A stretch of 64,000 nucleotides of DNA from positions 2,682 through 66,681 of the forward strand of contig PMYD01000025.1 of the NCBI GenBank assembly GCA_003171335.1, given 5' to 3'. This document shows positions 1 through 64,000 of the stretch, piece after piece (position 1 is the stretch's first letter; each line of letters begins with the position of its first letter). A program made the translations under genes and the position numbers. The DNA comes from Phycisphaerales bacterium (GTDB taxonomy: Bacteria > Planctomycetota > Phycisphaerae > SM23-33 > FEN-1343). The notes under the pieces were generated by a model. That model did not search any database. It was given only the letters and a program-made list of their open reading frames with translations, and had not been told where the DNA came from.

Positions 1-2360
1 TCGGTGCGCTCGACCTTGCCGTCGCCGTTGCCGCCGTTCACCTTGTCATCATACGTGGCGATGAAGTCGGCCACGCGGTTGTCGCTGTGCAGCTCGTTGA
101 TCTGCACGTTCTGACTGGCCAATTCGGTGAATCCCATGGCCGCGGCCCGTTCCTTCAGCAGCCGCTCGACGCGGGCATCATTGGGCAGCTTGCCGTCGAT
201 CAACGCATCGTCGGCCAGGCGCACCACGGCGCGCGAGCCCTGGCGAAATTCAATGCCCAGCAGGCTCTTGCCCTGGACGCACAGGGCGATGATGCCGGCG
301 ACCAGCAGGCATCCGGAAATCACCCAGAAGGCGTGCCACTGGGCGAACCAGTTGATCTTCGGCACGCCGATCAGCCGCAGCATGGACAGGTGGTTTTTCA
401 GCAGGCCGTGGTCCACCATCCAGTCGAAGCACCAGCGCGTGACCAGCAGCGAGGTAAAGAGGCTGATCACCAAGCCGATGCACAAGGTCATGCCGAAGCC
501 GCGGATTTCCTGCGTGCCCACCCACGCCAGCACGATACAGGTGATGATCGTGGTCACGTGGGTGTCGATAATGGCCCGGAAGGCGCGCTCATACGCGTGC
601 TTCAGGGCGGTCTTGAGGGAATCGGTGCGCGCCTGCTCTTCGCGCAGGCGTTCGAAAATCAGCACGTTGGCATCCACCGCCATGCCGCACGTCAGGATCA
701 AGCCGGCGATGCCCGGCAGCGTGAGCACCACGTCGAAGGCCGCCATCGCCGCCAGGGCGAAGAAGACGTTGAGCGACAGGGCGAAGTCGGCCACCAGGCC
801 GCCGAACAGGTAGTACGCCGCCATGAAGCCCGCCACCGCCAGCAGGCCCACGTAGGCCGCGCGCTGGCCGCGAACGATGTTGGCGGCGCCCAGGGTCGGG
901 CCCACCGACTGCACGGCCACCGGGTCGGGATTGACCTTGGCCCGCAAGGCGCCGGCGTTGAGCGTGCGGCACAGCTCGGTCACTTCGGCGTTGGAGAAGT
1001 TGCCCGTAATGATGCCTTCGCCGAAGATCTGCGACCTGATATTGGGCGCCGAATAGACTTCATCATCCAGCAGAATCGCCATCGGCTCGGCGATGTGCGC
1101 GCCGGTCAGCTCGGCGAAGAGCGACTTGCCGTTTTGCTTGAACGCAAACTGCACCACGGGCTTGCCGTCCTCGGACCACGGGCGGGCCTGGTCCAGGTCC
1201 CAGGGCTTGTCGCTCTTGCCGCGCAGCATGCGGCTGCCCGGCTCATCCGACAGCAGCACGTACTTCTGACCGCCCAGGGTCTCCGTGACGCCCGCCACGT
1301 TGGGGTCGCGCGTCACGAACCACTGGAAGCGGTCGCGCCGGTCATGCCCCGGCTGGGGACCGCTGCGGGCAAGCTGCTCTTTGTATTGCTGGACCTCGTC
1401 CGCCGTGATGGTCTTGCCGGGAATCGGCACAATGCGGAATTCCAGCACGCCGGCGCGGCGGATCAGGCGGATCAGGTCCTCCGGGTCATCCAGCCGGCCG
1501 CGGACGTCGGCCCATTGAATGTACTTGGTCTTGATGGCCTCGATCTTGTCCGCCACCAGCGGGTAGCGGTCCTTGAACTCCGCCATGCGCTGGTCGAAGA
1601 GCTTGTTGCGCTCCTGGACATCGGTTTGCTTCATGCCTTCGGCGGCGTTGCGCGAGATGAAAATGCCCAGGATGTTGGACAGCTCGCGCGTGTTGAGGTT
1701 CTTGTCGCGGATGGCGGTGAGCTGCTGGTTGTACTGCCCGCGCAGCTCGTCGTAGTTGCCGCGCAGCTCGTCGATCTTCGTCTGGAACTCATCCGCCTGC
1801 GCGCGGCCTTCGGCCCCTTTGGCGCGGGCGGCGGCGAGTTGATCCTGGAGCTCCTTGAGGGGCTTGTCGATGCGGGCCATCTCGGCCGTCATCCGGTCGT
1901 ACAGGTCGGCGGCCTCCTGAAGCATCTTGCCGCGCTCGGTTGCAAGGCCCACCTTCTCCTTGATGAGCTGCGCGCGGTGCTCCGCATCGCTGTTCATGAT
2001 GGAGCGGATCGTCGCCGGGTCGATGTTGTACTCGCCCAGGTCTTCCAGGGCCTTGAGGTACTCGGCCTTGTACGTGCGGGCCTGGGCCGAGCCCACGGGC
2101 ATGCGCACTTCCAGGCGGTCGGCGCCGGAGGGTCGCCACGACAGGTTCTTGATGCCCTGCGGGTCGACGCGCTCCTGGAGCGTGGAGATGACCTGCGTCA
2201 GCATGGCCCGATCGCCGCCGGTATCGACCTTGAAGACCAGGCTATGCCCGCCTTCGAGGTCCATGCCCTTGCGGATGGGCCTAGTCAGCAGCGCCACCGC
2301 GCCGATGGCCATCAAAACGGCCAGCAGCCCAAAGCGTATTCCCAGAGGTTTGTTCTTCAT
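1..2360 (-). CDS. secDF: protein translocase subunit SecDF (fused SecD-SecF); 3' end lies beyond window start
   Basis: Minus-strand translation from ATG (complement of 2358-2360, GGGAGA-like SD upstream) reads [22 protein letters not shown].... It contains SecD C-terminal TM motifs ..[27 protein letters not shown].. and ..[30 protein letters not shown].., then runs on into a SecF-like segment (..[29 protein letters not shown]..). The + strand ORF 87..2438 is its antisense shadow. Confidence 0.85.
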   Translation of the reverse strand, partial: [786 protein letters not shown]

Positions 2361-2569
2361 GATTTCTCCCAAGATGGTCCCGCGACCGCCGAAATGTCGG
2401 CCAAATCGCGGTTAACTGGCTATTGGTTAATCGGTTAATCGGTTCGTTGGCTGAACGTGAAGGGTCAGTTCGTGAATTGGTCAATTAGTCAATGGGTCAA
2501 TTTGGAAAGGCCGAAAACGCCTCGGCAAAGAAAGCCGCCGCATGGCTCATGCATTTTCCAATTAACCGA

Positions 2570-3112
2570 TCAACCGATTAACCCATCAACGGGTCTCGGC
2601 GGGCTTCTGCCGGCGAGATGCTCGGCGAGGATTCGTACAGGAAGGCAGGGTGTTTCGGTGAGTTGTTCAAAAGGTCGCCACGCCGGCCGTTCGGCAAGGG
2701 TTACCTGGCCGGTGAGGGCCGGCCCCAGCGCCATAGCCGCGGCGGCGGCGGGGGTGTCTTTGGCACAGAAAACCGCCTCGGCCGAACCGATGGCCGTGCC
2801 CGACGTGGGCAGCGGCAGCGGCAGGCCGTGGCGATGGGCCCAGTCTGTAAGCGCCTGGGGTAGCGCGCCGGCGCCATCCAGGCGGATGACAACCTGGCCG
2901 GCTGGGCTGGTGAAAATCTGCCCGCCGGCGGCCTTGACCAGTTGGGCCAGCTCCGCCCGCGCTATCTCCGAGAACAGCGCGCTGGTGCGCAGCTCCCGCC
3001 ACGGGCGGCCGGCCGCCGGCGAACCAACCAGGCTCGCCAGGATCAGCACGCCCACCAGAACCGCCAGGGCGGCGGAGGGACTACTTGTTTTCTTCCTTCT
3101 TCTCAGCCTCAT
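2570..3112 (-). CDS. hypothetical protein with N-terminal hydrophobic segment, between yajC and secDF
   Basis: 180-aa ORF starting at a verified ATG (complement of 3110-3112): MRLRRRKKTSSPSAALAVLVGVLILASLVG.... Its first ~11 codons overlap the yajC 3' end in another frame. No recognisable domain; the start may be further downstream. Confidence 0.3.
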   Translation of the reverse strand: MRLRRRKKTSSPSAALAVLVGVLILASLVGSPAAGRPWRELRTSALFSEIARAELAQLVKAAGGQIFTSPAGQVVIRLDGAGALPQALTDWAHRHGLPLPLPTSGTAIGSAEAVFCAKDTPAAAAAMALGPALTGQVTLAERPAWRPFEQLTETPCLPVRILAEHLAGRSPPRPVDGLIG

Positions 3113-3647
3113 CCGCTGTACCTATCAGGCGAATAGCCGAGCGCACGAACCGCATCCGCGCGTTGGAGGCCTCGTCGACCTTGACCACGACCTCGTTCTC
3201 GCGGACCTCGACGATTGTGCCTATGATACCGCCGATGGTCGTGATTTTGTCGCCTTTCTTGAGATTCGACAGCATTTCCCGGCGCTTCTTCTCTTCCTGG
3301 CGGGGCTTGCGGCCCATCAGCAGGAAGACCAGCAGCAGCACGGCCAGCATGATGTACAGCATGTACTGCTGGTAGCCGCCTTTCTGATCGGCCGGCCCGG
3401 AGGTCGGACCCGCACCGGTTTGGCCGCCGGCGGCCGGGCCTGTGGCGGCATTATTCGCCGGGCCCGCTGGGGCTGCGGGCGGGGTGGCTGCAGGGGCGGC
3501 CGCCGGCTGGTTGGCTTCCGGTGCGGCCGTGGGAGCGCCGCCGCCGCGGTCGGGCGCCTGGGCCAGCACTACGGGGCTTGCCATCGCCACCAACAGCACC
3601 GCGACAAACACCGCTGCGACCGGCCACAAACGCTTGCTATTGAGCAT
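3081..3647 (-). CDS. yajC: preprotein translocase subunit YajC with a long Pro/Ala-rich N-terminal extension
   Basis: YajC core ..MLAVLLLVFLLMGRKPRQEEKKRREMLSNLKKGDKITTIGGIIGTIVEVRENEVVVKVDE.. sits upstream of secDF. Start ATG is the complement of 3645-3647 (MLNSKRLWPVAAVFVAVLLVAMA...). The ORF-track start at 3779 adds an unlikely extension. Confidence 0.8.
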   Translation of the reverse strand: MLNSKRLWPVAAVFVAVLLVAMASPVVLAQAPDRGGGAPTAAPEANQPAAAPAATPPAAPAGPANNAATGPAAGGQTGAGPTSGPADQKGGYQQYMLYIMLAVLLLVFLLMGRKPRQEEKKRREMLSNLKKGDKITTIGGIIGTIVEVRENEVVVKVDEASNARMRFVRSAIRLIGTADEAEKKEENK

Positions 3648-3815
3648 TTCCAGTTCCTTATGTGTTTTCGATGCCTGACCCAAGAAGGGACGCGTCAGGA
3701 CGAATCCGTATTGTGGCCGGAAGACCCGCCCGCCGTCAACAGTCCATCTGGAGAAAGCGGCAAAAGGAGGGCACGACAAAAAGGTGGCAGGTCAGCGCAT
3801 GCCGCAATCCGGGTC

Positions 3816-6800
3816 TTACAGCCGCACCGCCAGCGGCGATGCCCCCTCCAGGATATCCAGGGGCCCGGAAGCGGGCCCAGCCGCATCGGCGCTGCTGTCC
3901 GGCGAATCGCTCAGTCCCTGATTCATCGCCGCCGGGGCGCCCATGGCGAAGACCACCGGGGAAACAGGGGCTGCCGTCGCGGTGGGGGGCGCGAGTATGG
4001 AGAGAGCCGGTTTTGGAGGCTCGGCGAGCAGCGCCGGGGCCGGGGCGATGCGGGTCAAGGCGGCGGCCTGCGGCGGATAGGCCGCAAGCATGGGTGCAAC
4101 TTGGCCTATAACCGGCTGCTCCGATGCGGAGGGAATATTCTGCACGGCCGGCGAGTCGGGCAGAAGCGTGACGGTCTGCACGCTGGAGGGGGCCAGCGGG
4201 TGGTAGTTGGTTTGCCAGATCAGGAAATCGGCGCCGTTGACCATGCTATCGCCGTTGGCATCGCCCTGCGACCAGGAGGCGCCGCTGAGCGTGGGATAGT
4301 TCTGCTGCCAGAGGAGGAAATCGTGGCCGGTCACATCGCCGGAGAGATCAAAATCGCCGGGCGTGGTCTTCAGAATCGTCCCAATGAGATAATCGCGGTC
4401 GGCGGCATCGACGCAGCCATCCCCGTTCAGGTCGTATTGGGGATCGGTGCTGCCGGCGCGAATCGCGGCCGAAAGCGCGTCGATGTCGGCGGCGTTTACT
4501 ATCATGTCCCTATTGATATCCCCCGGGATCACCGGCCCGTGGAATCTCCGGGCCAAAATGAGCGATTGACCGCCGAGGGGCACGTACTGCCGCCAGGCGA
4601 GGGTGAAATCCCCATCGGGGGCCATCGCCACCACGGGGTCGTAGGTCTTCTGGTTGTACACGCTGCTCACCAGAAGCACCGCGCCGGTCAGCGGCTGATT
4701 CTGCCCATCCAGCATGACGCCCCAGATGCCAAAGCCGCCGCAGCAGCCGCTGGGCCAGACGACCTCCATATCGCCGCGCGCATCCATCGCCAGATCGGCG
4801 GCGTGGAAGGTGTAATTGGGGGTTTCAACCACCTCCACCGTGCTGCCGGCGGCCTGGCCGAGCCGGTCGTACCGCTGCACGTCGATTTGCGAATCGCCCT
4901 CATCGTGTCGCCACAGGATGGCATAGTTGCCGGCATCATCGACGGCCACGGCCGGGTCCTGGTTCGTACCACTGGCGGGTGGGGCGATGGCGGTGTCCAG
5001 GTCGATCGTGCCATCGGGCTTCAGCCGCCGCACGCCAAAGCCGCCCTGGCCGGTAGAGCCAAGCTGCCAGATGATGGTGATCTCGCCGGCCGCATCGATG
5101 TCCACATCCGGTTTGCACGGCAAATTGGGATCGCCGGCCGGCACGCTGGCCACGAGCAGGCGCGGCCCGGCGGCTGCGCCCAGCGGCGTAAAGAGCTGCG
5201 CGTACACGTCGGTAGCCGCCAGCGCCGAATCGGACTGAACCCACACGGCAACGGAATTTCCGCCCGGACCCGAGGCCAGGGCCACAGCGCCGGAAATGCC
5301 CGGCAGGGAGTAATCCAGCATCTGTATTTCGGCCGGTGTGGCGCCATTGGGCTGAATCGTCGAATGAAAAACGCCCTCCTGGCCGGCGGCATCGAGTGTC
5401 CACAGGAGATGGGTTGTGCCATCATCCGCCACGCCGATGGCCGGGTTGTACTGCCGGGCATCGCCGCCGACCATGACCAGCTCGGGCGCGCCGGCGGTCG
5501 TCGCATCGGGGGACAGATCACGGTAGAGCAATCCGGTGGCGCCGGTGGAGGTGTCGGTTACTGTGCAGCTCAAGCGCCAAAAAGGAGCAAGGCCAAAGCC
5601 GGGTGGCACTTCGATTTTGACGTCGGTGAATTGGTTGGACCCGTCAAGGTGCCAGAGCAGCGTGGCCGGGCCGGTGGGATTGCCGGTGGCATCGAGCTTG
5701 AGGCCGTAAACATCCTGCGTGCCGGACTTCCAAACCGCCAGGGAACCGTCCCATGCTTTAGCGATTGATGGATCATCGACCTCCTGCTGATTGCCGGATG
5801 CCAACGTCGTGGCCGGCTGGTAACCCACGGGGTTGCCTTGGCCGGAATAGCCGACTTGCTGCACGCGAATGCGGGTTGCGCCGGTTGAGGCCTGGTATTC
5901 CCGCCAGATGAGCAAACCCGGACTCGTTGCCTCGATCGCCGCTATTTGCGGTTGTGAGACCGTCCATCCGGTCTCGTAGTCTATATTCGGCATCGGCGAT
6001 GCAAGAGCTGGCATGTCAGAAGCGAGGCCAAGGGTCGGCGTGACACACTGCGCACAAATTTCCGGCCCGGCGGCACCCTGCCGGCACCATGAGAAGAAGA
6101 GCGACGGCCCGCTGGAGACGGACAAGTCCGTCAGCGGTTCATAACTCGCCGGACTGATGATCGCCGTGCCATAAAAGCGTTGCGCAACAACCGAATAGGT
6201 GAATGTGCCCAAGTCATACTGGATCCAAGCGAATAACCTCCCCTGCACATCTTGCGTTACTACAGGATTTGAAATCAAAACCAAAGGTCCCCCGTTGGCT
6301 TGGATAGTCAAGCATCGGCTTGCGCCCAAGCGCGATGCCAGAATATCGCCTTGACCAGTCGGCTCTTGCGAAATGGCGGTCCCATCAGTGGAGACTGACA
6401 TAGTCAGGGGCGAGCTGCCGCCCAATCCGGCGGCAAGGCAAACCGAGGTAGAGGGCAGAATCGCACTACTTCTCCAATAGTAAAGAGAGCTACTGGATGT
6501 TCCTTGTTCCAGCCAGGCAATGGCGTTGTTCGGGTGTTCTGGCACCAAGGAAAGTTGCGACACGGACTCGACCGGCTGCTGGCACATGAACGGCCCTGCC
6601 GGAACCCAGCCCACAGTTTCAAAGTTGTAATCGCTAGTCCAAACATGCTTCTGGCCATTGGCGGTAGCTGTCCATCCCACGGTGACTTCGCCGGTGGATT
6701 GCATGGCAAGGGCCGGCTGCGAAACGGGTGCCTCGGCCACCAGATATTGGGCGCCGAAAACAGCGCCGGAGGTGGCGTAAAGCTGTAGACGAATGCCACC

Positions 6801-7514
6801 CGCATCGTTCCACGCGACGGCGAAGTCGCCCGAATCGCACGCCACCACGGGCATCATGTCCCACGAGGAAGGTCCGGTGGCAATCTGCAGATCGGCGGGC
6901 CAGACGGGCGAGCCGGACTTGTCGAGCTTGCGGGCCCAAACCGTCATCTGGCCGGCTTGCGAGTCGAGTTGCTCCCAGACGATGTACAGGTTGTCGCTGG
7001 CATCCAGGGCCAGGGCCACATCGCCCAGGGGTTTTCCATCGGAGGCGGCGGAGGTGACGATGTCGCCGCCGCCGGCTTGGGAAATGTCGCCGGCCGAATA
7101 GCGCCACACGGTGATGCGGTCCAGGCCGTCCGCCTGGCTGCTGGAAAGCCAGGCGACGGCGTAATCGCCGTTGGCGTTCATGGCGGCGGCCACGTGGCGA
7201 ACCATGACTTCGGGGCCGGGCGTGGCGAGTTCAAAGATGGGCGATTCGGGCCAGCCGTCAAAGCCGATGTGCTCGGCATACAGGCCGACGTTGCCGCCGC
7301 TGCGGAACCAGGCGGCGATTTCGCCGGTGTAGCTGCCGGCCACGGCGCCCGAGAGGATATAGTCCTGGTCGAAGGTGGGGCCGATGGTGAAGGCCGGTCC
7401 CAGCGGGTCGGCCGCCGCCAGGAGCAGCCGGCTTTCGAGGTTTTCGCAGCCGGCAAACGCCCCCGCGGCGGCTGCCGGCCGGCCGTTGCGAAACGCGCTG
7501 CGTGTCCCGCCCAT
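3816..7514 (-). CDS. giant secreted repeat protein with C-terminal dockerin-type Ca-binding repeats and a Pro/Ala-rich tail
   Basis: Start ATG is the complement of 7512-7514, preceded by an AGGAGG SD. The N-terminus MGGTRSAFRNGRPAAAAGAFAGCENLESRLLLAAADP carries the planctomycete-type ..LE.R.LLS/A.. secretion motif. Dockerin-like repeats appear near the C-terminus: DINRDMIVNAADIDAL..DLNGDGCVDAADRDYL..GDANGDSMVNGADFLIWQ. The 64 extra N-terminal residues in the ORF track (RWWHRLSACVL twice) are just the upstream tandem repeat read in frame. Confidence 0.7.
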   Translation of the reverse strand: MGGTRSAFRNGRPAAAAGAFAGCENLESRLLLAAADPLGPAFTIGPTFDQDYILSGAVAGSYTGEIAAWFRSGGNVGLYAEHIGFDGWPESPIFELATPGPEVMVRHVAAAMNANGDYAVAWLSSSQADGLDRITVWRYSAGDISQAGGGDIVTSAASDGKPLGDVALALDASDNLYIVWEQLDSQAGQMTVWARKLDKSGSPVWPADLQIATGPSSWDMMPVVACDSGDFAVAWNDAGGIRLQLYATSGAVFGAQYLVAEAPVSQPALAMQSTGEVTVGWTATANGQKHVWTSDYNFETVGWVPAGPFMCQQPVESVSQLSLVPEHPNNAIAWLEQGTSSSSLYYWRSSAILPSTSVCLAAGLGGSSPLTMSVSTDGTAISQEPTGQGDILASRLGASRCLTIQANGGPLVLISNPVVTQDVQGRLFAWIQYDLGTFTYSVVAQRFYGTAIISPASYEPLTDLSVSSGPSLFFSWCRQGAAGPEICAQCVTPTLGLASDMPALASPMPNIDYETGWTVSQPQIAAIEATSPGLLIWREYQASTGATRIRVQQVGYSGQGNPVGYQPATTLASGNQQEVDDPSIAKAWDGSLAVWKSGTQDVYGLKLDATGNPTGPATLLWHLDGSNQFTDVKIEVPPGFGLAPFWRLSCTVTDTSTGATGLLYRDLSPDATTAGAPELVMVGGDARQYNPAIGVADDGTTHLLWTLDAAGQEGVFHSTIQPNGATPAEIQMLDYSLPGISGAVALASGPGGNSVAVWVQSDSALAATDVYAQLFTPLGAAAGPRLLVASVPAGDPNLPCKPDVDIDAAGEITIIWQLGSTGQGGFGVRRLKPDGTIDLDTAIAPPASGTNQDPAVAVDDAGNYAILWRHDEGDSQIDVQRYDRLGQAAGSTVEVVETPNYTFHAADLAMDARGDMEVVWPSGCCGGFGIWGVMLDGQNQPLTGAVLLVSSVYNQKTYDPVVAMAPDGDFTLAWRQYVPLGGQSLILARRFHGPVIPGDINRDMIVNAADIDALSAAIRAGSTDPQYDLNGDGCVDAADRDYLIGTILKTTPGDFDLSGDVTGHDFLLWQQNYPTLSGASWSQGDANGDSMVNGADFLIWQTNYHPLAPSSVQTVTLLPDSPAVQNIPSASEQPVIGQVAPMLAAYPPQAAALTRIAPAPALLAEPPKPALSILAPPTATAAPVSPVVFAMGAPAAMNQGLSDSPDSSADAAGPASGPLDILEGASPLAVRL

Positions 7515-7540
7515 GCTCCTTCCTCCTGATCCGTCCGAAC

Positions 7541-7606
7541 GAAGAACACAGGCTGAAAGCCTGTGCCACCACCGAAGAACACAGGCTGAAAGCCTGTGCC
7601 ACCACC
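7541..7606. repeat. perfect tandem duplication of a 33-bp unit (GAAGAACACAGGCTGAAAGCCTGTGCCACCACC), each holding the hairpin CACAGGCT-GAA-AGCCTGTG
   Basis: Two identical adjacent copies read directly, about 27 nt upstream of the start codon of the giant secreted protein gene. Part of the GGTGGCACAGGCT..AGCCTGTGCCACC REP-like family. Confidence 0.85.
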
Positions 7607-7715
7607 GCCGTGCCCCCCGGTCACAGATACGACTGATTATAAACCCGATTTGCGCCGGCGCAGCGTCAAAATCTTCGCCGCGAAGATCCCGGGTGCACGC
7701 CAATATTTGGCATCA

Positions 7716-7855
7716 GGTGGCATGCCCTCACGACGAAGGCCGCCTTTGGCGGCCGAGGCGGGTGGGCATGTCTTGCGGATGCGGCACATCTTGTTTCACC
7801 GAACGCCCATGCCCACCCGTCCGGTGCTTGCGCCCCATCCGTGAGGGCATGCCAC
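7716..7855. repeat. nested-palindrome element, copy 1 of 3 (outer IR GGTGGCATGCCCTCACG/CGTGAGGGCATGCCAC; inner IR GGGTGGGCATG/CATGCCCACCC)
   Basis: Read directly. Same architecture recurs at 10217..10358 and 27519..27642, with different loop sequences but the same stems. Confidence 0.85.
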
Positions 7856-7883
7856 ATCCAGACCTGGGGTCGCGATTCTTGTG

Positions 7884-8906
7884 TTAGAATCCGTAGAAGA
7901 CGGACATCTCGCGCAGGCTCTTGACGGGCACTTTGCTGGCCCAGCCGGCCTGGCCGAAGGCGATCATGCGCTCCCGGCACACCCGCTTCATATTGTCGCG
8001 TGCGGGGCCGAGGTACTTGCGCGGGTCGAATTCTTCCGGCTTGGTGGCGAAGACCTTTCGGATGGCGGCGGTGATGGCCATGCGGTTGTCCGTGTCCACG
8101 TTGATCTTCCGCACGCCGTTCTTGATGCCGCGCTGGATCTCCTCGACGGGCACGCCGTAGGTCTGCTTCATCTTGCCGCCGTACTTGTTGATCTCGTCCT
8201 GCAGTTCCTGCGGCACGCTGGAGGAGCCGTGCATCACCAGGTGCGTGTTGGGCAGCCGCTTGTGGATCTCTTCGATGCGGCTCATCACCAGCACCTCGCC
8301 GGTGGGTTTCTGCGTGAACTTGTAGGCCCCGTGGCTTGTGCCGATGGCGACGGCCAAGGCATCGACGCCGGTTTCCTTGACGAAGCGCTCGGCGTCGTTG
8401 GGGTCGGTGAGGTGCTTGAGCGCATCGGCCGCGGAGAGGCCGGCCCCGTGGCCATCCTCGATGCCCCCGAGCGTGCCGATCTCGCCCTCGACGGATACGC
8501 CCATGGCATGGGCCACATCGACCACCTGCCTGGTGACCTTGACGTTCTCGGCGTAGGTGGTGGGGGTCTTGGAATCGGCCTTCAGCGACCCATCCATCAT
8601 GACGGAGGTAAAACCGTAGGCGATGGCCGAGAAGCACGTGGAGGGGCTGTTGCCGTGGTCCTGGTGCATGACGATGGGCAGCTCGGGGTAGAGTTCGGCG
8701 GCGGCGATCATGAGGTGCCGCAGGAAATTATCGTTGGTGAACTCGCGGGCGCCGCGGCTGGCCTGGACGATGACCGGGCTTTCCGTCTCCCGGGCGGCCT
8801 CCATGATGGCCTGGATCTGCTCCATGTCGTTGACGTTCAGGGCGGCGACGCCGTAGTTGTTCTCGGCCGCATGGTCCAGCAGCACGCGCAGTGGGATAAG
8901 AGGCAT
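7884..8906 (-). CDS. fba: fructose-bisphosphate aldolase, class II
   Basis: 340 aa from a verified ATG (complement of 8904-8906). Class II FBA hallmarks: ..HQDHGNS.., ..[12 protein letters not shown].., ..[11 protein letters not shown].., ..HGSSSVPQE... Confidence 0.9.
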
Positions 8907-8950
8907 TGAAGTTCTCTTTCTTTTCTTGGGTTAAACGGAATACCAGGGAA

Positions 8951-8995
8951 TTCTCGCAGAGGAATTGCAAATTGCAAATCGCAAATTGCAAATTT
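8951..8995. repeat. heptamer array (AATTGCA-type, 5+ units) about 50 bp upstream of the fba start
   Basis: GGAATTGCAAATTGCAAATCGCAAATTGCAAATTTAACGG, an AT-rich tandem-heptad tract in a GC-rich genome. Related arrays flank palindromic elements at 18430..18551 and 18993..19115. Confidence 0.7.
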
Positions 8996-9165
8996 AACGG
9001 CCGCACGCGGACGGGCAAGCCGCGTGCATAGGCTTGGGTGCCGTGGCTTGCGGAGCGCAGCGCAGCAACCACGACGACGGCGATGCAGAGCACGCGTGGT
9101 TGCTTCGGTCGCCGCAGCGACCTGTCCGCCATACTTCGGCGAATCCTGCGGAGAATGCCATCTGG

Positions 9166-9425
9166 GGATTCAACCCCGGAGGGGTTGATACAGCTCCAGC
9201 CCCGGGTTGGCGAAGACCGCGAAGCGGGCGCGCCTACCCGGGGAACAGGAGGCACCCAATTGCGTTCAACCCCGGCAGGGGTTGAATAGCTCCGTCTCGA
9301 ACCATTCTGCCCGCCGTCGTGCTATTCAACCCCTGCCGGGGTAGGAACCTGCGTCGGCGTCACCCAGGGTAGCCTCGCCGTGCTCGGCAACCCTGGGCTG
9401 GAGCTGTATCAACCCCTGCCGGGGT
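9166..9425. repeat. cluster of four palindromic hairpins of the TCAACCCCGGCAGGGGTTGA family within a larger ~260 bp inverted arrangement
   Basis: Hairpins near 9166, 9262, 9322 (imperfect) and 9399. The flanks GATACAGCTCCAGCCCCGGGTT (near 9185) and AACCCTGGGCTGGAGCTGTATC (near 9385) are inverted copies of each other. Intergenic between fba and the LysE-type gene. Confidence 0.7.
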
Positions 9426-9435
9426 TGAAAAAGAA

Positions 9436-10098
9436 CTAGCGGAAAAGATCGAAGCACTGCGACGTCGCCCCGTACAGGAAGCTGCCCGCGATCACGAAGA
9501 GCGCCAGCCCGCACAGGGCCAGGATGACGCGCTGGGATTTGGCGCCCAGCAGGGTGGACCCTTTAAACGTGGCGGTTGTCAGCAGCTCCAGCCAGACGGC
9601 ATCGCACATCCAGTGGATGATGCCGAAGGCGGCAAAGGCCATCAGGCCCAGGCTGCTGGCCTTGATAGCCAGGGCCAGGCCCACCGAGGCCCACCACAAG
9701 AGAAACAGCGGGTTCATGGCCGTCAGCACCAGGCCCACGAGGATGGGGCTGCGGGCGATCTTGGAGGCCGAGGAGCCGGAGCTCTTGGGCTGGGGATTTT
9801 TGAGCATGCCGACGGCCAGCCACAGCATCATGAGGCCGCCGACCAGGCCGATGGCGATTTTCACCGCCGGGATGTTCAGCACCTGCCCCACGCCCAGGAG
9901 GATGAGCGCCATCAGCGGGAATTCCACGATGCCGTGGCCGACGGCCATGCTCAGCCCCGCGTGCCGGCTGCGCGTGCCGGCGGCCAGGGCGGCGGCGGTC
10001 ATCGCGCCGGGCGAGATTACGCCCGAGAGCGACAGCACCACGGCCTGCAGCACCACCAGGGCGGTTTGGTTCCACGGCGTCGGTACGGTTGCAAGCAT
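9436..10098 (-). CDS. LysE/RhtB-type amino-acid exporter family membrane protein
   Basis: 220-aa polytopic membrane protein from a verified ATG (complement of 10096-10098). N-terminal ..VISPGAMT.. resembles the LysE-family SPGP motif, and size and TM pattern fit. Confidence 0.5.
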   Translation of the reverse strand: MLATVPTPWNQTALVVLQAVVLSLSGVISPGAMTAAALAAGTRSRHAGLSMAVGHGIVEFPLMALILLGVGQVLNIPAVKIAIGLVGGLMMLWLAVGMLKNPQPKSSGSSASKIARSPILVGLVLTAMNPLFLLWWASVGLALAIKASSLGLMAFAAFGIIHWMCDAVWLELLTTATFKGSTLLGAKSQRVILALCGLALFVIAGSFLYGATSQCFDLFR

Positions 10099-10216
10099 GT
10101 CGCCAGTTTAGAAGGAGCCGAGCAAATTCCAAATGCGAAATTCAAAAGGAACCGGACAGTGAGGCGAAGCCATGCGGCGCGAGGTGGCAAGCGTTGTAAG
10201 GTGGCATGCGTTGTAA

Positions 10217-10358
10217 GGTGGCATGCCCTCACGGCTGGGGCGAAGCCCCGGACGGGTGGGCATGGGTTTTCCATTTGCGCGAGGTCTTCCTTCTGCGCGG
10301 CAGACATGCCCACCCGCCTTGGCCGCCCAGGCGGCCTGCGGCGTGAGGGCATGCCACC
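10217..10358. repeat. nested-palindrome element, copy 2 of 3
   Basis: GGTGGCATGCCCTCACG..GACGGGTGGGCATG..CATGCCCACCCGCC..CGTGAGGGCATGCCACC. Preceded by a direct repeat GCGTTGTAAGGTGGCATGC x2. Sits between hydF stop and the LysE-type gene start. Confidence 0.85.
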
Positions 10359-10364
10359 TAATAC

Positions 10365-11597
10365 TTAACGGCCCTTCAATCGGTGGTACATCTCCAGCGC
10401 CGCCGGGAAGGGGCCGAGGGCCCGCTCGAGGATGCCCAGCGTATAGGCGATGGTCATGCCGTAATTGGCAACCGGCACGCCCGCCGCACGGCAGCGGAGC
10501 AGGCGCGAGAGCATCTCGCGGCGGTTCCACATGCAGGCACCGCAGTGGATGACGAGTTTGTAGGTCGAGAGGTCATCGGGGAAGTCGTGGCCCTGCACGT
10601 GCGTGAAGTCCATGGTGCCGCCGACATATTGCGTGAGCCAGCGCGGGATCTTCACGCGGCCGATGTCATCACCGATGGGGTGGTGGCTGCACGCCTCGGC
10701 CACCAGGATGCGGTCGCCGGGGCGGAGCTGCTCGATGGCCAGCGCACCCTCGACGAACACGTTCAAATCGCCCTTGGCGCGGGCGAAGACGATGGAGAAC
10801 GAGGTCAGCGGAATATCCTTGGGCGTGTCGCCGGCCACCTTGAGAAAACCCTGGGAATCGGTCACGACCAGGGCGGGGGGGCGCTTGAGCCGGTCCAGGG
10901 CATCGCGCAGCTCGCGCTCCTTGACGACCAGGCAGTACGCATCCACATCCAGCACATCGCGGATGGCCTGCACCTGCGGCAGGATGAGCCGGCCCTTGGG
11001 GGCCTCCAGGTCGATGGGCACGACCAGCATGACCAGCTCGCCCGCGCGCACGAGGTCGCCGATGATGGCCGGGGCGTTGATGAAATCCTCCGGCGCGGCC
11101 TTGATGAGCGCCTCGCGCAGGTCCAGGATGCCCTCGCCCTTGGAGGCGACGGTGTGGACGATGGGAATCTTCCTGCCCTTGAGGTCCTTCAGGAGCGCCG
11201 CATCGGGCTTTCCCAGGTCGGACTTGTTGAACACGACGATGGCCGGGGTCTTTCGCTCCGCCAGCTCGGCCAGGATGGCCTGTTCAAACGGACCCCACTC
11301 GCCGGCGGCCGTGACGAGGATGCCGACATCCGTGCGGTCGAACACCTGCCGCGTGCGCTTGACCCGCAGCTCGCCCAGCACGCCCACATCGTCGATGCCG
11401 GCGGTGTCGATGAACAGCACCGGGCCGATGGGCAGCAGCTCCATGGGCTTTTCCACCGGGTCGGTGGTCGTGCCGGCGATCTCCGAGACGATCGACACCG
11501 CCTGGCGGGTCATGGCGTTCAAGAGCGAGCTCTTGCCGACATTCCGCCGGCCGAAGATGCCGATGTGCAGACGAAAACCTTTGGGAGTACTTCTCAT
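10365..11597 (-). CDS. hydF: [FeFe]-hydrogenase maturation GTPase HydF
   Basis: N-terminal GTPase P-loop GIFGRRNVGKSSLLNA. C-terminal HydF cluster-binding motifs ..EACSHHPIGDD.. and ..IHCGACMWNRRE.. (CxH...HCxxC). The track's start 11603 is TTG; the ATG two codons in (complement of 11595-11597, MRSTPKGF...) is more likely. Confidence 0.85.
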   Translation of the reverse strand: MRSTPKGFRLHIGIFGRRNVGKSSLLNAMTRQAVSIVSEIAGTTTDPVEKPMELLPIGPVLFIDTAGIDDVGVLGELRVKRTRQVFDRTDVGILVTAAGEWGPFEQAILAELAERKTPAIVVFNKSDLGKPDAALLKDLKGRKIPIVHTVASKGEGILDLREALIKAAPEDFINAPAIIGDLVRAGELVMLVVPIDLEAPKGRLILPQVQAIRDVLDVDAYCLVVKERELRDALDRLKRPPALVVTDSQGFLKVAGDTPKDIPLTSFSIVFARAKGDLNVFVEGALAIEQLRPGDRILVAEACSHHPIGDDIGRVKIPRWLTQYVGGTMDFTHVQGHDFPDDLSTYKLVIHCGACMWNRREMLSRLLRCRAAGVPVANYGMTIAYTLGILERALGPFPAALEMYHRLKGR

Positions 11598-11603
11598 GTT
11601 CAA

Positions 11604-11784
11604 TCCTGCGGCGGGGCTCTTTTAACCCCTCTCCCTCAGGGAGAGGATGGCCCGAAGGGCCAGGTGAGGGTGTCGCCAATGGGTGAACTTCCCTTTTGCG
11701 ATCACCCTCACCCGGCTTCGCTGAAGCTACGCCGGGCAAGCCGGGCCTGACGGCCCACCTCCCCCATCCAGGGGGAGGGGTTTT
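11604..11784. repeat. three GC-rich hairpins in the hydF / aspA-like intergenic spacer
   Basis: CCTCTCCCT-CA-GGGAGAGG; GGTGAGGGTG..(32 nt)..CACCCTCACC; CCTCCCCCATCCAGGGGGAGGGG. Read directly. Confidence 0.6.
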
Positions 11785-13176
11785 TCAAGACCCCAGCCGG
11801 GTTACGTTTTCCGGACTGATCAGCTTATCAAATTCCTCGCCGGTCAAGATGCCTTGCTCGATGACCACCTCGCGCACGCTGCGGCCGCTGCGGCCGGCAT
11901 CGAGGGCGATTTGCTGGGCGGCGGGGTAGCCGATTCTCTCGACCAGGGCGGTTACAGCCGCCGTGGCGGAGCGGACCTGGGCGCTGCAGCGGTCGCGGTC
12001 GGCCTCGATGCCCTCAACGCACAGCCGGCGGAAGATGGAGCAGGCGGCGGTGAGGAGCTGGAGGCTTTCGAGCAGGCAGTCGGCGATGAGGGGCACGAAG
12101 GCGTTGAGTTCCAGCGAGCCCAGACTGGCGGCCTGGGCGATGGCCTGGTCGTTGGCCATGACGCGGATGGCCGCCTGCGTGACCGCCTCGGGGATGACCG
12201 GGTTGACCTTGCCGGGCATGATGGATGAACCCGCCTGGCGCGCGGGCAGGCGAATCTCCCCGAGGCCGGCCTGCGGACCGGAAGAGAGCCACCGCAGATC
12301 CGTGGAAACTTTTACGAGGCTGGTCGCCAGGGCTTTCAAAATTCCGCTGACCTCGACGAACGCATCCACATTCTGCGTGGCCTCGACGAGATTCTCCGCC
12401 CGCGCCAGACCCAGGCCGGTGATATCGCGCAGATGCTCCACGGCGCGGAAGATGAACTGCCGCGGGGCGCCCAGCCCTGTGCCGATGGCTGTACCGCCCA
12501 GGTTCACCACGCGCAGCCGCTCTTCGCACTTGTACACCCGCCAGCGGTCGCGGCTGAAGGCCTCGGCATAGGCGGACATCTCGCGGCCCAGCGTGGTCAA
12601 GACGGCATCCTGCATCTGCGTGCGGCCGACTTTGACCACATCGGCCAGGGCCTTCTCCTGAACCTGGAAGGCCTCGAGCAGGGCGGTGATCTCGCGTTCC
12701 AGGTCGCGCAGCATGCGGATGGCCGCGACTTTGAGCGCTGTGGGGTACGTGTCGTTGGTGGACTGGTGCAGGTTCAGGTCATCCAGCGGGCTGATGGCCT
12801 CGTAATCGCCGAGCTTGCGGCCGAGAATCTGCAGCGCGCGATTGGCCAGCACCTCGTTCACGTTCATATTGGTCGATGTGCCGGCCCCGCCCTGGAGGGC
12901 ATCGACGCGGATATGCTCATCCAGCAAGCCCTCGGCCATCTCCGCGCACGCCTGCTCAATGGCGATGCTCTTGGCATCGTCCCACTTGCCCAGCTCGTGA
13001 TTCGTCCGCGCGCACGCCAGCTTCACCGCGCCAAAGGCCCGGATGAGCTGAGGATGTATGGGTCTTCCGCTGAGAGGAAAATTTTCCAGGGCGCGTTCGG
13101 TATAAATGCCGTGGAGTGCGCCGGCGGGAACCTCGCGCTCGCCGAGGAGGTCTTTTTCTGTGCGGAAGTCAGCCAC
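11785..13176 (-). CDS. aspartate ammonia-lyase-like class II lyase (aspartase/fumarase superfamily), sitting between hydG and hydF
   Basis: Motifs TEKDLLGEREVPA, QGGAGTSTNMNVNEVLAN, HQSTNDTYPTA, GRTQMQDAVLTTLG, and signature GSSIMPGKVNPVIPE (the aspartase-like KVNPV(I/V)PE rather than fumarase KVNPTQCE). The track start 13212 is TTG inside a heptamer repeat; the GTG at complement 13174-13176 gives a canonical N-terminal length. Confidence 0.8.
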   Translation of the reverse strand: MADFRTEKDLLGEREVPAGALHGIYTERALENFPLSGRPIHPQLIRAFGAVKLACARTNHELGKWDDAKSIAIEQACAEMAEGLLDEHIRVDALQGGAGTSTNMNVNEVLANRALQILGRKLGDYEAISPLDDLNLHQSTNDTYPTALKVAAIRMLRDLEREITALLEAFQVQEKALADVVKVGRTQMQDAVLTTLGREMSAYAEAFSRDRWRVYKCEERLRVVNLGGTAIGTGLGAPRQFIFRAVEHLRDITGLGLARAENLVEATQNVDAFVEVSGILKALATSLVKVSTDLRWLSSGPQAGLGEIRLPARQAGSSIMPGKVNPVIPEAVTQAAIRVMANDQAIAQAASLGSLELNAFVPLIADCLLESLQLLTAACSIFRRLCVEGIEADRDRCSAQVRSATAAVTALVERIGYPAAQQIALDAGRSGRSVREVVIEQGILTGEEFDKLISPENVTRLGS

Positions 13177-13191
13177 AGTCGGGGACTCCAA

Positions 13192-13500
13192 ATTCCAAAT
13201 TCCAAATCCCAAATCCCAAACAACGGTTCGACCGCCCTGAGCGGCTCACCGCCGAAGGGGCTCCAAATCCCAAATTCCAAAGGGGAGCAAACATCCCGGT
13301 GCCACGGCTGCGTTGTTTGCAGCCGTGCGCTGTGTGAGTCGGTAAACGAGAGGTTCCTTGGCTTCCGCAGGACCTCTGGCAGCGCTGCCAGGTCTTGGCG
13401 CACGGCTGCAGAAGGCGCAGCCGTGGCACCAGGGACGTTTTGTTCCCATTTGGAATTTGGTGCTTGGGATTTGTTTGGGATTTGGAATTTGGGATTTGGG
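13192..13500. repeat. composite palindromic element: (CCAAATT/CCAAATC)n heptamer arms flanking an inverted pair of GTGCCACGGCTG..CAGCCGTGCGCT hairpins
   Basis: Left arm 13192-13225 and 13262-13280. Hairpins 13298-13332 and 13398-13430. Right arm 13442-13500 (GGAATTTGG..GGGATTTGGGATTTC). Lies between hydG stop and the aspA-like start. Confidence 0.8.
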
Positions 13501-13506
13501 ATTTCT

Positions 13507-14913
13507 TCACAGGTAGAGGTCCCTTTCCTGCGTCTCCCGAATCCGGCGCATTCTCTCTACAAGCTGGGTTTTGCCGGGATCCTCGGGCATCTTCTCAAGC
13601 TCGGCCGCGACCAAACGCTCGCCGGCCGTCCGCGTGGCGGGGGAGGCGTAATCGACGAGATACTCCTCCAGCGTGGTCAGCGCGTTGGGCGTGCACAGCC
13701 GCTGGATGAAGCCGGGGATGGCGAACTCCATGAAATGCTCGCCCGTGCGGCCCAGGCGGTAGCAGGAGGTGCAGAAGCTGGGGATGTAGCCATCATCCAG
13801 CAGCTCGCGCATCACGCGGTCGAGCGAGCGGACATCGCCCAGCTCGAACTGCTCGCGCTCCATCACCTGGGCATCGCCCGCCTCGGTGTAGCCGCCGATC
13901 TCGATGCGGCTGCCGGCGTCGATCTGGGAGACCCCAAAGGCCATCACCTCGCGCCGCAGCGCCGCCGGCTCGCGGGCGGTGAGGATCAGCCCGGTATAGG
14001 GGACGGATAACCGCAGGATGGCGATCAGCCGCTTGAACTGCTCATCATCGACGGCGTAGCGGCTGTCCAGGTCCGTGCCGGCGGCGGGGCGCAGGCGCGG
14101 GAAGCTGATCGTGTGCGGGCCGACGCCGTGGCGGTGCTGGAGGTACAGGGCGTGGCTGACCAGGCCGAGCACCTCGAAGCGCCAGTCGGCCAGGCCGAAA
14201 AGCGCGCCGATGCCCACATCGTCGCAGCCGGCATCCATGGCGCGGCTCAAGGCATCCAGCCGCCAGAGATAGTCGCCCTTGCGCGTGCCCGCCGGGTGCC
14301 ACTGGGCGTAGGCGCCGTGGTGGTAGGTCTCCATGAAGATCTGGTACGTGCCGATGCCGGCGGCTTTGACGAGGCGGTAGCCCTCGACATCCAGAGGGGC
14401 GGCGTTGATGTTCACGCGGCGGATCTCGCCGTGGCCGAGGCGCACCTCGTACACCTGCTTCACGCAGTCGGCGATGTAGGCGGCGTCGTACCGCGGGTGC
14501 TCGCCAAAGACCAGGATCGTCCGCTTGTGGCCCACGCGGACCATCGCCTCGACCTGCCGGCGGAGCTCCTCGGGACTCAGCGTGCGGCGGACCGAGGCGC
14601 GATTGGAGCAGCGGAAGCCGCAGTAGCCGCAGTCGTTGACGCAGTCGTTGCCGATGTAGAGCGGGGCAAAGAGCACGATGCGATTGCCGTACACATCGCG
14701 CTTGAGTTGCCTGGCGGCGGCGTAGATCTCCTCGATCAACTCCCGCTGCTCCGCGCGGAGCAGCACCGCTGTCTCCTCGACGGCCAGCGGCTGCTTCTCC
14801 AGGCTCTTGGCGATGATCTCGCGGACTTGGTCTGCCGCGGGGGCCTTGCCGGCCAACAGGCCCGACAGGTGGGCGTCGTCGATGAAATCGCTCGCCCGCT
14901 CATTCATTTTCAT
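13507..14913 (-). CDS. hydG: [FeFe]-hydrogenase maturase HydG (radical SAM tyrosine lyase)
   Basis: Radical SAM motif CVNDCGYCGF (CxxxCxxC). C-terminal HydG-specific CTSC-x22-C (..SFCTSCYRLGRTGEHFMEFAIPGFIQRLCTPNA..). ThiH-like overall. Start ATG at the complement of 14911-14913 (MKMNERASDF), or the next ATG at 14905-14907. Confidence 0.85.
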   Translation of the reverse strand: MKMNERASDFIDDAHLSGLLAGKAPAADQVREIIAKSLEKQPLAVEETAVLLRAEQRELIEEIYAAARQLKRDVYGNRIVLFAPLYIGNDCVNDCGYCGFRCSNRASVRRTLSPEELRRQVEAMVRVGHKRTILVFGEHPRYDAAYIADCVKQVYEVRLGHGEIRRVNINAAPLDVEGYRLVKAAGIGTYQIFMETYHHGAYAQWHPAGTRKGDYLWRLDALSRAMDAGCDDVGIGALFGLADWRFEVLGLVSHALYLQHRHGVGPHTISFPRLRPAAGTDLDSRYAVDDEQFKRLIAILRLSVPYTGLILTAREPAALRREVMAFGVSQIDAGSRIEIGGYTEAGDAQVMEREQFELGDVRSLDRVMRELLDDGYIPSFCTSCYRLGRTGEHFMEFAIPGFIQRLCTPNALTTLEEYLVDYASPATRTAGERLVAAELEKMPEDPGKTQLVERMRRIRETQERDLYL

Positions 14914-14976
14914 GCTTGCCAGAACACCCATACTACACCTTGCCTTGCTACACATTCGAAAAGGATCAAGTTCTTA

Positions 14977-15098
14977 GGTGCCACGGCTGTCCGCAGCCGT
15001 GCGCTGTGCGGACAACAGGGCAACCGGTTCGCTGGCTTCCAGCGGACCTTTCCGCGTTCTGGTCATTCCAGCGCACGGCTGCGGACAGCCGTGGCACC
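14977..15098. repeat. inverted pair of GGTGCCACGGCTGTCCGCAGCCGTGCGCT hairpins separated by ~65 bp
   Basis: First hairpin 14977-15006, second (inverted copy) 15070-15098. The stop of the REC-HK gene (15063) falls between them, so the second hairpin encodes that protein's last ~11 residues. A near-identical pair occurs at 42736..42860. Confidence 0.85.
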
Positions 15099-16238
15099 GG
15101 GGACTAGACCGGGGACCAGACTCTTGCCCAACGTCACCGTAAACGTGGTGCCCACGTCCGCCTGGCTGGTGGCGGCCACATCGCCGTCGTACAGGGCGGC
15201 GAGTTTCTTCACGATGGACAGGCCCAGGCCGCTGCCGACGATCCGCCGCGTCTTGTCGTTGCGGATGCGGCCGAATTCGGTGAACAGCTTGCCGATTTCC
15301 TCGGCCGACATGCCGATACCCGTGTCGGCCACGGCCAAGGTGACGGCCGCCGCCGACTGGCCGATCTGGACATCCACGCGGCCGTCGGGGCGGTTGTACT
15401 TGATCGCGTTGGAGATCAGGTTGTTCAGGATGATCTCCAGCTCCTGCCGGTCGGCCGTCATCACGGCCCCAGAGCCGGCCAGAGACACCGTCACGCCGGC
15501 CTCGCTGGCTTGGCCGGCGAAACTCTCGACGACCTCCGCCGCCACGGCCGCCACATCCAGCTCGACCAGCTCGCGTTTCATCTGGCCCGACTCGATCCGA
15601 GTCAGGTCCAGCAGGTCCTGGATGAGCTTGCGCATGGCGGTCAAACGGAACAGCGAGCGATCGAGCATCTGGTCGTACGTGGCTTGGTCGCTACCCGCCT
15701 GGCGGTGCAGAACGATCCGCAGGTAGCCCTCGATGGCGCCGATGGGGGCCTTGAGCTCGTGGGCCAGCACGGAAAGAAACTGGAAGCGCACCTGACGCTT
15801 CTCCTGGGCCAGCCGGCGGGCCTCGCGCTGGAGCAGCAGGTGCTTGGCCGCCTTGCGCACCGCGCCTTTGAGTTCATCGGGCGTGAAGGGTTTGGCAAGA
15901 AAGTCGTACGCGCCGCGCTTCGTGGCGGCCACGGCCGTGTCGAGCGAGGCGTAGGCGGTGATCATCACCGTCAGCACGTCCTGCTCGCCATCGGCCAGCT
16001 TACCCAGCACGTCCAAACCGCTCATGCCCGGCAGCTTGTGGTCCAGCAGCAGGATGTCAGGGGCCTGGGACGCGATCGACTCGAGCGCCTGCTCGCCGGT
16101 GGCCGCCTCGGCGACTTCAAAGTGCACGTCCCCGTTGATTTCGCGCAAGCGGACGGTGAAATCGCGCAGCGCCCGCTTAACGCCTTGGCGCATGCCAGGC
16201 TCATCGTCGACCACGAGGACTTGAAGGGGGCTGTTCAT
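15063..16238 (-). CDS. hybrid two-component protein: N-terminal receiver (REC) domain fused to HisKA/HATPase histidine kinase
   Basis: Verified ATG (complement of 16236-16238): MNSPLQVLVVDDEPGMRQGVKRAL... REC features: DD pair, ..LLLDHKLPGMSG.., K in ..FLAKPF... HisKA H-box ..LAHELKAPIGAIEGY... HATPase ..DTGIGMS.., ..GSGLGLSIVKK... Confidence 0.75.
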   Translation of the reverse strand: MNSPLQVLVVDDEPGMRQGVKRALRDFTVRLREINGDVHFEVAEAATGEQALESIASQAPDILLLDHKLPGMSGLDVLGKLADGEQDVLTVMITAYASLDTAVAATKRGAYDFLAKPFTPDELKGAVRKAAKHLLLQREARRLAQEKRQVRFQFLSVLAHELKAPIGAIEGYLRIVLHRQAGSDQATYDQMLDRSLFRLTAMRKLIQDLLDLTRIESGQMKRELVELDVAAVAAEVVESFAGQASEAGVTVSLAGSGAVMTADRQELEIILNNLISNAIKYNRPDGRVDVQIGQSAAAVTLAVADTGIGMSAEEIGKLFTEFGRIRNDKTRRIVGSGLGLSIVKKLAALYDGDVAATSQADVGTTFTVTLGKSLVPGLVPGATAVRSRALE

Positions 16239-16260
16239 AGTGAGTGCCTCTGTTCTTTTC

Positions 16261-16397
16261 GATTTCAAATTTCAAATTTCAACTTTGGTGGCACAGGCTT
16301 TCCAGCCTGTGGATTCTGGCCGTCACAGGCTGGAAAGCCTGTGCCACCACTCCCGCTGTTTCCGGCAGTTAAATTTGAAATTTGAAATTTGAAATCC
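16261..16397. repeat. palindromic element: (TTTCAAA)n heptamer arms flanking two inverted GGTGGCACAGGCT-TTCC-AGCCTGTGG hairpins
   Basis: Left arm GATTTCAAATTTCAAATTTCAACTTTGG (16261-16286). Hairpins 16287-16312 and 16324-16350. Right arm AGTTAAATTTGAAATTTGAAATTTGAAATCC (16367-16397). Lies between the HydS-HK stop and the REC-HK start. Confidence 0.85.
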
Positions 16398-16398
16398 C

Positions 16399-18405
16399 TC
16401 ATTCTTTTCCTTCCCTGCGTGGCAGCGTAATGGCGAAAGTCGTTCCCGTCGGCCCGGCGGCCTTGTCGGCGTTGGAGGTGACCTGGATGTCGCCGCGATG
16501 CATCTTCACCACGCCATACGCCACCGCCAGCCCCAGGCCGGTGCCCACGCCGATCTGCTTGGTCGTGAAGAACGGCTCGAAGATCTTCGTCAGGTTTTCC
16601 TTGGGAATACCCACGCCGGTATCGCTGACGGCCAGCGTGACTTTATCCTCATCGCCGCCGGCGCGGAGGGTCAACGTGCCGCCGGCCTCCATGGCTGCCA
16701 CGGCGTTGGTCAGCAGGTTGGTGAGCACCTGGATCATCTGGTCGGCGTCGAGGTCCGCCTCATCGTCATCTTCGCTCAGGTCCACGTGCGTTTCCAGGCG
16801 AATGGAGTCTGGAATATTCACCGAGCGCAGCGCCCGCTGAATAAGCTGGCGCAGGCTGACCGGCTGGAGCAGCACCTTGTTCTGCCGGGCAAAGTGCAGC
16901 AGACCGGAGACGATGCGCTTGCAGCGGTCGGCCTGCTCGGTGATCACGCTCATGTCCTGGCGCAGTTGCTCATTGCCGGCGTGCTCTTCCAGCAGCAGGT
17001 GCGCGTACATCAGCACGATGCCCAGCGGGTTATTCACCTCATGCGCGATGCCCGCGGCGAGCTGGCCCATGCTGGCCAGCTTCTCCGACTGCATCAGCGC
17101 CTCCTGGGCGCTGGCAAGTTCCTTATGCGACTCGGCCAACTGCGTGACGGTGGTGTGGAGCTGGTCGATCGTGTACGGCAGGCACATCTCCGTCTCGGCC
17201 AGGCCCTTGAAGATGGCCACGGCGTGCTCGCGGCAGGTGTCGTAGCCGCAGGCGCCGCAATTCAGCTCATCGGCGGCGGTCTGCTTGCCGATGCGCGCCA
17301 GGATCTGCCGGACCTCCTCTTCAAACGGCACGCTGATATGCTGGTCCTGCGCGGTGTAAGTGCGAGACAGGTCCAGGTCGGCCAGGCTCTCCATGTCGCG
17401 CTGCCAGCGGGCCTGGTCGAAATGGCGCAGCCGCTGGCGGACGTACTCGGCCACGCGCGCCCGGCGGAAGAAGACCGGGGTCTCGGGGGAGATGCCCGGG
17501 CCAGTGATGCAGCCCTTGCAGGCTAAGAGCTCCAGCAGCCTCGCGTCCAGGTCGCCGGTCTCGAATTCCTTGATCGCATCCACAAAATCCGTGCGGCCGT
17601 CGGCGGCGACGACGTGGCCTTCGAGCAGATCCTCGTGGATGTCGGCCGCCTGCAGCAGGCCGCGGCTGATGGAAAACAGCGCCCCAAGGCCCGCGTGCGG
17701 CGCATCAAAATCATCCTGCGCCGCCGGCTTAGGGACGATGCCCGTCTGCTGAAACATCGCCCGCAGCTCGGGAAATGTCAGCGCGGCATCCACCTCGCCG
17801 GTGAGGTGTGGGTTATCCACCTCGCCCTTTTTGGCCACGCAGGGTCCGATGAACACCACGCGCAGCTTGTCATGCCGGCCGCGGCGCAGCGCGCGGGCGA
17901 TGGCCACCATGGGCGAGACGATCGGCGCCAGGGCGTCCACCAGGTCGGGGTGATATTTTTCCACGAACGCCACGACCGCCGGGCAGCTTGTGGCGATGTA
18001 CCGCCGGCCGGCCGAGGCTTCCAGCAGCTTGCGGTAGCGGTCGGCCACCAGGTCGGCCCCGAAGCCCACCTCATGCACGGCCGCGAACCCCAGCTCGCGA
18101 ATCATGCCCACCAACTGCCGCCAGGAGCACTCGGTGAACTCCGCGGGAAAGCTGGGCGCCAGCACGGCGACCACGGGCTCACCCCCCGCCAGCAGCGTGC
18201 GGACGTGAACGGTGGAGTCCAGGACGACCTTGGCCTTCTGGCTGCACACGCGGACGCAGTTGCCGCAGCCGATGCAGCGTTCCGCCAGCACCTCGGCCTG
18301 GCCCTTGCCGATGCGGATGGCCTTGGCCGGGCACTCCCGCACGCAGGTGTAGCACACCCGGCAGCGCTCTTTGGCGGTCTGGACGAGATGGGTGGCGGAG
18401 GTCAT
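16399..18405 (-). CDS. sensory [FeFe]-hydrogenase-like protein (HydS-type H-domain) fused to a histidine kinase
   Basis: Verified ATG (complement of 18403-18405): MTSATHLVQTAKE... Two ferredoxin [4Fe-4S] motifs: CRVCYTCVRECP and CIGCGNCVRVC. Degenerate H-cluster motifs: ATSCPAV (L1 with a single Cys), GPCVAKKGE (L2, Gly in place of Met), ELLACKGCITGPG (L3, Leu in place of Met). Extra C-terminal NCGACGYDTCREHAVAIFKGLAETEMC (Cx2Cx4Cx16C). Then HisKA H-box ..GIAHEVNNPLG.. and HATPase ..DTGVGIP.., ..GTGLGLAVAYG... Confidence 0.75.
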   Translation of the reverse strand: MTSATHLVQTAKERCRVCYTCVRECPAKAIRIGKGQAEVLAERCIGCGNCVRVCSQKAKVVLDSTVHVRTLLAGGEPVVAVLAPSFPAEFTECSWRQLVGMIRELGFAAVHEVGFGADLVADRYRKLLEASAGRRYIATSCPAVVAFVEKYHPDLVDALAPIVSPMVAIARALRRGRHDKLRVVFIGPCVAKKGEVDNPHLTGEVDAALTFPELRAMFQQTGIVPKPAAQDDFDAPHAGLGALFSISRGLLQAADIHEDLLEGHVVAADGRTDFVDAIKEFETGDLDARLLELLACKGCITGPGISPETPVFFRRARVAEYVRQRLRHFDQARWQRDMESLADLDLSRTYTAQDQHISVPFEEEVRQILARIGKQTAADELNCGACGYDTCREHAVAIFKGLAETEMCLPYTIDQLHTTVTQLAESHKELASAQEALMQSEKLASMGQLAAGIAHEVNNPLGIVLMYAHLLLEEHAGNEQLRQDMSVITEQADRCKRIVSGLLHFARQNKVLLQPVSLRQLIQRALRSVNIPDSIRLETHVDLSEDDDEADLDADQMIQVLTNLLTNAVAAMEAGGTLTLRAGGDEDKVTLAVSDTGVGIPKENLTKIFEPFFTTKQIGVGTGLGLAVAYGVVKMHRGDIQVTSNADKAAGPTGTTFAITLPRREGKE

Positions 18406-18429
18406 GACAACCTCGGGCGTATTGCTGAA

Positions 18430-18551
18430 GGAATTGCGAATTGCAAATTGCAAATTGCAAATTGGGGAACTCCGAACCTCCCGCCGCTGTGGGCAGTGAG
18501 TGGCGATCCGGTGTCCCTGAATTGGCAATTTGCAATTCGCAATTGGCAATC
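18430..18551. repeat. palindromic element: (AATTGCA)n left arm and inverted (TGCAATT/TGGCAATT) right arm flanking an ~55 bp GC-rich core
   Basis: GGAATTGCGAATTGCAAATTGCAAATTGCAAATTGG ... GAATTGGCAATTTGCAATTCGCAATTGGCAATC. Sits immediately upstream of the HydS-HK start and downstream of the CheY gene stop. Confidence 0.8.
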
Positions 18552-18555
18552 TCTT

Positions 18556-18972
18556 CTAGCTGTCGTTTGGCGCGCAGGCCTTGTCGCCCAGCAGCCGGGC
18601 GACCTCCGCGCGGATCTGCTCAGCGCGGACGGGTTTATCGAGGATCAGGTCGGCCTTGACCCAGCTCTTGGCGTCTTCATCGTTGGGCACGAACGACAGG
18701 CCCGTGGCGGCGGCGACGGAGGTCAGCAGGATGACCGGCACATCCCCGTGCACGCGCTTGAGGTGGTAGGCCAGCACGAAGCCGCTGTCCATCTGCTCCA
18801 TCATCAGGTCCAGGATGGCCAGGTCGGGCTTTTGGCCTAAGAGCAGCTCCTCGCCCTGGCGCTGGCTGTGGCCGGCCTGCACCTCGTAGCCGTCGGCCTG
18901 GAGCACCAAGGTGAGTTGGGAAACGATGTCTTCGTCATCATCCACAATCAAGATTCTGGGCTTGCTGTTCAT
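18556..18972 (-). CDS. single-domain CheY-like response regulator (receiver only)
   Basis: Verified ATG (complement of 18970-18972): MNSKPRILIVDDDEDIV.. REC hallmarks ..DLAILDLMM.. and ..LLTSV... No output domain. Confidence 0.75.
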   Translation of the reverse strand: MNSKPRILIVDDDEDIVSQLTLVLQADGYEVQAGHSQRQGEELLLGQKPDLAILDLMMEQMDSGFVLAYHLKRVHGDVPVILLTSVAAATGLSFVPNDEDAKSWVKADLILDKPVRAEQIRAEVARLLGDKACAPNDS

Positions 18973-18992
18973 TTTCAAATGTCTCTCAGTTC

Positions 18993-19115
18993 GATTGCAA
19001 ATTGCCAATTGCAAATTGCCAATTAAAAACTCTTCCGCAGGAAGTGCCGCTTGATCGGCGCGGCGCCTCGCCGCAGCTCTTCAATTTGCAATTTGCAATT
19101 GGCAATTGGCAATCC
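18993..19115. repeat. palindromic element with (AATTGCA/AATTGCC) heptamer arms, related to 18430..18551
   Basis: GATTGCAAATTGCCAATTGCAAATTGCCAATT ... CAATTTGCAATTTGCAATTGGCAATTGGCAATCC. Fills the hydA-stop / CheY-start spacer. Confidence 0.8.
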
Positions 19116-20837
19116 TTACAGGGGAACTTCCCGCTTATGGTAGTGCGTGTGCAACAGGTGGTGGCTCTTCTCGCCCAGGGGCTTGCCCAGGAACTCGTCG
19201 TACAGCCGCGTGATCCAGGGGTTGGCGTGACTGACGCGGCGCGGCTCATCGCGGTCGATCTTGTACAGGGCCTGCATGCGCGCCCGCACCGACTCGAGGT
19301 CGGCGCCGATGGGCTGGCCGCCGCCGTTGATGCAGCCGCCGGGGCAGGTCATGATCTCGATGAACTGGAGGTCTTTGCGCCCGGCCCGCAACTGGTCCAA
19401 GAGCTGGCGGGCGTTGCCCAGGCCGCTGGCGACGGCGGCGCCGACGTCCAGCGTGCCGATGGTGGTGCGAAGCTCCTTGATGCCCTTCATGCCGCGCAGC
19501 GGCTGGATCTTCAAATCGCCCATCTCCTGGCCGGTGATCAGGTAGTACGCCGTGCGGACGGCCGCCTCCATGACGCCGCCGGAGGCGCCGAAAATCTTGC
19601 CGGCGGTAGTGCGCTCGCCGAAGGGCGTATCGGCCGCCTCGGCCTCCAGGGCCGCCAGGTTCACGCCGAACATCCGCAGCAACTGGCCCAGCTCGCGGGT
19701 GGTCAGCACGTAGTCCACATCGGGGACGTGGTTGGGCTGCATCTCCGGCCGCGCGCACTCGAACTTCTTGGCCGTGCAGGGCATGATCGACACGCTCACG
19801 ATATTGCCCGGCTCGATGTTCTCGCGCTGGGCGAAGAAGCTCTTGATGATCGCCCCCATCATCTGCTGGGGGCTCTTGCACGTGGAGAGGTTGGGGATGA
19901 ACTCCGGGTAGAACTGCTCCACGAATTTGATCCAGCCGGGCGAGCAACTGGTCATCATGGGCAGCACGCCGCCGGTGGTGACGCGATGCACCAGCTCGCT
20001 GGCCTCTTCCATGATGGTCAGATCGGCGGCAAACGAGGTATCAAAAACGCGGTCAAAGCCCACGCGGCGCAGGGCGGCCACCATCTTGCCGTCCACGTCC
20101 GTGCCGGGCTTTAAGCCGACTTCCTCGGCCAGGCTCACGGAGACCGCCGGGGCATGCTGGGCGATGACCAGCTTGGTCGGGTCGGCCAGGGCCGCCACCA
20201 CGGCGTCGAGGCTGGAGCGCTCGGACAGCGCGCCCGTCGGGCAGACCAGGATGCACTGCCCGCAGTTGATGCAACTGGAGAGGTTGAGCCCGGCGTTAAA
20301 CGCCGTGCCCACGAACGCCCGGCTGCCGCGGGCGATGAAATCCACGGCCGAGACGGTCTGGTATTCCTCGCACATGCGGACGCACCGGCCGCACAGGATG
20401 CACTTGCTCGGGTCGCGCAGGATGGAGGGGCTGGAGACATCCAGCTCACGTTTGCTCTTGGCGCCGCGATACAGCCGCTGGCGCACGCCCAGGTCCATCG
20501 CCAGGTGTTGCAGTTCGCACTTGCCGCCGCGCGGGCAGTACAGGCAGTCGTCGGGGTGGTTGCTCAGGAGCAGTTCCACGATGGTCCGCCGGGCCTCCAG
20601 CACGCGCGGGGTGCGGGTGCGGATCTTCAGCCCTTCGCTCACCGGGCAGGAGCAGGCGGTGACCAGGTTGCCCGTGCCTTCCACCTCGACCACGCACAGC
20701 CGGCAGGCGCCGCTGGGCGCCAGCCCGTCCATGTGGCACAGCGTGGGCACGTGAATGCCCTCGCGCCGCAGCGCCAGCAGAATCGTCTCGCCCGGCTTGG
20801 CCGCAATCTCGCGGCCGTCCGCTAGAAAAGTAGTCAT
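19116..20837 (-). CDS. hydA: [FeFe]-hydrogenase catalytic subunit HydA (M3-type, CpI/bifurcating-like), with an unusual L1 motif
   Basis: Verified ATG (complement of 20835-20837, GAGGAT SD). N-terminal 2Fe-2S ferredoxin-like domain. His-ligated cluster motif HPDDCLYCPRGGKC. Two 4Fe-4S motifs CILCGRCVRMC and CINCGQCILVCP. H-cluster motifs MMTSCSPGW (L1, normally TSCCPxW), MPCTAKKFE (L2), EIMTCPGGCINGGGQP (L3). Confidence 0.9.
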   Translation of the reverse strand: MTTFLADGREIAAKPGETILLALRREGIHVPTLCHMDGLAPSGACRLCVVEVEGTGNLVTACSCPVSEGLKIRTRTPRVLEARRTIVELLLSNHPDDCLYCPRGGKCELQHLAMDLGVRQRLYRGAKSKRELDVSSPSILRDPSKCILCGRCVRMCEEYQTVSAVDFIARGSRAFVGTAFNAGLNLSSCINCGQCILVCPTGALSERSSLDAVVAALADPTKLVIAQHAPAVSVSLAEEVGLKPGTDVDGKMVAALRRVGFDRVFDTSFAADLTIMEEASELVHRVTTGGVLPMMTSCSPGWIKFVEQFYPEFIPNLSTCKSPQQMMGAIIKSFFAQRENIEPGNIVSVSIMPCTAKKFECARPEMQPNHVPDVDYVLTTRELGQLLRMFGVNLAALEAEAADTPFGERTTAGKIFGASGGVMEAAVRTAYYLITGQEMGDLKIQPLRGMKGIKELRTTIGTLDVGAAVASGLGNARQLLDQLRAGRKDLQFIEIMTCPGGCINGGGQPIGADLESVRARMQALYKIDRDEPRRVSHANPWITRLYDEFLGKPLGEKSHHLLHTHYHKREVPL

Positions 20838-20852
20838 GCCATATCCTCGTTA

Positions 20853-20975
20853 CCGTGGCACGGGCGTCTCGCCCGTGAGTCGCACGGGCATCTTGCCCGT
20901 GATCCGGCCGTTTCTTCTCAGTTTCCACGGGCGAGACGCCCGTGGCACTCATGGGCGGGACGCCCATGCTACTCT
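20853..20975. repeat. cluster of four CACGGGCG-NNNN-GCCCGTG family hairpins in the hydB-hydA intergenic spacer
   Basis: CACGGGCGTCTCGCCCGTG, CACGGGCATCTTGCCCGTG, CACGGGCGAGACGCCCGTGGCAC, CATGGGCGGGACGCCCATG, all read directly. A second cluster of the same family is at 38676..38795. Confidence 0.85.
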
Positions 20976-23900
20976 TAATCCGGTTGCGTGAACTCCAGGT
21001 CGCAGCGCAGGCAGCGGCGGGCCTCCTTGACGGCATCCGCCTCGCTGATACACAGCTCGACCTCGGCGAAGGTGCACTTGCGCTGGCCCACGGGCAGCTC
21101 GGGGCACTTGACGCGCTCGACGATTGTCTCCGACTCCTCATCGTCGCCGCCGCCCGCCACGGGCGCCACGTACACCCCCGGCACGATGGCCTTGGGCAGC
21201 ACGCGCATGGCCTTGCCGCGGACGAACCGGTCGATCATGGCCGCCGCTTGCTTGCCGGTGCCCACCGCCGCAATGACGGTGGCCGGCCCGGTCACGGCGT
21301 CGCCGCCGGCGAAGATGCCCGTGCGACTGGTCTGGAAGCTCTCGCCGTTGGTCGCCACCGAGCCCCAGCGCGTAAGCGTCAATTGTTCGAGACCCTCGGT
21401 CTCGGGCTCCTCGCTGATGGCCACGACCAGCGTGTCCAGCTCCAGGTCGAATTCCGAGCCGGCGATCGGCACGGGCCGTTGCCTTCCGGAGGCATCGCGC
21501 TCGCCCAGCTTGTTGCGCTGCAGGCGCAGGCCGGTGAGCTTGCCATCTTTCGTGTGCACGGCCAGCGGGGCGACCAGCTCTTCAAGCTTGACGCCCTCTT
21601 GCAGCCCGGCCTCGACCTCTTCGTGGTAAGCCGGCATCTCCTCGCGCGTGCGGCGGTACAGCACCGTGACGCTGGTGACGCCTTTTTGCCGCAGGGCCAC
21701 GCGGGCGGCATCCATGGCGGAGTTGCCGCCGCCGATCACGCCCACCCGCCCGTGCGCCAGCTCCTGCCCGTGCAGGTTATGGGCCTTGAGGAAGGTCATG
21801 CTCGGGATGACGCCGCGGGCATCCTCGCCGGCTAGATCAAGCTTCTTGGACTTATGAGCGCCCGTGGCCACATAGACCGCGCTAAAACCCTGGGCCAGCA
21901 GGTCGTCCAGGCTGAAATCGCGGCCCAGTGCCGTGTTGTAGCGGATCTCGACGTTGGGATTGGTCAGCGCATCGATCTCCCGCCGCAACAGATCGCGCGG
22001 CAGCCGGTACGCCGGGATGGCGCCCACCAGCATGCCGCCGGGCTTGGCCTCGCGCTCAAAGACGGTCACGCGATGGCCCATCAGCGACAGGCAGTTGGCG
22101 GCCGTGAGGCCCGATGGCCCCGCGCCGATGACGGCGATCTTCGCCGCATTGGCCGCCGCCGGCGCCACCGCGGGCGTACCGACGCCGGGGCTGACGTGGT
22201 CCACGACGAACCGCTTGAGCGTACGCACGGCCACCGACTCACCGCCGGTTGAGCCGGCGCGGCAGGCGTGCTCGCACGGGTGATGGCACACGCGGGCGCA
22301 GGCCGAGGGGAACGGGTTACTCTGCCGGATCACCCGGTAGGCCTCCTCGTATTCGCCGCGGCCGATGTGGGCCACGTACCGCCACACTTCCGTGCCGGCG
22401 GGGCAGGCGTTCTGGCAGGGCGCGCCCACCAGGCTCTTGCACGCCCCGGCGGGGCAGCGGCGCTCGAAGACATGCGCCTCGTATTCCGCGCGGAACCATT
22501 TCAGCGTGCTCAGCACCGGGTTGGCGGCGGTCTGACCTAAGCCGCACAGGCTGGTGGCCTTGATCATCTCGCCCAGCCGCTCCAGGTGCATGATGCCCTG
22601 CACCCGCAGCAGGCTGTCGAAGGGGCTCTCCTGGCGCGGGCTGCGCGTCAACGCCTGGAGGATTTCCAGCATGCGCTTGGTGCCTTCGCGGCAGGGAATG
22701 CACTTGCCGCAGCTCTCCGACTGGATGAACTCCATGAAGAACTTGGCGAAATCGACCATGCAGGTCGCCTGATCAACCACCACCAGGCCCCCCGAACCCA
22801 TGATGGTCCCAAACTTCTTGAGCGCCTCGTAATCGGTCGGAATATCCAGCTCTTTTTCCGGCACGCAGCCGCCGGAGGGCCCGCCGATCTGCACGGCTTT
22901 GCACGCCTTGTTGTTGGGAATGCCGCCGCCGATATCAAACACCACCTGCCGCAGCGTGGTGCCCATGGGCACCTCCACCAGGCCGGTGCGGCGGACCATG
23001 CCCGAGAGGGCGAACACCTTGGTGCCCTTGGAGCTGGCCGTGCCCATGGCGGCGTACCACTGCGGGCCAATGTCAAGAATAAGGGGCAGATTCGCCAGCG
23101 TCTCCACGTTGTTGATGACCGTGGGCTTGCCGAACAGGCCCTTGACCGCCGGGTAGGGCGGCCGCGGCCGCGGCATGCCGCGCCGGCCTTCGATGCTGTG
23201 GATGAGCGCCGTTTCCTCGCCGCACACGAACGCGCCGGCGCCCTGCTTGATGACGATCTCCAGGGAGAAGCCGCTGTCCAGCACGTTCTCGCCGATCAGC
23301 CGGTACTGCCGCGCCTGGGCCATCGCCTGCTGAAGGCGGCGGATGGCCACGGGGTACTCGGCGCGGATGTAGATGTACGCCTTGGACGCGCCGATGGCGT
23401 AGGCCGCGATGAGCATGCCTTCCAGCAGCCGGTGCGGATCGCTCTCGCCCACGGCCCGGTCCATGAACGCGCCGGGGTCGCCCTCGTCGGCGTTGCAGAT
23501 GAGATATTTCTGGTTCGCCTGGGAGGCGCGGGCGAATTTCCACTTCTTGCCAGTGGGGAACCCGCCGCCGCCGCGGCCGCGCAGGCCGCTGGCTTCCACC
23601 TGGTCGCAGACTTCCTCGGGCGTCATCTTGCCCAGCACCTTGGCCACGGCCGAGTAGCCGCCCCAGGCGATGTATTCATCGATGCTTCCCGGGTCCAACA
23701 GGCCGCTGGTGGCCAGCACCACGCGCCGCTGGCGGATGAGGAACGGGTGCTCGTCGAGATAGCGCACCTGGTCCCAGGGCTTTAGCAAGAGCCCTTCCTG
23801 CCGGAACTGGCCCAGCGCCGCGCCCTCGGCGACCTTGGCATCGACCAGCACCGCCTTGAGCACGGCCTCGACCTTGTCGGCCGTGGCATTTCCAAAGCAG

Positions 23901-24259
23901 ATGCGCGTGCGGCCGGGCATCTGCACATCGAGCAGGGGCTCTTCCGAGCACAGGCCGATGCAGCCGACCTCGATCACCTCGGCATCGAGATTGCCCTTGG
24001 CGATGTACTCGCGCACGGCGGCGAGCGTTTTGCCCGCCCCAGCGCCCAGGCCGCACGTGCCGGTGCCGATGAAGATCACCGGCTTGGCCACATCCTGGCG
24101 GCGCAGGGCCGACAGCCGCCCGGCCAGCACATCGGCCCCCGCGCTCTTGGCGGCGGCCAGCGGGCCGGCGGGAATCCAGTCCAAGAGCTCGGGCGAGACC
24201 GGCCGAGCGCCCAGCCAGCAACGATCAAAAGCCACGGCAGCGGTATTAGCATCCGGCAT
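20975..24259 (-). CDS. hydB: hydrogenase NADH-dehydrogenase-like subunit HydB: NuoF (51 kDa, FMN/NAD-binding) fused to a C-terminal GltD-like FAD/NAD(P) oxidoreductase domain
   Basis: Verified ATG (complement of 24257-24259). NuoF hallmarks ..GGGGFPTGKKW.., ..LICNADEGDPGAF... Cys-rich Fe-S motifs. Then a GltD-like region: ..CQNACPAG.., ..KIAVIGAGPSGLTAA.., ..GRVGVIGGGNSAMD... Confidence 0.85.
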   Translation of the reverse strand: MPDANTAAVAFDRCWLGARPVSPELLDWIPAGPLAAAKSAGADVLAGRLSALRRQDVAKPVIFIGTGTCGLGAGAGKTLAAVREYIAKGNLDAEVIEVGCIGLCSEEPLLDVQMPGRTRICFGNATADKVEAVLKAVLVDAKVAEGAALGQFRQEGLLLKPWDQVRYLDEHPFLIRQRRVVLATSGLLDPGSIDEYIAWGGYSAVAKVLGKMTPEEVCDQVEASGLRGRGGGGFPTGKKWKFARASQANQKYLICNADEGDPGAFMDRAVGESDPHRLLEGMLIAAYAIGASKAYIYIRAEYPVAIRRLQQAMAQARQYRLIGENVLDSGFSLEIVIKQGAGAFVCGEETALIHSIEGRRGMPRPRPPYPAVKGLFGKPTVINNVETLANLPLILDIGPQWYAAMGTASSKGTKVFALSGMVRRTGLVEVPMGTTLRQVVFDIGGGIPNNKACKAVQIGGPSGGCVPEKELDIPTDYEALKKFGTIMGSGGLVVVDQATCMVDFAKFFMEFIQSESCGKCIPCREGTKRMLEILQALTRSPRQESPFDSLLRVQGIMHLERLGEMIKATSLCGLGQTAANPVLSTLKWFRAEYEAHVFERRCPAGACKSLVGAPCQNACPAGTEVWRYVAHIGRGEYEEAYRVIRQSNPFPSACARVCHHPCEHACRAGSTGGESVAVRTLKRFVVDHVSPGVGTPAVAPAAANAAKIAVIGAGPSGLTAANCLSLMGHRVTVFEREAKPGGMLVGAIPAYRLPRDLLRREIDALTNPNVEIRYNTALGRDFSLDDLLAQGFSAVYVATGAHKSKKLDLAGEDARGVIPSMTFLKAHNLHGQELAHGRVGVIGGGNSAMDAARVALRQKGVTSVTVLYRRTREEMPAYHEEVEAGLQEGVKLEELVAPLAVHTKDGKLTGLRLQRNKLGERDASGRQRPVPIAGSEFDLELDTLVVAISEEPETEGLEQLTLTRWGSVATNGESFQTSRTGIFAGGDAVTGPATVIAAVGTGKQAAAMIDRFVRGKAMRVLPKAIVPGVYVAPVAGGGDDEESETIVERVKCPELPVGQRKCTFAEVELCISEADAVKEARRCLRCDLEFTQPD

Positions 24260-24737
24260 TGGCGTGTTCCTGATGACGGCAGTCCTGGAGAATTCGTGTG
24301 CACTTGCGCGGCGTGACCTTGGCGTAGAACTCGCCGTTGATGTTCACCACCGGCGAGAGGCCGCAGGCGCCCATGCAGGCCACCACCTCGAGCGAGAAGA
24401 GCCCATCCCGGGTCGTCTGACCGGGACTGATCTTCAGCTCCTTCACCACCGCCTCCAGCACCGACAGCGAGCCTTTCACGTGACAGGCCGTGCCGCGGCA
24501 CACCTGCACGTGATACTTGCCCGGCCGCGTGAAGCGGAACTGGTTGTAAAACGTGGCGACGCCATAGATCTTGCTCGTGGGCAAGTTGAGGTGCTTGCCC
24601 ACCCGCATGATGACATCCTTGGAAAGGTACCCGTGCGCGGTCTGGATCTCCTGGAGAATGGGGATGAGCGTCTCACGCCCCGCCCCGGGGTGCCGCGCGA
24701 GAATCGGTTCAATGTCCGGCTCTACCATCGTGGCCAT
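24246..24737 (-). CDS. hydC: hydrogenase NuoE-like [2Fe-2S] thioredoxin-fold subunit HydC
   Basis: MATMVEPDIEPILARHPG.. from ATG (complement of 24735-24737, GGAAGG SD). NuoE motifs ..VQVCRGTACHVKG.. and ..EVVACMGACGLSPVV... Overlaps the hydB start by 14 nt. The ORF-track extension to 25139 is not credible. Confidence 0.8.
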   Translation of the reverse strand: MATMVEPDIEPILARHPGAGRETLIPILQEIQTAHGYLSKDVIMRVGKHLNLPTSKIYGVATFYNQFRFTRPGKYHVQVCRGTACHVKGSLSVLEAVVKELKISPGQTTRDGLFSLEVVACMGACGLSPVVNINGEFYAKVTPRKCTRILQDCRHQEHANAGC

Positions 24738-24760
24738 CCTTCCGCTGACTTTGGTACCTG

Positions 24761-24815
24761 AAAAAAACCGGCCTTCTGGAGGAGCGTTTTCGCATCGCTC
24801 CTCGCAGCCGGCCGG
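24761..24815 (-). terminator. intrinsic-terminator-like hairpin plus U7 tract on the minus strand, ~24 nt upstream of the hydC start codon
   Basis: Minus-strand RNA: CCGGCUGCGAGGAGCG-AUGCGAAAA-CGCUCCUCCAGAAGGCCGG, immediately followed by UUUUUUU (plus-strand A7 at 24761-24767). Confidence 0.5.
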
Positions 24816-24840
24816 CGGGCACGGCTGGGCCGGTTGGTGG

Positions 24841-24894
24841 CCCAGGCTTTCAGCCTGTGGCCTAAGTTTGGTGGCACAGGCTTTTAGCCTGTGG
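24841..24894. repeat. two REP-like hairpins (CCCAGGCT-TTC-AGCCTGTGG and GGTGGCACAGGCT-TTT-AGCCTGTGG)
   Basis: Read directly. Same family as 7541..7606, 16287..16350 and 52106..52129. Confidence 0.8.
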
Positions 24895-24986
24895 CCGAAC
24901 CTGTTCCGGCTCGCTTCATCATCGGTCGTTCGGCGTTGCAGCTTGTGAACCAGGCAACGCCCCAGCGTTGTTAAATCGCAAACGCT

Positions 24987-25002
24987 GTGAAAGCTTTCAC
25001 AA
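24987..25002. promoter_or_regulatory. perfect CRP/FNR-family-type palindrome TGTGA-AAGCTT-TCACA about 250 bp upstream of hydC
   Basis: TGTGAAAGCTTTCACA read directly, within the only low-GC stretch of the hydCBA upstream region (..TTAAATCGCAAACGC TGTGAAAGCTTTCACA ACCTTTATATGCCACC..). Confidence 0.45.
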
Positions 25003-25139
25003 CCTTTATATGCCACCGGGGCCAGGACGTCAAGCATCTTTTTGCGTGATTCGGACGGCATTGCCGGGCGGCAGGGAGGGTCAGAATATTGTAAGTTACT
25101 TAAGGAAAACATGTTACGTATTTTGGCGCGGGAATTCAA

Positions 25140-25660
25140 CTGAGGAATTTCCTCAGTTGGCGTTCCGGCAAGAAGCTTCTCAGATCAGGAATTTCCGATG
25201 TGACTCCAAACGGTTCGGAGTCGCGCTGGGCTCCAACTGGAGAATTTCTCCAGTCGACTCCGACATTGTCGGAGTCGCGCCCCCCTCAGGTCTGGGATTT
25301 CCGGATGCGACTCCAAAAGATTTGGGGTCGGGCGGCCGTCCAAGTGGAGAACTTCTCCAGTCGACTCCGACATTGTCGGAGTCGCGCCCCCGTCACGCCT
25401 GGAATTCCCGGAAGCGACTCCAATCGGTTCGGAGTCGCGCTGGGGTCAACTGTGGTTTTCCGCAGTCAACTCCGAAAATTTCGGAGTTGAGCTGTGTTCC
25501 GGCGGTCATGGCAGCAATCAGTTCATGCAGAGCATGAACTGAATGAAGATCAACTCCGAGAATTCGGATTTGAGTTGGGCCTGGCAGCCAATCAGTTCGT
25601 TACGGGAATGAACTGAAGGGGAGATCGACTCCGGAAATTTCCTGGTTGCGCCCCGCGCTT
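25140..25660. repeat. ~0.5 kb non-coding array of imperfect hairpin-forming repeats
   Basis: Units include CAACTGAGGAATTTCCTCAGTTG; CCAACTGGAGAATTTCTCCAGTCGACTCCGACATTGTCGGAGTCGCGCCCCC (x2); GACTCCAAACGGTTCGGAGTCGCGCTGGG (x2); CAACTCCGAAAATTTCGGAGTTGA; CAGTTCATGCAGAGCATGAACTGA. All read directly. Confidence 0.8.
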
Positions 25661-25667
25661 GGGGGCG

Positions 25668-27413
25668 TCAAGGCGTTTTCTGGTACACGTATACCGCCTG
25701 CGTCCGGGGGTCGTAGTCTTTGAACGGGCCGAAGCTGTGCGTTTCCAGTTCCGGCCGGCTCTGGTCGAGCCAGACCGTATCCAGCCGCTGGACCAACCGG
25801 TACTGGTAGCGGGTGGGTCCATTGAGACCCTGGTGCGGCCGGGAGAAGAAATCCATGTACTGCTTCAGCTCGGGCTGGGCGCCGAAGGCGATGAGCCAGT
25901 CCGGGAAGTTTTCCCCGCCCTGGAGCGGGGCGTGAAGCTGGCGGATCTTCTGCGCGGGCAGGTGTGTGTTTTCATTCAGCAGGCAGCCCATGCGGACACG
26001 ATCGCCCTGGTAGAACATCAGCGGGTAGTTGCAGAAGTCGGGGATGGCGAGTACCACATCATCGCGCTGCGCGTGGAGTTCCAGGAAGTCGCAGGCCTTC
26101 GAATACGACGTGGGGTAGGGGTGGGAAATCTCTTTAACATACGCGGGCAGGAGCCAGGCGACCTTGCTCGAGGGCAGGCCGGCCGTCAGCGCCGTGGTGC
26201 ACACGGCCAGAGCCAGCAGGGCGCCGGCGGCCAGGCGGCCCCAGAGCCGGTGCAGGCCGTGGAGCATGCCCAGCACCGCGCCGCAGAAACCGGCGAAAAA
26301 CGGGGCGGCGGGAATGAGGTACCGCACATCGGCGGTGTCGATGCCCTTCACCAGCGGCTGATAGGAGGCCGCCGACAGCAGAACCACGTACAGCAGGCCC
26401 AATGTGGCCCACTGTACCGCGGGCCGCACCAATGTGGCAGGGCCGCCCTCGGCTGTGCCGACTGGCCGCCGGCGGCGCAGGATAAGAATCAGCACCAGGC
26501 CCAGCAGGGCCAGCATCCAGGGCAGATACGTCTGGAAGTTCAGGCCCAGCAGGTTGCGCCACAGCAGGATGCCGTGGTGGGTGAGCCAGGGGATCTGGTC
26601 GGGCACCACATCGGGCCGCCGCCAGGCGTGATACACCAGCGTGTAGGGCGCCGTCCCCGCCGCCGCCAGTGCGGCCGCCGCCGCCGGCTTCCACAACTGC
26701 CGTAGCGGCCAGCTATGCCGGTGGAAGATCAGGTGATACGCCGCCAGGGCCACGGCGAAGACCGCCAGCAGGTAGTTGGCGTAAAAGAGCAGCGCCGTCA
26801 GCACGCCCAAAAGCAGGAAATACCGCAGCCGCCCGCGGTCAAGGCAGCGCCGGTACGCCCAGAACATGGCCACCGGCAGCAGCGCCGCCAGGGCGTAGTA
26901 GCGGCATTGGCGGATATTCAGCAGGTACGCCGGCGACAGCGCCAGAAGCGCCAGCGCGTACAGGCCGGCCGGCCCGGTGGGCAGTTCCCGCCGCACCAGC
27001 CGCCAGAACACGCCTAACGCCGCGAGGCCCGCTAAGAGAAACGGCAGCCGCACGGCGAAGGTCGATTTGCCCAGCAGGGCCATGGAGCCGGCGGCCACGT
27101 AAAAATCCAGCGGCGAGTTGATCGGCCGCAGGTTGTCATCCAGCAGCGCGCCGTTGCGGAAGGCCAGCAAATTGCGGCCGTCCCAGCCGGTCAAGTGACC
27201 GGTCTTCAGCAGGTTCGAGGCGATGATGCCCACCAGGGACTCATCATCCCACAGGTACGTGTGGTCCAGCCCCACCCCCCCCAGCACGGCGGCGGCGGCA
27301 ATGAGCCCCACGGCCAGCCGCCACGGGCGCGGACCTTGCGCCGGTGGGGGGGATGATTTAGCAGTAGCAGTAGCAGTAGTGCTCACGACCTGGGGACTGG
27401 CTTTTGCCATCAT
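25668..27413 (-). CDS. GT39/GT83-like (ArnT/PMT-type) polytopic membrane glycosyltransferase
   Basis: Start MMAKASPQ.. at the complement of 27411-27413. Many TM segments. ..HTYLWDDESLVG.. fits the DE-type loop-1 motif of PMT/ArnT-like enzymes. A (GCAGTA)3 repeat encodes the TATATA stretch near the N-terminus. Confidence 0.55.
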   Translation of the reverse strand: MMAKASPQVVSTTATATAKSSPPPAQGPRPWRLAVGLIAAAAVLGGVGLDHTYLWDDESLVGIIASNLLKTGHLTGWDGRNLLAFRNGALLDDNLRPINSPLDFYVAAGSMALLGKSTFAVRLPFLLAGLAALGVFWRLVRRELPTGPAGLYALALLALSPAYLLNIRQCRYYALAALLPVAMFWAYRRCLDRGRLRYFLLLGVLTALLFYANYLLAVFAVALAAYHLIFHRHSWPLRQLWKPAAAAALAAAGTAPYTLVYHAWRRPDVVPDQIPWLTHHGILLWRNLLGLNFQTYLPWMLALLGLVLILILRRRRPVGTAEGGPATLVRPAVQWATLGLLYVVLLSAASYQPLVKGIDTADVRYLIPAAPFFAGFCGAVLGMLHGLHRLWGRLAAGALLALAVCTTALTAGLPSSKVAWLLPAYVKEISHPYPTSYSKACDFLELHAQRDDVVLAIPDFCNYPLMFYQGDRVRMGCLLNENTHLPAQKIRQLHAPLQGGENFPDWLIAFGAQPELKQYMDFFSRPHQGLNGPTRYQYRLVQRLDTVWLDQSRPELETHSFGPFKDYDPRTQAVYVYQKTP

Positions 27414-27518
27414 CGCTTTCCTCGCTGCCGCGCGAAAAAGCTTACCACACGCGGCAGCCGGATGGGCCAACTTTTTGGCGCTTGCCGGCCGGCGGATGCA
27501 CGCCAGAAATGTGGATGA

Positions 27519-27642
27519 GGTGGCATGCCCTCACGCCGCCGGCCGCCGGGGGCGGCCAAGGTGGGTGGGCATGTCTGCCCGCAAAGAAAAAACCCATGCC
27601 CACCCGTCCGGTGCTTCGCCCCGTCCGCGAGGGCATGCCACC
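27519..27642. repeat. nested-palindrome element, copy 3 of 3
   Basis: GGTGGCATGCCCTCACG..GGTGGGTGGGCATG..CATGCCCACCCGTCCGGTGCTTCGCCCCGTCCGCGAGGGCATGCCACC. Sits in the divergent spacer between the GT39-like gene and the HEAT-repeat gene. Confidence 0.85.
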
Positions 27643-27722
27643 TTGCCGACCGTATTGGCGGTTCCTCCATGTCCTTAACATTCAAGCAATTGCAGCCGCG
27701 TATCCGATAATTGCCTTAGGCC

Positions 27723-29555
27723 ATGGACGGCGCCCGCTATAACCCTGCGCTGCTTGATCTGCTGGGCAAAACCCCCGGACCCGCGGCCGGCCGCGCGCTG
27801 GCGTGGGCGCTGGAAAAGAGCGACGGCGTCGTGCAGGCGGCGGTGCTGCGGCGGCTGCTGGGGCGGGCCGAGGAGGCCACGCGCCAACACATCGCCAGCA
27901 TGCTGCCGGCCATGCACGAGCCGGCCCGCAAGATGCTCTGCACCGAGCCATCCCTGCTTGAGCCGGTGGCCCGCGTGGGGTTGGCCGCCAAGGAGCCGGC
28001 GGTGCGGCTGTGCGTGGTGGAGCTGCTGGCCGAGGCCTGCCAGCCGAATTACGCCTATCTGCTGGCCACCACCGTCAACGACAATTCCGAGCTGGTCCGC
28101 AAGCAGGCCGCACAGGCGCTTTGCCAGATCGTCCGCCAGCATGCCGGCGATCCCGACGCGGCCACCCTGCACCTGCGGCCGGCGGTGATGGCGGCCATAT
28201 CCACCTTCCGCGCCCACCAGCTCGACGACACCGTCGAGGCGGCCGTCCTGCTGGGCTTCCAGTGCCCGCAGGAGGTGCTTGACCAGTTCAACGATCCGCT
28301 GCAACACCTCGTGGCGCCGCTGACGATCGTGCTGCGAAAGATGGATGGCTCGGCCAGCGCCGGGTTCGTGCTGTCGTGCCTGCAATACAGCCAGCTCGCT
28401 CCGGTGGCGCGGGCCCATATCGCCCACTGCGACTGGCCCGCGCTGGGCCAGCTTGGCCAGCACGAGCACTGGCTGAGCCTCAAAAACGTCTCGGGGGCGC
28501 TGGCGGCGATTCGAAACCTGCGGGCCGTGACGGAGGACCCCAACGGCCTGACCGAGCTGCCCTCCGACCTCCAGGGCGGGGCCTTGCGCATGGCCATGGC
28601 CACGGGCATTGCCCGCAAGTTCAAGGACATGCTGCTGGCGCTGGCGCTTTCGGGCGAGGCCGCGCTGGCCCAGGCGGCACTGCCGATCCTGCTGTCCGAG
28701 CGGGCCGATGCCCCCGAACTGCTGCTGATGGCCCTGCACAGCCGCTCCAGCCAGGTGCAGTCGCTGGCGGCGGCGAAGATCGTCTCGGGCGGACCGGATA
28801 GCCAGCTCATGGGCCACCTGCTGGAGGTGCTGCCCAACCTGGAAGAGCCGGTCCACTCGATGATCAGCGAGTACCTCGGCGCCGGCGGGTTCGACCGGTA
28901 CTGGCGAAACTACAATCGGCTCGATGGCGAGGTTCGTCAGCAGGCCGGCGCGGCGCTGCAAAAGCTGGATGGCCGGCTGGCCGACCACCTGGCCGCACGG
29001 CTGTTCAGCCCCGAAGTCAGCGAGCAGCTCCAGGCCGTGCAGATGGTGCGGCAACTGGGCATGGTGGACCGATTCGGCAACACGTTGTGCCAACTGGCCC
29101 GGCACGCCGGCCGCACAATCCGCTCGGCGGCGGCGATGGCCCTGGCCGATGTGAAAACCTTCGACGCCCGCTCCACGCTGGCCCGCTGCCTGCATGATGA
29201 CGATGAGCGCGTGCAGGCCAACGCCGTCGAGGCTTTGGCGGCTGGCGGCGGCGCTGCCTCCATCGTGGCCGACAAGATGGACAGCGCGCACAATCGCACG
29301 CGGGCCAACGCCATCAAATGGCTGCTGGAGGCCGGGCATCCCGCCGGCCCCAAGGCGTTGACGGCCATGCTCACCGACACCCGCGCGGCCCATCGGCTCA
29401 GCGCCCTGTGGGTGGTGAAGATGCTGCGCTACGCGGGAGCGTCAACCGTGCTGGATCAGTTGGCCATTCGCGATACCGACGCCAAGGTCCGCGCCCGCGC
29501 CGCCAGCGTTCGCCGGCTGCTCGATATGCCCCAAACCCAGGAGGCGGGCGCATGA
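27723..29555 (+). CDS. HEAT-repeat (PBS-lyase-like) protein
   Basis: 610 aa of repetitive alpha-helical ..AVR..A..ALG.. units typical of HEAT/PBS-lyase repeats, e.g. ..DDDERVQANAVEALAA.. and ..DTDAKVRARAASV... Confidence 0.55.
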   Translation: MDGARYNPALLDLLGKTPGPAAGRALAWALEKSDGVVQAAVLRRLLGRAEEATRQHIASMLPAMHEPARKMLCTEPSLLEPVARVGLAAKEPAVRLCVVELLAEACQPNYAYLLATTVNDNSELVRKQAAQALCQIVRQHAGDPDAATLHLRPAVMAAISTFRAHQLDDTVEAAVLLGFQCPQEVLDQFNDPLQHLVAPLTIVLRKMDGSASAGFVLSCLQYSQLAPVARAHIAHCDWPALGQLGQHEHWLSLKNVSGALAAIRNLRAVTEDPNGLTELPSDLQGGALRMAMATGIARKFKDMLLALALSGEAALAQAALPILLSERADAPELLLMALHSRSSQVQSLAAAKIVSGGPDSQLMGHLLEVLPNLEEPVHSMISEYLGAGGFDRYWRNYNRLDGEVRQQAGAALQKLDGRLADHLAARLFSPEVSEQLQAVQMVRQLGMVDRFGNTLCQLARHAGRTIRSAAAMALADVKTFDARSTLARCLHDDDERVQANAVEALAAGGGAASIVADKMDSAHNRTRANAIKWLLEAGHPAGPKALTAMLTDTRAAHRLSALWVVKMLRYAGASTVLDQLAIRDTDAKVRARAASVRRLLDMPQTQEAGA

Positions 29556-30070
29556 TGGCGGCGCTGGGATATGCGTGTGTGGCGCTGGTGGCGCGCGGGC
29601 TCATCGCTTTTAGTCCGCTCCTGGCGGCCGCGAATGGCGCCAGCGATGCGAACGATGCAGGCAGCGTTCAGGCCCTGGGCAAGGCCTTCAGCGTCATCCG
29701 CAAGTCCGTCCGCACGGAGGATCGCTATTCGCCCGTGGTGCTGCTGGTTGTCGCGGGGGCGGCGATCATGAGCGCTTCGGTCTACGGCGTGTGGCGCTGG
29801 CAGCAGAAGCGCGGCCGCGAGCCCTCATCCCGGGCGCTCTTGCGCCTGGCCTGCGACCAGTTGAAGCTGTCCACCTCGCAGCGACGGCTCGTGTGGCTGC
29901 TGGGAACCGTGGCGGCCCTGGAGCCGGCCTCGGCCCTGGCCAGCCCCCAACTGCTGACGGGCCTGGTGGACCAGGCCGAGCAGGCCGGCCTGCACCTCTC
30001 GCCGGCCAGGACGCTCCAAGTGGGCCAGATCCTCGATATTGTCTCGGCCGCCAGCACCGCCGCCGAGTAG
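29552..30070 (+). CDS. hypothetical membrane/secreted protein
   Basis: MMAALGYACVALVARGLIAFSPLLAAANG.. with AGGAGG SD. Its ATGATG start overlaps the HEAT-protein stop (translational coupling). A second TM follows (..VVLLVVAGAAIMSASVYGVW..). Confidence 0.4.
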   Translation: MMAALGYACVALVARGLIAFSPLLAAANGASDANDAGSVQALGKAFSVIRKSVRTEDRYSPVVLLVVAGAAIMSASVYGVWRWQQKRGREPSSRALLRLACDQLKLSTSQRRLVWLLGTVAALEPASALASPQLLTGLVDQAEQAGLHLSPARTLQVGQILDIVSAASTAAE

Positions 30071-30084
30071 CGACGTTCCCCAGA

Positions 30085-30235
30085 GAAGAGCAGGGTGCCG
30101 TGGTTGCGTCCTTGTGCAACCACGCGTCTCGGAAAGAATCCCCCCCTTGGGCGTGGCTGGGTGCCGTGGTTGCGTCTTTGTGCAACCACGCGTTTCGGAA
30201 AGAATCCTCCCCTTGCGCGTGGCTGCCGGAGCGGC
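30085..30235. repeat. tandem ~57-bp direct repeat x2, each holding a 9-bp-stem hairpin CGTGGTTGC-N8-GCAACCACG
   Basis: GGTGCCGTGGTTGCGTCCTTGTGCAACCACGCGTCTCGGAAAGAATCCCCCCCTTGGGCGTGGCT, then a near-identical second copy. Confidence 0.8.
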
Positions 30236-30277
30236 AGATTTCCCACCGCAAATCACCGGCCGACGAGAAAAAATGGC

Positions 30278-30305
30278 TTGACAAGATAGTATTGCGTGGT
30301 ATTAT
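30278..30305 (+). promoter_or_regulatory. near-consensus sigma70-type promoter (TTGACA-16 nt-TATTAT) with an upstream A-tract
   Basis: ..GAGAAAAAATGGC TTGACA AGATAGTATTGCGTGG TATTAT AGCC.. read directly. It would start a + strand transcript ~535 nt upstream of the sensor-kinase ATG at 30847, running through the 30535..30690 tandem repeats. Confidence 0.45.
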
Positions 30306-30534
30306 AGCCGTGGTGTGATTGATGCCATCGAGGCGCGAACCGGTTCTACTGGAACTGGTTAGTCGATGAGGGCTGTCCGCGCGGCCGTTGAACGGCCGTG
30401 CGGCGGCGCGAAGAATTGGCAATTGAAGAGCGTTTAGAGCAACATGTCCGCATGGTCCGGTGCGGAGTGACGGAAACGGCAACTGCGGAGTTTCCACAAT
30501 TCCATTATCTGTAATGGATTATGCGTGGTTTCGG

Positions 30535-30690
30535 ACAGAACAACTGAGGAATTTCCGCAGTTCCATTATCTGTAACGTCGGCTGCCGGAAGTTGGAAAGA
30601 CCAACTGAGGAACTTCCGCAGTTCCATTATCTGTAACGGCCGGCTGCCGGAAGTCGGAAAGACCAACTGAGGAACTTCCGCAGTTGCTCC
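30535..30690. repeat. tandem ~62-bp direct repeats (about 3 units): CAACTGAGGAACTTCCGCAGTTCCATTATCTGTAACGGCCGGCTGCCGGAAGTCGGAAAGAC
   Basis: Read directly. Each unit can fold (CTGCCGGAAGT / ACTTCCGCAG). The 5' part is related to the CAACTGAGGAATTTCCTCAGTTG unit at 25140. Confidence 0.8.
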
Positions 30691-30846
30691 GTTCGGCGCC
30701 CATGCAGACGGTGAAGGATGATGGAACCAGTCCATTTTGCGGCGTTTGCGGCTGTTCCTTCCGGCGGATGAAAACCTTTAGAGTGCCACGCAGGGGGGTG
30801 GAATTGGGCTGGACTGAGATGTATCCTCAAACCAGAAGACTCAGGC

Positions 30847-33648
30847 ATGCGTGGTGCCTGGGATGAGCAGTCAACCGCTGGGATTGCAGCCCATCTTGCT
30901 TTAACGCTCGCCACAGAACCGGAGCGTAAACTGCCCCTGAAGCCCAAAGACAACTTGTCCAATGTGCTGGCGCGATACGTCATGGCTGTCGTCGCCGTCG
31001 GGGTAGCCTATGGGGTGCGCCTGGCGATCGAGGCCCTCGCCGGGCGGGGCCTGCCAACGTACATTACCTTCTACCCGGCCGTGATGCTCGTGGCGCTGCT
31101 GTGGGGCTTTGGCCCCGGCTTTTTGTCGACCTTCCTGTCGGCGCTGCTGGCGGCGTTCTGGCTTCTGGAACCGCGCGGCAGTTTTGCCGTCGCCATCCCA
31201 ATTGACGCCGTGGGGTTGGCCTTCTTTTCGGGCATGGGCATCTTCATGAGCGTGGTGGCCGGTCTGTACCGGCGCACGCGCGACCGGCTGCAGGATCTGG
31301 TGGCCCAGCGCACAAGCGAGCTGGCCCGCGCCAACGAATGGCTGCGGGTCACGTTGACCAGTATCGGCGATGCCGTGCTGGCGGCGGATAACCAGGCCAA
31401 GATCAGCTTCCTCAACCCGGTGGCCCAGAAGCTGACCGGCTGGGAAGAGGGCGAGGCGCTGGGCCGGCCGATCCAGGATGTGTTTCGCATCGTCGATGAG
31501 CGGACGCACCAGAGCGGCGAGGACATCGCCGGCCGTGTGCTGCGCGAGGGCAAGGTGGTGGTCCTGGCCAATCACACGGCGCTGGTGACCCGCCAGGGGC
31601 GCGAAATTCCCATCGAGGACAGCGCCGCCCCCATTACGGATGCCGCCGGCAAGGTGACCGGCGTGGTGCTGGTGTTTCACGATGTCACGGAGAAGCGCCG
31701 CGCCCAGCAGGCGCTGGCCCAGGGCGAGCAGCGGGTCCGCGCCAAGCTGGAGAGTATCCTGTCCCCCGAAGGCGACATCGAGACGCTGGACCTGGCCGAT
31801 TTGATCGACGCGCCGGCCATGCAGTCGATGCTGGAAGATTTCTACCGCCTGGCGCGGATTCCCGTGAGCATCATGGACCTGAAAGGCAGGATGCTGGCGG
31901 GCGTGGGCTGGCAGGAGATCTGCACGAATTTCCACCGGGCCAACCCGCAGACCTGCCGGCATTGCCTGGAAAGCGACACGGTGCTGACCCAGGGCGTCGA
32001 GCCGGGTCAGTTCAAGCTCTATAAGTGCAAGAACCGCATGTGGGATGTCGTCACGCCCATCATGCTGCGCGACCGGCACGTGGGCAACCTGTTCTCGGGC
32101 CAGTTCTTCTTCGACGATGAACAGGTGGACCGGGAAGAATTCCTGGCCCAGGCGCGCCAGTTCGGGTTCGACGAAAAGCCGTATCTCGAGGCCCTGGACC
32201 GCGTGCCGCGCTTAAGCCGCGAGGCGATCAATACCGGCATGGCCTTTTTCATGAAGCTGGCGCACACCCTGTCGCAGACGAGCTTCAGCAATCTCAAGCT
32301 GGCCCGTCTGCTGGCCGAGCGCGAGGCGCTGATGACATCGCTGCAAGAGAGCCAGGCCGAATTGCTGCGGCTCAACCAGACGCTGCGGGCGATGAGCAAT
32401 TCCAGCCAGGCCATCGTTCGCGCGCTCGATGAGCTGCAGTATCTCCAGGAGGTCTGCCGCATCATTGCCGAGGATTGCGGCTACAGCATGGTCTGGATCG
32501 GCTACGCCCAGGAGGATGAGGGGAAAAGCATCGTGCCGGTAGCCCATGCCGGCTTTGAAGAGGGCTACCTCGAGACCCTCCAGCCCACCTGGGCCGACAC
32601 GCCGCGCGGGCACGGGCCCACCGGCACGGCCATCCGCACCGGCCAGGTGGCCATGTGCCGAAACATGCTGACCGATGAGCGGTTTGCCCCGTGGCGCGAG
32701 CAGGCGATCAAACGCGGCTATGCCTCTTCCATCGTGCTGCCGCTGCGAAGCGAGGGGCGGGTTTTCGGCGCGCTGACCATCTATTCTCCACGGAGCGACC
32801 CGTTCTCGCCGGCGGAGGTCAGCTTGCTGACGAGCCTGGCCGACGACCTGGCGTATGGCATTACCGTGCTGCGCCTGCGCGAGGCCCACGGCAAGGCCGA
32901 GGACTCGCTGCGGCAAAGCGAGGCGGTGCTGCGCCGAACCGTCGAGGAACTCAGCCGCTCCAACAACGAACTGGAGCAATTCGCATATATCACCAGCCAC
33001 GACCTGCAGGAGCCGCTGCGGCAGGTGAGCGGGTTCGTGCAGTTGCTCAAGAGCCGCTACGGCGAGAATCTTGATGAGCAGGCCAGCCAGTTCATGCGTT
33101 TCATCGTGGATGGCGCCGCGCGCATGAGCACGCTCATCAAGGACCTGCTGTCGTTCTCGCGCGTCGGCGCGCGCGATGTCCGCCGGCAGAAGGTGCAGTG
33201 CCAGCACGCCCTGGAAGGGGCGCTGGCCAATCTGCGTTCCACGATCGAGGAGGCAGGAGCTCAGCTTACCCACGACGAACTGCCCGCGGTGGTGGCCGAC
33301 CCCACGCGGCTGACGCAGCTTTTTCAGAACCTCCTGAGCAACGCCATCAAGTTCCGGCGTGACGGCGTCACGCCGCAGATTCATGTTGGCTGCCGGGGCG
33401 AAGGCCGACAGTGGGTTTTCTGCGTGCGCGACAACGGCATCGGCATTGACGTGCAGTATCACCAGAAGGTGTTCCTGATCTTTCAGCGCCTGCACAGCCG
33501 CGATAAGTATCCCGGCACGGGCATCGGCCTGGCGATCTGCAAGAAGATCGTCGAGCAGCATGGCGGTCGGATCTGGATCGAGCCGACGCCGCCGCCGGGC
33601 ACGACGTTTTGCTTCACGCTGCCGCGGGAGCAGCCGGCCGAGGCCTAG
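30847..33648 (+). CDS. multi-domain sensor histidine kinase (polytopic N-terminal membrane domain, PAS-type and Cys-rich sensor domains, GAF, HisKA, HATPase)
   Basis: Membrane segment ..VAVGVAYGVRLAIEALAG...LLAAFWLLEP... PAS-like ..ISFLNPVAQKLTGWEEGEALGRPIQDVF... Cys-rich sensor ..CTNFHRANPQTCRHCLES..YKCKNRMWDV... GAF ..YSMVWIGYAQ... HisKA ..FAYITSHDLQEPLRQVSGF... HATPase ..RDNGIGID.., ..GTGIGLAICKK... Confidence 0.75.
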   Translation: MRGAWDEQSTAGIAAHLALTLATEPERKLPLKPKDNLSNVLARYVMAVVAVGVAYGVRLAIEALAGRGLPTYITFYPAVMLVALLWGFGPGFLSTFLSALLAAFWLLEPRGSFAVAIPIDAVGLAFFSGMGIFMSVVAGLYRRTRDRLQDLVAQRTSELARANEWLRVTLTSIGDAVLAADNQAKISFLNPVAQKLTGWEEGEALGRPIQDVFRIVDERTHQSGEDIAGRVLREGKVVVLANHTALVTRQGREIPIEDSAAPITDAAGKVTGVVLVFHDVTEKRRAQQALAQGEQRVRAKLESILSPEGDIETLDLADLIDAPAMQSMLEDFYRLARIPVSIMDLKGRMLAGVGWQEICTNFHRANPQTCRHCLESDTVLTQGVEPGQFKLYKCKNRMWDVVTPIMLRDRHVGNLFSGQFFFDDEQVDREEFLAQARQFGFDEKPYLEALDRVPRLSREAINTGMAFFMKLAHTLSQTSFSNLKLARLLAEREALMTSLQESQAELLRLNQTLRAMSNSSQAIVRALDELQYLQEVCRIIAEDCGYSMVWIGYAQEDEGKSIVPVAHAGFEEGYLETLQPTWADTPRGHGPTGTAIRTGQVAMCRNMLTDERFAPWREQAIKRGYASSIVLPLRSEGRVFGALTIYSPRSDPFSPAEVSLLTSLADDLAYGITVLRLREAHGKAEDSLRQSEAVLRRTVEELSRSNNELEQFAYITSHDLQEPLRQVSGFVQLLKSRYGENLDEQASQFMRFIVDGAARMSTLIKDLLSFSRVGARDVRRQKVQCQHALEGALANLRSTIEEAGAQLTHDELPAVVADPTRLTQLFQNLLSNAIKFRRDGVTPQIHVGCRGEGRQWVFCVRDNGIGIDVQYHQKVFLIFQRLHSRDKYPGTGIGLAICKKIVEQHGGRIWIEPTPPPGTTFCFTLPREQPAEA

Positions 33649-33797
33649 GCGGGGAGTTTCGCGGCGCGCTGGAGGCGGGTAGAATGACGGGTTGACGCAA
33701 CGACCGGGCTTTGCCGGCCGGAGGCTCGCTGGTGAAGGCGTGTGGTTGTTTCAGGATTTGCCGGGCCGTCGCGGCGGCCCGAAGTCAGGGAGGTTGA

Positions 33798-34211
33798 ATG
33801 AGCCCTATGGCCATGTTGCTGGTGGAGGATAACCTGGCGGATGTGGTCTTCTTCCGTGAAGCGGCGCACGCGGCCCGCCTGGATGCCAAGGTCGAGGTGG
33901 TCTCCAACGGCGAGGACGCCATGCGTTTTCTCCGCCGCCAGGGGCCGTATGCCCAGTCGGACCGTCCGGACATCCTTGTGCTCGATCTGAATCTGCCCAT
34001 GCGAAACGGCCGGGAAGTGCTGGTGGAGATGGCGGCCGATCCGGACTTGCGGGAAATTCCCGTGGCGGTGTTGACCACGTCCATTTCGGAGACACACGTC
34101 GTCTCGGCGTACACGCCGGGTTTGTGCACGTACTTTGTGAAGACCGATGAATTCAAGCGTCTGCAGGACATCGTCCGGCAGATCGCGGCGCACGCGGCGG
34201 CGCATGCGTAG
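33798..34211 (+). CDS. single-domain CheY-like response regulator
   Basis: MSPMAMLLVEDNLADVV.. with GGGAGG SD. REC hallmarks ..ILVLDLNLPMRNG.. and ..VLTTS... Confidence 0.75.
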   Translation: MSPMAMLLVEDNLADVVFFREAAHAARLDAKVEVVSNGEDAMRFLRRQGPYAQSDRPDILVLDLNLPMRNGREVLVEMAADPDLREIPVAVLTTSISETHVVSAYTPGLCTYFVKTDEFKRLQDIVRQIAAHAAAHA

Positions 34212-35453
34212 GTGAGTTCACACCCTTGCGAGGGCGGCCCTTGCCGCAGGCAAATCGTGCGGAAGATTTTGTTGATCGAAGACAACCAGGCCGACGCGGT
34301 GCTGCTGGCGGAAGTTCTCAAGGGCGCCGGCGGCGCCTTTGAGCTGTCCATGCGGCAGCGGCTGGCCGACGGCGTGGAGCTGGCTCAGCGCGAGTCCTTC
34401 GACCTGGTGCTCCTGGACCTGACCCTGCCGGACAGCAGCGGGCTGGGCACGGTGCGCCAGGCGGTCGGCGCGCTGCCGCATTTGCCGGTGGTGGTGCTGA
34501 CGGGCGTGGAAGATGAGCAGATCGGCCTGGACGCCCTGCGGGCCGGCGCCCAGGACTACCTGGTGAAAGGGTGCATGTCCGCCGACACCATCGCCCGCTC
34601 GGCGCGATACGCGATCGAGCGGCACCGGGTCTTGACCGATCTGCGCGAGGCCCGCGATCACCTGGAAGAGAAGGTTCTGGATCGCACGGCCGAGCTGGGC
34701 CGGACGGTCGAGATGCTGGCCGAGGAAGTGCGCCTGCGCCTGGCGGCCGAGGAAGAGCGCCGCGCCGCCCAGATGGAGGTGCTGCTGGCCACGGAGCGCG
34801 AGCAGCGGCGCATCGGCCGCGACCTGCACGACAGCATCCAGGGCACGCTGGCGGGCATTGATTTGATCCTTGTCGCGCAGGAAAAGGCGCTGGTCTCCGG
34901 CCGCAGCCAGCCGGTCGAGGTCGGCCGGCGGCTGGCGGAGATCTCGGCGCAGGTGCGCCAGGCCAACCGGCAGACCCGGGGCTTGGCGCGAGGCCTGTGC
35001 CCGCTGGAGCTGGCGGGCCGCGGACTGGCCGAGGCGCTTGAATTGGGGACACAGACCGTCAACTCCCTTTACGGGGTGCACTGCAGCTTCCGTGCGGCCG
35101 GCGATGTGGCGCTGGAGGATGAGCTGGTCGCCAGCCAGGTGTATTACACCGTGCAGGAGGCCTTGACCAACGCGATTAAACACGCGCGGTGCAAGAAGAT
35201 TGAGATCAGCCTGGAGCGCAAGGGCGATGTGCTGGTGGCCAGCGTCCAGGATGACGGCATCGGCCTGCCCGCCAGCGCGAAGGAAAAGGGCGGCCTGGGT
35301 CTCAAGACGATGAGCTACCGCGCCATGCTCATCGGCGCCGCCGTCAGCCTGGAGCCATGCCAGGGCCATGGCACACGAATGGTGATGACGCTGCCGCTGG
35401 TCGCGCCAAGAGCCGCGAAATCGGGTGGGGCTGCGCTGAAACCGGCCGTCTGA
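34212..35453 (+). CDS. hybrid REC + HisKA_3-type (NarX/DesK-like) histidine kinase
   Basis: The track's start is GTG overlapping the previous stop; an internal GTG (..IVRKILLIEDNQ..) is also possible. REC: ..LVLLDLTLPDSSG... H-box ..RIGRDLHDSIQGTLAGI.. (HisKA_3). HATPase ..QEALTNAIKHA.., ..DDGIGLP.., ..GLGLKTM... Confidence 0.7.
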   Translation: MSSHPCEGGPCRRQIVRKILLIEDNQADAVLLAEVLKGAGGAFELSMRQRLADGVELAQRESFDLVLLDLTLPDSSGLGTVRQAVGALPHLPVVVLTGVEDEQIGLDALRAGAQDYLVKGCMSADTIARSARYAIERHRVLTDLREARDHLEEKVLDRTAELGRTVEMLAEEVRLRLAAEEERRAAQMEVLLATEREQRRIGRDLHDSIQGTLAGIDLILVAQEKALVSGRSQPVEVGRRLAEISAQVRQANRQTRGLARGLCPLELAGRGLAEALELGTQTVNSLYGVHCSFRAAGDVALEDELVASQVYYTVQEALTNAIKHARCKKIEISLERKGDVLVASVQDDGIGLPASAKEKGGLGLKTMSYRAMLIGAAVSLEPCQGHGTRMVMTLPLVAPRAAKSGGAALKPAV

Positions 35454-35460
35454 GTCGTTC

Positions 35461-36072
35461 CTACATCGTCCGCAACACGCCGATCACCACGCCCTGGATC
35501 TGGCAGTCTTTCACCAGAATCGGCTCAAAGGCCGGGTTAGCGGGCTGAAGGCGAATGCCGTCCTTCTCGCGATAGAATCTCTTGAGGGTCGCCTCGCCAT
35601 CGGGCAAGAGAGCCACGACGGTTTCTCCGTTGCGGGCGGTGTTGCGGCGCTCGCAGACCACGTAATCGCCATCGCAGATGTGGTCCTCAATCATGCTGTT
35701 GCCGGTCACCTGGAGCAGGAACGTGGAGGAACCGACACGAGAGAAAACCTGCTCCAGGTCGACATCCTGCTGGTCCTCGACGGCCTCGATGGGCATGCCG
35801 GCGGCAATGCGCCCGGCCAGCGGAATGCGCGTCGGACGCAAGTCAGGAAACTGCGCTTTGGGCGAGACCTGCAAAGAGCGGGCGCTGTGCTTGGCGCCGC
35901 GCAGCAGCAGTCCTTTTCTTTCGAGCACGCCGACGTGCTCGAAGACCGTCACCTTGGTCAGACCCAGCGCATCGCCGATCTCCTGCAAGGTCGGGGAAAA
36001 GCCATTCTTGCCGCGAAAATCGCGGATGTAGGTCAGAATCTGCATCTGTCGCGGTGTGATCGTTGCGGCCAT
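35461..36072 (-). CDS. lexA: LexA repressor
   Basis: Verified ATG (complement of 36070-36072): MAATITPRQMQILTYIRDF.. (wHTH). Ala-Gly cleavage site ..RIAAGMPIEA... S24 catalytic Ser in ..VTGNSMIED.. and Lys in ..ATLKRF... Confidence 0.85.
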   Translation of the reverse strand: MAATITPRQMQILTYIRDFRGKNGFSPTLQEIGDALGLTKVTVFEHVGVLERKGLLLRGAKHSARSLQVSPKAQFPDLRPTRIPLAGRIAAGMPIEAVEDQQDVDLEQVFSRVGSSTFLLQVTGNSMIEDHICDGDYVVCERRNTARNGETVVALLPDGEATLKRFYREKDGIRLQPANPAFEPILVKDCQIQGVVIGVLRTM

Positions 36073-36890
36073 GGTTTGGCTCCTCGCCATAAGCGTTCTG
36101 GGTGAACCGATATCCTCGCGGCGCCGCATCCTGCGCGCCGGCGGTCACATTCAATCTCGTGCTGGCGGCCGGCATGGCCGGGCCAGCGGCCTGCTGGACA
36201 CGATAAACATCGCGCGCCGCACATGCCTCGGCATGCGCCGGTGCTACAACATCTCGACCCGCCGGCCGGCGGCGCTGCGTCGGCGTCAGCGGCTGGGCCG
36301 TCATTTCTCGCCGTTCCCGCGCGCGTTTGCGGCCCGCGCCGTACCCGCCGGCCCGCTTAGCGCCTAAAATCGCCTCGTGCAGCGGACTTGGGCCCACATG
36401 CACCAGCGGAATGGCCGCTCTGGAGCGGGACAGGGCTTCGACCAGTTCGTTTGCTTCGTTGGCTGCCGTGCCGTTGGCCGTAACGACAGCCTGCTGAGAG
36501 CGGAGGTCAGGCTCAACGCCGTCCGAGCCGGCTGCGCTTCTGGCAGTCACCTTCGGCCACGCCCGGGCATACATTCCGCCGGGCCCAACCACGAGCACAG
36601 GCGTCGATTCACTTGCCGTCTTCCAGCCCGCAAGTTTTATGTCTGTTAGCATATGTTAACCTAACATCGGCCGAACGTCAACAAACTCTTCAAAAAAATG
36701 TTTGGGTCGAGCCAAACTCTTTTTTTGGCCCCGTATGCGGCCGAGTCTGCACACGCGGCAGCACTATATCTTGGCTCATCATCGCCGAGGACCACAACAG
36801 GCCGTGGTTGATATCGGCGGTCGTAGCGGCGGCGGACGTAGGGTAATATCCCAACAGCCGCCTAACACATGGTATCGTAAAGAGTTGCTT

Positions 36891-38549
36891 CTATTGAGGC
36901 GGGCGGTCTGCCACGACATCCGTGAGCAGATAGCGGGGTTTGTACTGTTCCAGGCGCGGTCCGCGTCGAGCCAGGAATTCCTGCTCGGCCCGCGCAAAGA
37001 GGTCGCTGGGGGCCGAGCTGATGCGCAGCGGCCCCAGCCGGCCGGAAAAACGCTTGGCGGCGTACTCGACGTTTAACTTCTGCAGCGCCGAATCGACGGC
37101 CGCCGCCAGTTGCTCCAGGCGATCGCTCTGGAGCTGCACGGACAGGTGGTAATAGGGCAATTCGGCGAAGTGTCCTTGGGCGATGAAGTTCTGGATGGGC
37201 AGCCCGAGACTGGCGGCGGCGTGGGCGACAGCCTCGACGATCTGGTTCTCCGTCAGCTTTTCGCCGGTGATGCTGGCGGTATGGGCGCCTTTGGAGAGGA
37301 ACTCGATGAGGGGCGTTTCGCCCATCCAGCCGGTAACGCGGATGCGGTCCTGGATGTGGTATCGCCACAGGCCGGAAAAATTGGTGACCACGAGGAAATA
37401 CTCGCGCCCGGCCTCCAGCTCGTGAATGGGCAGGGCCATCGGCTCTTTGGCGGGCTCATGCTCGGCCGGGATGAACTCGAAAAGCGAGCTGGTGACCTCG
37501 GCCACGCCGGCCGCGGTGCCATCGACAAAAGGCACGCTGAATCGGCCCTCGCTGGCCAAGAGACCCACATCGCGGATGGGCACCCCGCCGGTGAGCTGGC
37601 GGACCTGCGGCAGGTACAGCCCCAGCGTGCCGCCGGTCCAGTGCATCAGCGAGGAGAGTCGCCAGAAATGGCCCGCGCGCAGGCGCCCATCGCGCGCCAG
37701 CCCCTGCTCAATGCGCTTGACCAGTTGGGCGTGGCGGCGAAGCGGCAGGCTTTTCACCAGCGCCGCCGGCACATCGCCGGGCGGGGTAAGCGTGCCATCG
37801 CGCAGATCGCGCAGCAGCCCCTCGATGTGGTGCTCGGCCGTCATCAGCAGCTTGATGATGGTAGAGGGGTTGGCCGTGGAGATGAGCGCCACATCGCGCG
37901 GCATGGCCAGGCGCATGAGCGTGTAGTACTTGGCCTGCGGGTCGGCGATGTTCGTGACGGCCGGCGGGGCGACGTACATGCGGCGGACGATCCGCTTTTG
38001 CACCTGGCCCAGCATGCCGGAAATCGCCCCGCAGGGGATGCCCGTGGGGCTGTAGCTTTCGACCGCCGGGCTGGAGACCTGGAGGATCGGCCGCAGCCAG
38101 GCGTCGGGGTGGTCGCAGAGCAGCTTGTAGCCGAAGACGTTCCAGCCGCGCCGGTAATCTTCCAGCGACTGGCGGGTGATGGGAATGCACTTGGGCTGGC
38201 CGGTCGTGCCGCTGGTGATGGCGAACATGAGGATGGCAGTCCCGCGCGGGAACATGGCCTCCGCATCGCCCTCGTACACGGCCTGGAGATACGGCCGCAA
38301 CTGCTCATAATCGCGGATGGGGACGGCGGCGCGAAAATCGTCGTAGCTGCGCACGGCCGCCAGGCCGTGGTCGCGGCCGAAGCGCGTGTGGGCGTGAGTC
38401 TCCACCAGCCGCCGCAGCAATCGCTCCTGCGTGGCTCGGCCATCGGTGGCGGCGTGGGTGAAATAGTTGTACTGCCCGGCCGCGTGCACGGCGGCCAGGC
38501 GGGCGGCGGGTCTCAGCAACCAACGCGTGATGCCCACGGTCAGATCCAA
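36891..38549 (-). CDS. GH3-family (acyl-acid amido synthetase / adenylating) protein
   Basis: GH3-type N-terminal region ..VPIRDYEQLRPYLQAVYEG.. and ..TSGTTGQPKCIPIT... ~550 aa. The track's start is TTG; a GTG four codons in is equally possible. Confidence 0.7.
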   Translation of the reverse strand: MDLTVGITRWLLRPAARLAAVHAAGQYNYFTHAATDGRATQERLLRRLVETHAHTRFGRDHGLAAVRSYDDFRAAVPIRDYEQLRPYLQAVYEGDAEAMFPRGTAILMFAITSGTTGQPKCIPITRQSLEDYRRGWNVFGYKLLCDHPDAWLRPILQVSSPAVESYSPTGIPCGAISGMLGQVQKRIVRRMYVAPPAVTNIADPQAKYYTLMRLAMPRDVALISTANPSTIIKLLMTAEHHIEGLLRDLRDGTLTPPGDVPAALVKSLPLRRHAQLVKRIEQGLARDGRLRAGHFWRLSSLMHWTGGTLGLYLPQVRQLTGGVPIRDVGLLASEGRFSVPFVDGTAAGVAEVTSSLFEFIPAEHEPAKEPMALPIHELEAGREYFLVVTNFSGLWRYHIQDRIRVTGWMGETPLIEFLSKGAHTASITGEKLTENQIVEAVAHAAASLGLPIQNFIAQGHFAELPYYHLSVQLQSDRLEQLAAAVDSALQKLNVEYAAKRFSGRLGPLRISSAPSDLFARAEQEFLARRGPRLEQYKPRYLLTDVVADRPPQ

Positions 38550-38675
38550 AAAAAAAGGATTCAGAAAGGCGAACGTGAAACTTCAAACCAATTCAAATTA
38601 CCAAACGGCGGGCCAAAAGGCGTGCCTTGGCGATGTGTGTTCATTCGGATTTTGAATTCCAGATCTCTAAAAAAG

Positions 38676-38795
38676 TGGCATGGGCGTCTCGCCCATGAGT
38701 CCCACGGGCGTCTCGCCCGTGGCGAAATGGAGAAAACTGCCGGAAGCACGGCCAAGATGGCGTGCGACTCACGGGCGGGACGCCCGTGCCACATG
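38676..38795. repeat. second cluster of CACGGGCG-TCTC-GCCCGTG family hairpins
   Basis: CATGGGCGTCTCGCCCATG, CACGGGCGTCTCGCCCGTGG, CACGGGCGGGACGCCCGTGCCAC. Lies between the alpha/beta-hydrolase stop and the GH3 gene start. Confidence 0.85.
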
Positions 38796-38799
38796 TTAT

Positions 38800-39906
38800 T
38801 CAGGTCCCGTTCTGGACCTGTTGCGGATTTTGAGTTGGCACTTTCGAATCCGCCGCTTCGGCCGGCGCCGGCGAGGTCCGTCCTCGAATGTAAACCTCAT
38901 CCACATCGGTTCCGGCCAGGTGCTTCTCGAAAAAGGCCACGGTCCGCTGCGCGTATTCGTCCGGCACGATGACCACCGACTGGTTGTGCTTGGCGCGGGG
39001 GACGATCCAGACGTATTTCGGGGAGGGCGCCTCCTCGTACAGCAGTTGGGTCTGCTGGGCGGGCACGTAGCTGTCCTGGGCGCCGTGGATGAGCATGATC
39101 GGCCGCGGGGCCATCTTGTTCATGGCCAGCCGCACGGAGGGGTAGCGGCAGCCCATCCGCCGCTGCGCCCGGCAGCGCATGAGCCGGTACAGCAGCCGCC
39201 AGAAGCCCTCGGGGTGGTTTTCGTACGCCACGCGGACGCGGGCGAAGATCTTGGCCCAGCGTTTCATCAGGCTGATGCACACCGAATCGGTGCTGAAGGC
39301 CCCATCGGCCAGCACGGCCTCGACGCTGCTGTCGGTGGCGGCGGCCAGGATGGCCGCACAGCCGCCGCGGCTGATGCCAAAGAGGCCGATGCGGGCCGGT
39401 TCGCCGCGCTGGGTGAGTTCCTGGTGCACGTGGGCGATGGCGCCCATCACATCGCCGGTCTCTTTGTCGGAGGCCCACTGCAGCGGGCGGTACTGCGGCG
39501 GGCAGGAACTTTCGCCGTGGCCGCGGAAGTCGAAAGTGAAGATGTCGAAGCCCGCCTGCATCAGCGGTTTGGTGTAGCGGGCGCAGCTATGCATATCCGA
39601 GCCGAACTCGTGGCAGAAGATAATGACGCCCTTGGACTGCCCGCCGCGCACCCACATGCCGCGCAGGCTTGTGCCGTCGAACGCCCGCAGGCGGACTTCC
39701 TGGCCGCTGACCCGCTCAAAATCCAGTGGGCCCATGGACAAGGGCGGGGGCGTATCCGTGAAGATGTTCAGGCTGATGCGGACATACTTGTCGATGACCA
39801 GGCAGCACCAGATGACCAGGCCGGTGCAGGTCAGGGCGATGGTCAGCGCCGCCCAGTTGCTGGCGATGCGCTCGATCCAGGAAAATGACAAAAATAGCCC
39901 GTCCAT
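38800..39906 (-). CDS. alpha/beta-hydrolase-fold protein with N-terminal membrane anchor
   Basis: Verified ATG (complement of 39904-39906): MDGLFLSFSW.. plus a TM segment. Nucleophile elbow ..GLFGISRGGCAA.. (GxSxG). ..FDFRGHGES... Confidence 0.7.
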   Translation of the reverse strand: MDGLFLSFSWIERIASNWAALTIALTCTGLVIWCCLVIDKYVRISLNIFTDTPPPLSMGPLDFERVSGQEVRLRAFDGTSLRGMWVRGGQSKGVIIFCHEFGSDMHSCARYTKPLMQAGFDIFTFDFRGHGESSCPPQYRPLQWASDKETGDVMGAIAHVHQELTQRGEPARIGLFGISRGGCAAILAAATDSSVEAVLADGAFSTDSVCISLMKRWAKIFARVRVAYENHPEGFWRLLYRLMRCRAQRRMGCRYPSVRLAMNKMAPRPIMLIHGAQDSYVPAQQTQLLYEEAPSPKYVWIVPRAKHNQSVVIVPDEYAQRTVAFFEKHLAGTDVDEVYIRGRTSPAPAEAADSKVPTQNPQQVQNGT

Positions 39907-40100
39907 TTTGGTCCCGAATTCGGAGTCCCGAGCCCGGCTTGGCCCCAAGCATAGGCAGACCACGCCTTGATGCAATTGGGAGTGGCTAAGGTAATAACCC
40001 CGAAGGTCAAATGCCAGATTTCAAGTCCCACAACTCCCAATATCCCCATTGTAGCGGCGAGTGGACAAGCGTGCCGGGTGGGGGAGCATGGGGAAAAAGG

Positions 40101-40880
40101 TGCCGGCGCGAATCTTGCGGGAGCCCGCAGGGCGACTGAGGAGTAGCCCCTGGCGCTGGCCCACGCGCAGCGCGGGCCGAGCCTGGGGAGAGAGAGGCCC
40201 ACCAGATCTCCGGAGCCCGCAGGGCGATTGAGCCGCTCATCCCCACATCGTCTCAGGATCAAACGAAATGTGGTGCCGTTTTAAAAACGCCATGAACTCT
40301 TCTTCGTACGTCATCTTGCGGTGATGTTCCGCCTGGCCGGCAATGTACGATTCCACATCCGGTCGAATGGAATCCGCCACCGTGAATGCGGCGTAGCCCT
40401 GTTGCCACTTGAAACGGGATTCGATTTTGAAGGTTCGATTCACCCACCCGGTCGTAAGACTCTTGAGCTTCCCCACCGCCGTCGGAACGCCTATCGGCGG
40501 CCTCAGCGAGAGCAGCGCGTGCAGGTGGTTTTCCGTCCCGCCGAGGGCCAGGGCGCAGCCGAGTTCCTTCTTGGCGATCCCCGCGGCATATTCATACAGG
40601 CGGTGCTGGAGATCCGGCGTGATGAGCGGCCTGCGATCTTTCGTGCTGAAGATGACGTGATAGAGCAGGTGCGTGAACGTGTGACTCATGGAACCTCCCG
40701 TAGAAATTCAAGCGGGAGGTTACCCCGGTCCTTCATGGCGTGTCCATAGAATTGGGGGACTCAATCGCCCTATCGGGCTCTAACCCAATCGGGATACCGG
40801 TTTCCCCAGGCTCGGCCCGCGCTGCGCGTGGGCCAGCGCCAGGGGCTACTCCTCAGTCGCCCTGCGGGCTCACGAAGAAG
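40101..40880 (-). mobile_element. IS200/IS605-family or RAYT-like unit: Y1 (HUH) transposase gene flanked by ~70-bp near-identical inverted repeats containing REP hairpins
   Basis: Left flank 40118-40187 (GAGCCCGCAGGGCGACTGAGGAGTAGCCCCTGGCGCTGGCCCACGCGCAGCGCGGGCCGAGCCTGGGGA) is the reverse complement of the right flank 40794-40866. A second GGAGCCCGCAGGGCGATTGAG copy is at 40205-40228, and a degenerate inverted one near 40755. Confidence 0.7.
40237..40689 (-). CDS. tnpA: IS200/IS605-type Y1 transposase (TnpA / REP-associated tyrosine transposase-like)
   Basis: 150 aa from a verified ATG (complement of 40687-40689): MSHTFTHLLYHVIFSTKDRRPLI... HUH motif in ..ENHLHALLSL... Conserved Tyr region ..KWQQGYAAFTV... 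Confidence 0.75.
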   Translation of the reverse strand: MSHTFTHLLYHVIFSTKDRRPLITPDLQHRLYEYAAGIAKKELGCALALGGTENHLHALLSLRPPIGVPTAVGKLKSLTTGWVNRTFKIESRFKWQQGYAAFTVADSIRPDVESYIAGQAEHHRKMTYEEEFMAFLKRHHISFDPETMWG

Positions 40881-40927
40881 CCCGCCGCGTTCTGACCTAG
40901 TTGCGTTATTCCGGGCGCTGTCGGCGG

Positions 40928-41941
40928 TTACAAACGAATTGTGATCCGCCGGCCTTTCCTGGAGGAATCAATGGCCGCGAAGACCATCGCCAGGGAGTGG
41001 ATGTTGTCATGGCACTCGGTTTGCGGCCGCCGGCCGGTGCGGAGGAAGTCGAGCATTTCGCACAGCGCGCCGTGCATGGTGGAGTGCGGCAGCGTGGGGG
41101 CGGGCAGCTCGGCGTTGCGGAGCGGGCGGTTGAAGCCCGAATCGCCGGCCACAACCTGGGCCACCGGCGGCTGATCATTCTCGTACAGCAGGCTGCCGGC
41201 CGTGCCTACGATTCGCCAATTGCCGTTCCAGCTTGTGTGGCAGCCTTCGGAGCACCAGCTTCCGCGGTAGGTGAACTGTACGTTGTTGGTCATCTCGAAG
41301 ATGCAGCTTGCCGCCGCCTCGCCGGCATACCACGAGCCGGCAGGGTTGAACTGGCGGGCATACACGGCCAGGGGGTCAGTGCCGGTCAGGGCGCGGGCCA
41401 GGTCGAAGTGGTGAATGGCCATGTCCAGGATCAACGGACTGGGCATTTGATCGCGAAAGCCGCCAAAGTGGGCCCCGATGTAAAAGTCGCAGTTGACGGT
41501 GGTTACCGTGCCGATCACGCCGGCGGCAACGCTACGGCGGATGACATCGTGCAGCGGGTACCAGCGGCGGGACTGGCTGACCATGTACAGGCGGCCGGCC
41601 TTGTCGGCAGCGCGGATCATGCTTCGGGCCTGGGCCATCGTGGCGGCCATGGGTTTTTCGCCGATGACGTGGCAGCCGGCCCGCAGGGCCGTGCAGGTGA
41701 CCGCGCAGTGGGCTTCGGGCACGGTGAGATCGACGATGAAATCCGGCCGCATTTTTCGCAGGGCCGCCCGCAGGTCGGTCTGGGCGGGGCAATCGAGCTG
41801 GTACTTGGCGATCTGCCCCTGCGCCCGCTCGAGGTTCAGGTCGACGACGGCGGCCACCTGCACCTTCTCTTCCTTGAGCGGATTGAACCAGGCGTCGGAA
41901 ATGCCTCCGGCGCCAACGACGACCGCACGGTACTCGCTCAT
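40928..41941 (-). CDS. Gfo/Idh/MocA-family NAD(P)-dependent oxidoreductase
   Basis: Verified ATG (complement of 41939-41941). Rossmann ..YRAVVVGAGGISDAW... EKP motif ..HVIGEKPMA... Typical C-terminal alpha/beta domain. Confidence 0.75.
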   Translation of the reverse strand: MSEYRAVVVGAGGISDAWFNPLKEEKVQVAAVVDLNLERAQGQIAKYQLDCPAQTDLRAALRKMRPDFIVDLTVPEAHCAVTCTALRAGCHVIGEKPMAATMAQARSMIRAADKAGRLYMVSQSRRWYPLHDVIRRSVAAGVIGTVTTVNCDFYIGAHFGGFRDQMPSPLILDMAIHHFDLARALTGTDPLAVYARQFNPAGSWYAGEAAASCIFEMTNNVQFTYRGSWCSEGCHTSWNGNWRIVGTAGSLLYENDQPPVAQVVAGDSGFNRPLRNAELPAPTLPHSTMHGALCEMLDFLRTGRRPQTECHDNIHSLAMVFAAIDSSRKGRRITIRL

Positions 41942-42200
41942 GGGGCACTCCCAAAAAGAGCTTCGCCCTTCTGGCCTGGAAAAAGAACTGAACTTCGTGC
42001 TCTCTATCTTCCTCTGTGGCCTTCTCCGGTCTTTGCTCCGGCCGTTTACCTCTGTTTCCTCCGTGACCTCTGTGGTTTACTTCCTGTCGTTTGCTTGATG
42101 GATGTAATCCTGCCGGCTCCTTGATATTGCGCGGCCCTGCGGTTAATCTCAATGGTTTAGCGGCGTTATGGCAACTTCAAATTCACACGAAGGTGCGGGA

Positions 42201-42704
42201 ATGAGCGACAGCGGACCGATCGAGACCGATGCCGTTGCCCTGCCTGTTGACAAGCAGCCCCCGCCGCAATCGCGGGTGCTGGTGGTCGACGATAACGCTC
42301 AGAATCGCGAGCTGTTAGGGGCGTACCTGGAGAGCATCCCGGTGCGCGTCGAGATGGCCGAGGATGGCGTCGACGCCCTGCAATTCGTCGGTGAAAACCC
42401 GCCCGACCTGATCCTGCTGGACATCATGATGCCGCGGATGAGCGGCTTTGAGGTGTGCCGCAAGCTCAAGAGCCACCCGGCGACGCGGGATATTCCCGTG
42501 ATCATGGTCACGGCCCTCAACGAGCTGGGCGACATCGAGCGGGCCGTCGATTGCGGCACGGACGACTTTCTCTCCAAGCCGGTCAACCGCATCGAGCTGG
42601 TCACGCGCGTGAAGAACCTGCTCCAGGTCCGCCATCTCAAGAACGAGCTGGAGCGGACGTTGCAGTATCTCAGCGAGCTGGAGGCCCGGCCCGAGGCGCA
42701 ATAG
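42201..42704 (+). CDS. CheY-like response regulator with N-terminal extension
   Basis: REC hallmarks ..RVLVVDDNAQNRELL.., ..LILLDIMMPRMSGFEV.., ..IMVTAL... Start ATG 42201 (MSDSGPIE..) has an AAGGTG SD; the track's 42168 ATG has none. Confidence 0.7.
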   Translation: MSDSGPIETDAVALPVDKQPPPQSRVLVVDDNAQNRELLGAYLESIPVRVEMAEDGVDALQFVGENPPDLILLDIMMPRMSGFEVCRKLKSHPATRDIPVIMVTALNELGDIERAVDCGTDDFLSKPVNRIELVTRVKNLLQVRHLKNELERTLQYLSELEARPEAQ

Positions 42705-42735
42705 CAGTCGGTGCTCGCGCGGCGCTAGTCCCGAG

Positions 42736-42860
42736 GGTGCCACGGCTGTCCGCAGCCGTGCGCTCGCACCTGCAAGGCGAAAGGGCAGGTCCTGTGGGAC
42801 CCGCCGGACCTTCGTTAGGCGTTGTAGCCACAGCGCACGGCTGCGGACAGCCGTGGCACC
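42736..42860. repeat. inverted pair of GGTGCCACGGCTGTCCGCAGCCGTGCGCT hairpins (same family and architecture as 14977..15098)
   Basis: Hairpins at 42736-42764 and 42832-42860 with a ~67 bp unrelated spacer. Lies between the RR stop and the M16 peptidase start. Confidence 0.85.
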
Positions 42861-42999
42861 CAGGAACATTGCGGGGCCGGTGGCCTTCGGGCGGTATATC
42901 CTTTTGAAAGTGGGCTTCGTCGGGGATTGGGAACGCGAAGCAAGGAGGCGCGGGGCGGTTGCTCGGCGGCCCGGCTCGGCATTTCTTCAGGAGATCAGC

Positions 43000-45858
43000 A
43001 TGAGGTCGATTCGCACCCTGGGCCGGTGGGCAGCCTTATCCATCCTCTTGATGGCAGTTTCGGCCGGCTGTGTTGTACCGGCCAGAACAAGCATGCCTGC
43101 AAGCGATCCGAGCAGCCAACCCGCCGCGGCCGCTGCGACGTCACGGCCGGCGGGCGTAATGAAAGCCGCCGCCGCATCCCTGCCGGCCACATCGCAGCCG
43201 ACATCCGCCCCCCAGCCGCCGCAGGTCGTCACTCAAACGCTGAACGATATGGGCGCCACCGTCGCCACGCTGGCCAACGGGCTGACGGTGATCATTCAGG
43301 AAAACCACAACTCGCCCGTCGTCACGGTCCGCTGCCACGTGCGGGCCGGCGGCATGCTGGAGGGCAAATGGCTGGGCTGCGGGCTGAGCCACCTGGTGGA
43401 GCACCTGGTGGCCGAGGGCGCCGAGAAGACGCCCGGCGCCAAGCAGACCGCCGGCGCCAACCGCAGCCGGCTCGACGCCATCGGCGCCCAGTCCAACGCC
43501 TCCACCGGCATGGATGAGACGCAGTATTACATCGATGTGGCCTCCAGCCGCACGAACGATGCGATTGAGATCGTCGCCGACTGGATGGCGAGGCCGCAGA
43601 TCACGACGGACGATTTTCTCCGCGAGCACGGCGTGGTGCAGCGCGAGCTGGAGATGGGCCGCGATGATGCCCAGCGCCAGCTCGAATACGCGCACATGGC
43701 CAATTTCTACGGCACCCACCCGGCCGGCGTGCCGGTGATCGGCTACATCGACGCCCTGAAGACCCTCACCTTCGAGGATGTGCAGGCCTACCACGCCCAG
43801 ATGTACGTGCCGCAGAATATGGTCTTCGTGGTCGTCGGCGATGTGAACACGGCCGAGGTGATGGAGAAAATCCGCACCGCCATGGCGGGCTTTGAGGCCC
43901 TGCGCCACCCCGCGCCGATCCTGCCGGAAGTGCCGTATCTGGCGGGTGTGCGGCGGGTGGTGCTGAGCGCCCCTGGGGTGAAAGATGTCACCGAGCAGAT
44001 CGGCTTTCGAAGCATTCCGCTCATTCACCCCGACCTGTACGCCCTGGATGTTTTAAGCTTCGTGCTGACCAACGGCGAGTCCAGCCGCCTGAATGAAATC
44101 CTCAAGCGGCAGAAGAAGCTGGTCACCTCGGTCGAAAGCTCCTCGTGGACGCCGTACTGGGGGGCCGGGCTGTTCAATTTCGAGTTCCGCGCTGAACCTA
44201 ATAACGCCGATGTCGCCGAGGCCGCGCTGCTGGCGGAGATCTCGCGCCTGGTGCAGGAGGGCGTCACGGCGGAGGAGCTGGCCAAGGCCAAGCAGCAGAA
44301 GGTGGCCGAGTTCGTCTACAGCCGCCAGAGCGTCGAAAGCCAGGCCCAACTGCTGGCCAGCGATTTTTTGAGCGCGGATGATGTGAATTTCTCCCGCCAG
44401 TACACCGAGCGCATCCAGTCCATCACGGCCGAGCAGGTTCAGGCGGCGGCGAAGAAATACCTCACGCCCGGGGCCATGGCCATCACCCGCCTGGTGCCGG
44501 CCTCCTCACCGGAAGCGCCCAAGATGGGGCCCTCCACGATGGCGGCGGGCCAGACGTTGCGCTTCAAGCTGGATAACGGCCTGACGGTGATCCTGCGCTC
44601 CACGACCGCGGTGGACCTGGTGGCGATGAACCTGGCCTGCCTGGGCGGCGTGCTGACCGAGGATGAGAAGACCAACGGCCTGGGCACGTTGATGACCGAG
44701 CTTTCGCTCAAAGGCGCCGGCGAGCTGAACGCCGACCAGATCGCCGACTTCTTCGACCGCTCCGGCGGGGCCATCTCCTCCCAGTGCGGCAATAACACCT
44801 TCATGTGGGAAGCCACGGTCCTGAAGGCCCAGGCGCTGGAGGCGGCGGGCATCTTAGGCGATGTGGTCTGCCGCCCAACTTTCCCGGACGAGGAATTGGC
44901 CAGGCTGCGGCCGCAAATCCTGGCGGCGATCGGACGCGTGGATGAACAGTGGAGCAGCCAGCTCCAGCGTTTCTTCAAGCAGAAGTTCTACACGAATTCG
45001 CCGTATCGCTTCCTGACGATCGGCTCGGCGGATGTGGCGGCCAAGGCCGATCGCCAGGCCATCGCCGGCTTCCACGACAAGTGGGTTAAGGCGGGCTCGG
45101 CGGTGCTGAGCGTGTTTGGCAACTTCGACGTGCAGGCGATGCGCCGGCTCATCGAGCAGCGATTCGCCTCGCTGGGCGAAGGCAAGGCCGCAGTGCCCGT
45201 TCCCGCCCCGCGCAAGGTGGCGGCGGAGGAACTGTACGTCTTGGCCACGCCCAACCAGCAGGCGGCGATCATGATCGGCTGGCCGGGCATGCGGCTCACC
45301 GATGCGGCCGACTACGACACGATGAGCATCCTGTACACGATCATGAGCGGCTACCAGCTTCCTTCCGGCTGGCTGCACGAGGAGCTGCGCGGCAGGCAAC
45401 TGGTGTACGTGGTGCACGCCGTGAACTGGGCGGGCTGGGCGCCGGGGGCCTTTTTTGTGTACGCCGCCACCCAGCCGGACAAGGCCCAGGAGGTGATCTC
45501 GACGATCCGCCGGCTGATCGCCCGGGCCACGACGGAATCCTTCGCCAAAGCGGACATGGACCAGGCCATCAACACCATCCTGACGGCTGAACTGCTGGGC
45601 ACGCAGACCATGCGCGAGCTGTCCATGCAGTCGACGCTGGACGAGTTGTACGGCTTCGGCTATGACTATCGTCGCACGCTGGAAAAGCGGCTGCGCGCGG
45701 TCACGCCGGAAGACTTGCACCGCGTGGCCCAGAAGTACCTGGCCGGCCCGGCGGTCGAGACCGTGACCACGCCGGCGCCCAAGGTGGTCGATCCGGCCGG
45801 CAAGTACACCGAGGCGGCCCAGGCGAAAGGTCCGGCGGGCGCGCCGGCGGAAGAGTAG
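43000..45858 (+). CDS. M16-family (pitrilysin/insulinase-like) zinc metallopeptidase, tandem double-unit, lipoprotein
   Basis: ATG 43000 with AGGAG SD: [24 protein letters not shown] (lipobox). Inverted zinc motif HxxEH in ..[10 protein letters not shown]... Two insulinase-like halves (~950 aa). Confidence 0.8.
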
Positions 45859-45940
45859 GGTGTGCAGCTTGGCTGCACACCGGCGAAGTCGGGTTATCGC
45901 GAGTGTGGCGAAAGAACGGTGTGCAGCAAAGCTGCACACC
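45859..45940. repeat. two REP-like hairpins: GGTGTGCAGC-TTGG-GCTGCACACC and GGTGTGCAGC-AAAG-GCTGCACACC
   Basis: Read directly, immediately downstream of the M16 peptidase stop. Confidence 0.8.
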
Positions 45941-45953
45941 CTACATTTACATT

Positions 45954-46205
45954 ATGGCCGATCCGGACGACATCGTGGACATTCCCGGACTCGGGGCCTC
46001 CAGGCCGGCCGAGCCGGCCGCCGGCACGGACAGCGCCGGCCGGCCGTTCATCAGCGTGTTGTTTGACTGCTGCGGGGCGTACCAGCGGGTCTATCGCAAC
46101 GCCGCCGGCACCGAGTATGTCGGCTGGTGCCCCAAGTGCATGCGAAAAGTGGTGGCGAGAATCGGGGCCGACGGGGTCGATCAGCGGTTTTTCCGAGCCC
46201 GATAA
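45954..46205 (+). CDS. small zinc-ribbon-like hypothetical protein
   Basis: [14 protein letters not shown]...[31 protein letters not shown].. has a CC..(19)..CPKC four-Cys arrangement. ATG verified. Confidence 0.35.
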
Positions 46206-46279
46206 ATGGTGTTCCCGCCCGCGAGCGAGCGAGGCGAGCGGACGGATTAACGAATTAACGATTTTCCCGAGGTTGTTGT

Positions 46280-46786
46280 ATGGCCAAGGAGTACCAAATT
46301 GCCCGCACCGCCGGCCGCTGCTGCCGGTGCGACAAGGTTCTGGACCAGCGGGAGGAGTTCCAGGCGGTGCTGATCGAGCAGGGCGAGCAATTCGTGCGGC
46401 AGGACTGGTGCCTGGCGTGCTGGGAGTCGCCCCAGCGCGGCGAGGTGGCGGGCCTGTTCGGCCAATGGCGCTCGCGCATGCCGGAGAAACAGGCCAGGAA
46501 AAAGCTGTTTGTGGATGATGGCATGCTGCTGAACTTCTTCCTTCGCCTGGGCGGGCAGGCGGAGGCGGCCCGGGTGAATTTCCGCTTCGTCCTGGCCCTG
46601 GTGCTGCTGCGCAAGAAACTGCTGTCGTACGAGGGCACGCGCAAAAGCCCCGACGGCGGTGAGGTGTGGGCCATGCGCATCAAGGGTGAGGAGCAGGTGC
46701 AGGAAGTGGTCAACCCGCGGCTCGACGAGCAGCGCATCACCGAGGTAAGCCAACAACTGGGAGAAATCCTGCAGGGAGAATTATGA
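46280..46786 (+). CDS. hypothetical protein with CxxC..CxxC motif
   Basis: MAKEYQIARTAGRCCRCDKVL...WCLACWESP... First gene of a run of three genes with overlapping stop/start codons. Confidence 0.45.
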   Translation: MAKEYQIARTAGRCCRCDKVLDQREEFQAVLIEQGEQFVRQDWCLACWESPQRGEVAGLFGQWRSRMPEKQARKKLFVDDGMLLNFFLRLGGQAEAARVNFRFVLALVLLRKKLLSYEGTRKSPDGGEVWAMRIKGEEQVQEVVNPRLDEQRITEVSQQLGEILQGEL

Positions 46787-47889
46787 AACGTAAAAACTTT
46801 CGCCGGTTTGCCGCTGTCGGTGCAATCGCCGTGATCCTTGGCCTGTGGGGCTGCAAGCCGCCGGCGGCGCCCATCGTCTGCGGTCCACCGCTGGCGAAGG
46901 GTGAGCTGATCGCGCTCAACAACGCCAACGCCGCCAAGGTGCCCAGCCTGCGGGCCAGCGCCGATGTGGAAATCCGCTTCCGCGACGAAAAGGAGGAGGA
47001 GCAGCATTATCGGGCACGCGATGGCTTCCTCCGGCTGCTCAAGGACCCCCAGAATCCCCAGGCCGTGCCCAGCTTCCTGCTGGTGGCCCAGATGGTGAGC
47101 GAGGCGTATTTCGCCGCCGGCGTGGACTCGGCGGCGGGAGACTACTACTACTGGATCGACGCCCCGACCGCGCGCGTCCACCCCGAGGCGCGCTGGGGCC
47201 AGTTGGCCGACCTGCACCGCCCCGGCTACGAGTCGCTGCCGGTGGACCCGGTGGACCTGCTGTATGTCCTGCCCGTGCTGCCCTGGCCGCAGAATGATCC
47301 TGCCCACCCCGTCTTTGTCGTGCCCAAGGACGACCCTTGCCTGTACGACGTGATCTTCTTCACGCAGGGCGGTGGCCAGACGCTGCAGCTCCGCCGCCAG
47401 ATGTGGATGGATCGCACCGTCGTGCCGGCCCGCCTGACGCACGTGTGGATAATGGACCCTGAGGGCCGCGTGACCGTGGACGCCAATCTGGCCGATTACC
47501 GAAAGATCAAAGATCCTAACCTGCCCGCGTCCCAGTGGCCGGAGATGCCCACGGACATCACGCTGCGCTACCCGCAGGAGAAGAAGATTGCCTCGCTGCG
47601 GCTGCGGCTGACGAATCTGACCGTCGGCACGAAGGATGAGCCGGTGCGCCCGGCGATGTTTCGCCGACAAAGCGTGATTCCTTCACGGATCGAAGACCAG
47701 CGGGCGCTGGGGCCGTTGAAGGAATCGCCGCTGGATGCCGGATCGGCCGTGTCCCAGCCGGCCGAATCGCGGCCGACCCAATCTCGCCCGGTTGAATCGC
47801 AACCGGCCGAGCCGCAACCGGCCGTATCACCGGCCGAAGGGCAGGCCGCCGCGTCGCAGCCGGCCCAGACAGGAGAATTGACCCCGTGA
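46783..47889 (+). CDS. hypothetical lipoprotein
   Basis: MKRKNFRRFAAVGAIAVILGLWGC (lipobox LWGC). Its start overlaps the upstream stop (ATGA). Pro/Ser/Gln-rich C-terminal tail. Confidence 0.5.
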   Translation: MKRKNFRRFAAVGAIAVILGLWGCKPPAAPIVCGPPLAKGELIALNNANAAKVPSLRASADVEIRFRDEKEEEQHYRARDGFLRLLKDPQNPQAVPSFLLVAQMVSEAYFAAGVDSAAGDYYYWIDAPTARVHPEARWGQLADLHRPGYESLPVDPVDLLYVLPVLPWPQNDPAHPVFVVPKDDPCLYDVIFFTQGGGQTLQLRRQMWMDRTVVPARLTHVWIMDPEGRVTVDANLADYRKIKDPNLPASQWPEMPTDITLRYPQEKKIASLRLRLTNLTVGTKDEPVRPAMFRRQSVIPSRIEDQRALGPLKESPLDAGSAVSQPAESRPTQSRPVESQPAEPQPAVSPAEGQAAASQPAQTGELTP

Positions 47890-49724
47890 GCAGCCGCCCA
47901 CTGCCCCTGATGGCCGCCATCGCCTGCCTGGCGGTGCTGCTGGCGCCGGCGCTGACGGCCGCGGCGGCGGATGAATTGCTGCTGGCCGGGCAGGGCCAAG
48001 GACCCCCGGCGCTGTGGCTGGTGGGAGTTCACGGGCCGGTCAGTTACATCCACGCGCTGAACGCGGATCGTTGGTCGCTGGTGTCCGAGAGCCAAGGCCA
48101 GGCGACGGCCCTGTGCCCCGCGGGCTCGGAGCTGCACGTTTTCTTCGCCGGGCGCGGCTATCGCATTCTCGACTGGGATGCCCAGCGGCAGCGCTGGGAT
48201 AACCGCCCCGGGACGTTGTGGCGCGAGTCGCTCGGCCAGCGCGTGGTGATTGCCGCCTGCCCCGGCCCATCTGGCCCGGCTGGCCGGCCCGCCACGGCGG
48301 CCTTTACGGCGGCAACGTCGGCCTCCTCCACGGCATCTTCATCGCCCGGCGAGGCGCCCAGCTCGACCAGCCAGGCATCGCCGGCGACGTTTGATTTATG
48401 CATTCTGCTGGCCCCCGCGCCGATCGTTCCGGCCGCCCCGCAAAGTCAGGCCGGCTCGGCCCCGGCCAGCAGCTCCGTCGCCAGCATGCCCGCGGTCGGC
48501 AGCGCGCCCGCCGTCGGCAGCGAGGACAGGGCGCCGGCTTTCCTGTGCCTGTCCAATTTTCAATGGCAGGAACTGCCGGCCCCGCCGGCGAGCCTTCTGC
48601 CGCCGATGGGTCGCGCCTCGCTGGCGCTCATGGGCGAGGCGGTGTACCTGCTGACCACCACGGCCGACGGCCTGCCCGTCGGCTGGGCCCGCTTTGCCCA
48701 GGGGCAGTGGACGATGTTGACGTTGCCCGAGCTGGGCGAAGACCGCCGCGCCGGCGGCCTGATTGCCCTGAACGCCGACCTGTTGATCTGGGGCACATCC
48801 ATCGTCGCCGGCGGCGGCCAGAAGGTGTGGTTTGCGCGGCTGGATGAGCGGGCCGGCACCCTGGGGGCGATCCGCCAGGTACGCTCGGCGGGGACGGTCC
48901 AGCAGATTTCCCCCCAAGAGCCGATCGTGCTGTCGCGTCAGAGTTCCGCTTCCCTGGCCCTGGCCTGGGGCAGCGCGGGCAAGTGGCATGCCGCCACCCT
49001 CGGCACGGATGGCGAAATCACCAGCACGCTGTCCAACGTGATCGACCGCTCGGGGACCTCGGAACAATTGTGGCAGTGGTTCCAGTACATCCAGTTTGGA
49101 TTGACCGCACTGCTGGTGCTGCTGTTGCTGGCTCGCAAGCGCCGCGAGACGACGCAGCCCTTCACGCTGCCGGCCGCCGCCGTGCCCTCGCCGTGGCTGA
49201 AGCGCGTGATGGCATTCCTGGTGGACTACCTGCCCTTCTGGCTGGTCGGGCTGTTCCTCACCGGCTATGGCGACATCGACCAAACCCAGATGCGGCGGAT
49301 TCTTGACCAGCTATGGCACTTGCAGCCGCCGGAGCTGTCGTTCCTGCCGCCGGTGATGACGAGTATCGGCCTGTACGTGGCGTACGCGATTCTCACGGAG
49401 AAAATCATCGGCGCCACGCTCGGCAAGCTTGCGCTGCGGATGCGCGTCGTGGCGGCCGATGGCCGATCGCCAAGCTGGGGGCAGATCATCATCCGCAACC
49501 TGTGCAAGCCCATCGAGCTGCTGGCGCCGCTGCCGATGTGCCTGGTGTTCATCCTCTGGCCGCTCTTCAACCCCCTGCGCCGCCGGGCGGGCGACATCGT
49601 GGCCGGGACGGCCGTCATCGAGACCAGCTTCCGGGCAGCGCTGATCGGCCCCTCCGTGCCGCCGCAGGAGGAGGAAGGCGAAGAGTCCTCCGACTCGCCC
49701 TCGCAGAAGCAGAACCAGGATTAG
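47886..49724 (+). CDS. secreted/membrane protein with C-terminal RDD-family domain
   Basis: GTG start overlapping the upstream TGA. N-terminal signal. Large Ala/Ser-rich region. C-terminal RDD-type TM domain ..WLKRVMAFLVDYLPFWLV...RRAGDIVAGTAVIE... Confidence 0.5.
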   Translation: MSSRPLPLMAAIACLAVLLAPALTAAAADELLLAGQGQGPPALWLVGVHGPVSYIHALNADRWSLVSESQGQATALCPAGSELHVFFAGRGYRILDWDAQRQRWDNRPGTLWRESLGQRVVIAACPGPSGPAGRPATAAFTAATSASSTASSSPGEAPSSTSQASPATFDLCILLAPAPIVPAAPQSQAGSAPASSSVASMPAVGSAPAVGSEDRAPAFLCLSNFQWQELPAPPASLLPPMGRASLALMGEAVYLLTTTADGLPVGWARFAQGQWTMLTLPELGEDRRAGGLIALNADLLIWGTSIVAGGGQKVWFARLDERAGTLGAIRQVRSAGTVQQISPQEPIVLSRQSSASLALAWGSAGKWHAATLGTDGEITSTLSNVIDRSGTSEQLWQWFQYIQFGLTALLVLLLLARKRRETTQPFTLPAAAVPSPWLKRVMAFLVDYLPFWLVGLFLTGYGDIDQTQMRRILDQLWHLQPPELSFLPPVMTSIGLYVAYAILTEKIIGATLGKLALRMRVVAADGRSPSWGQIIIRNLCKPIELLAPLPMCLVFILWPLFNPLRRRAGDIVAGTAVIETSFRAALIGPSVPPQEEEGEESSDSPSQKQNQD

Positions 49725-49729
49725 GGCGC

Positions 49730-50640
49730 GACAGCCATTTTGCCGGAACCAACAGTGCTTCATCCCCGTGCGCAAAAACAGCTTGTGAAGCTGCGCAATA
49801 TGCACGATTAGCACAGTTTGCTTAAGCCATCGCACGCTGCAAGTCTTCTATTTGCAAGTGCTTATTATGCAACACCTGTTGGTCTTAAGCATTATGCACT
49901 ATTGCATAAAATGCATATTGCCCATTTTGACATTCACATAAGCGCTTGTAGCACAGTTTCTAACGGATTCAGTTCCAACAAGAACTGGGCGGTGGGCCGC
50001 TTGGCGTTTGGAGCCCGAAAGAGCGCTGGAGAGCGAAGGGCGTTTGGAGCCCATAGGGCGTTTGACCATTAGCCACGGGCGCAAGCCCGTGGAAAAAGAT
50101 GGCCCGATTTCATTTTGGAGCCCTTCAGGGCGATTGAATCTCCCAACCATAGCTGGAGCCAGCATTTGTGCAATCCGCTACGGGGCACGTGCGATGCCGA
50201 AGCCGTCAGTCGCCCTTGCGGGCTCTTGCACATGGAGCGCCTGGTCTCCACGGGCTTGCGCCCGTGGCTAATGGTCAAACGCCCTACGGGCTATTCTTGA
50301 CTGCCAAAAGGGGCACGTTTCATTGATTCTCCGGTAGGCTGCATAATGGAAAAGGCTTGTCGCCATTTTCCGTGCGATTGCCTGGGAATCTCTCTTCACT
50401 TGCCAAGAACTGCCAACGCAGTGCGTCTAGCACGCACTGGCGGAGCCGGATGCTTCAGAAATGGGTTAGTCGCACCCAGATCCGATGCTGTGCTCCACGG
50501 CTTGCTATTATAGCCTAATATGCGATCTTGTCAAGATATTTCCCAAATAATCCCGAAGAAATTTTTCCCGGATGAAATGTGGATCTTGCCCCCGGGCACC
50601 ATTCAGGCTGCCGATGTGGGATTTTTGCGGCTGACGCCAA
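49730..50640. repeat. ~0.9 kb lower-GC non-coding island nesting REP copies of the RAYT-flank and CACGGGCG families
   Basis: AT-rich stretches (..CATTATGCACTATTGCATAAAATGCATATTGCCCATTTTGACATTCACATAAGC..). GGAGCCCTTCAGGGCGATTGAATC (50115-50138) and inverted CAGTCGCCCTTGCGGGCTC (50207-50225). A 37-bp inverted repeat GGGCGTTTGACCATTAGCCACGGGCGCAAGCCCGTGG at 50053-50090 and 50247-50283. GGGCGTTTGGAGCCC x2. Confidence 0.75.
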
Positions 50641-50643
50641 AAT

Positions 50644-52068
50644 CTATGGATTCGATTCCGACGGAGTCGCGCTTGCAGGCGGCGTGCCGAGCGTTTCCAC
50701 ATCCACGCCGGCCAGCGATTCCAACTCCGCCAGCCGCTTTTCGCGTTCCGCGCGTAGCTGGGCCAGCGTTAGTCGCAGGTTCAGCAGCAGGCGCTGCGTG
50801 TCGATGAGCTCGAGATAGCTGGCGGTGCCGGCGGCGTAGGCCTGGTGGGAATTGTCCATGGCCTGGCGGGCCAGCGGCAGCACATCGCCTTCCAGGACGG
50901 CCGCCTGGTGTTCGGCGCTGCGCATGAAGACCAGCGCTGTCACAAACGCCGCCGCCCGATCCTGGCGGAGTTGGCGCTCCATGGCCCGCGACTCGTGTAG
51001 CATGGCGTTGGCCTCGGCGATGGCCCCGCGAATGGCCGGCACGTTCGTCGGCAGCATTACCGCCGCGCCCACGCTCTGCGAAATGCCGCCGGTCATGGCG
51101 AAGGAAGGGATGATATCGGGCACGTACCGCAGGCGGGCCAGCTCCAGGGCCTCCTTGCGGCCGGCCACCTGGGCGGCCAGTTCCGCCAGATCGGGATTGG
51201 CCGCGACGCCCATGGCGATCAGCCGATCATCCGCCGCCGCCGGCCGCGCCGGCAGCTCCTCGGGCATTTCCAGGGGCTCCTCGGCGGGGCGATTCAGCAG
51301 GGCATTCAGTATGGCGCGCTGGCTGCGGGCCTGGGCCTTCATCGAGTCCAGTTCGTTCTGCGCCAGGCGGTGTTCGATCTGGGCCTTGAGCAGGTCCTGC
51401 TGGGGCGCGCCGGCCTCGACGCGGGCCTGGGCCGAGCGGACAAGCTGGCCCAGCAGCTCCACGTTTTCCCGCTGAATGCGGCTGCGCTCTTCCACGAGCG
51501 CCAAATCGTAATAGCTCTCCAGCACGCGGCGCTGGAGGTCGAACTTGGCTTTGCGGAAACGCTCGGCCGCCACGCGGGCCTCCTGCAGCGCCACTTTGCC
51601 CGCCTGCCGGGCCTTGATGGGCAGCTCCAGGTTCATCGATGGATCAAAACCCGCGCCCAGCGTGGTGCGGTCCCAGCTTTTCATGTGGCCGCCGGAGAAC
51701 AGATAGCTGTAGCTCACCATCACGTTGCTGTTGGGCCAGGCGGCCGCCTGGTCGATGCGGGTCACCGCCGCCTTCCACTGGAAGTAGGCCGCCTCCAGAT
51801 CGCCATTGACCCAGAAGGCCCGCGCCAGCACATCGCGCCACACCGCCGGCTGAGGCAGCGGCGGTCCGGCACGCTGGTCCGGCGGCAGCTCGTAAAAGCG
51901 GTGTTGTTCCAGCTCCTTCCTTTGGGCCGCCGTGCCGGCCGGGGCCAGGATGCAGCCCGAGCAGAGCGAGAGCGCCGCCGCAAGGACGAGCCATCCGCCG
52001 GTGTTGGTAAAATATGTGCGTCGGCCGCGGCGGTTTGTCGCCCATACACCCAAAGACACCCATGCCAT
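50644..52068 (-). CDS. TolC-like outer-membrane efflux protein (OMF family)
   Basis: Verified ATG (complement of 52066-52068): MAWVSLGVWATNRRGRRTYFTNTGGWLVLAAALSLCSGC (lipobox-like). Two coiled-coil OEP repeats. No RND/MFP/ABC partner adjacent. Confidence 0.7.
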   Translation of the reverse strand: MAWVSLGVWATNRRGRRTYFTNTGGWLVLAAALSLCSGCILAPAGTAAQRKELEQHRFYELPPDQRAGPPLPQPAVWRDVLARAFWVNGDLEAAYFQWKAAVTRIDQAAAWPNSNVMVSYSYLFSGGHMKSWDRTTLGAGFDPSMNLELPIKARQAGKVALQEARVAAERFRKAKFDLQRRVLESYYDLALVEERSRIQRENVELLGQLVRSAQARVEAGAPQQDLLKAQIEHRLAQNELDSMKAQARSQRAILNALLNRPAEEPLEMPEELPARPAAADDRLIAMGVAANPDLAELAAQVAGRKEALELARLRYVPDIIPSFAMTGGISQSVGAAVMLPTNVPAIRGAIAEANAMLHESRAMERQLRQDRAAAFVTALVFMRSAEHQAAVLEGDVLPLARQAMDNSHQAYAAGTASYLELIDTQRLLLNLRLTLAQLRAEREKRLAELESLAGVDVETLGTPPASATPSESNP

Positions 52069-52105
52069 GATCGCCTCCGCGCCGGGCCGGCCATTTCGAT
52101 ATGTC

Positions 52106-52129
52106 GGTGGCACAGGCTGTCGGCCTGTG
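52106..52129. repeat. single REP-like hairpin GGTGGCACAGGCT-GTCG-GCCTGTG
   Basis: Read directly, in the divergent spacer between the TolC-like and radical-SAM genes. Confidence 0.75.
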
Positions 52130-52330
52130 AACGACCTTGCTGAGTCTATCTTATTAGCGCGATCACCTTGCACGCAAGCCTCCCGACCGCTGGCCGCCTG
52201 CAATGCGCGCCTGGCGGACATGCCGGCGGGCAAGCTTTACGAGCGTTGCCGCTTCAAGCATCGCCTGCCGCCGGCGGGTATGATTAGCCTGAGCGCGGCA
52301 AGCTGTCGCCGACGCGGAGGTGGGGTATTC

Positions 52331-53759
52331 CATGCGCGTACTGATCGTCAGTTCTAACCGCATCCGCCAGCCGGTGATGGTGCTTCCCTCGGGCGCCTGC
52401 CTGGTCGCTGAGGCGGCCGAGCGGGCCGGGCACGCCGTGCGGCTGCTGGACCTGATGTTTGAAAAGTGGCCGCACGAGGCGCTCCGCCGCGCGCTGGTCG
52501 ACTGGCGGCCGGCGGTCGTGGGCCTGTCCATCCGCAACATCGACACGAACGATGCTCGCAACCCCGTCGTCCTGGCCGATGAGGCGGCCGAGCTGGCTCA
52601 GGTTGTTCGCCGGTGCAGCGATGCCAAACTTGTTCTGGGGGGTGCGGCTCTGGGCGTCATGCCGCACGAACTTTTGCGCCGGACAGGGGCCGACTATGCG
52701 GTCGTCTTCGACGGCGATGTGGTCTTCCCCCAGTTGCTCGATTCACTCGCCGCCGGCCGCGAGATCCGCGGCTTGGCGGGCGTTCTGGCGCCCGGCGATG
52801 TGGCGCTGCCGGCGCGGCCGGCCGGCGGGGGGGAGCTGGCAAGCTGCACGCCGCAGGAACTGTCGCGCTGGGTCCAGGTGCGCCCTTACCTCTCGAATAT
52901 GGCTGCCGTGGGGCTGCAAACCAAGCGCGGCTGCCCGTTCGAGTGCATCTACTGCACGTACAGCATGGCCGAAGGCCACGAATATCGGCTCTGCCCGCCC
53001 GAGCAGGTGGTCGCGGCTGTGCGGCGGCTGGCCGCGCAGGGGCTGCGCGATGTGGAGTTCGTCGACAACGTTTTCAACTCGCCGTACGAGCACGCCCTGG
53101 CGATCTGCCGCCAGCTCGCCGTCGCCCGGCTTGGCGTGCGGCTGCAAAGCCTCGAGCTGAACCCGCGATTTCTCGATGATGAACTTCTTTGGGCCATGGA
53201 GCAGGCGGGTTTTGCCGGCATCGGCGTAACGGCCGAGAGCGCCAGCGATGTCGTTTTGGCGGGGCTGAAGAAGGGCTACACCGCCGAGCAACTTCGCCTA
53301 GCCGCCGGCGCGGTGGCCCGCCACGCCATTTCTTGCGTGTGGATCTTCATGCTGGGGGGCCCCGGCGAAACGCCCGACACCGTGCAGGAGACGCTGGAAT
53401 TCGCCACGCGCTGCATACGCCCCAGCGATACCGCCTTCTTCCAGACCGGCATTCGCATCTATCCCGGCACGCCGCTGGAGCAGATCGCCCGCGCCCAGGG
53501 CGTGTTGACCGCCGCCGGCGACGACATGCTCGCGCCGGTGTTCTACATCAGCCCGCAGATGTCGCTAAGTGGCCTGAAAGCCCAGGTGAATGCCGCCGTC
53601 CGCACCCACATGAATTTCGTCGCCGTCGATGCCATCGGCCTGCCGCTGTTCCAGACGGTGCTTCGGGCGTGCTATCGCCTGGGTGTCCGCCCGCCCGTGT
53701 GGCGCTACACTCCCGGCGTGCGGCGGCTGCTGAAGTGGACGGGGCTCTACGGCGGCTAG
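52331..53759 (+). CDS. B12-binding-domain radical SAM protein (class B rSAM)
   Basis: N-terminal Rossmann-like B12-binding region (MRVLIVSSNRIRQPVMVLPSGACLVAEAAERAGHAVRLLDL..). Radical SAM motif CPFECIYCTY. ATG 52331 has a GGAGGTG SD; the track's 52320 is GTG. Confidence 0.75.
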
Positions 53760-53932
53760 CCGATGGGAATGCGCGGTGACTTGATTCCTGGCGCGACTTC
53801 GGGAATTGCCCGTGGTGTAAGTGTTACAGTCTGTCCGCGGCGGACACCTGAATTTCTATCGCCACAGGTGGCCCCCATTGCGGTCCGGTCTGTCTTGCCG
53901 ATCGACCGATTAACGGATTAACCTCTTCCCAG

Positions 53933-55075
53933 ATGGCCGCCGCAACTGGATACAATAAGAACGCAGTACCAGGAGAAGCCCCCGTGGGGACAATCATTCG
54001 ATCGCTGGCAACGGCGAATCCGGCTCGCTACGTCACTGGCCGTGAGGCCTACGATTTCCTCACCGGGCATTTTGCCCTGGGGGCGCCGCAGCGCGACCTG
54101 TACCGCCGGCTGCTCATCGATGGGCCCATCCGGGGACGTTACATGGGCCTGGAGTACGATGAGCAGGTATGCCTCATGTCCGCCGATGAGCAGCTCGATC
54201 GCTTCCAGAAGCAGGCGCTGGCCATGGCCACGAGGGCGGCGGCCGAGGCGCTGGCGGCGGCCAAACTCCAGCCGGCCGATGTGGGCGGCCTGGTCGTCAA
54301 CACCTGCACGGGCTACCTGTGCCCGGGGCTCTCCTCTTATGTGGCCGAGGCGCTGGGCCTGGCCGAGTCGGTCCGCGTGCTGGATGTGATGGGCATGGGC
54401 TGCGGCGGGGCGCTGCCTAACCTCCAGTCGGCCTGCGGCCTGCTGGCGACGGGGGAAACGAACGGGCGCTCGCGGCCGGTGCTGTCGATCGCCGTGGAAG
54501 TGTGCTCGGCCACGATTTACATGGGCGATGATCCGGGCCTGATCGTCAGCAACTGCCTTTTCGGCGATGGCGCCGCCGCCGCCGTGCTTTCGTTGAATGG
54601 ACACGCACAGGAAGAGTCGCCGCCGGCCGGCGGCCCGCGGGCGCCAAAACTGCTCGATTTCGAGTCGCAAGTCCTGCCCGCGCACCGGGAATCGCTGCGC
54701 TATCACCACGAGCAGGGCCGGCTGCGCAACACGCTGAGCATCCGCGTGCCGGTCATCGCCGGCCGGGCCATCCGCCAGTTGACCGGGAGGCTGCTGGCAC
54801 GCCACGGCCTGTCCATTGGCGATATCAACTGGTGGGCCATCCACCCCGGCGGCACCGCCGTGCTGGAGCAGGCGGCCAAGGAGTTGGCGCTGCCGAGCGA
54901 TGCCCTGCGCTATTCGTACGAGGTTTTCGCCGAGTACGGCAACATGTCCTCGCCTTCGGTCCTGTTCGTCCTGAAGCGCCTGCTGGAGCGCGCGCAGCCG
55001 CCCAAAGGCCAGAAAGGCCTGTTGCTGTCGTTCGGGGCCGGATTCACCGCGTTTGGTGCGTTGGTGGAGTTCTAG
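53933..55075 (+). CDS. type III polyketide synthase (chalcone/stilbene synthase family)
   Basis: Catalytic Cys in ..VMGMGCGGALPNLQ... His in ..WWAIHPGGTAVL... Asn in ..FAEYGNMSSPSVLFVL... Thiolase-fold size (380 aa). Confidence 0.8.
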   Translation: MAAATGYNKNAVPGEAPVGTIIRSLATANPARYVTGREAYDFLTGHFALGAPQRDLYRRLLIDGPIRGRYMGLEYDEQVCLMSADEQLDRFQKQALAMATRAAAEALAAAKLQPADVGGLVVNTCTGYLCPGLSSYVAEALGLAESVRVLDVMGMGCGGALPNLQSACGLLATGETNGRSRPVLSIAVEVCSATIYMGDDPGLIVSNCLFGDGAAAAVLSLNGHAQEESPPAGGPRAPKLLDFESQVLPAHRESLRYHHEQGRLRNTLSIRVPVIAGRAIRQLTGRLLARHGLSIGDINWWAIHPGGTAVLEQAAKELALPSDALRYSYEVFAEYGNMSSPSVLFVLKRLLERAQPPKGQKGLLLSFGAGFTAFGALVEF

Positions 55076-55369
55076 AGCACCGAACGATTGAGATGTCATA
55101 TTCAGGCGTCGGCGAGACCAGGATGGCAAGGAAGAAAACCGAAGGCATATTCCTAATATGCTGAGGTTTTTCTGACGCCGCCAGCCGCCGTCGCAGCCAG
55201 CCTGAATGTGACAGATCAAGAGTGAGTTGCTCTAGAGCGGGTTACCGACTCCTGCGATCGAGCCTGCATCGGCGCGATTGACGAGCGGACCGCGGTAGGA
55301 TTTATTGCATAGCGATACTCGTTCAATGGCACGGGTGGCGTTCCTGGACCTCATTTAGGAGTGGCAGAC

Positions 55370-55783
55370 ATGGGATTCGTGCAGGAATTCAAGGCGTTCG
55401 CCATGAAGGGCAACGTCATCGACATGGCCGTGGGCATCGTCATTGGCGTGGCGTTCAACAAGATCGTCACCTCGTTGGTCAATGATGTGATCATGCCGCC
55501 CATCGGCTATCTCATCAGCGGCGTGCCTTTCAAGAACCTGGAGGTGGTCATCAAGCCTGCCGTCCTCAAACCGGGCACTCAAGAGGTGCTTCACGAGGCG
55601 GTGGCGGTTCATTACGGGCTGTTCATCAACACCGTACTGGAGTTCCTCATCGTCGCCTTCACGGTCTTCATGGTAGTGAAGTTCGTGAACCGGCTGACGC
55701 GCCTTCGCGAGATGATCAGCCCGCCCGAGCCCCAGGCCGGGCCAGGTCCTTCGTCCGCGCCGACGCCGCCGGCGGCGCCGTGA
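55370..55783 (+). CDS. mscL: large-conductance mechanosensitive channel MscL
   Basis: [46 protein letters not shown].. is the canonical MscL TM1/TM2 pattern. AGGAG SD 9 nt upstream of ATG 55370. Confidence 0.8.
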
Positions 55784-55788
55784 GGAAT

Positions 55789-56679
55789 CTAGATTATCTC
55801 CAGATGCTCCTTCGCCGGCAGCGCCGGGAAGGGAGCGGTGGGCAAGGTCTGGTACCAGTAGGCGACCGAGGCAATATCGTCCTGGCGCGCGAGGTAGGGC
55901 CCGCCGCCACGCCAGCCCAGGTCCTGGATTGTCACGCGCAGGTCGTTCTCGAAGCGGATAGGGTCCATAATGTGCCAGCGGTACATGGCATGGCGGTGCT
56001 GGGCCTTGTACAACCCGTCGGGCCGGCTGACCAGATGCATGCCTAAGAAAGGCGTGGTGTAGGTCGTGTAGCGGCCGTCGACATCCCAGTTATAGGCGCC
56101 GCCGAAATAGTCTTCCGTGCCGGTCCCGCAGATCGTGGGAAACTCCTTGTCGCCGTCGATGTAGAACTTGATCTCACCCTCGCCCCACCAGCCGTTCTGG
56201 GTCACGCCCACCGCCATGGCCGTTCCGACATAATGCCCCTGGCCGCGGATGCCGTCCACAAGGGTGTGCGCCTGCTGATTCGGCACGGGGTTGGACCGGC
56301 GGAACTGGGCGTGGAAGTACGCCAGGTCGCTGCCGACATCGGTGAGCGCGTAGTTGATCTGGTAAAAACAGACGATTGCCTCGCTGTGGCGGTTTTCAAG
56401 CGTAATGCGGCAGCGCTTGCGGAAGGGCATCTCCCACACTATCAGTACCGACGCTTCGGACAGCTCCAAGGCAGCGGCTCATTCTAACATCATAACATCG
56501 CTGTGATTGCCGTGAGAGTTGTGCAAGGCGCTCTGATAGGCTTGCACCGCCGTGAAAAAGAAAGATAATCCCGTTGGAGAGGTGCTGGGTGACGCTTGTG
56601 GGAAATTGCCAGGCGGGCACCGGCTGAATGGAGATGACGCACATGGAAGAATCCTCGATAGGCGTGCCGAGTCTCTCAT
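55789..56679 (-). pseudogene. DUF2961-family protein, apparently 5'-truncated or frameshifted
   Basis: Minus ORF 55789..56469 holds the C-terminal two-thirds of a DUF2961-like protein (..ICGTGTEDYFGGAYNWD..). Protein-like sequence continues upstream in another frame (56479..56679: ..TAVQAYQSALHNSHGNHSDVMM) with no start or signal peptide. It collides with the HDC-like gene start on the opposite strand. Confidence 0.3.
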
Positions 56680-57809
56680 TGGGCGATCGGCAAAAGCTGG
56701 ATGATCTCTATCAGCGGCTGGAATCCGAGCGACAACGGTTCATCGGATACCCCTGCTCCGCCGAATTCGATTATTCGCCGCTGTACCGGTTTCTGGGCTT
56801 TCCGATCAACAACATCGGGGACCCGTTTGTGCCCAGCAATTATCACCTCAACACACACGAGTTCGAGTGCGAGGTGTTGGAGTTCTTCCGAGGCCTATGC
56901 CACGCGCCGCCGGATGGTTTCTGGGGCTATGTTACCCACGGCGGCACGGAGGGGAACATGTATGGGATTTACCTGGGGCGTGAGATGCTGCCCGACGGGA
57001 TGGTGTATTACTCGGAGGACACCCACTACTCGGTCAGCAAGATCCTTCGCCTCTTGCACGTCCGCAATTTGATGATCAAGAGTCTTCCCGATGGAAGAAT
57101 GGACCTGGAGGATTTTCGAGAAACGCTGAAGATTCATCGCGACGTGCCGCCGATCATTTTCGCCAACATCGGCACGACGATGAAGGGTGCGGCGGACGAC
57201 CTGGAAGGCATCCGGGCGATTCTCGCCGACCTGGCCATCGCCCGCCACTATATCCACGTGGATGCAGCGCTGAGCGGCATGATTTTACCCTTTGTGGAAG
57301 CCCCGGAGCCGTTTGATTTCTCCTGCGGTGCCGACAGCCTTTCCATCAGCGGGCACAAGATGATCGGCTGCCCCTTCCCCTGCGGCGTGGTGCTGGCCAG
57401 GAAGGCCAACGTGGACCGAACCGCCCGGAACATCGAGTACATCGGCACGCTGGACACCACGCTGGCCGGCTCGCGCAACGGCGACTCGGCCCTGTTTCTG
57501 TGGTATGCGATCCGCGCGCTGGGTCTGGAGGGATGGCGTCGGCGGGTCCGGCAATGTCTGACGGTGGCCGAGTACGCCGTGAAGCGCCTGCGGGATGAGG
57601 CGGCAGTCCAAGCGTGGCGGCACAGGAACTCGATTACCGTCGTCTTCCCTCGCCCTTCGATGGACATCATCAGTCGCTGGCAACTGGCTGTCCACCATCA
57701 ATGGTCCCACCTGATCACGGTGCCCCACGTCACCCAGGAGGTTGTGGATCGGTTCGTTGCCGATCTCCGCGCCGACGTTGGCAACGGTTCAGCAGGAAGC
57801 CCAACATGA
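56628..57809 (+). CDS. PLP-dependent group II decarboxylase, histidine-decarboxylase-like
   Basis: PLP-Lys motif ..SISGHKMIGCPFPCGVV... ..THGGTEGNMYGI... Size ~390 aa. Three in-frame ATGs at 56628, 56634 and 56643; the last has a GGAG SD. Confidence 0.6.
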   Translation: MEMTHMEESSIGVPSLSLGDRQKLDDLYQRLESERQRFIGYPCSAEFDYSPLYRFLGFPINNIGDPFVPSNYHLNTHEFECEVLEFFRGLCHAPPDGFWGYVTHGGTEGNMYGIYLGREMLPDGMVYYSEDTHYSVSKILRLLHVRNLMIKSLPDGRMDLEDFRETLKIHRDVPPIIFANIGTTMKGAADDLEGIRAILADLAIARHYIHVDAALSGMILPFVEAPEPFDFSCGADSLSISGHKMIGCPFPCGVVLARKANVDRTARNIEYIGTLDTTLAGSRNGDSALFLWYAIRALGLEGWRRRVRQCLTVAEYAVKRLRDEAAVQAWRHRNSITVVFPRPSMDIISRWQLAVHHQWSHLITVPHVTQEVVDRFVADLRADVGNGSAGSPT

Positions 57810-58198
57810 AACAGATCACAATCGTCACTCAGGATCGGCCCGGACTGGTTGCGGACATCTCGGAGGTCCTGACGGCCGCGGGCGTCAATATCGAGTCTCT
57901 GGTGGCCGAACAGGTGGGGGCCTTGGCCACGGTTATCATGACCGTGGATAATTACGACTCAGCGCTGCGTGCCATTTCGAAGATGCCGTTGAGCGCCGTC
58001 ACCGAAGATGCGATCCTCGTCAGAATAGACGATCGCCCCGGGGCATTGGCCGGCATCGCCCGCCGCTTCAAAGATGCCGGCGTGAACATGCGCTCGATCC
58101 GGATCCTTTGCCGGGATGGCGGCCGAGCCATCGTCGCCATCTCCACCGATCGGACCGCCGAAGCCCTGGCGCTCGTCCGGGATGTGCTAATCTCTTAA
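57806..58198 (+). CDS. ACT-domain protein (tandem ACT)
   Basis: MKQITIVTQDRPGLVADISEVLTAAGVNIESL.., then a second ..ILVRIDDRPGALAGIARRFKDAGVNMRSI... Its start ATGA overlaps the decarboxylase stop. Confidence 0.55.
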   Translation: MKQITIVTQDRPGLVADISEVLTAAGVNIESLVAEQVGALATVIMTVDNYDSALRAISKMPLSAVTEDAILVRIDDRPGALAGIARRFKDAGVNMRSIRILCRDGGRAIVAISTDRTAEALALVRDVLIS

Positions 58199-58292
58199 CA
58201 GTTATCGCGGCGTTACACCGGCCCGACGTGCGGGTGATTCGACTCATCCATTTGCTACTGCGCTTCTTCCCCCCCAATGCCTGCGGCTTCGT

Positions 58293-59474
58293 TCACCGGC
58301 TGCCCAGATCCAGCGCCCTTTGGCGATAGTAGCGGTAGTTTGCCAGCGTGACCTCGGCGGGCACTCCGTGATCGCACGTGGGCGTGTATCCGCCGCGGGC
58401 ACGCATCACGGGGAGGATGCGATCGAGCATTTCATCGATGGCCTTGGGGCCCCGGGCGAGCACGCGCTTATCGATGCCGCCGGACATGACGAGGTATGGA
58501 AACTGTCGCCCGATCTCGACGACGTCGCACCCGCTGGCGACCTCGAAGGGGCTCATCACGTCCAGGCCGATCGCCCGGTGATAGAGATCGATGACGGGCA
58601 CGCAGAAGCCGTCGGTGTCCACCTGGACGTAGAGGTGCCGCGATGGGTCGAGCTGGCGGGCGCGGATGCCCTTCAACAGCTCCTGGTAGTACGGGAAGAA
58701 GAATTCGGCAAAGATGCTTGGGCTGACCAGGGAGCCGTGGTTATAGCAGATATCTTCAGCGAAGAAGACCTCATCCAGCGTGACCTGCTGCTGGTGGCGG
58801 GCGGTGACGGCCTGCGCCAGCTTCAACCAGGCGCGCATGGCATCGTGAATGACATCGGGCATGTCGTAGAAGGCCAGCATCATGTTCTCGACGCCCAGCA
58901 TGGCCCGCAGGTACATGCCGGCCCCGGCGATGCGCTGGACGATGAGCTTGCCTTGCCGGGGGGCGGCGGTGGCCACGGCCATGTACTGCGGCAGCTTGTC
59001 GAACCGCCCGGGGGCCTCCGGGTCCAGCCGCCAAAGGCACTGTTCTTCCCAGGTCTTGCGGTCTTTAAGCACATGATCCACGTATTCAGGCATGAAGCCG
59101 CTGCGCCGGCCAGCAAAGCACTTGACGTGCCGGCCAGCGAAATCCTGGACGATTTCGTAAGGGCCCTGGACCTCCAGGACCTTCTCTTCAAAGAAGGGCC
59201 AGTATCCCGGCTCGCACCAGCCCAGGCCGCCGAGGTTCACGGTGGCAGGCTCGTCGAAGCAGAACTCGCGGGGCAGGTCGGCCTGGGCGTCCAGGCCCTG
59301 CTTGCGCCATTCATCCAGGCAGAAGTACCCGAACTCCTTTTGGAAGAGCGGGGCTCCCGGCGTCATGGCATAAACATCGCGCAGCTTACGGGCCGACGGA
59401 TGCATCTGCTCGCGGGGGACCATGGCGTGAATGCCGTCGGCTACAGTTGTGTCCGGCTTGTTCAAAGGGGACAT
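58293..59474 (-). CDS. uroporphyrinogen-decarboxylase (URO-D/MtaA/CmuA)-like family protein
   Basis: TIM-barrel URO-D-like length and C-terminal ..GGYTPTCDHGVPAEV.. region. Start MSPLNKPD.. at the complement of 59472-59474 (weak SD); upstream in-frame residues are possible. Confidence 0.5.
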   Translation of the reverse strand: MSPLNKPDTTVADGIHAMVPREQMHPSARKLRDVYAMTPGAPLFQKEFGYFCLDEWRKQGLDAQADLPREFCFDEPATVNLGGLGWCEPGYWPFFEEKVLEVQGPYEIVQDFAGRHVKCFAGRRSGFMPEYVDHVLKDRKTWEEQCLWRLDPEAPGRFDKLPQYMAVATAAPRQGKLIVQRIAGAGMYLRAMLGVENMMLAFYDMPDVIHDAMRAWLKLAQAVTARHQQQVTLDEVFFAEDICYNHGSLVSPSIFAEFFFPYYQELLKGIRARQLDPSRHLYVQVDTDGFCVPVIDLYHRAIGLDVMSPFEVASGCDVVEIGRQFPYLVMSGGIDKRVLARGPKAIDEMLDRILPVMRARGGYTPTCDHGVPAEVTLANYRYYRQRALDLGSR

Positions 59475-59698
59475 TATCGGAGATTTCCAATACGAGGTTC
59501 TACCGACGACCATCGCCAGCAATATGGCAATTTTACGAAGCCGTGGCGTCTCGACAAGCGAATTTGCGGCGCCGCCAGTCGCTGCGGAGGGTACTGGCCA
59601 TGACCGAATTCTCGATGCCGTTGGGAATCACCGGAGACAGCGCTAGTATTTCAATGATTGCTGCGGGCTGGACCGGGATATTTATAAGGAGTCCAAGT

Positions 59699-59821
59699 AT
59701 GGAACAGCCTCAAAGACAAGCGTATGTGTCCCCCACATTGGAAAAGCAGCAGCTACTCCAGGAAGTGACCGAGGCCTGTAAGACCACCGCGGCCGCGGTC
59801 TCGGCCGCAGTCATCAGCTAA
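59699..59821 (+). CDS. candidate RiPP precursor peptide (40 aa) ending in Ser
   Basis: MEQPQRQAYVSPTLEKQQLLQEVTEACKTTAAAVSAAVIS. Strong AAGGAG SD 7 nt upstream. Its TAA stop overlaps the ATG of the HPr-kinase-like gene (TAATG). An in-frame upstream ATG (59600) would give 73 aa. Confidence 0.35.
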   Translation: MEQPQRQAYVSPTLEKQQLLQEVTEACKTTAAAVSAAVIS

Positions 59822-60846
59822 TGGCCTGGGGGTGTGGCAACCAGCTCAGACGGTACGACGTGCATGGGTTAATTCTGCACGTCGTGCCGGACGAGCCTGC
59901 CCTGCTGGAACCTGTCGATCGCGTCCTGCGGCCATTCATCACGGAAACACAGTTCGACGAACCCGATACTTTTGTGTTGCGCCTCTCGCGCCGGACGGCG
60001 CGGCAGGAGGTTGCTGCGGTTCTGCCGTGCATCTGGAGCGGCCAGATGCCCGGCGGTTGTCCGGGCCGGTATCTGGCCGCCGGCTTAAGACGACAGATTG
60101 AGTTGACGGATCGCGCCATCGCCAGTGTGGACCTGGCCAGCCGGCAAGCTCGCATTGTGCTGCTTACCGACGATGACCGGTGGATCACCTTCGGCTGCCT
60201 TACGCCACTGCTGACGGAAATGCTGCACAGCCGCGGCTGGCATGTCGTGCACGCCGCCTGCCTGCGCCTTGGCAGAGAACCTGGCGGCCCGGTCGTTTTG
60301 CTGTGCGGCTCCAGCGGCATGGGCAAAACCACCACCGCCCTGGCCCTCTCTCGCGGACAGATGCGCCTGCTGGCCGATGACGCCGTCTTTGCCCGAATCG
60401 ACAGCAACGGCGCGTGGGTCTGGGGACTGGGTCGGCCCTGCAAGGTGCATCCGCACACGCGCCTGTTGCTTGGCTGGCTGGCCGAACTACCGTCAGAGCC
60501 GGCGGTGAATGCGGAGGAAGGCGTTATGGCTTTCTCCCTTCTCGGCGATCCGACTCCCCGTGTCGCCCATCCGGCCGTGGTCCTGGTCCTGGAGCCGCGC
60601 AATGCCGTGGCGCACCATCTGCGACCCCTGCACAAGAACGAGGCGCTGGTGCACCTGGTGCGAGAGAACGTTCGCTGGTTGAAGGGGTCGGCGGCCTTTG
60701 CGGCGATGGCCGGCATCGTGCGAGCCTGCGGCTGCTACGGCCTGAGCGTCGGCCCTGATCTGAATGTCCTGCACCAGGCAATTCTATCTCTGCCGGAACT
60801 GAACCATGCGCTCGCGCATCAATCGATGGCTGGTGGCCTTGTGTGA
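59821..60846 (+). CDS. HPr-kinase/phosphorylase-related serine kinase (peptide-modification-associated)
   Basis: P-loop ..LLCGSSGMGKTTTALAL.. in an HprK C-terminal-domain-like context. No N-terminal HprK domain. Confidence 0.6.
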   Translation: MAWGCGNQLRRYDVHGLILHVVPDEPALLEPVDRVLRPFITETQFDEPDTFVLRLSRRTARQEVAAVLPCIWSGQMPGGCPGRYLAAGLRRQIELTDRAIASVDLASRQARIVLLTDDDRWITFGCLTPLLTEMLHSRGWHVVHAACLRLGREPGGPVVLLCGSSGMGKTTTALALSRGQMRLLADDAVFARIDSNGAWVWGLGRPCKVHPHTRLLLGWLAELPSEPAVNAEEGVMAFSLLGDPTPRVAHPAVVLVLEPRNAVAHHLRPLHKNEALVHLVRENVRWLKGSAAFAAMAGIVRACGCYGLSVGPDLNVLHQAILSLPELNHALAHQSMAGGLV

Positions 60847-61837
60847 CCCGCAGGGCCTGGCGGACTTGCCTGCTGGCCGCATGCCCCTGTCCGATGTCGT
60901 TCCGCTGATGGCGCGGGCCGAGCAGCAAGGCGTCGGGCCGGTGGTCCTGGCCAACCTGGAACGCTGGGCGCAAACGCAGTCGATTCACCGGAAACAGTGC
61001 GCCTCGGCGGCTCCGTTGGCGGCGCTGCTGGCGGCCTCTCGCCCGCGGATCCTGCATCAGGCCGGCCTGGCGCTGATGCTGCGCGCTGCCAGCGGCGCCC
61101 TGGTGAGGGCCTTGGCCGCAGCGCGCGTGCCGGCCACGGTGCTCAAAGGCACGGATTTTGCCGATCGGCTCTACCCGGTGGCAGCGCTGCGGCCACAGCG
61201 CGATGTCGATCTGCTGGTGCCGCGCGATGCCTTGGCGACCGCCGAGGCCGTGCTGGGCGGTCTCGGTTACGCCGCCGTGCCCGATCCGCCGAGGAAGTAC
61301 AAAGATGGCTACGGCCAGCGCATCTGGCGCCGCGACGACGCGGGCGCGGTCGTGGAACTGCATTGGAACCTGGTGAATTCCCCTGCCGTGCGCCGCGGCA
61401 TCAGCGTGCTGTACGAGGACCTCACCTTCGAGCCGGCCGTCATGCCCGGCAGCCTGCCGCGCCTGACGGCGGCATCGTGCGTGCTCCTGGCGGCCGTGCA
61501 CGGCGCCACCAGCCATAGTTTCGAACGGCTCCAACTGCTGTGCGACATCCGGCAGTTGGCTCGCGGAGCCGCCGGACCGATCGATACGGCCTGGCTGGCG
61601 GATGCGGCTTCTCGCACCGGCAGCCTGTCGGCGCTGGGCGTGGCGCTGCGATTGACGGCGCAGACGCTGCGCTGCCCGTCGTGCTCGGTGCTCTGCCAGT
61701 CGCTCGGTCCGCGGCTGCCATCGCGGTGGAGCTGGGTCCTGACTCCGGCGGTCGTGCTGGGCGAAGCGCCTTTGGGCGCGGTCCGGCGGCAACTGTTTCG
61801 TCACCTGCAGAAGAATCCCCCATGCTCGTCCTTGTGA
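60806..61837 (+). CDS. nucleotidyltransferase-family protein of the type found beside PqqD/lasso-like clusters
   Basis: ..LKGTDFADRLYPVAALRPQRDVDLLVPRDA.. resembles the hG[GS]..D.D signature of minimal nucleotidyltransferase-fold proteins. Overlaps the kinase 3' end by ~40 nt. Confidence 0.5.
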   Translation: MRSRINRWLVALCDPQGLADLPAGRMPLSDVVPLMARAEQQGVGPVVLANLERWAQTQSIHRKQCASAAPLAALLAASRPRILHQAGLALMLRAASGALVRALAAARVPATVLKGTDFADRLYPVAALRPQRDVDLLVPRDALATAEAVLGGLGYAAVPDPPRKYKDGYGQRIWRRDDAGAVVELHWNLVNSPAVRRGISVLYEDLTFEPAVMPGSLPRLTAASCVLLAAVHGATSHSFERLQLLCDIRQLARGAAGPIDTAWLADAASRTGSLSALGVALRLTAQTLRCPSCSVLCQSLGPRLPSRWSWVLTPAVVLGEAPLGAVRRQLFRHLQKNPPCSSL

Positions 61838-61931
61838 TTTGTACGCGTTGCTGGGCACGCTGGCCTTGTCGCGGCCAGGTGGCAGTCTTGTTCGCAGCAC
61901 AGAAAGAACGATCTTGCGCGGAGCTCGCACC

Positions 61932-62219
61932 ATGATCACCTTGGAAAGCGTTCTGGAACTTCCTCCCGCCACCGCCTGCCAATCGCTGGGCGTGGGGCAG
62001 GACAGCGTCATCCTCTCGATGGACAGCGGCTACCTGTATACCGGCAACCAGACCACCCACGCATTCTTGAACGCCCTGGATGGCCGCCGCACGCTGGGCC
62101 AGGTGGCCGATGTGCTGGCGGGACAGTTCGACGTGCGGCTGGAACGCCTGCAGGCGGATCTGCTGGCCTTGGCCGGCCGGCTGCTCGACGAGCGGCTGAT
62201 CGTCGTGGTGAAGAACTGA
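61932..62219 (+). CDS. PqqD-family RiPP recognition element (B1-like) protein
   Basis: MITLESVLELPPATACQSLGVGQDSVILSMDSGYLYTGNQTTHAFLNALDGRRTLGQVADVLAGQFDV...LQADLLALAGRLLDERLIVV matches the PqqD-family pattern (..Y.LN.T...IW.LLDG.RTL.EI...L...F..). An alternative TTG start is at 61839. Confidence 0.65.
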   Translation: MITLESVLELPPATACQSLGVGQDSVILSMDSGYLYTGNQTTHAFLNALDGRRTLGQVADVLAGQFDVRLERLQADLLALAGRLLDERLIVVVKN

Positions 62220-62629
62220 TGGCCGTGCGAACGGCGGTCTTGCGATGCCACATCTGGCTGGTGGCCAGCTTGATACCCCTGCTGGACCGTCTGCTGTCGT
62301 TGGCAGGTTTGCTGCGGCTGCTGACTCCCCATCGGCCGTGGAAGCTTTACCGCGGCCTTGGAAGCCAGCCTGTGGTGCAGGCGGTGCGCCGCCGGCTGGG
62401 CAGGCCCACGCACATGCGCCGCCGGGCGTGCCTGCGCCTGGGCATCACGCTGTACCACTTCCTGCGGTTGGCCGGCCTGCCTGCCCAACTGCGGTTTGGC
62501 GTGTACCCGCCACAAACGCAGGGAGGCCGTCGGATGCACGGCCACTGCTGGGTCTTGCTCAATGGTCGTTGCCTGGCCGACCCGCCCGACGAGCCGGTGG
62601 TCCAGGTACTTGTTTGGCCGGCCTCATAG
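62219..62629 (+). CDS. lasso-peptide B2-like (transglutaminase-core) cysteine protease homologue
   Basis: Start overlaps the PqqD-gene stop. ..RRACLRLGITLYHFLRLAGLPAQLRFGV...RMHGHCWVLLNGRCLADP.. matches the Cys...His-Cys-Trp-Val...Asp-Pro pattern of leader-peptidase B2 proteins. Confidence 0.5.
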   Translation: MAVRTAVLRCHIWLVASLIPLLDRLLSLAGLLRLLTPHRPWKLYRGLGSQPVVQAVRRRLGRPTHMRRRACLRLGITLYHFLRLAGLPAQLRFGVYPPQTQGGRRMHGHCWVLLNGRCLADPPDEPVVQVLVWPAS

Positions 62630-62882
62630 TGGGCAGGCCTTCCCCATCCTCAAATACAAATGCGGGTTTTTGAAAGGAATAGCGGGCGCCAGTCGCAGTT
62701 CAAACAGATCGCTCAACTGCAGGAATTGTCGTGATCAACATGCAGCACGCCGATTTCCTTTGGCGTTGCATTCCTGATGCCCAGTACGAGAGGAGAAACT
62801 ACGGCGGTCCTATCACGACACGGTCTACATCGCCTATTACATCAAGTATGCCGACGACTTCGCCGAGGGCGGATCGGGCGGC

Positions 62883-63644
62883 ATGCATGGTTGCAACATC
62901 GCCATCAACAACCAGAACGGCAAGCCCGACGCCTTTGGCCTGGCCACCGCCGGCCACACGGCCGATGGTACAAATTTCGCCAGCGCCTGGGCCGAGACGG
63001 AAAACAACTGGGCGACGACCACGCCTCCCGGGCACGTGGTTGCCTGCTGGCGGCTGGCCAACATGCAGGCCAACCATTACTGGACGGGAAAGGTTCCAGC
63101 GCGCGGCATCTGGCATTATGTCGTCAATCGCGTGGGCCTCAATGATGTGGGGAAGGACAACGGCTACCTGGACATCTGGTACGACGGCGAATTGCTGGGG
63201 CATTTTACGGGCCAGCATAACACCCCGCCCCTGCAGGGACTCCGCATGCGAACGACCCCGGACCTCGTGATTCGTGCCTTCTATCCGGGCATCTACGTGC
63301 ACCACAATTCCCAGAAGAACACCGTCTGGATCGACGACATCAGCATCGTGGCGGAGTCGCCGTCCCTCTGTACAGCGCCCACGGACCTGAAGGCCGAGCG
63401 GTCCGCCGACAGCATCGCCCTGACGTGGACGGCGAGCGAAGGCGCGACCGGGTACAACGTCTATCGCTCCGACTCGCGCAAGCAGGGCGTGAGCACGCCT
63501 TTTATCCGGCTCACCGAGCGTCCCGTGGCACAACCCTCCTGCGTCGACAAGAGTGCGGCCCAGGGCAAACCCTATTACTATCTCGTCACCGCCGTAAGTG
63601 CGCACGGCGAATCCACCTTTTCACAGGAGGCCACCGCGCCGTAG
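62883..63644 (+). CDS. secreted-type domain protein (glycan-lyase-like N-part, C-terminal FN3 domain), probably N-terminally truncated or frameshifted
   Basis: C-terminal FN3 (..PTDLKAERSADSIALTWTASEGATGYNVYRS...KPYYYLVTAVSAHGES..). In-frame protein-like sequence (..SYHDTVYIAYYIKYADDFAEGGSGG..) runs upstream of the first ATG to a stop with no start. A different-frame ORF (62731..) begins MINMQHADFLWRCIPDAQYERRNYGG. Confidence 0.3.
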   Translation: MHGCNIAINNQNGKPDAFGLATAGHTADGTNFASAWAETENNWATTTPPGHVVACWRLANMQANHYWTGKVPARGIWHYVVNRVGLNDVGKDNGYLDIWYDGELLGHFTGQHNTPPLQGLRMRTTPDLVIRAFYPGIYVHHNSQKNTVWIDDISIVAESPSLCTAPTDLKAERSADSIALTWTASEGATGYNVYRSDSRKQGVSTPFIRLTERPVAQPSCVDKSAAQGKPYYYLVTAVSAHGESTFSQEATAP

Positions 63645-63743
63645 ATCGTCTGCGAACACTGCTAGCACTCTGCCCGGCTCAAATTGGCGGGTATTGTCGT
63701 TTCCGTTTGATCCGCCCGGAACCCGCCGGCGGCTTCGCGTGCA

Positions 63744-64000
63744 TCATCCATGCTCCCGCGCGGCATCGTAAGCGGCGATCACGTTCTCCGGCGGCACGTT
63801 GGCCTGGAGATTGTGCACGGGTGTGAAGATGTAGCCGCCGCCGCGCGAGAAGACATCGATGTTCCGACAGGCCACATCGCGGACCTCCGCGGCGCTGGCT
63901 CTATCCAAGATGCCCTGGGTGCTCACGCCTCCGCCCCAGAACGCGATGTCCCGCCCGAACTCTCGCTTCAGGCGCTCCGGAGACATGCCGGCGGCCGTGA
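63744..64000 (-). CDS. second URO-D/MtaA-like family protein, C-terminal end only (5' part beyond window end)
   Basis: ..DIAFWGGGVSTQGILDRASAAEVRDVACRNIDVFSRGGGYIFTPVHNLQANVPPENVIAAYDAAREHG is a typical URO-D/MtaA C-terminus. Confidence 0.5.
   Translation of the reverse strand, partial: TAAGMSPERLKREFGRDIAFWGGGVSTQGILDRASAAEVRDVACRNIDVFSRGGGYIFTPVHNLQANVPPENVIAAYDAAREHG

Follow-up and report, generated by a model that had tools for sequence, protein, structure and literature searches.

A cyclase-less, lasso-related RiPP-type cassette with a precursor peptide, an HprK-like kinase and a nucleotidyltransferase-fold protein

Background

Kinase-containing lasso-peptide clusters can modify their precursors on serine. 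PadeK and PsmK act on linear precursors that still carry their leaders and phosphorylate the C-terminal Ser (PMC8498205, PMC6993621). PsmN adds a hexose to the peptide phosphate, an activity shown in vivo only, and the authors left undecided whether PsmN carries out the glycosyl transfer itself (PMC6993621). In the bsf cluster of Bradymonas sediminis, mutagenesis has shown that the BsfK motif H148-G163-G166-G168-K169-S170-D186-D187 is needed for peptide phosphorylation, and BsfB1 speeds up this reaction (PMC10368454). Popov et al. (Nat Commun 2026; PMC13381572) described the linear polyphosphorylated peptides (LPPs; lppA-K-B-S-D-N) of Bacillota, whose biosynthesis uses an HprK-like kinase, an RRE and an NTP transferase but no cyclase; the NTP transferase LppN was inactive in the heterologous host and gave no adduct (PMC13381572).

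In this paper we document the gene content, catalytic motifs, predicted folds, leader/core architecture and conserved absence of a cyclase in a cassette found in a 64-kb stretch of DNA (the window), and propose by analogy all of the chemical steps, modified site, order of steps and biological role of the pathway. The genes K, B1 and B2 had been named in a sequence-only reading as the accessory set of kinase-containing lasso clusters, and K, N, B1 and B2 are indeed the set found in clusters such as bsf, pade and psm (PMC10368454, PMC6993621).

Operon organization

Five coupled genes, A, K, N, B1 and B2, were read as open reading frames from the window sequence, all on the + strand at 59699-62629, and every one of the frames proposed by the sequence-only reading was recovered there. 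The precursor gene A (59699-59821, 40 aa, MEQPQRQAYVSPTLEKQQLLQEVTEACKTTAAAVSAAVIS) is preceded by the expected Shine-Dalgarno site, AAGGAG (59686-59691, + strand), which lies 7 nt 5' of the ATG and was read directly from the sequence. The stop codon of A overlaps the start of K (59821-60846, 341 aa) as TAATG, K and N (60806-61837, 343 aa) overlap by 41 nt, and the stop of B1 (61932-62219, 95 aa) overlaps the start of B2 (62219-62629, 136 aa) as TGATG. The junctions first described therefore need some amendment: TAATG stands, the K/N overlap is one nucleotide longer than the 40 nt claimed, and the supposed ATGA-type overlap between N and B1 is in fact a 94-nt gap. A TTG at 61839 finds support neither in the family alignment nor from gene callers, and gene calling on the source contig gives B1 a length of 95 aa.

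Precursor peptide and its family

Residues 1-25 of A (59699-59773) form the predicted leader, with Y9 (-17), P12 (-14), L14 (-12) and T24 (-2), and residues 26-40 (59774-59818) the predicted core, a 15-mer, ACKTTAAAVSAAVIS, that begins with Ala1 and ends in Ser40. As had been claimed, this core contains neither Asp nor Glu for an isopeptide; it has one Cys (Cys27) and several Ser and Thr, among them Ser35 inside 'AVSA'. Gene callers give a 73-aa version of A rather than the 40-aa one.

The small frame is not a chance ORF, because a strict leader pattern picked out 44 ORFs from the fetched loci but only 0-1 from each of 20 shuffles, and because of the pattern of DNA conservation with the nearest relative, which begins at the Shine-Dalgarno site and stops exactly at the predicted leader/core junction. 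The purine-rich Shine-Dalgarno block is also kept in both precursor genes of locus L042, and substitutions in the leader codons relative to that locus are mostly at third positions. A comparison of A with its relatives in L042, L001 and L039 shows a conserved leader next to a hypervariable core.

The 40 distinct precursors found with the strict pattern have leaders of the lasso type, with Y(-17), P(-14), L(-12) and T/A/S(-2) in the lasso register: Y(0), P(+3), L(+5), T/A/S(+15), one residue, then the core. The family leader consensus is KKxYxxPxLEKRxxLxEV[TAS]x, with T (20), A (13) or S (7) at -2. Their cores are hypervariable and mostly 7-19 aa long; every one (40/40) has a Ser or Thr and 32/40 have [VIL][ST], D or E occurs at core positions 7-9 in only 7/40, and no acidic ring acceptor is conserved. 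In the subclade of the window (the window itself, L042 twice, L001 and L039) five of five cores end hydrophobic-hydrophobic-Ser, the closest relatives having cores of only 7-8 aa (GDVIIVS, GSGAVVIS); other subclades have their conserved Ser/Thr at an internal position. Cys is missing from nearly all other family cores, including those of the closest relatives.

Kinase, nucleotidyltransferase and leader-processing proteins

K carries the P-loop G163-S-S-G-M-G-K-T-T171 and the motif residues H144, G163, G166, G168, K169, T170, D186 and D187, that is, the catalytic motif His...G-x-x-G-x-G-K-S/T...D-D of PadeK/PsmK/BsfK-type kinases, with which it was compared by motif only. H144, G166, G168, K169, D186 and D187 are listed as invariant over 14 family members; G163 and T170 are not on that list. 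The Hpr_kinase_C profile gave a sub-threshold match (E 5.5e-5), and the AlphaFold2 model (pLDDT 89.1) has PEP carboxykinases as its best PDB folds, the PEPCK/HprK-type kinase fold; both bear out the initial call of an HprK-related P-loop kinase. Against the curated models TIGR04352 and TIGR04355 K scored 30.5 and 21.1 bits (cut-off 200), and a search with the ScmC profile (TIGR04249) gave no match to the window protein. Other members of the family score 16-43 bits against TIGR04352, TIGR04355 and TIGR04249 (cut-offs 125-200), the models that are the best NCBIfam matches of K. Because all tested members fall below the NCBIfam cut-offs, the kinases form a clade without a curated model; its members are annotated 'hypothetical protein'. 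From genomic context only, we infer that the substrate of K is the precursor peptide.

N, read earlier as a minimal nucleotidyltransferase, matches PF14907 (NTP_transf_5) at E 1.9e-33 and 116.5 bits (gathering threshold 31.2). It has the motif R-D133-V-D135-LLV, with G115 and D133-x-D135 invariant in the family, and its AlphaFold2 model (pLDDT 89.1) is of the matching fold, nearest to MenT1, ANT(2'')-Ia and LnuA, a similarity that is weak (Foldseek E about 2e-4, TM 0.35-0.65). N accompanies K in every complete locus.

The PqqD and B2 assignments, which failure in profile searches would have undone, were both supported. B1 is a discrete PqqD-type RiPP recognition element (PF05402, E 3e-10) whose best NCBIfam matches are lasso PqqD chaperones, all under cut-off; it does not match the PqqD models that are paired with the HprK-related kinase A/B and ScmC systems. 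B2 exceeds the cut-off of NF033537 (lasso_biosyn_B2; 41.2 bits, cut-off 33), matches PF13471 (Transglut_core3, E 1.9e-10) and has a putative triad of C71, H109 and D121, the Cys being conserved in 100% and the His in 95% of 22 family members. B2 is thus predicted to be a transglutaminase-core cysteine protease of the lasso type.

Distribution and absence of a cyclase

The co-occurrence check suggested for these families found K, N, B1 and B2 together in about 19 independent loci, none of which has a cyclase, in Planctomycetota, Verrucomicrobiota, Pseudomonadota and Desulfobacterota; every complete locus has all four. The K family numbers 287 cluster representatives at 50% identity with E<=1e-30. 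One locus, L038, a contig from another sample, has a disrupted B2 region. Judged by their sequences, the cyclase-less cassettes form a conserved family in which the leader is kept while the short cores vary extremely, and its conservation across at least four phyla upholds the proposal of a distinct lasso-related RiPP-type pathway.

The claim that no lasso cyclase lies within 5 kb can be extended to the whole window, where an Asn_synthase profile, run without a positive control, found none among 18 ORFs of at least 400 aa and two shorter ones, plus larger ORFs scanned earlier. A cyclase just past 64 kb had been named as the finding that would overturn the interpretation; the precomputed Pfam list of the source contig, followed to window-equivalent position 71837 (7.8 kb past the window and ~9.2 kb 3' of B2), contains no PF00733. 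For 12 contexts, precomputed Pfam lists reaching ~10 kb to either side of the gene used as query also lack this family, and neither an AsnB homologue (phmmer) nor a PP-loop motif was found in the window or in 744 kb of loci. Altogether a cyclase is missing from all of about 22 independent loci in at least four phyla.

The Pfam lists likewise show no ABC_membrane or ABC_tran gene within ~10 kb, so the product may not be secreted; exporters are near only some relatives (L004/5, L036, L041). No signal-peptidase family appears in those lists ~10 kb on each side, no lyase or cyclase domain was found in the cassette or nearby, and the operon has no recognisable glycosyltransferase.

Proposed pathway and alternatives

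We propose, with a probability of roughly 65%, that the cassette is a cyclase-independent descendant of a phosphorylated lasso-peptide pathway which makes a short linear Ser-phosphorylated peptide, probably further decorated. A short linear phosphorylated peptide is the most likely product because the cassette has no ring-forming enzyme. The 40-aa precursor A would be translated first and its leader bound by B1 through Tyr9, Pro12 and Leu14 (-17, -14 and -12), after which K would phosphorylate a core Ser with ATP, the leader being still attached. The C-terminal Ser40 is the most likely site, because of the C-terminal Ser in the five subclade sequences and the precedent of PadeK and PsmK; Ser35 is the alternative. 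N would then decorate the phosphate or the Ser with one more group, perhaps hexose, as in the only tested homologue, or else a nucleotide, and the B1/B2 pair would cut after Glu25 (Thr24 being -2) to release the 15-mer. In the absence of both a cyclase and an acidic acceptor, no isopeptide ring would form.

The identity of the group added by N gives rise to a different reading, in which N moves NMP from NTP onto a Ser hydroxyl or the phosphate installed by K, which would yield a peptidyl-(pyro)phosphoryl-nucleoside that serves in signalling or as a Trojan horse in the manner of microcin C, not a phosphoglycopeptide. The nearest folds to N are those of nucleotide-transferring enzymes, its G...DxD motif is the invariant nucleotidyltransferase one, no glycosyltransferase is recognisable in the operon, and the role of PsmN as the actual glycosyl-transferring enzyme was left undecided (PMC6993621). 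We nevertheless consider a nucleotide conjugate unlikely, since the only N-dependent adduct seen in a homologous system has the +162 Da of a hexose and not the mass of a nucleotide (PMC6993621), since LppN yielded no adduct (PMC13381572), and the fold similarity is of the weak kind given above. Phosphorylation might instead serve only to provide a leaving group, whose elimination would give dehydroalanine or dehydrobutyrine, with a thioether to Cys27 possibly following. Such chemistry is established among RiPPs for lanthipeptides of classes III and IV (PMC8341899), PMC13352647 cites a lasso peptide with dehydroalanine from a hybrid system, and the window core does offer one Cys and several Ser/Thr. 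This reading is nonetheless improbable: the cassette and its surroundings lack a lyase or cyclase domain, N is unlike phospho-lyases, and Cys is nearly absent from other cores, even the closest.

Two further readings return the locus to the lasso peptides themselves. A cyclase elsewhere in the genome could act in trans, and the product would then be a phosphorylated lasso peptide of the usual kind: the leader and all four proteins, B1, B2, K and N, are of lasso type, the cyclase search of this genome covered the window and 7.8 kb of contig, and the checks on genome-derived loci were of limited sensitivity (AsnB phmmer and motif only). This is very improbable in view of a predicted core without any Asp or Glu on which an isopeptide bond could form, of a cyclase missing in all of about 22 independent loci from at least four phyla, of the lack of an Asn_synthase in the 64-kb window and the 7.8 kb beyond it, and of close relatives whose 7-8-residue cores, about the length of a ring alone, leave no room for a lasso loop and tail. 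Least credible of all is a decaying remnant of a lasso cluster, left without product after the loss of its cyclase and its transporter. The joint absence of cyclase and exporter and the disrupted B2 region of L038 would fit such a relic, but the five ORFs are intact and translationally coupled with conserved catalytic residues, the same cyclase-less set is conserved across phyla in a large kinase family, leader substitutions relative to L042 are mostly third-position, and a leader held while cores diversify is the pattern of a functional RiPP.

Beyond the cyclase-independent linear phosphopeptide that we prefer, a bolder extension is conceivable, and we hold it tentatively, at somewhat less than even odds. 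The cassette may define a separate and widespread RiPP class of Gram-negative and PVC-group bacteria, consisting of ultra-short (7-19 aa) linear peptides freed by lasso-type B1/B2, which would be defined as a class by a sugar or nucleotide that K and N jointly attach to a conserved Ser/Thr through a phosphodiester or pyrophosphate linkage. If so, the lasso leader-processing machinery would have been reused as a general delivery module, and the chemistry of NTP_transf_5 enzymes would be revealed.

Comparison with known systems

The HprK-related kinase A (TIGR04352), kinase B (TIGR04355) and SynChlorMet ScmC (TIGR04249) families of NCBIfam resemble the cassette in having distant HprK-like P-loop proteins beside PqqD-family proteins, but the cassette kinases score far below the curated cut-offs and the window PqqD misses the matching models. 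N, for its part, has both the gathering score and the G...DxD motif of NTP_transf_5. Of the features of a lasso cluster, the cassette has the YxxPxL leader with Thr at -2 and discrete B1 and B2 proteins (proteolysis by B2 being putative), and lacks a PF00733 cyclase and a core with an Asp/Glu acceptor at 7-9 and sufficient length for ring, loop and tail. Ala1 of the window core is among the residues (Gly, Ala, Ser or Cys) that open a lasso core.

Paeninodin and pseudomycoidin of Firmicutes share with it an HprK-like kinase, an NTP_transf-type N, which in pseudomycoidin decorates the phosphate, and a split B1/B2, a likeness drawn from gene content. They are, however, true lasso peptides: their clusters encode a cyclase and an ABC exporter, Asp serves as the ring acceptor, and their leaders are mostly WxxP where those of the cassette are YxxP (PMC13381572). 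The bsf cluster (bsfA, B1, B2, C, D, K, N; PMC10368454) agrees with the cassette in its accessory genes K, N, B1 and B2, in Gram-negative hosts, and in the kinase motif H-G-G-G-K-S/T-D-D at almost identical positions; a B1-dependent kinase acting on a leader-bearing precursor, shown for Bsf, would be expected here too. It differs in its cyclase BsfC, ABC transporter BsfD and ring-capable core, the window having neither gene and no acidic acceptor, in a kinase that targets core Ser3 of a precursor, BsfA, ending in Asp rather than Ser, and in Ile rather than Thr at -2.

The LPPs likewise come from a cyclase-less cassette that derives from phosphorylated-lasso machinery and combines an HprK-like kinase, a discrete RRE of the PqqD type and an NTP transferase that is still uncharacterised; they too have a YxxP-type RRE-binding motif in a conserved leader followed by variable C-terminal parts, and a linear phosphorylated product, which is only predicted for the cassette. 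In place of the family-defining SpI/SipW-like signal-peptidase LppS, however, the cassette peptidase is a lasso B2 cysteine protease, and the MsbA-like exporter LppD of the core lpp cluster has no equivalent within ~10 kb. LPP precursors are 35-200 aa long, with a 45-aa core phosphorylated at Ser3 in the studied case, whereas cassette cores are mostly 7-19 aa and those of the window subclade end in Ser; from the LPP leader YxxPxVLxHQxIxFETxxS the cassette shares only YxxPx[LV]. According to their description, LPPs occur in Bacillota only, unlike the cassette with its four phyla. The cassette product and family are uncharacterised, as the sequence-only reading had it, and the LPP precedent differs in its signal-peptidase-like protease, exporter and long cores; the idea of a cyclase-less phosphopeptide, by contrast, is no longer unprecedented, because these analogous Bacillota products were characterised in 2026 (PMC13381572). 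Most likely, the cassette makes a Gram-negative counterpart of the LPP family first described in that year.

Operon structure and annotation

The cassette consists of five plus-strand ORFs arranged head to tail over 2.9 kb. The first gene, A (59699-59821, +), encodes a 40-aa precursor, MEQPQRQAYVSPTLEKQQLLQEVTEACKTTAAAVSAAVIS, with a core of 15 residues, and a Shine-Dalgarno sequence, AAGGAG (59686-59691, +), is located 7 nt ahead of its ATG. The kinase gene K (59821-60846, +; 341 aa) begins with an ATG that overlaps the stop codon of A (TAATG), and the nucleotidyltransferase gene N (60806-61837, +; 343 aa) overlaps K by 41 nt. After a gap of 94 nt follow B1 (61932-62219, +; 95 aa), encoding a PqqD-type RRE, and B2 (62219-62629, +; 136 aa), a lasso-type Cys protease gene whose start overlaps the B1 stop codon (TGATG). 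The sequence-only reading had described this cassette accurately, except that it gave the K/N overlap as 40 nt and took the N-B1 gap for an ATGA-type overlap. N is 100% identical to database protein P0038, and the ENA contig of P0038 (L037) matches the window exactly over 13,195 nt and extends to window-equivalent position 71,837.

Gene callers place the precursor start at an upstream ATG, which yields a 73-aa ORF (59600-59821 in the window, 8795-9016 in L037). The 40-aa form, which is backed by the Shine-Dalgarno site and by the family, is absent from a collection of 15 billion proteins. All four cassette enzymes are annotated 'hypothetical protein', and the locus exposes an annotation gap in which the true precursor is uncalled. 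A scan for promoters and terminators gave counts no higher than those in shuffled sequences.

Identity of the enzymes

N is a clear match to NTP_transf_5 (PF14907, E 1.9e-33); its AlphaFold2 model (pLDDT 89.1) is nearest in fold to the small nucleotidyltransferases MenT1, ANT(2'')-Ia and LnuA, and G115 and D133-x-D135 are invariant in the family. B1 matches PqqD (PF05402, E 3e-10). B2 matches PF13471 and passes the NCBIfam lasso B2 model NF033537 (41.2 bits, cut-off 33); Cys71 is kept in 100% and His109 in 95% of 22 relatives, and Asp121 lies 12 residues past His109.

K matches Hpr_kinase_C, HprK-related kinase A and HprK-related kinase B at sub-threshold level only, and the cassette kinases fall outside the curated HprK-related kinase A/B and ScmC models; PF27840 (ScmC) appears in precomputed annotations. 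Both domains of the K AlphaFold2 model (pLDDT 89.1) superpose on ATP- and GTP-dependent PEP carboxykinases (Foldseek E ~1e-9), a fold superfamily that includes HprK/P. Its motif residues are H144, G163, G166, G168, K169, T170, D186 and D187, with H144, G166, G168, K169, D186 and D187 listed as invariant across 14 relatives. This motif essentially equals that of the lasso-precursor kinase BsfK, in which H148-G163-G166-G168-K169-S170-D186-D187 is required by mutagenesis (PMC10368454). PDB sequence searches with K, N and B2 returned marginal HprK P-loop matches or none, and literature searches on PF14907, HprK-related kinase, TIGR04352 and ScmC found no relevant paper.

Conservation and gene order

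The kinase family is sharply bounded, with 37 clusters at 90% identity from a single-sequence query and 80 from a profile, and E falls from 1e-38 to 1e-11 at the family edge. Among 1.84 billion proteins there are 287 kinase representatives (50% identity, E<=1e-30), and every named member is a 'hypothetical protein'. Wherever the contig is untruncated, K, N, B1 and B2 occur together, namely in the window and in the fetched loci L001, L003, L004/5, L007, L008, L010-L014, L016, L018, L020, L033-L036 and L039. Three gene orders were seen, A-K-N-B1-B2, B1-B2-A-K-N and A-K-N-rSAM-B1-B2, across which A-K-N and B1-B2 each stay intact as units. Recorded hosts are Planctomycetota, Verrucomicrobiota, Mesorhizobium and other Hyphomicrobiales, Rhodobacterales, Steroidobacteraceae, Syntrophobacteraceae and Desulfobacterales. 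Loci L021-L028 (Streptomyces) and L029-L031 matched in the P-loop only, have no N, B1, B2 or precursors, and were treated as unrelated.

Several loci vary in detail. Tandem kinase paralogues occur in one cassette in L034 (8592-9806 and 9860-10963), adjoining three precursor genes of two core types. L040 and L041 carry an AMP-binding enzyme and a GNAT acetyltransferase between K/N and B1/B2. In L001 (6425-8434, -) and L039 (4531-6255, -), both close relatives, B1 is preceded by a divergently oriented calpain-like Peptidase_C2 gene, for which the window has no counterpart. L038, a 3.9-kb contig of the same operon from another sample, has a split or altered B2 region (2658-3565) in which the B2 profile match is broken in two and a 166-aa call has no Pfam match; either the allele is disrupted or the sequencing or assembly is at fault.

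Search for a lasso cyclase

No Asn_synthase domain (PF00733), the signature of the lasso cyclase, was found in the Pfam-scanned long ORFs of the window (eighteen of at least 400 aa not previously scanned, two shorter ones, and the cluster-flanking ORFs). Downstream of B2 lie genes for an fn3 protein, a URO-D-like protein, three hypotheticals, a GT4 glycosyltransferase, an 811-aa protein with no Pfam match, and ThiF; on L037, PF00733 was not found for ~9.2 kb downstream of B2, that is, 7.8 kb beyond the window end. Nor does it occur in any cassette context with precomputed Pfam annotation (~10 kb per side). Over 744 kb (window plus loci), a PP-loop motif scan and a separate E. coli AsnB probe were both negative, at limited sensitivity and with no positive control. 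The PP-loop patterns, SGGxDS and then [ST]GGxD[ST], were run on all loci and the window and matched the calpain-like peptidase of L001, a HEAT-repeat protein (window 27720-29552) and a 382-aa ORF in L040, none of them an Asn synthetase; AsnB (L032) as a phmmer probe with filters off, of limited sensitivity for lasso cyclases, gave a best E of 2.7. In L036 (8427-10004) and L040 (8400-10004), on a distant family branch, a 525-534-aa protein is translationally coupled upstream of K. Checked as a possible divergent cyclase, it gave no Pfam match at E<=1, and it has no window counterpart.

The sequence-only reading had reported a five-gene plus-strand cassette with no lasso cyclase within 5 kb on either side, and both observations hold; a lasso cyclase just past 64 kb, which would have told against it, was not found in the 7.8 kb beyond the window end. 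Its interpretation, a distinct lasso-related RiPP pathway, is supported.

Leader and core of the precursor family

In the fetched DNA a strict leader pattern matched 44 ORFs, 40 of them distinct and most located beside the cassette; 20 residue shuffles gave 0-1 matches apiece. The leader consensus KKxYxxPxLEKRxxLxEV(T/A/S)x directly precedes the core and has a spacing of Y(0), P(+3), L(+5) and T/A/S(+15). This is the lasso register, Tyr(-17), Pro(-14), Leu(-12) and Thr(-2), which is used by B1 and B2 (PMC10368454, PMC13381572), and the cleavage site in the window precursor is therefore placed between Glu25 and Ala26.

Cores are mostly 7-19 aa long with a median of ~11, and four are longer, up to 38 aa (n=40). 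Ser or Thr is present in all 40, [VIL][ST] in 32, and Gly is the first residue in 18; only 7 of the 40 have an acidic residue at core positions 7-9, and the window core has no acidic acceptor. The nearest relative, L042 (kinase 65% identical), has two precursors with a leader, MEQSxKQAYEAPTLEKxQLLQEVTE, nearly the same as that of the window, and cores of 8 (GSGAVVIS) and 7 (GDVIIVS) residues. DNA conservation between the two loci begins at the Shine-Dalgarno site, spans the leader with differences mostly at third positions, collapses at the leader/core junction, and returns at Ser-stop-ATG. All five cores of the window's subclade, from the window, L042 (two cores), L001 and L039, end hydrophobic-hydrophobic-Ser, the endings being VIS, VIS, IVS, AAS and AVS.

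Precursor genes are multiplied in some relatives, with 8 copies in L017, 5 in L003, and 3 each in L006, L016, L018, L020 and L034. Arrays with one conserved leader and differing cores are found in L017, a Planctomycetota MAG (2619-4413), and in L003 (9403-9949 and 15466-15855). A diversifying function, in signalling or in conflict, is suggested by the hypervariable short cores and by the multi-copy precursors of relatives.

Genomic neighbourhood

A B12-radical-SAM gene of one orthologue group (440-1050 bits mutually) lies next to N in L003, L004/L005, L006, L007, L008, L018 and L033, and distally in L035. It adjoins N, immediately downstream, in eight relatives, and is not found there in the window's subclade. 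These loci suggest that the RiPP family has an rSAM-modified branch, whose cores carry an internal V/I-S/T-G motif. The window's own B12-radical-SAM gene (52320-53759) scores ~64 bits against that group and was rejected as a cassette member. It stands beside a type III polyketide synthase gene (52320-55075, +, for the pair), 6 kb upstream of the cassette, and it probably belongs to a separate pathway.

On either side of the cassette, and on the other strand, is a uroporphyrinogen-decarboxylase-like gene of the URO-D family (58293-59522, -; 63744-64000, -, running past the window), an arrangement not seen beside the cassette in other loci. The GT4 glycosyltransferase gene is 5.3 kb downstream of B2 (L037 17160-18284; window-equivalent ~67965-69089). 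Glycosyltransferases are also near the cassette in L003 and L041, a weak association that may matter if the phosphate is glycosylated.

Elsewhere, an [FeFe]-hydrogenase region (10365-24259, -) encodes the HydF maturase (10365-11603, -), a HydG/HydE-like radical SAM protein with a BATS domain (13507-14955, -), a hydrogenase large-subunit domain fused to HisKA/HATPase, that is, a sensory hydrogenase-histidine kinase (16399-18549, -), a full [FeFe]-hydrogenase (19116-20837, -) and a NuoF-like/Pyr_redox fusion (20975-24259, -). A complete GH3-family protein, with N-terminal, middle and C-terminal domains, is encoded at 36891-38549 (-); GH3 proteins are acyl-acid amido synthetases best known from plants.

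Proposed pathway and alternatives

Established here are the components with their catalytic motifs and folds, the leader register, and the absence of an acidic acceptor and, in the DNA searched, of a cyclase. By analogy with characterised systems, we propose that the cassette makes a linear phosphopeptide bearing an N-dependent adduct, a general scheme to which we give a probability of roughly 65%. B1 would bind the YxxPxL leader and hand it to both the kinase and B2, as BsfB1 serves both (PMC10368454). K would phosphorylate Ser on the linear precursor still bearing its leader; PadeK and PsmK phosphorylate the C-terminal Ser, with several phosphates possible (PMC8498205, PMC6993621), and BsfK and LppK target core Ser3 (PMC10368454, PMC13381572). 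N would modify the phosphorylated residue, and B2 would take off the leader. The predicted product is a linear 15-mer, ACKTTAAAVSAAVIS, with phospho-Ser40 (alternative Ser35) and a further N-dependent adduct; for the phosphorylation site we put the chances at about even. The [M+H]+ values calculated for this scheme are 4318.206 for the precursor, 2973.499 for the leader and 1363.725 for the bare core, and for the modified core 1443.691 with one phosphate, 1523.658 with two, 1605.744 with phosphate and hexose, and 1772.744 with phosphate and AMP.

Attachment of one or two hexoses to the phosphate depends on PsmN (PMC6993621), and LppN showed no activity in a heterologous host (PMC13381572); a hexose adduct is possible, if somewhat doubtful. 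It is unlikely that N instead nucleotidylates its substrate to give a peptide-nucleotide conjugate, and rather more unlikely that the phosphate is a leaving group for dehydration and crosslinking. A cyclase encoded in trans would restore a lasso product, a very improbable arrangement that the acceptor-less, very short cores essentially exclude. The least credible reading, a decaying relic, is contradicted by the conservation, the coupling of the genes and their intact motifs.

Comparison with known systems

RRE-Finder found about half of discrete lasso-type RREs without an adjacent peptidase and cyclase (PMC7470986), and the present cassette, which is not described there, accounts for one coherent slice of these unexplained RREs. 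Full-text searches, in a collection lacking most subscription journals, turned up no account of a K/N cassette that has B2 but no cyclase. The five-gene operon could serve as a compact system for working out the chemistry of the NTP_transf_5 'N' enzymes and is a good experimental target.

In architecture the window cassette comes closest to the bsf lasso cluster of Bradymonas sediminis (A, B1, B2, C, D, K, N; PMC10368454), of whose genes it lacks C and D. In function its nearest precedent is the Bacillota LPP family, reported in May 2026, in which an HprK-like kinase, a discrete RRE and an NTP transferase, with no cyclase, give a linear polyphosphorylated product (PMC13381572). LPP, however, relies on a SipW-like signal peptidase for leader removal, whereas the window cassette has a lasso B2 protease; LPP also has an MsbA-like exporter, which the window cassette does not; its cores are long, its extended leader motif differs, and it is reported as confined to Bacillota, to which the window does not belong. 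The cassette is an uncharacterised variant of lasso-derived linear phosphopeptide pathways, in which lasso leader recognition and cleavage (B1/B2) would be used without ring formation outside Bacillota, and it complements the signal-peptidase-based LPP family.

Follow-up and report, generated by a model that had tools for sequence, protein, structure and literature searches.

A 40-codon open reading frame (ORF) at positions 59699–59821 on the + strand of the window, the whole 64 kb stretch of DNA that we analyzed, is a real and conserved precursor-peptide gene. It is likely, in our view, that this ORF supplies the precursor (A) peptide to a RiPP pathway derived from lasso biosynthesis and operating without a cyclase, and that the product of the pathway is a short linear, Ser-(poly)phosphorylated peptide. 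The original prediction, a RiPP precursor that consists of an N-terminal leader followed by a short core and whose translation is coupled to that of an HprK-like kinase, is supported by the conservation of an entire family of such peptides.

A conserved precursor gene coupled to a kinase gene

Read directly from the sequence, the ORF runs from an ATG at 59699 to a TAA at 59819–59821 and translates to MEQPQRQAYVSPTLEKQQLLQEVTEACKTTAAAVSAAVIS, that is, 40 aa plus stop, which we divide into a predicted leader and a predicted core as MEQPQRQAYVSPTLEKQQLLQEVTE|ACKTTAAAVSAAVIS. A Shine-Dalgarno sequence, AAGGAG (59686–59691, + strand), lies 7 nt upstream of the ATG, and the gene ends in TAATG, in which the last A of its stop codon is also the first A of the kinase ATG at 59821; the ORF, its strong ribosome-binding site and its coupling to the kinase gene all read as first described. 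These signals are shared by the two loci closest to the window, namely L041 (kinase 65% identical to that of the window, with two peptide copies, MEQSGKQAYEAPTLEKEQLLQEVTEGSGAVVIS and MEQSQKQAYEAPTLEKQQLLQEVTEGDVIIVS) and L039 (kinase 54% identical, with a peptide reading ...KKPYVEPELVKQQQLQEVTEMDPNVPPVGAAS). Similar Shine-Dalgarno sequences precede the homologous peptide genes in both loci, and in both a peptide-gene stop codon shares 1 nt with the kinase start (TAATG or TGATG). A scan for promoters and terminators across 59000–63000 gave results at shuffle level, and an Rfam search of both strands of 58000–64000 at E≤1 returned no matches.

The 40-aa peptide gave no matches in a word-based protein search; its homologues came to light only when the DNA preceding kinase homologues was read and a custom leader HMM was applied. 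Kinase homologues numbered 37 in a 90%-clustered protein collection and 318 representatives (E≤1e-30) in a 50%-identity representative library, and loci were sampled via the kinase alignment (38 genome and 49 metagenome loci, plus the contigs of individual homologues). In locus after locus, small ORFs sharing the N-terminal motif of the window peptide adjoin the kinase gene; the leader HMM finds approximately 100 of them in the sampled loci, 81–82 of which are distinct. This HMM spans 23 positions and was built from 16 peptides from other loci, with the window left out. Among 20,249 six-frame fragments it scores the window ORF at E=1e-8, as the sole significant match in the 64 kb window and likewise the sole match in L094, a record of the same genome that is 100% identical to window positions 52219–64000 and runs 10 kb further.

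Substitutions relative to L041 are mostly synonymous. Across the 25 leader codons, the window differs from one L041 copy by 9 synonymous and 6 non-synonymous changes and from the other by 8 synonymous and 4 non-synonymous changes, with third codon positions accounting for 12/21 and 11/15 of the respective nucleotide differences. An alternative explanation, that the ORF arose by chance in the GC-rich intergenic DNA preceding the kinase gene, has in its favor that spurious ORFs are frequent in GC-rich genomes and that dozens of them overlap this region on both strands. The leader HMM score, the synonymous bias, the conserved Shine-Dalgarno sequence and stop/start overlap, and the presence of some 80 homologous peptides at the same genomic position all stand against it, and these conservation data have already refuted it, leaving a chance origin with negligible probability.

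The choice of start codon presents a second alternative. The frame stays open further upstream to an in-frame ATG at 59600, from which the true product would be a 73-aa protein with the "leader" as its middle, and the public gene call on the identical contig adopts this start (L094 7382–7603). We regard the longer product as very unlikely, given that the AAGGAG is placed for the ATG at 59699, that the 33-residue N-terminal extension has no counterpart in relatives, and that the N-termini of the window and L041 peptides (MEQPQRQAY vs. MEQSGKQAY/MEQSQKQAY) align from Met. Furthermore, a stop codon lies 1–5 codons before the homologous Met in L041a, L003/L043, L065 and L042, so that the peptides of this family start at that Met. 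Translation from the upstream ATG, with a folded-domain-like N-terminus, had been named at the outset as a finding that would count against a precursor peptide, and both the unconserved extension and the upstream stops in several relatives speak against such a start.

The peptide genes travel with a recurrent set of enzymes. Using tblastn with the four window proteins encoded after the peptide, we found a PqqD-type RRE, a lasso B2 protein, an HprK-like kinase and an NTP_transf_5 protein together in approximately 45 loci, with hosts comprising Planctomycetota, Verrucomicrobiota, deltaproteobacterial MAGs, Mesorhizobium and other Rhizobiales, as well as metagenomes. The original prediction was to be given up if no small ORF were conserved at this position in other genomes carrying the same kinase/PqqD set; such an ORF is conserved there in many genomes. 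The number of leader-bearing small ORFs beside the kinase ranges from one to about ten per locus, and precursor arrays are frequent, such as those of about ten copies in L005/L055 and L013. The usual gene order in family loci is PqqD-B2-peptide(s)-kinase-NTase, and that of the window is peptide-kinase-NTase-PqqD-B2. L042 has the gene order of the window, except that its NTase and PqqD genes are separated by a radical SAM gene.

Predicted leader and core, and candidate modified residues

The predicted leader comprises 25 aa (59699–59773, + strand) and ends where the conserved block of the 81 relatives ends. It contains a predicted RRE-binding motif, YxxPxL (59723–59740, + strand), formed by Tyr9, Pro12 and Leu14, and a Thr at its penultimate position (Thr24, 59768–59770, + strand). 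If cleavage follows Glu25, then Tyr9, Pro12, Leu14 and Thr24 occupy positions -17, -14, -12 and -2, matching the YxxPxL at -17 to -12 and the Thr at -2 of lasso leaders (PMC10368454); elsewhere the leader motif is given as [Y/W]xxPx[L/V/I..] (PMC13381572). The conserved block of the family ends in ...E-V-T-x | G, with Gly at core position 1 in 45/81 cores. Based on this exact lasso register and the EVTx|G alignment of the relatives, the most likely cleavage site is VTE|ACK rather than KTT|AAA, which would yield ACKTTAAAVSAAVIS (15 aa; 59774–59818, + strand) as the core. The boundary proposed earlier, KTT|AAAV, likewise has a Thr at -2 but fits the register of neither YxxPxL nor any relative, and we do not favor it.

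The core ACKTTAAAVSAAVIS contains no Asp or Glu. Family cores range from 7 to 27 aa, with six of them only 7 residues long, and 15/81 carry Asp or Glu at positions 7–9. A Cys is present in the window core, and Cys is unconserved in the family.

To which residue of the core a phosphate would be attached is suggested by two patterns that point to different positions. Across the family, a [V/I/L/A]-[S/T] pair occurs after position 3 in 67/81 cores, with its Ser or Thr at core positions 5–7 in 51 of those 67 and a mode at position 7 (29 cores), where the frequency of Ser/Thr is 0.41 compared with 0.18 overall. The pair may be C-terminal or internal: 27/81 cores end in Ser or Thr (e.g., GITDRVS, GTPSRVS, GDVIIVS and GYGSPAPVST), and in the remaining cores Gly, Asp or Gln and then a short tail come after the Ser or Thr (e.g., GRAVVVSGVAPQV, QELPVTGVRT and GAPLPISQIPV). 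The window core is atypical in this respect, with Val-Ser at position 10 and Ile-Ser at position 15, outside the family mode of 5–7; its KTTAAAVS stretch is comparable to TTVSG in L042. The second pattern is confined to the clade of the window (the window peptide, the two L041 copies and L039), in which 4/4 peptides end in Ser (VIS, VIS, IVS and AAS). We also asked whether C-terminal Ser/Thr cores go with the absence of the B12-radical SAM enzyme seen in some relatives, and rejected this association, as L001, L047 and L059 have both such cores and the enzyme.

The candidate residues follow from these patterns. Ser15, the C-terminal residue of the core (59816–59818, + strand), is favored by the fact that all four peptides of the window clade end in Ser, and Ser10 (59801–59803, + strand) is favored by the family [VILA][ST] motif, found at core positions 5–10, together with its distance from the leader. 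Characterized kinases offer precedent for either kind of position. HprK-type kinases of lasso clusters phosphorylate a C-terminal Ser, as in paeninodin and pseudomycoidin (PMC8498205, PMC6993621), and PadeK, the Sphingobium kinases and PsmK all target this residue, often adding several phosphates. BsfK instead phosphorylates core Ser3, accepts Thr as well and is stimulated by its RRE (PMC10368454), and LppK likewise acts on core Ser3 (PMC13381572). Because related kinases act on an internal Ser3, the modified residue could be Ser15, Ser10 or, less likely, Thr4/Thr5 (59783–59788, + strand). Judging from the sequence patterns, we hold Ser15 and Ser10 to be about equally probable as phosphorylation sites, with Thr4/Thr5 as a minor third option. 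The C-terminal Ser singled out by the original prediction therefore stands as one candidate, backed by the habit of HprK-type lasso kinases and by the window clade, but not as a family rule, since only 27/81 cores end in Ser or Thr.

Operon enzymes and a proposed pathway without a cyclase

Four genes follow the peptide gene on the same strand, overlapping or nearly touching. The first encodes a predicted HprK-like P-loop peptide kinase of 341 aa (59821–60846, + strand), identified by weak HprK matches, motifs and fold. Its match to PF07475, over the P-loop region, is weak and below threshold (23.2 bits vs. 33.3), and its scores of 30.5 bits against TIGR04352 and 21.1 bits against TIGR04355, for which the cutoffs are 200, make it a member of neither model. 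TIGR04352 and TIGR04355, the HprK-related kinases A and B, are encoded beside PqqD-like proteins. The best PDB sequence matches of the kinase profile are HPrK/P, and the top Foldseek matches of its AF2 model (pLDDT 90.5) are PEP carboxykinases; the HprK/HPrK-P and PEPCK P-loop kinase folds are structurally related. The homologue alignment shows no variation at G168, K169, D186 or D187, and almost none at G166 and T170. This motif matches, numbering included, the G166-G168-K169-S170-D186-D187 motif of BsfK (PMC10368454), and D186/D187 correspond to the D158/D159 metal site of PsmK (PMC6993621). By its P-loop, D-D site and fold, the protein belongs to the peptide-kinase branch of the HPr kinase/phosphorylase superfamily, and we infer kinase activity from the conserved motifs.

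The second gene encodes an NTP_transf_5 nucleotidyltransferase of 343 aa (60806–61837, + strand; PF14907, E=1.9e-33) of the PsmN/BsfN/LppN kind, in which G115 and the DxD residues D133 and D135 are invariant in 19 homologues. Addition of a hexose on the phosphate of pseudomycoidin requires D134/D136 of PsmN (PMC6993621), and LppN was inactive in a heterologous host (PMC13381572). Next comes a PqqD-type RiPP recognition element (61839–62219, + strand; PF05402, E=3e-10) with weak matches to lasso PqqD models; these coordinates describe the longest ORF, from 61839, and the public gene call in L094 starts at 61932 for a product of 95 aa. A PDB sequence search with this protein gave weak PqqD matches only, with no match to a lasso B1 or to LppB. 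The fourth gene encodes a 136-aa transglutaminase-like cysteine protease of the lasso B2 type (62219–62629, + strand), the predicted leader peptidase, which exceeds the cutoff of the lasso_biosyn_B2 model NF033537 (41.2 bits vs. 33) and also matches PF13471; its Cys71 and His109 are invariant in 23 homologues.

Beyond this quartet, the downstream neighbors are a polysaccharide-lyase/fn3 protein and a URO-D-like gene, and another URO-D-like gene lies upstream on the opposite strand. The window also carries [FeFe]-hydrogenase genes, which suggest an anaerobe, and aspartase homologues in named MAGs (74–77% identity) point to a Phycisphaerae-like planctomycete. A B12-radical SAM gene of the window (52320–53759) was considered as a fifth component and rejected: it adjoins a type III PKS and is 25–29% identical to the cluster-linked B12-radical SAM orthologues, which are approximately 50% identical to each other.

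Two of the hallmarks of lasso biosynthesis are present, namely the YxxPxL/Thr(-2) leader register and an RRE (B1/PqqD) accompanied by a B2 protease, and two are missing, namely the macrolactam cyclase (C protein) and an Asp or Glu at core position 7, 8 or 9. By Pfam, none of the large ORFs in the 64 kb window was found to encode an Asn_synthase-type cyclase, and none was found in the gene table of L094 for the 10 kb beyond it, so that approximately 74 kb of the genome is covered. The same holds for the ±10 kb around the kinase in L039, L042 and L043, and for L044, where the contig stops about 440 bp past the kinase. Among the 25 most frequent of the 77 families matched by 72 ORFs of at least 380 aa from 25 related loci, there was likewise no cyclase family, a result that covers any cyclase present in two or more of these ORFs; recurrent extra families there included B12-binding radical SAM (9–11 ORFs), AMP-binding (5) and ABC transporters (4). 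Loci L020–L038 (Streptomyces and others, with a kinase P-loop match only) were tried as lasso clusters with a cyclase but proved to be loci of another kind; the case against a cyclase accordingly consists of the Pfam tables and core composition.

With no cyclase found and no Asp or Glu in the core, the product is not a lasso peptide: a macrolactam lasso cannot form from the window core, and the lasso-cluster framing of the original prediction falls with it. One might still suppose a genuine lasso precursor that depends on a cyclase gene located elsewhere in the genome, as the PqqD-type B1, the B2 protease, the YxxPxL...T(-2) leader and the kinase/NTase pair are typical of the phosphorylated lasso clusters pade, psm and bsf. 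However, ACKTTAAAVSAAVIS offers no acidic side chain for closing a macrolactam, six cores of the family have no more than 7 residues, and no PF00733-type gene was found in the examined ORFs of the 64 kb and the additional 10 kb or in those of the related loci. A lasso precursor served by an unlinked cyclase is thus highly improbable, and core composition brings this reading close to refuted: the core could make no use of a cyclase encoded outside the approximately 74 kb covered.

The cyclase-free pathway that we prefer would begin with translation of the 40-aa peptide from the ATG at 59699, coupled to that of the kinase gene as the conserved Shine-Dalgarno sequence and the stop/start overlap show. 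The PqqD-type RRE would then bind the leader via Tyr(-17)/Pro(-14)/Leu(-12), as expected from the exact motif register, and present the peptide to the HprK-like kinase, which, by analogy with PadeK, PsmK, BsfK and LppK, would phosphorylate a Ser of the core, perhaps repeatedly. This phosphate may in turn be built on by the NTP_transf_5 enzyme, perhaps by addition of a hexose as in the case of PsmN, the identity of the added group being speculative. Going by the leader motif and by B2 homology, the B2 cysteine protease would remove the leader after Thr(-2)-Glu(-1) and free ACKTTAAAVSAAVIS. With neither a cyclase detected nor an acidic residue in the core, no macrolactam ring would be formed, and a short linear phosphopeptide would result.

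The same pathway could also use phosphorylation as an activation step, followed by elimination to dehydroalanine/dehydrobutyrine or by displacement to a cross-link or conjugate, with the NTase and possibly unlinked enzymes finishing the product. Several observations are compatible with this: the [V/I]-[S/T] pair centered on core position 7 and the frequent Gly at position 1 fall on the ring-forming positions of lasso peptides, the window core contains a Cys, and an extra orthologous B12-radical SAM enzyme in approximately 15 related loci indicates that the chemistry of the family exceeds phosphorylation. Nevertheless, the quartet is not accompanied by any conserved lyase, cyclase or other candidate enzyme, the Cys is not a family feature, and the characterized homologous kinases yield stable phosphate or polyphosphate products, so we consider activation unlikely. 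We would give a decidedly low probability to a further reading, in which these loci constitute a distinct, undescribed Gram-negative RiPP class of 7–15 aa peptides made by lasso machinery that has lost its cyclase, with a phosphorylated or nucleotidylated Ser serving as an activated handle for a new head-to-side-chain linkage or for conjugation to another molecule, rather than as the end product. The conserved Ser/Thr at about position 7 and the Gly at position 1 occupy the two positions that are joined in lasso rings.

Significance and comparison with known systems

Kinase-modified linear RiPPs were first reported in 2026 and described as Bacillota-confined and signal-peptidase-dependent. A linear phosphopeptide as the product would make the window locus and its approximately 45 relatives a second, widely spread lineage that keeps the lasso B1/B2 proteins and drops the cyclase. 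In the literature that we searched, which is incomplete, no description was found of this architecture, whether in Planctomycetota or by PF14907/TIGR04352. The family supplies approximately 80 natural substrates, in which the cores are very short and a Ser/Thr is conserved in position, and this set could be used to study how RRE-guided kinases choose between C-terminal and internal sites, as well as what NTP_transf_5 enzymes add. Mining rules that demand a cyclase, and gene callers that extend or skip ORFs of 30–45 codons, miss or mis-annotate such clusters.

The closest described system is that of the Bacillota linear polyphosphorylated peptides (LPPs; Popov et al., Nat Commun 2026; PMC13381572). 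These are made by a kinase, RRE and NTP-transferase set without a cyclase, and their product has been experimentally observed as a linear peptide polyphosphorylated on core Ser3 (PMC13381572). The window family resembles them in combining an HprK-like kinase, a discrete RRE and an NTP transferase with no macrolactam cyclase; in its ribosomally made precursor, whose leader has a Y-x-x-P motif and, 15 residues beyond the Tyr, a Thr; and in its precursor genes, which number from one to three or more and in which the leader is conserved while the core varies. It differs in its peptidase, as LPPs rely on a SipW-type signal peptidase I (LppS) that cuts directly after the Thr, whereas the only peptidase of the window cluster is a lasso B2 cysteine protease, and the signal-peptidase family that defines LPP clusters is absent from the Pfam lists of L094, L039, L042 and L043. 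Additionally, LPP clusters contain an MsbA-like pump, whereas no exporter gene is adjacent to the cluster in the window or in L094. LPP cores are long (45 aa in the characterized one, with precursors of 35–200 aa) and modified at Ser3, whereas the cores of the window family, at 7–27 aa, carry their Ser/Thr at positions 5–10. Of the LPP leader consensus, YxxPxVLxHQxIxFETxxS, only Y..P.[LV] and the Thr at +15 are common to the window family. Finally, LPPs are described as restricted to Bacillota, and the window family occurs in Planctomycetota, Verrucomicrobiota and Proteobacteria.

HprK-related kinase A/B cassettes (TIGR04352, TIGR04355) have in common with the window cluster an HprK-like P-loop kinase. 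A further comparison is with the phosphorylated lasso peptides, of which paeninodin, pseudomycoidin and the Sphingobium type are modified at a C-terminal Ser and the product of the Bradymonas bsf cluster at Ser3. Their clusters have a cyclase (C), usually an ABC exporter (D), and cores with Asp or Glu at positions 7–9, all three of which the window cluster lacks. They nonetheless share with it the split B1 (RRE)/B2 arrangement, an HprK-like kinase with G-x-G-K-[ST]...D-D, an NTP_transf_5 protein (PsmN, BsfN), and the leader register Tyr(-17)/Pro(-14)/Leu(-12)/Thr(-2). The bsf cluster, like that of the window, has both K and N genes, and its kinase type acts on the linear precursor with the assistance of the RRE (PMC10368454). 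PadeA and PsmA, in turn, end in a C-terminal Ser, as do the peptides of the window clade.

Precursor peptide genes in the window and in related loci

The gene for the predicted 40-aa precursor peptide lies at window 59699-59821 (+), and the public gene call covering it (window 59600-59821, equivalent to 7382-7603 in L094, a record of the same genome that reaches 10 kb past the window) starts from an upstream ATG and yields a 73-aa hypothetical protein, so that the precursor is hidden by automatic annotation. In two related loci the precursor genes are arrayed in tandem, about ten to an array, at L005:4000-5960 (identical to L055) and at L013:7040-8990 (minus strand), with near-identical leaders and hypervariable cores; they derive from one Planctomycetota MAG and one Rhizobiaceae MAG. 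L042 carries two more peptides with the same leader type (L042:15545-15858), whose longer cores share a GGCF ending (...TTVSGAVLLKGGCFKEERTE, ...TTVSGQLVTPKGGCFEKEDDSARG). Because these adjoin a radical SAM/SPASM enzyme (neighboring gene at L042:14393-15418, minus strand), they suggest a second modification route using the same leader.

No match to the leader HMM was found across the whole 11.4 kb of L044, a relative (kinase 39% identical) in which the B2 protease and kinase genes overlap and no peptide ORF separates them (L044:9537-10993), and the sole unexplained small gene there is an 88-aa ORF (8777-9043) upstream of the PqqD gene.

Surroundings of the operon and other window genes

The RiPP operon (peptide gene plus the PqqD, B2 protease, kinase and NTP_transf_5 genes) is flanked on the opposite strand by two URO-D-family (uroporphyrinogen decarboxylase-like) genes, at window 58293-59522 and 63744-64000 (full gene L094:11526-12725), which are not conserved beside the latter four genes in relatives. 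Between the polyketide synthase region and the operon sit two genes, one for a pyridoxal-dependent decarboxylase (56628-57809) and, after it, one for an ACT-domain protein (longest ORF 57614-58198; 130 aa by the L094 gene call).

Further away, an [FeFe]-hydrogenase region lies on the minus strand (16399-24259). Besides a HydA-type hydrogenase (19116-20837) and a NuoF-like/pyridine-nucleotide oxidoreductase fusion (20975-24259), it encodes a putative hydrogenase-like sensor kinase (16399-18549) that combines an Fe-hydrogenase large-subunit domain with HisKA/HATPase histidine-kinase domains. Another minus-strand gene (36891-38549) encodes a member of the GH3 (acyl-acid amido synthetase-like) family in which all three GH3 domains are present; this family appears to be uncommon in bacteria.

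B12-binding radical SAM enzymes

In about 15 related loci (L001, L002, L003/L043, L007, L012, L042, L046, L047, L053, L054, L056, L057, L059, L065 and L066), an orthologous B12-binding radical SAM gene forms a fifth cluster member directly 3' of the NTP_transf_5 gene (e.g., L003:7911-9368). These enzymes share roughly 50% identity and accompany C-terminal-Ser and internal-Ser cores alike; the ortholog is absent from the window's clade (window, L041 and L039). The window does encode a B12-binding radical SAM enzyme (52320-53759), and the gene immediately after it specifies a type III polyketide synthase (53933-55075). This radical SAM enzyme shares just 25-29% identity with its cluster-linked counterparts, so region 52320-55075 is probably a separate small-molecule pathway.
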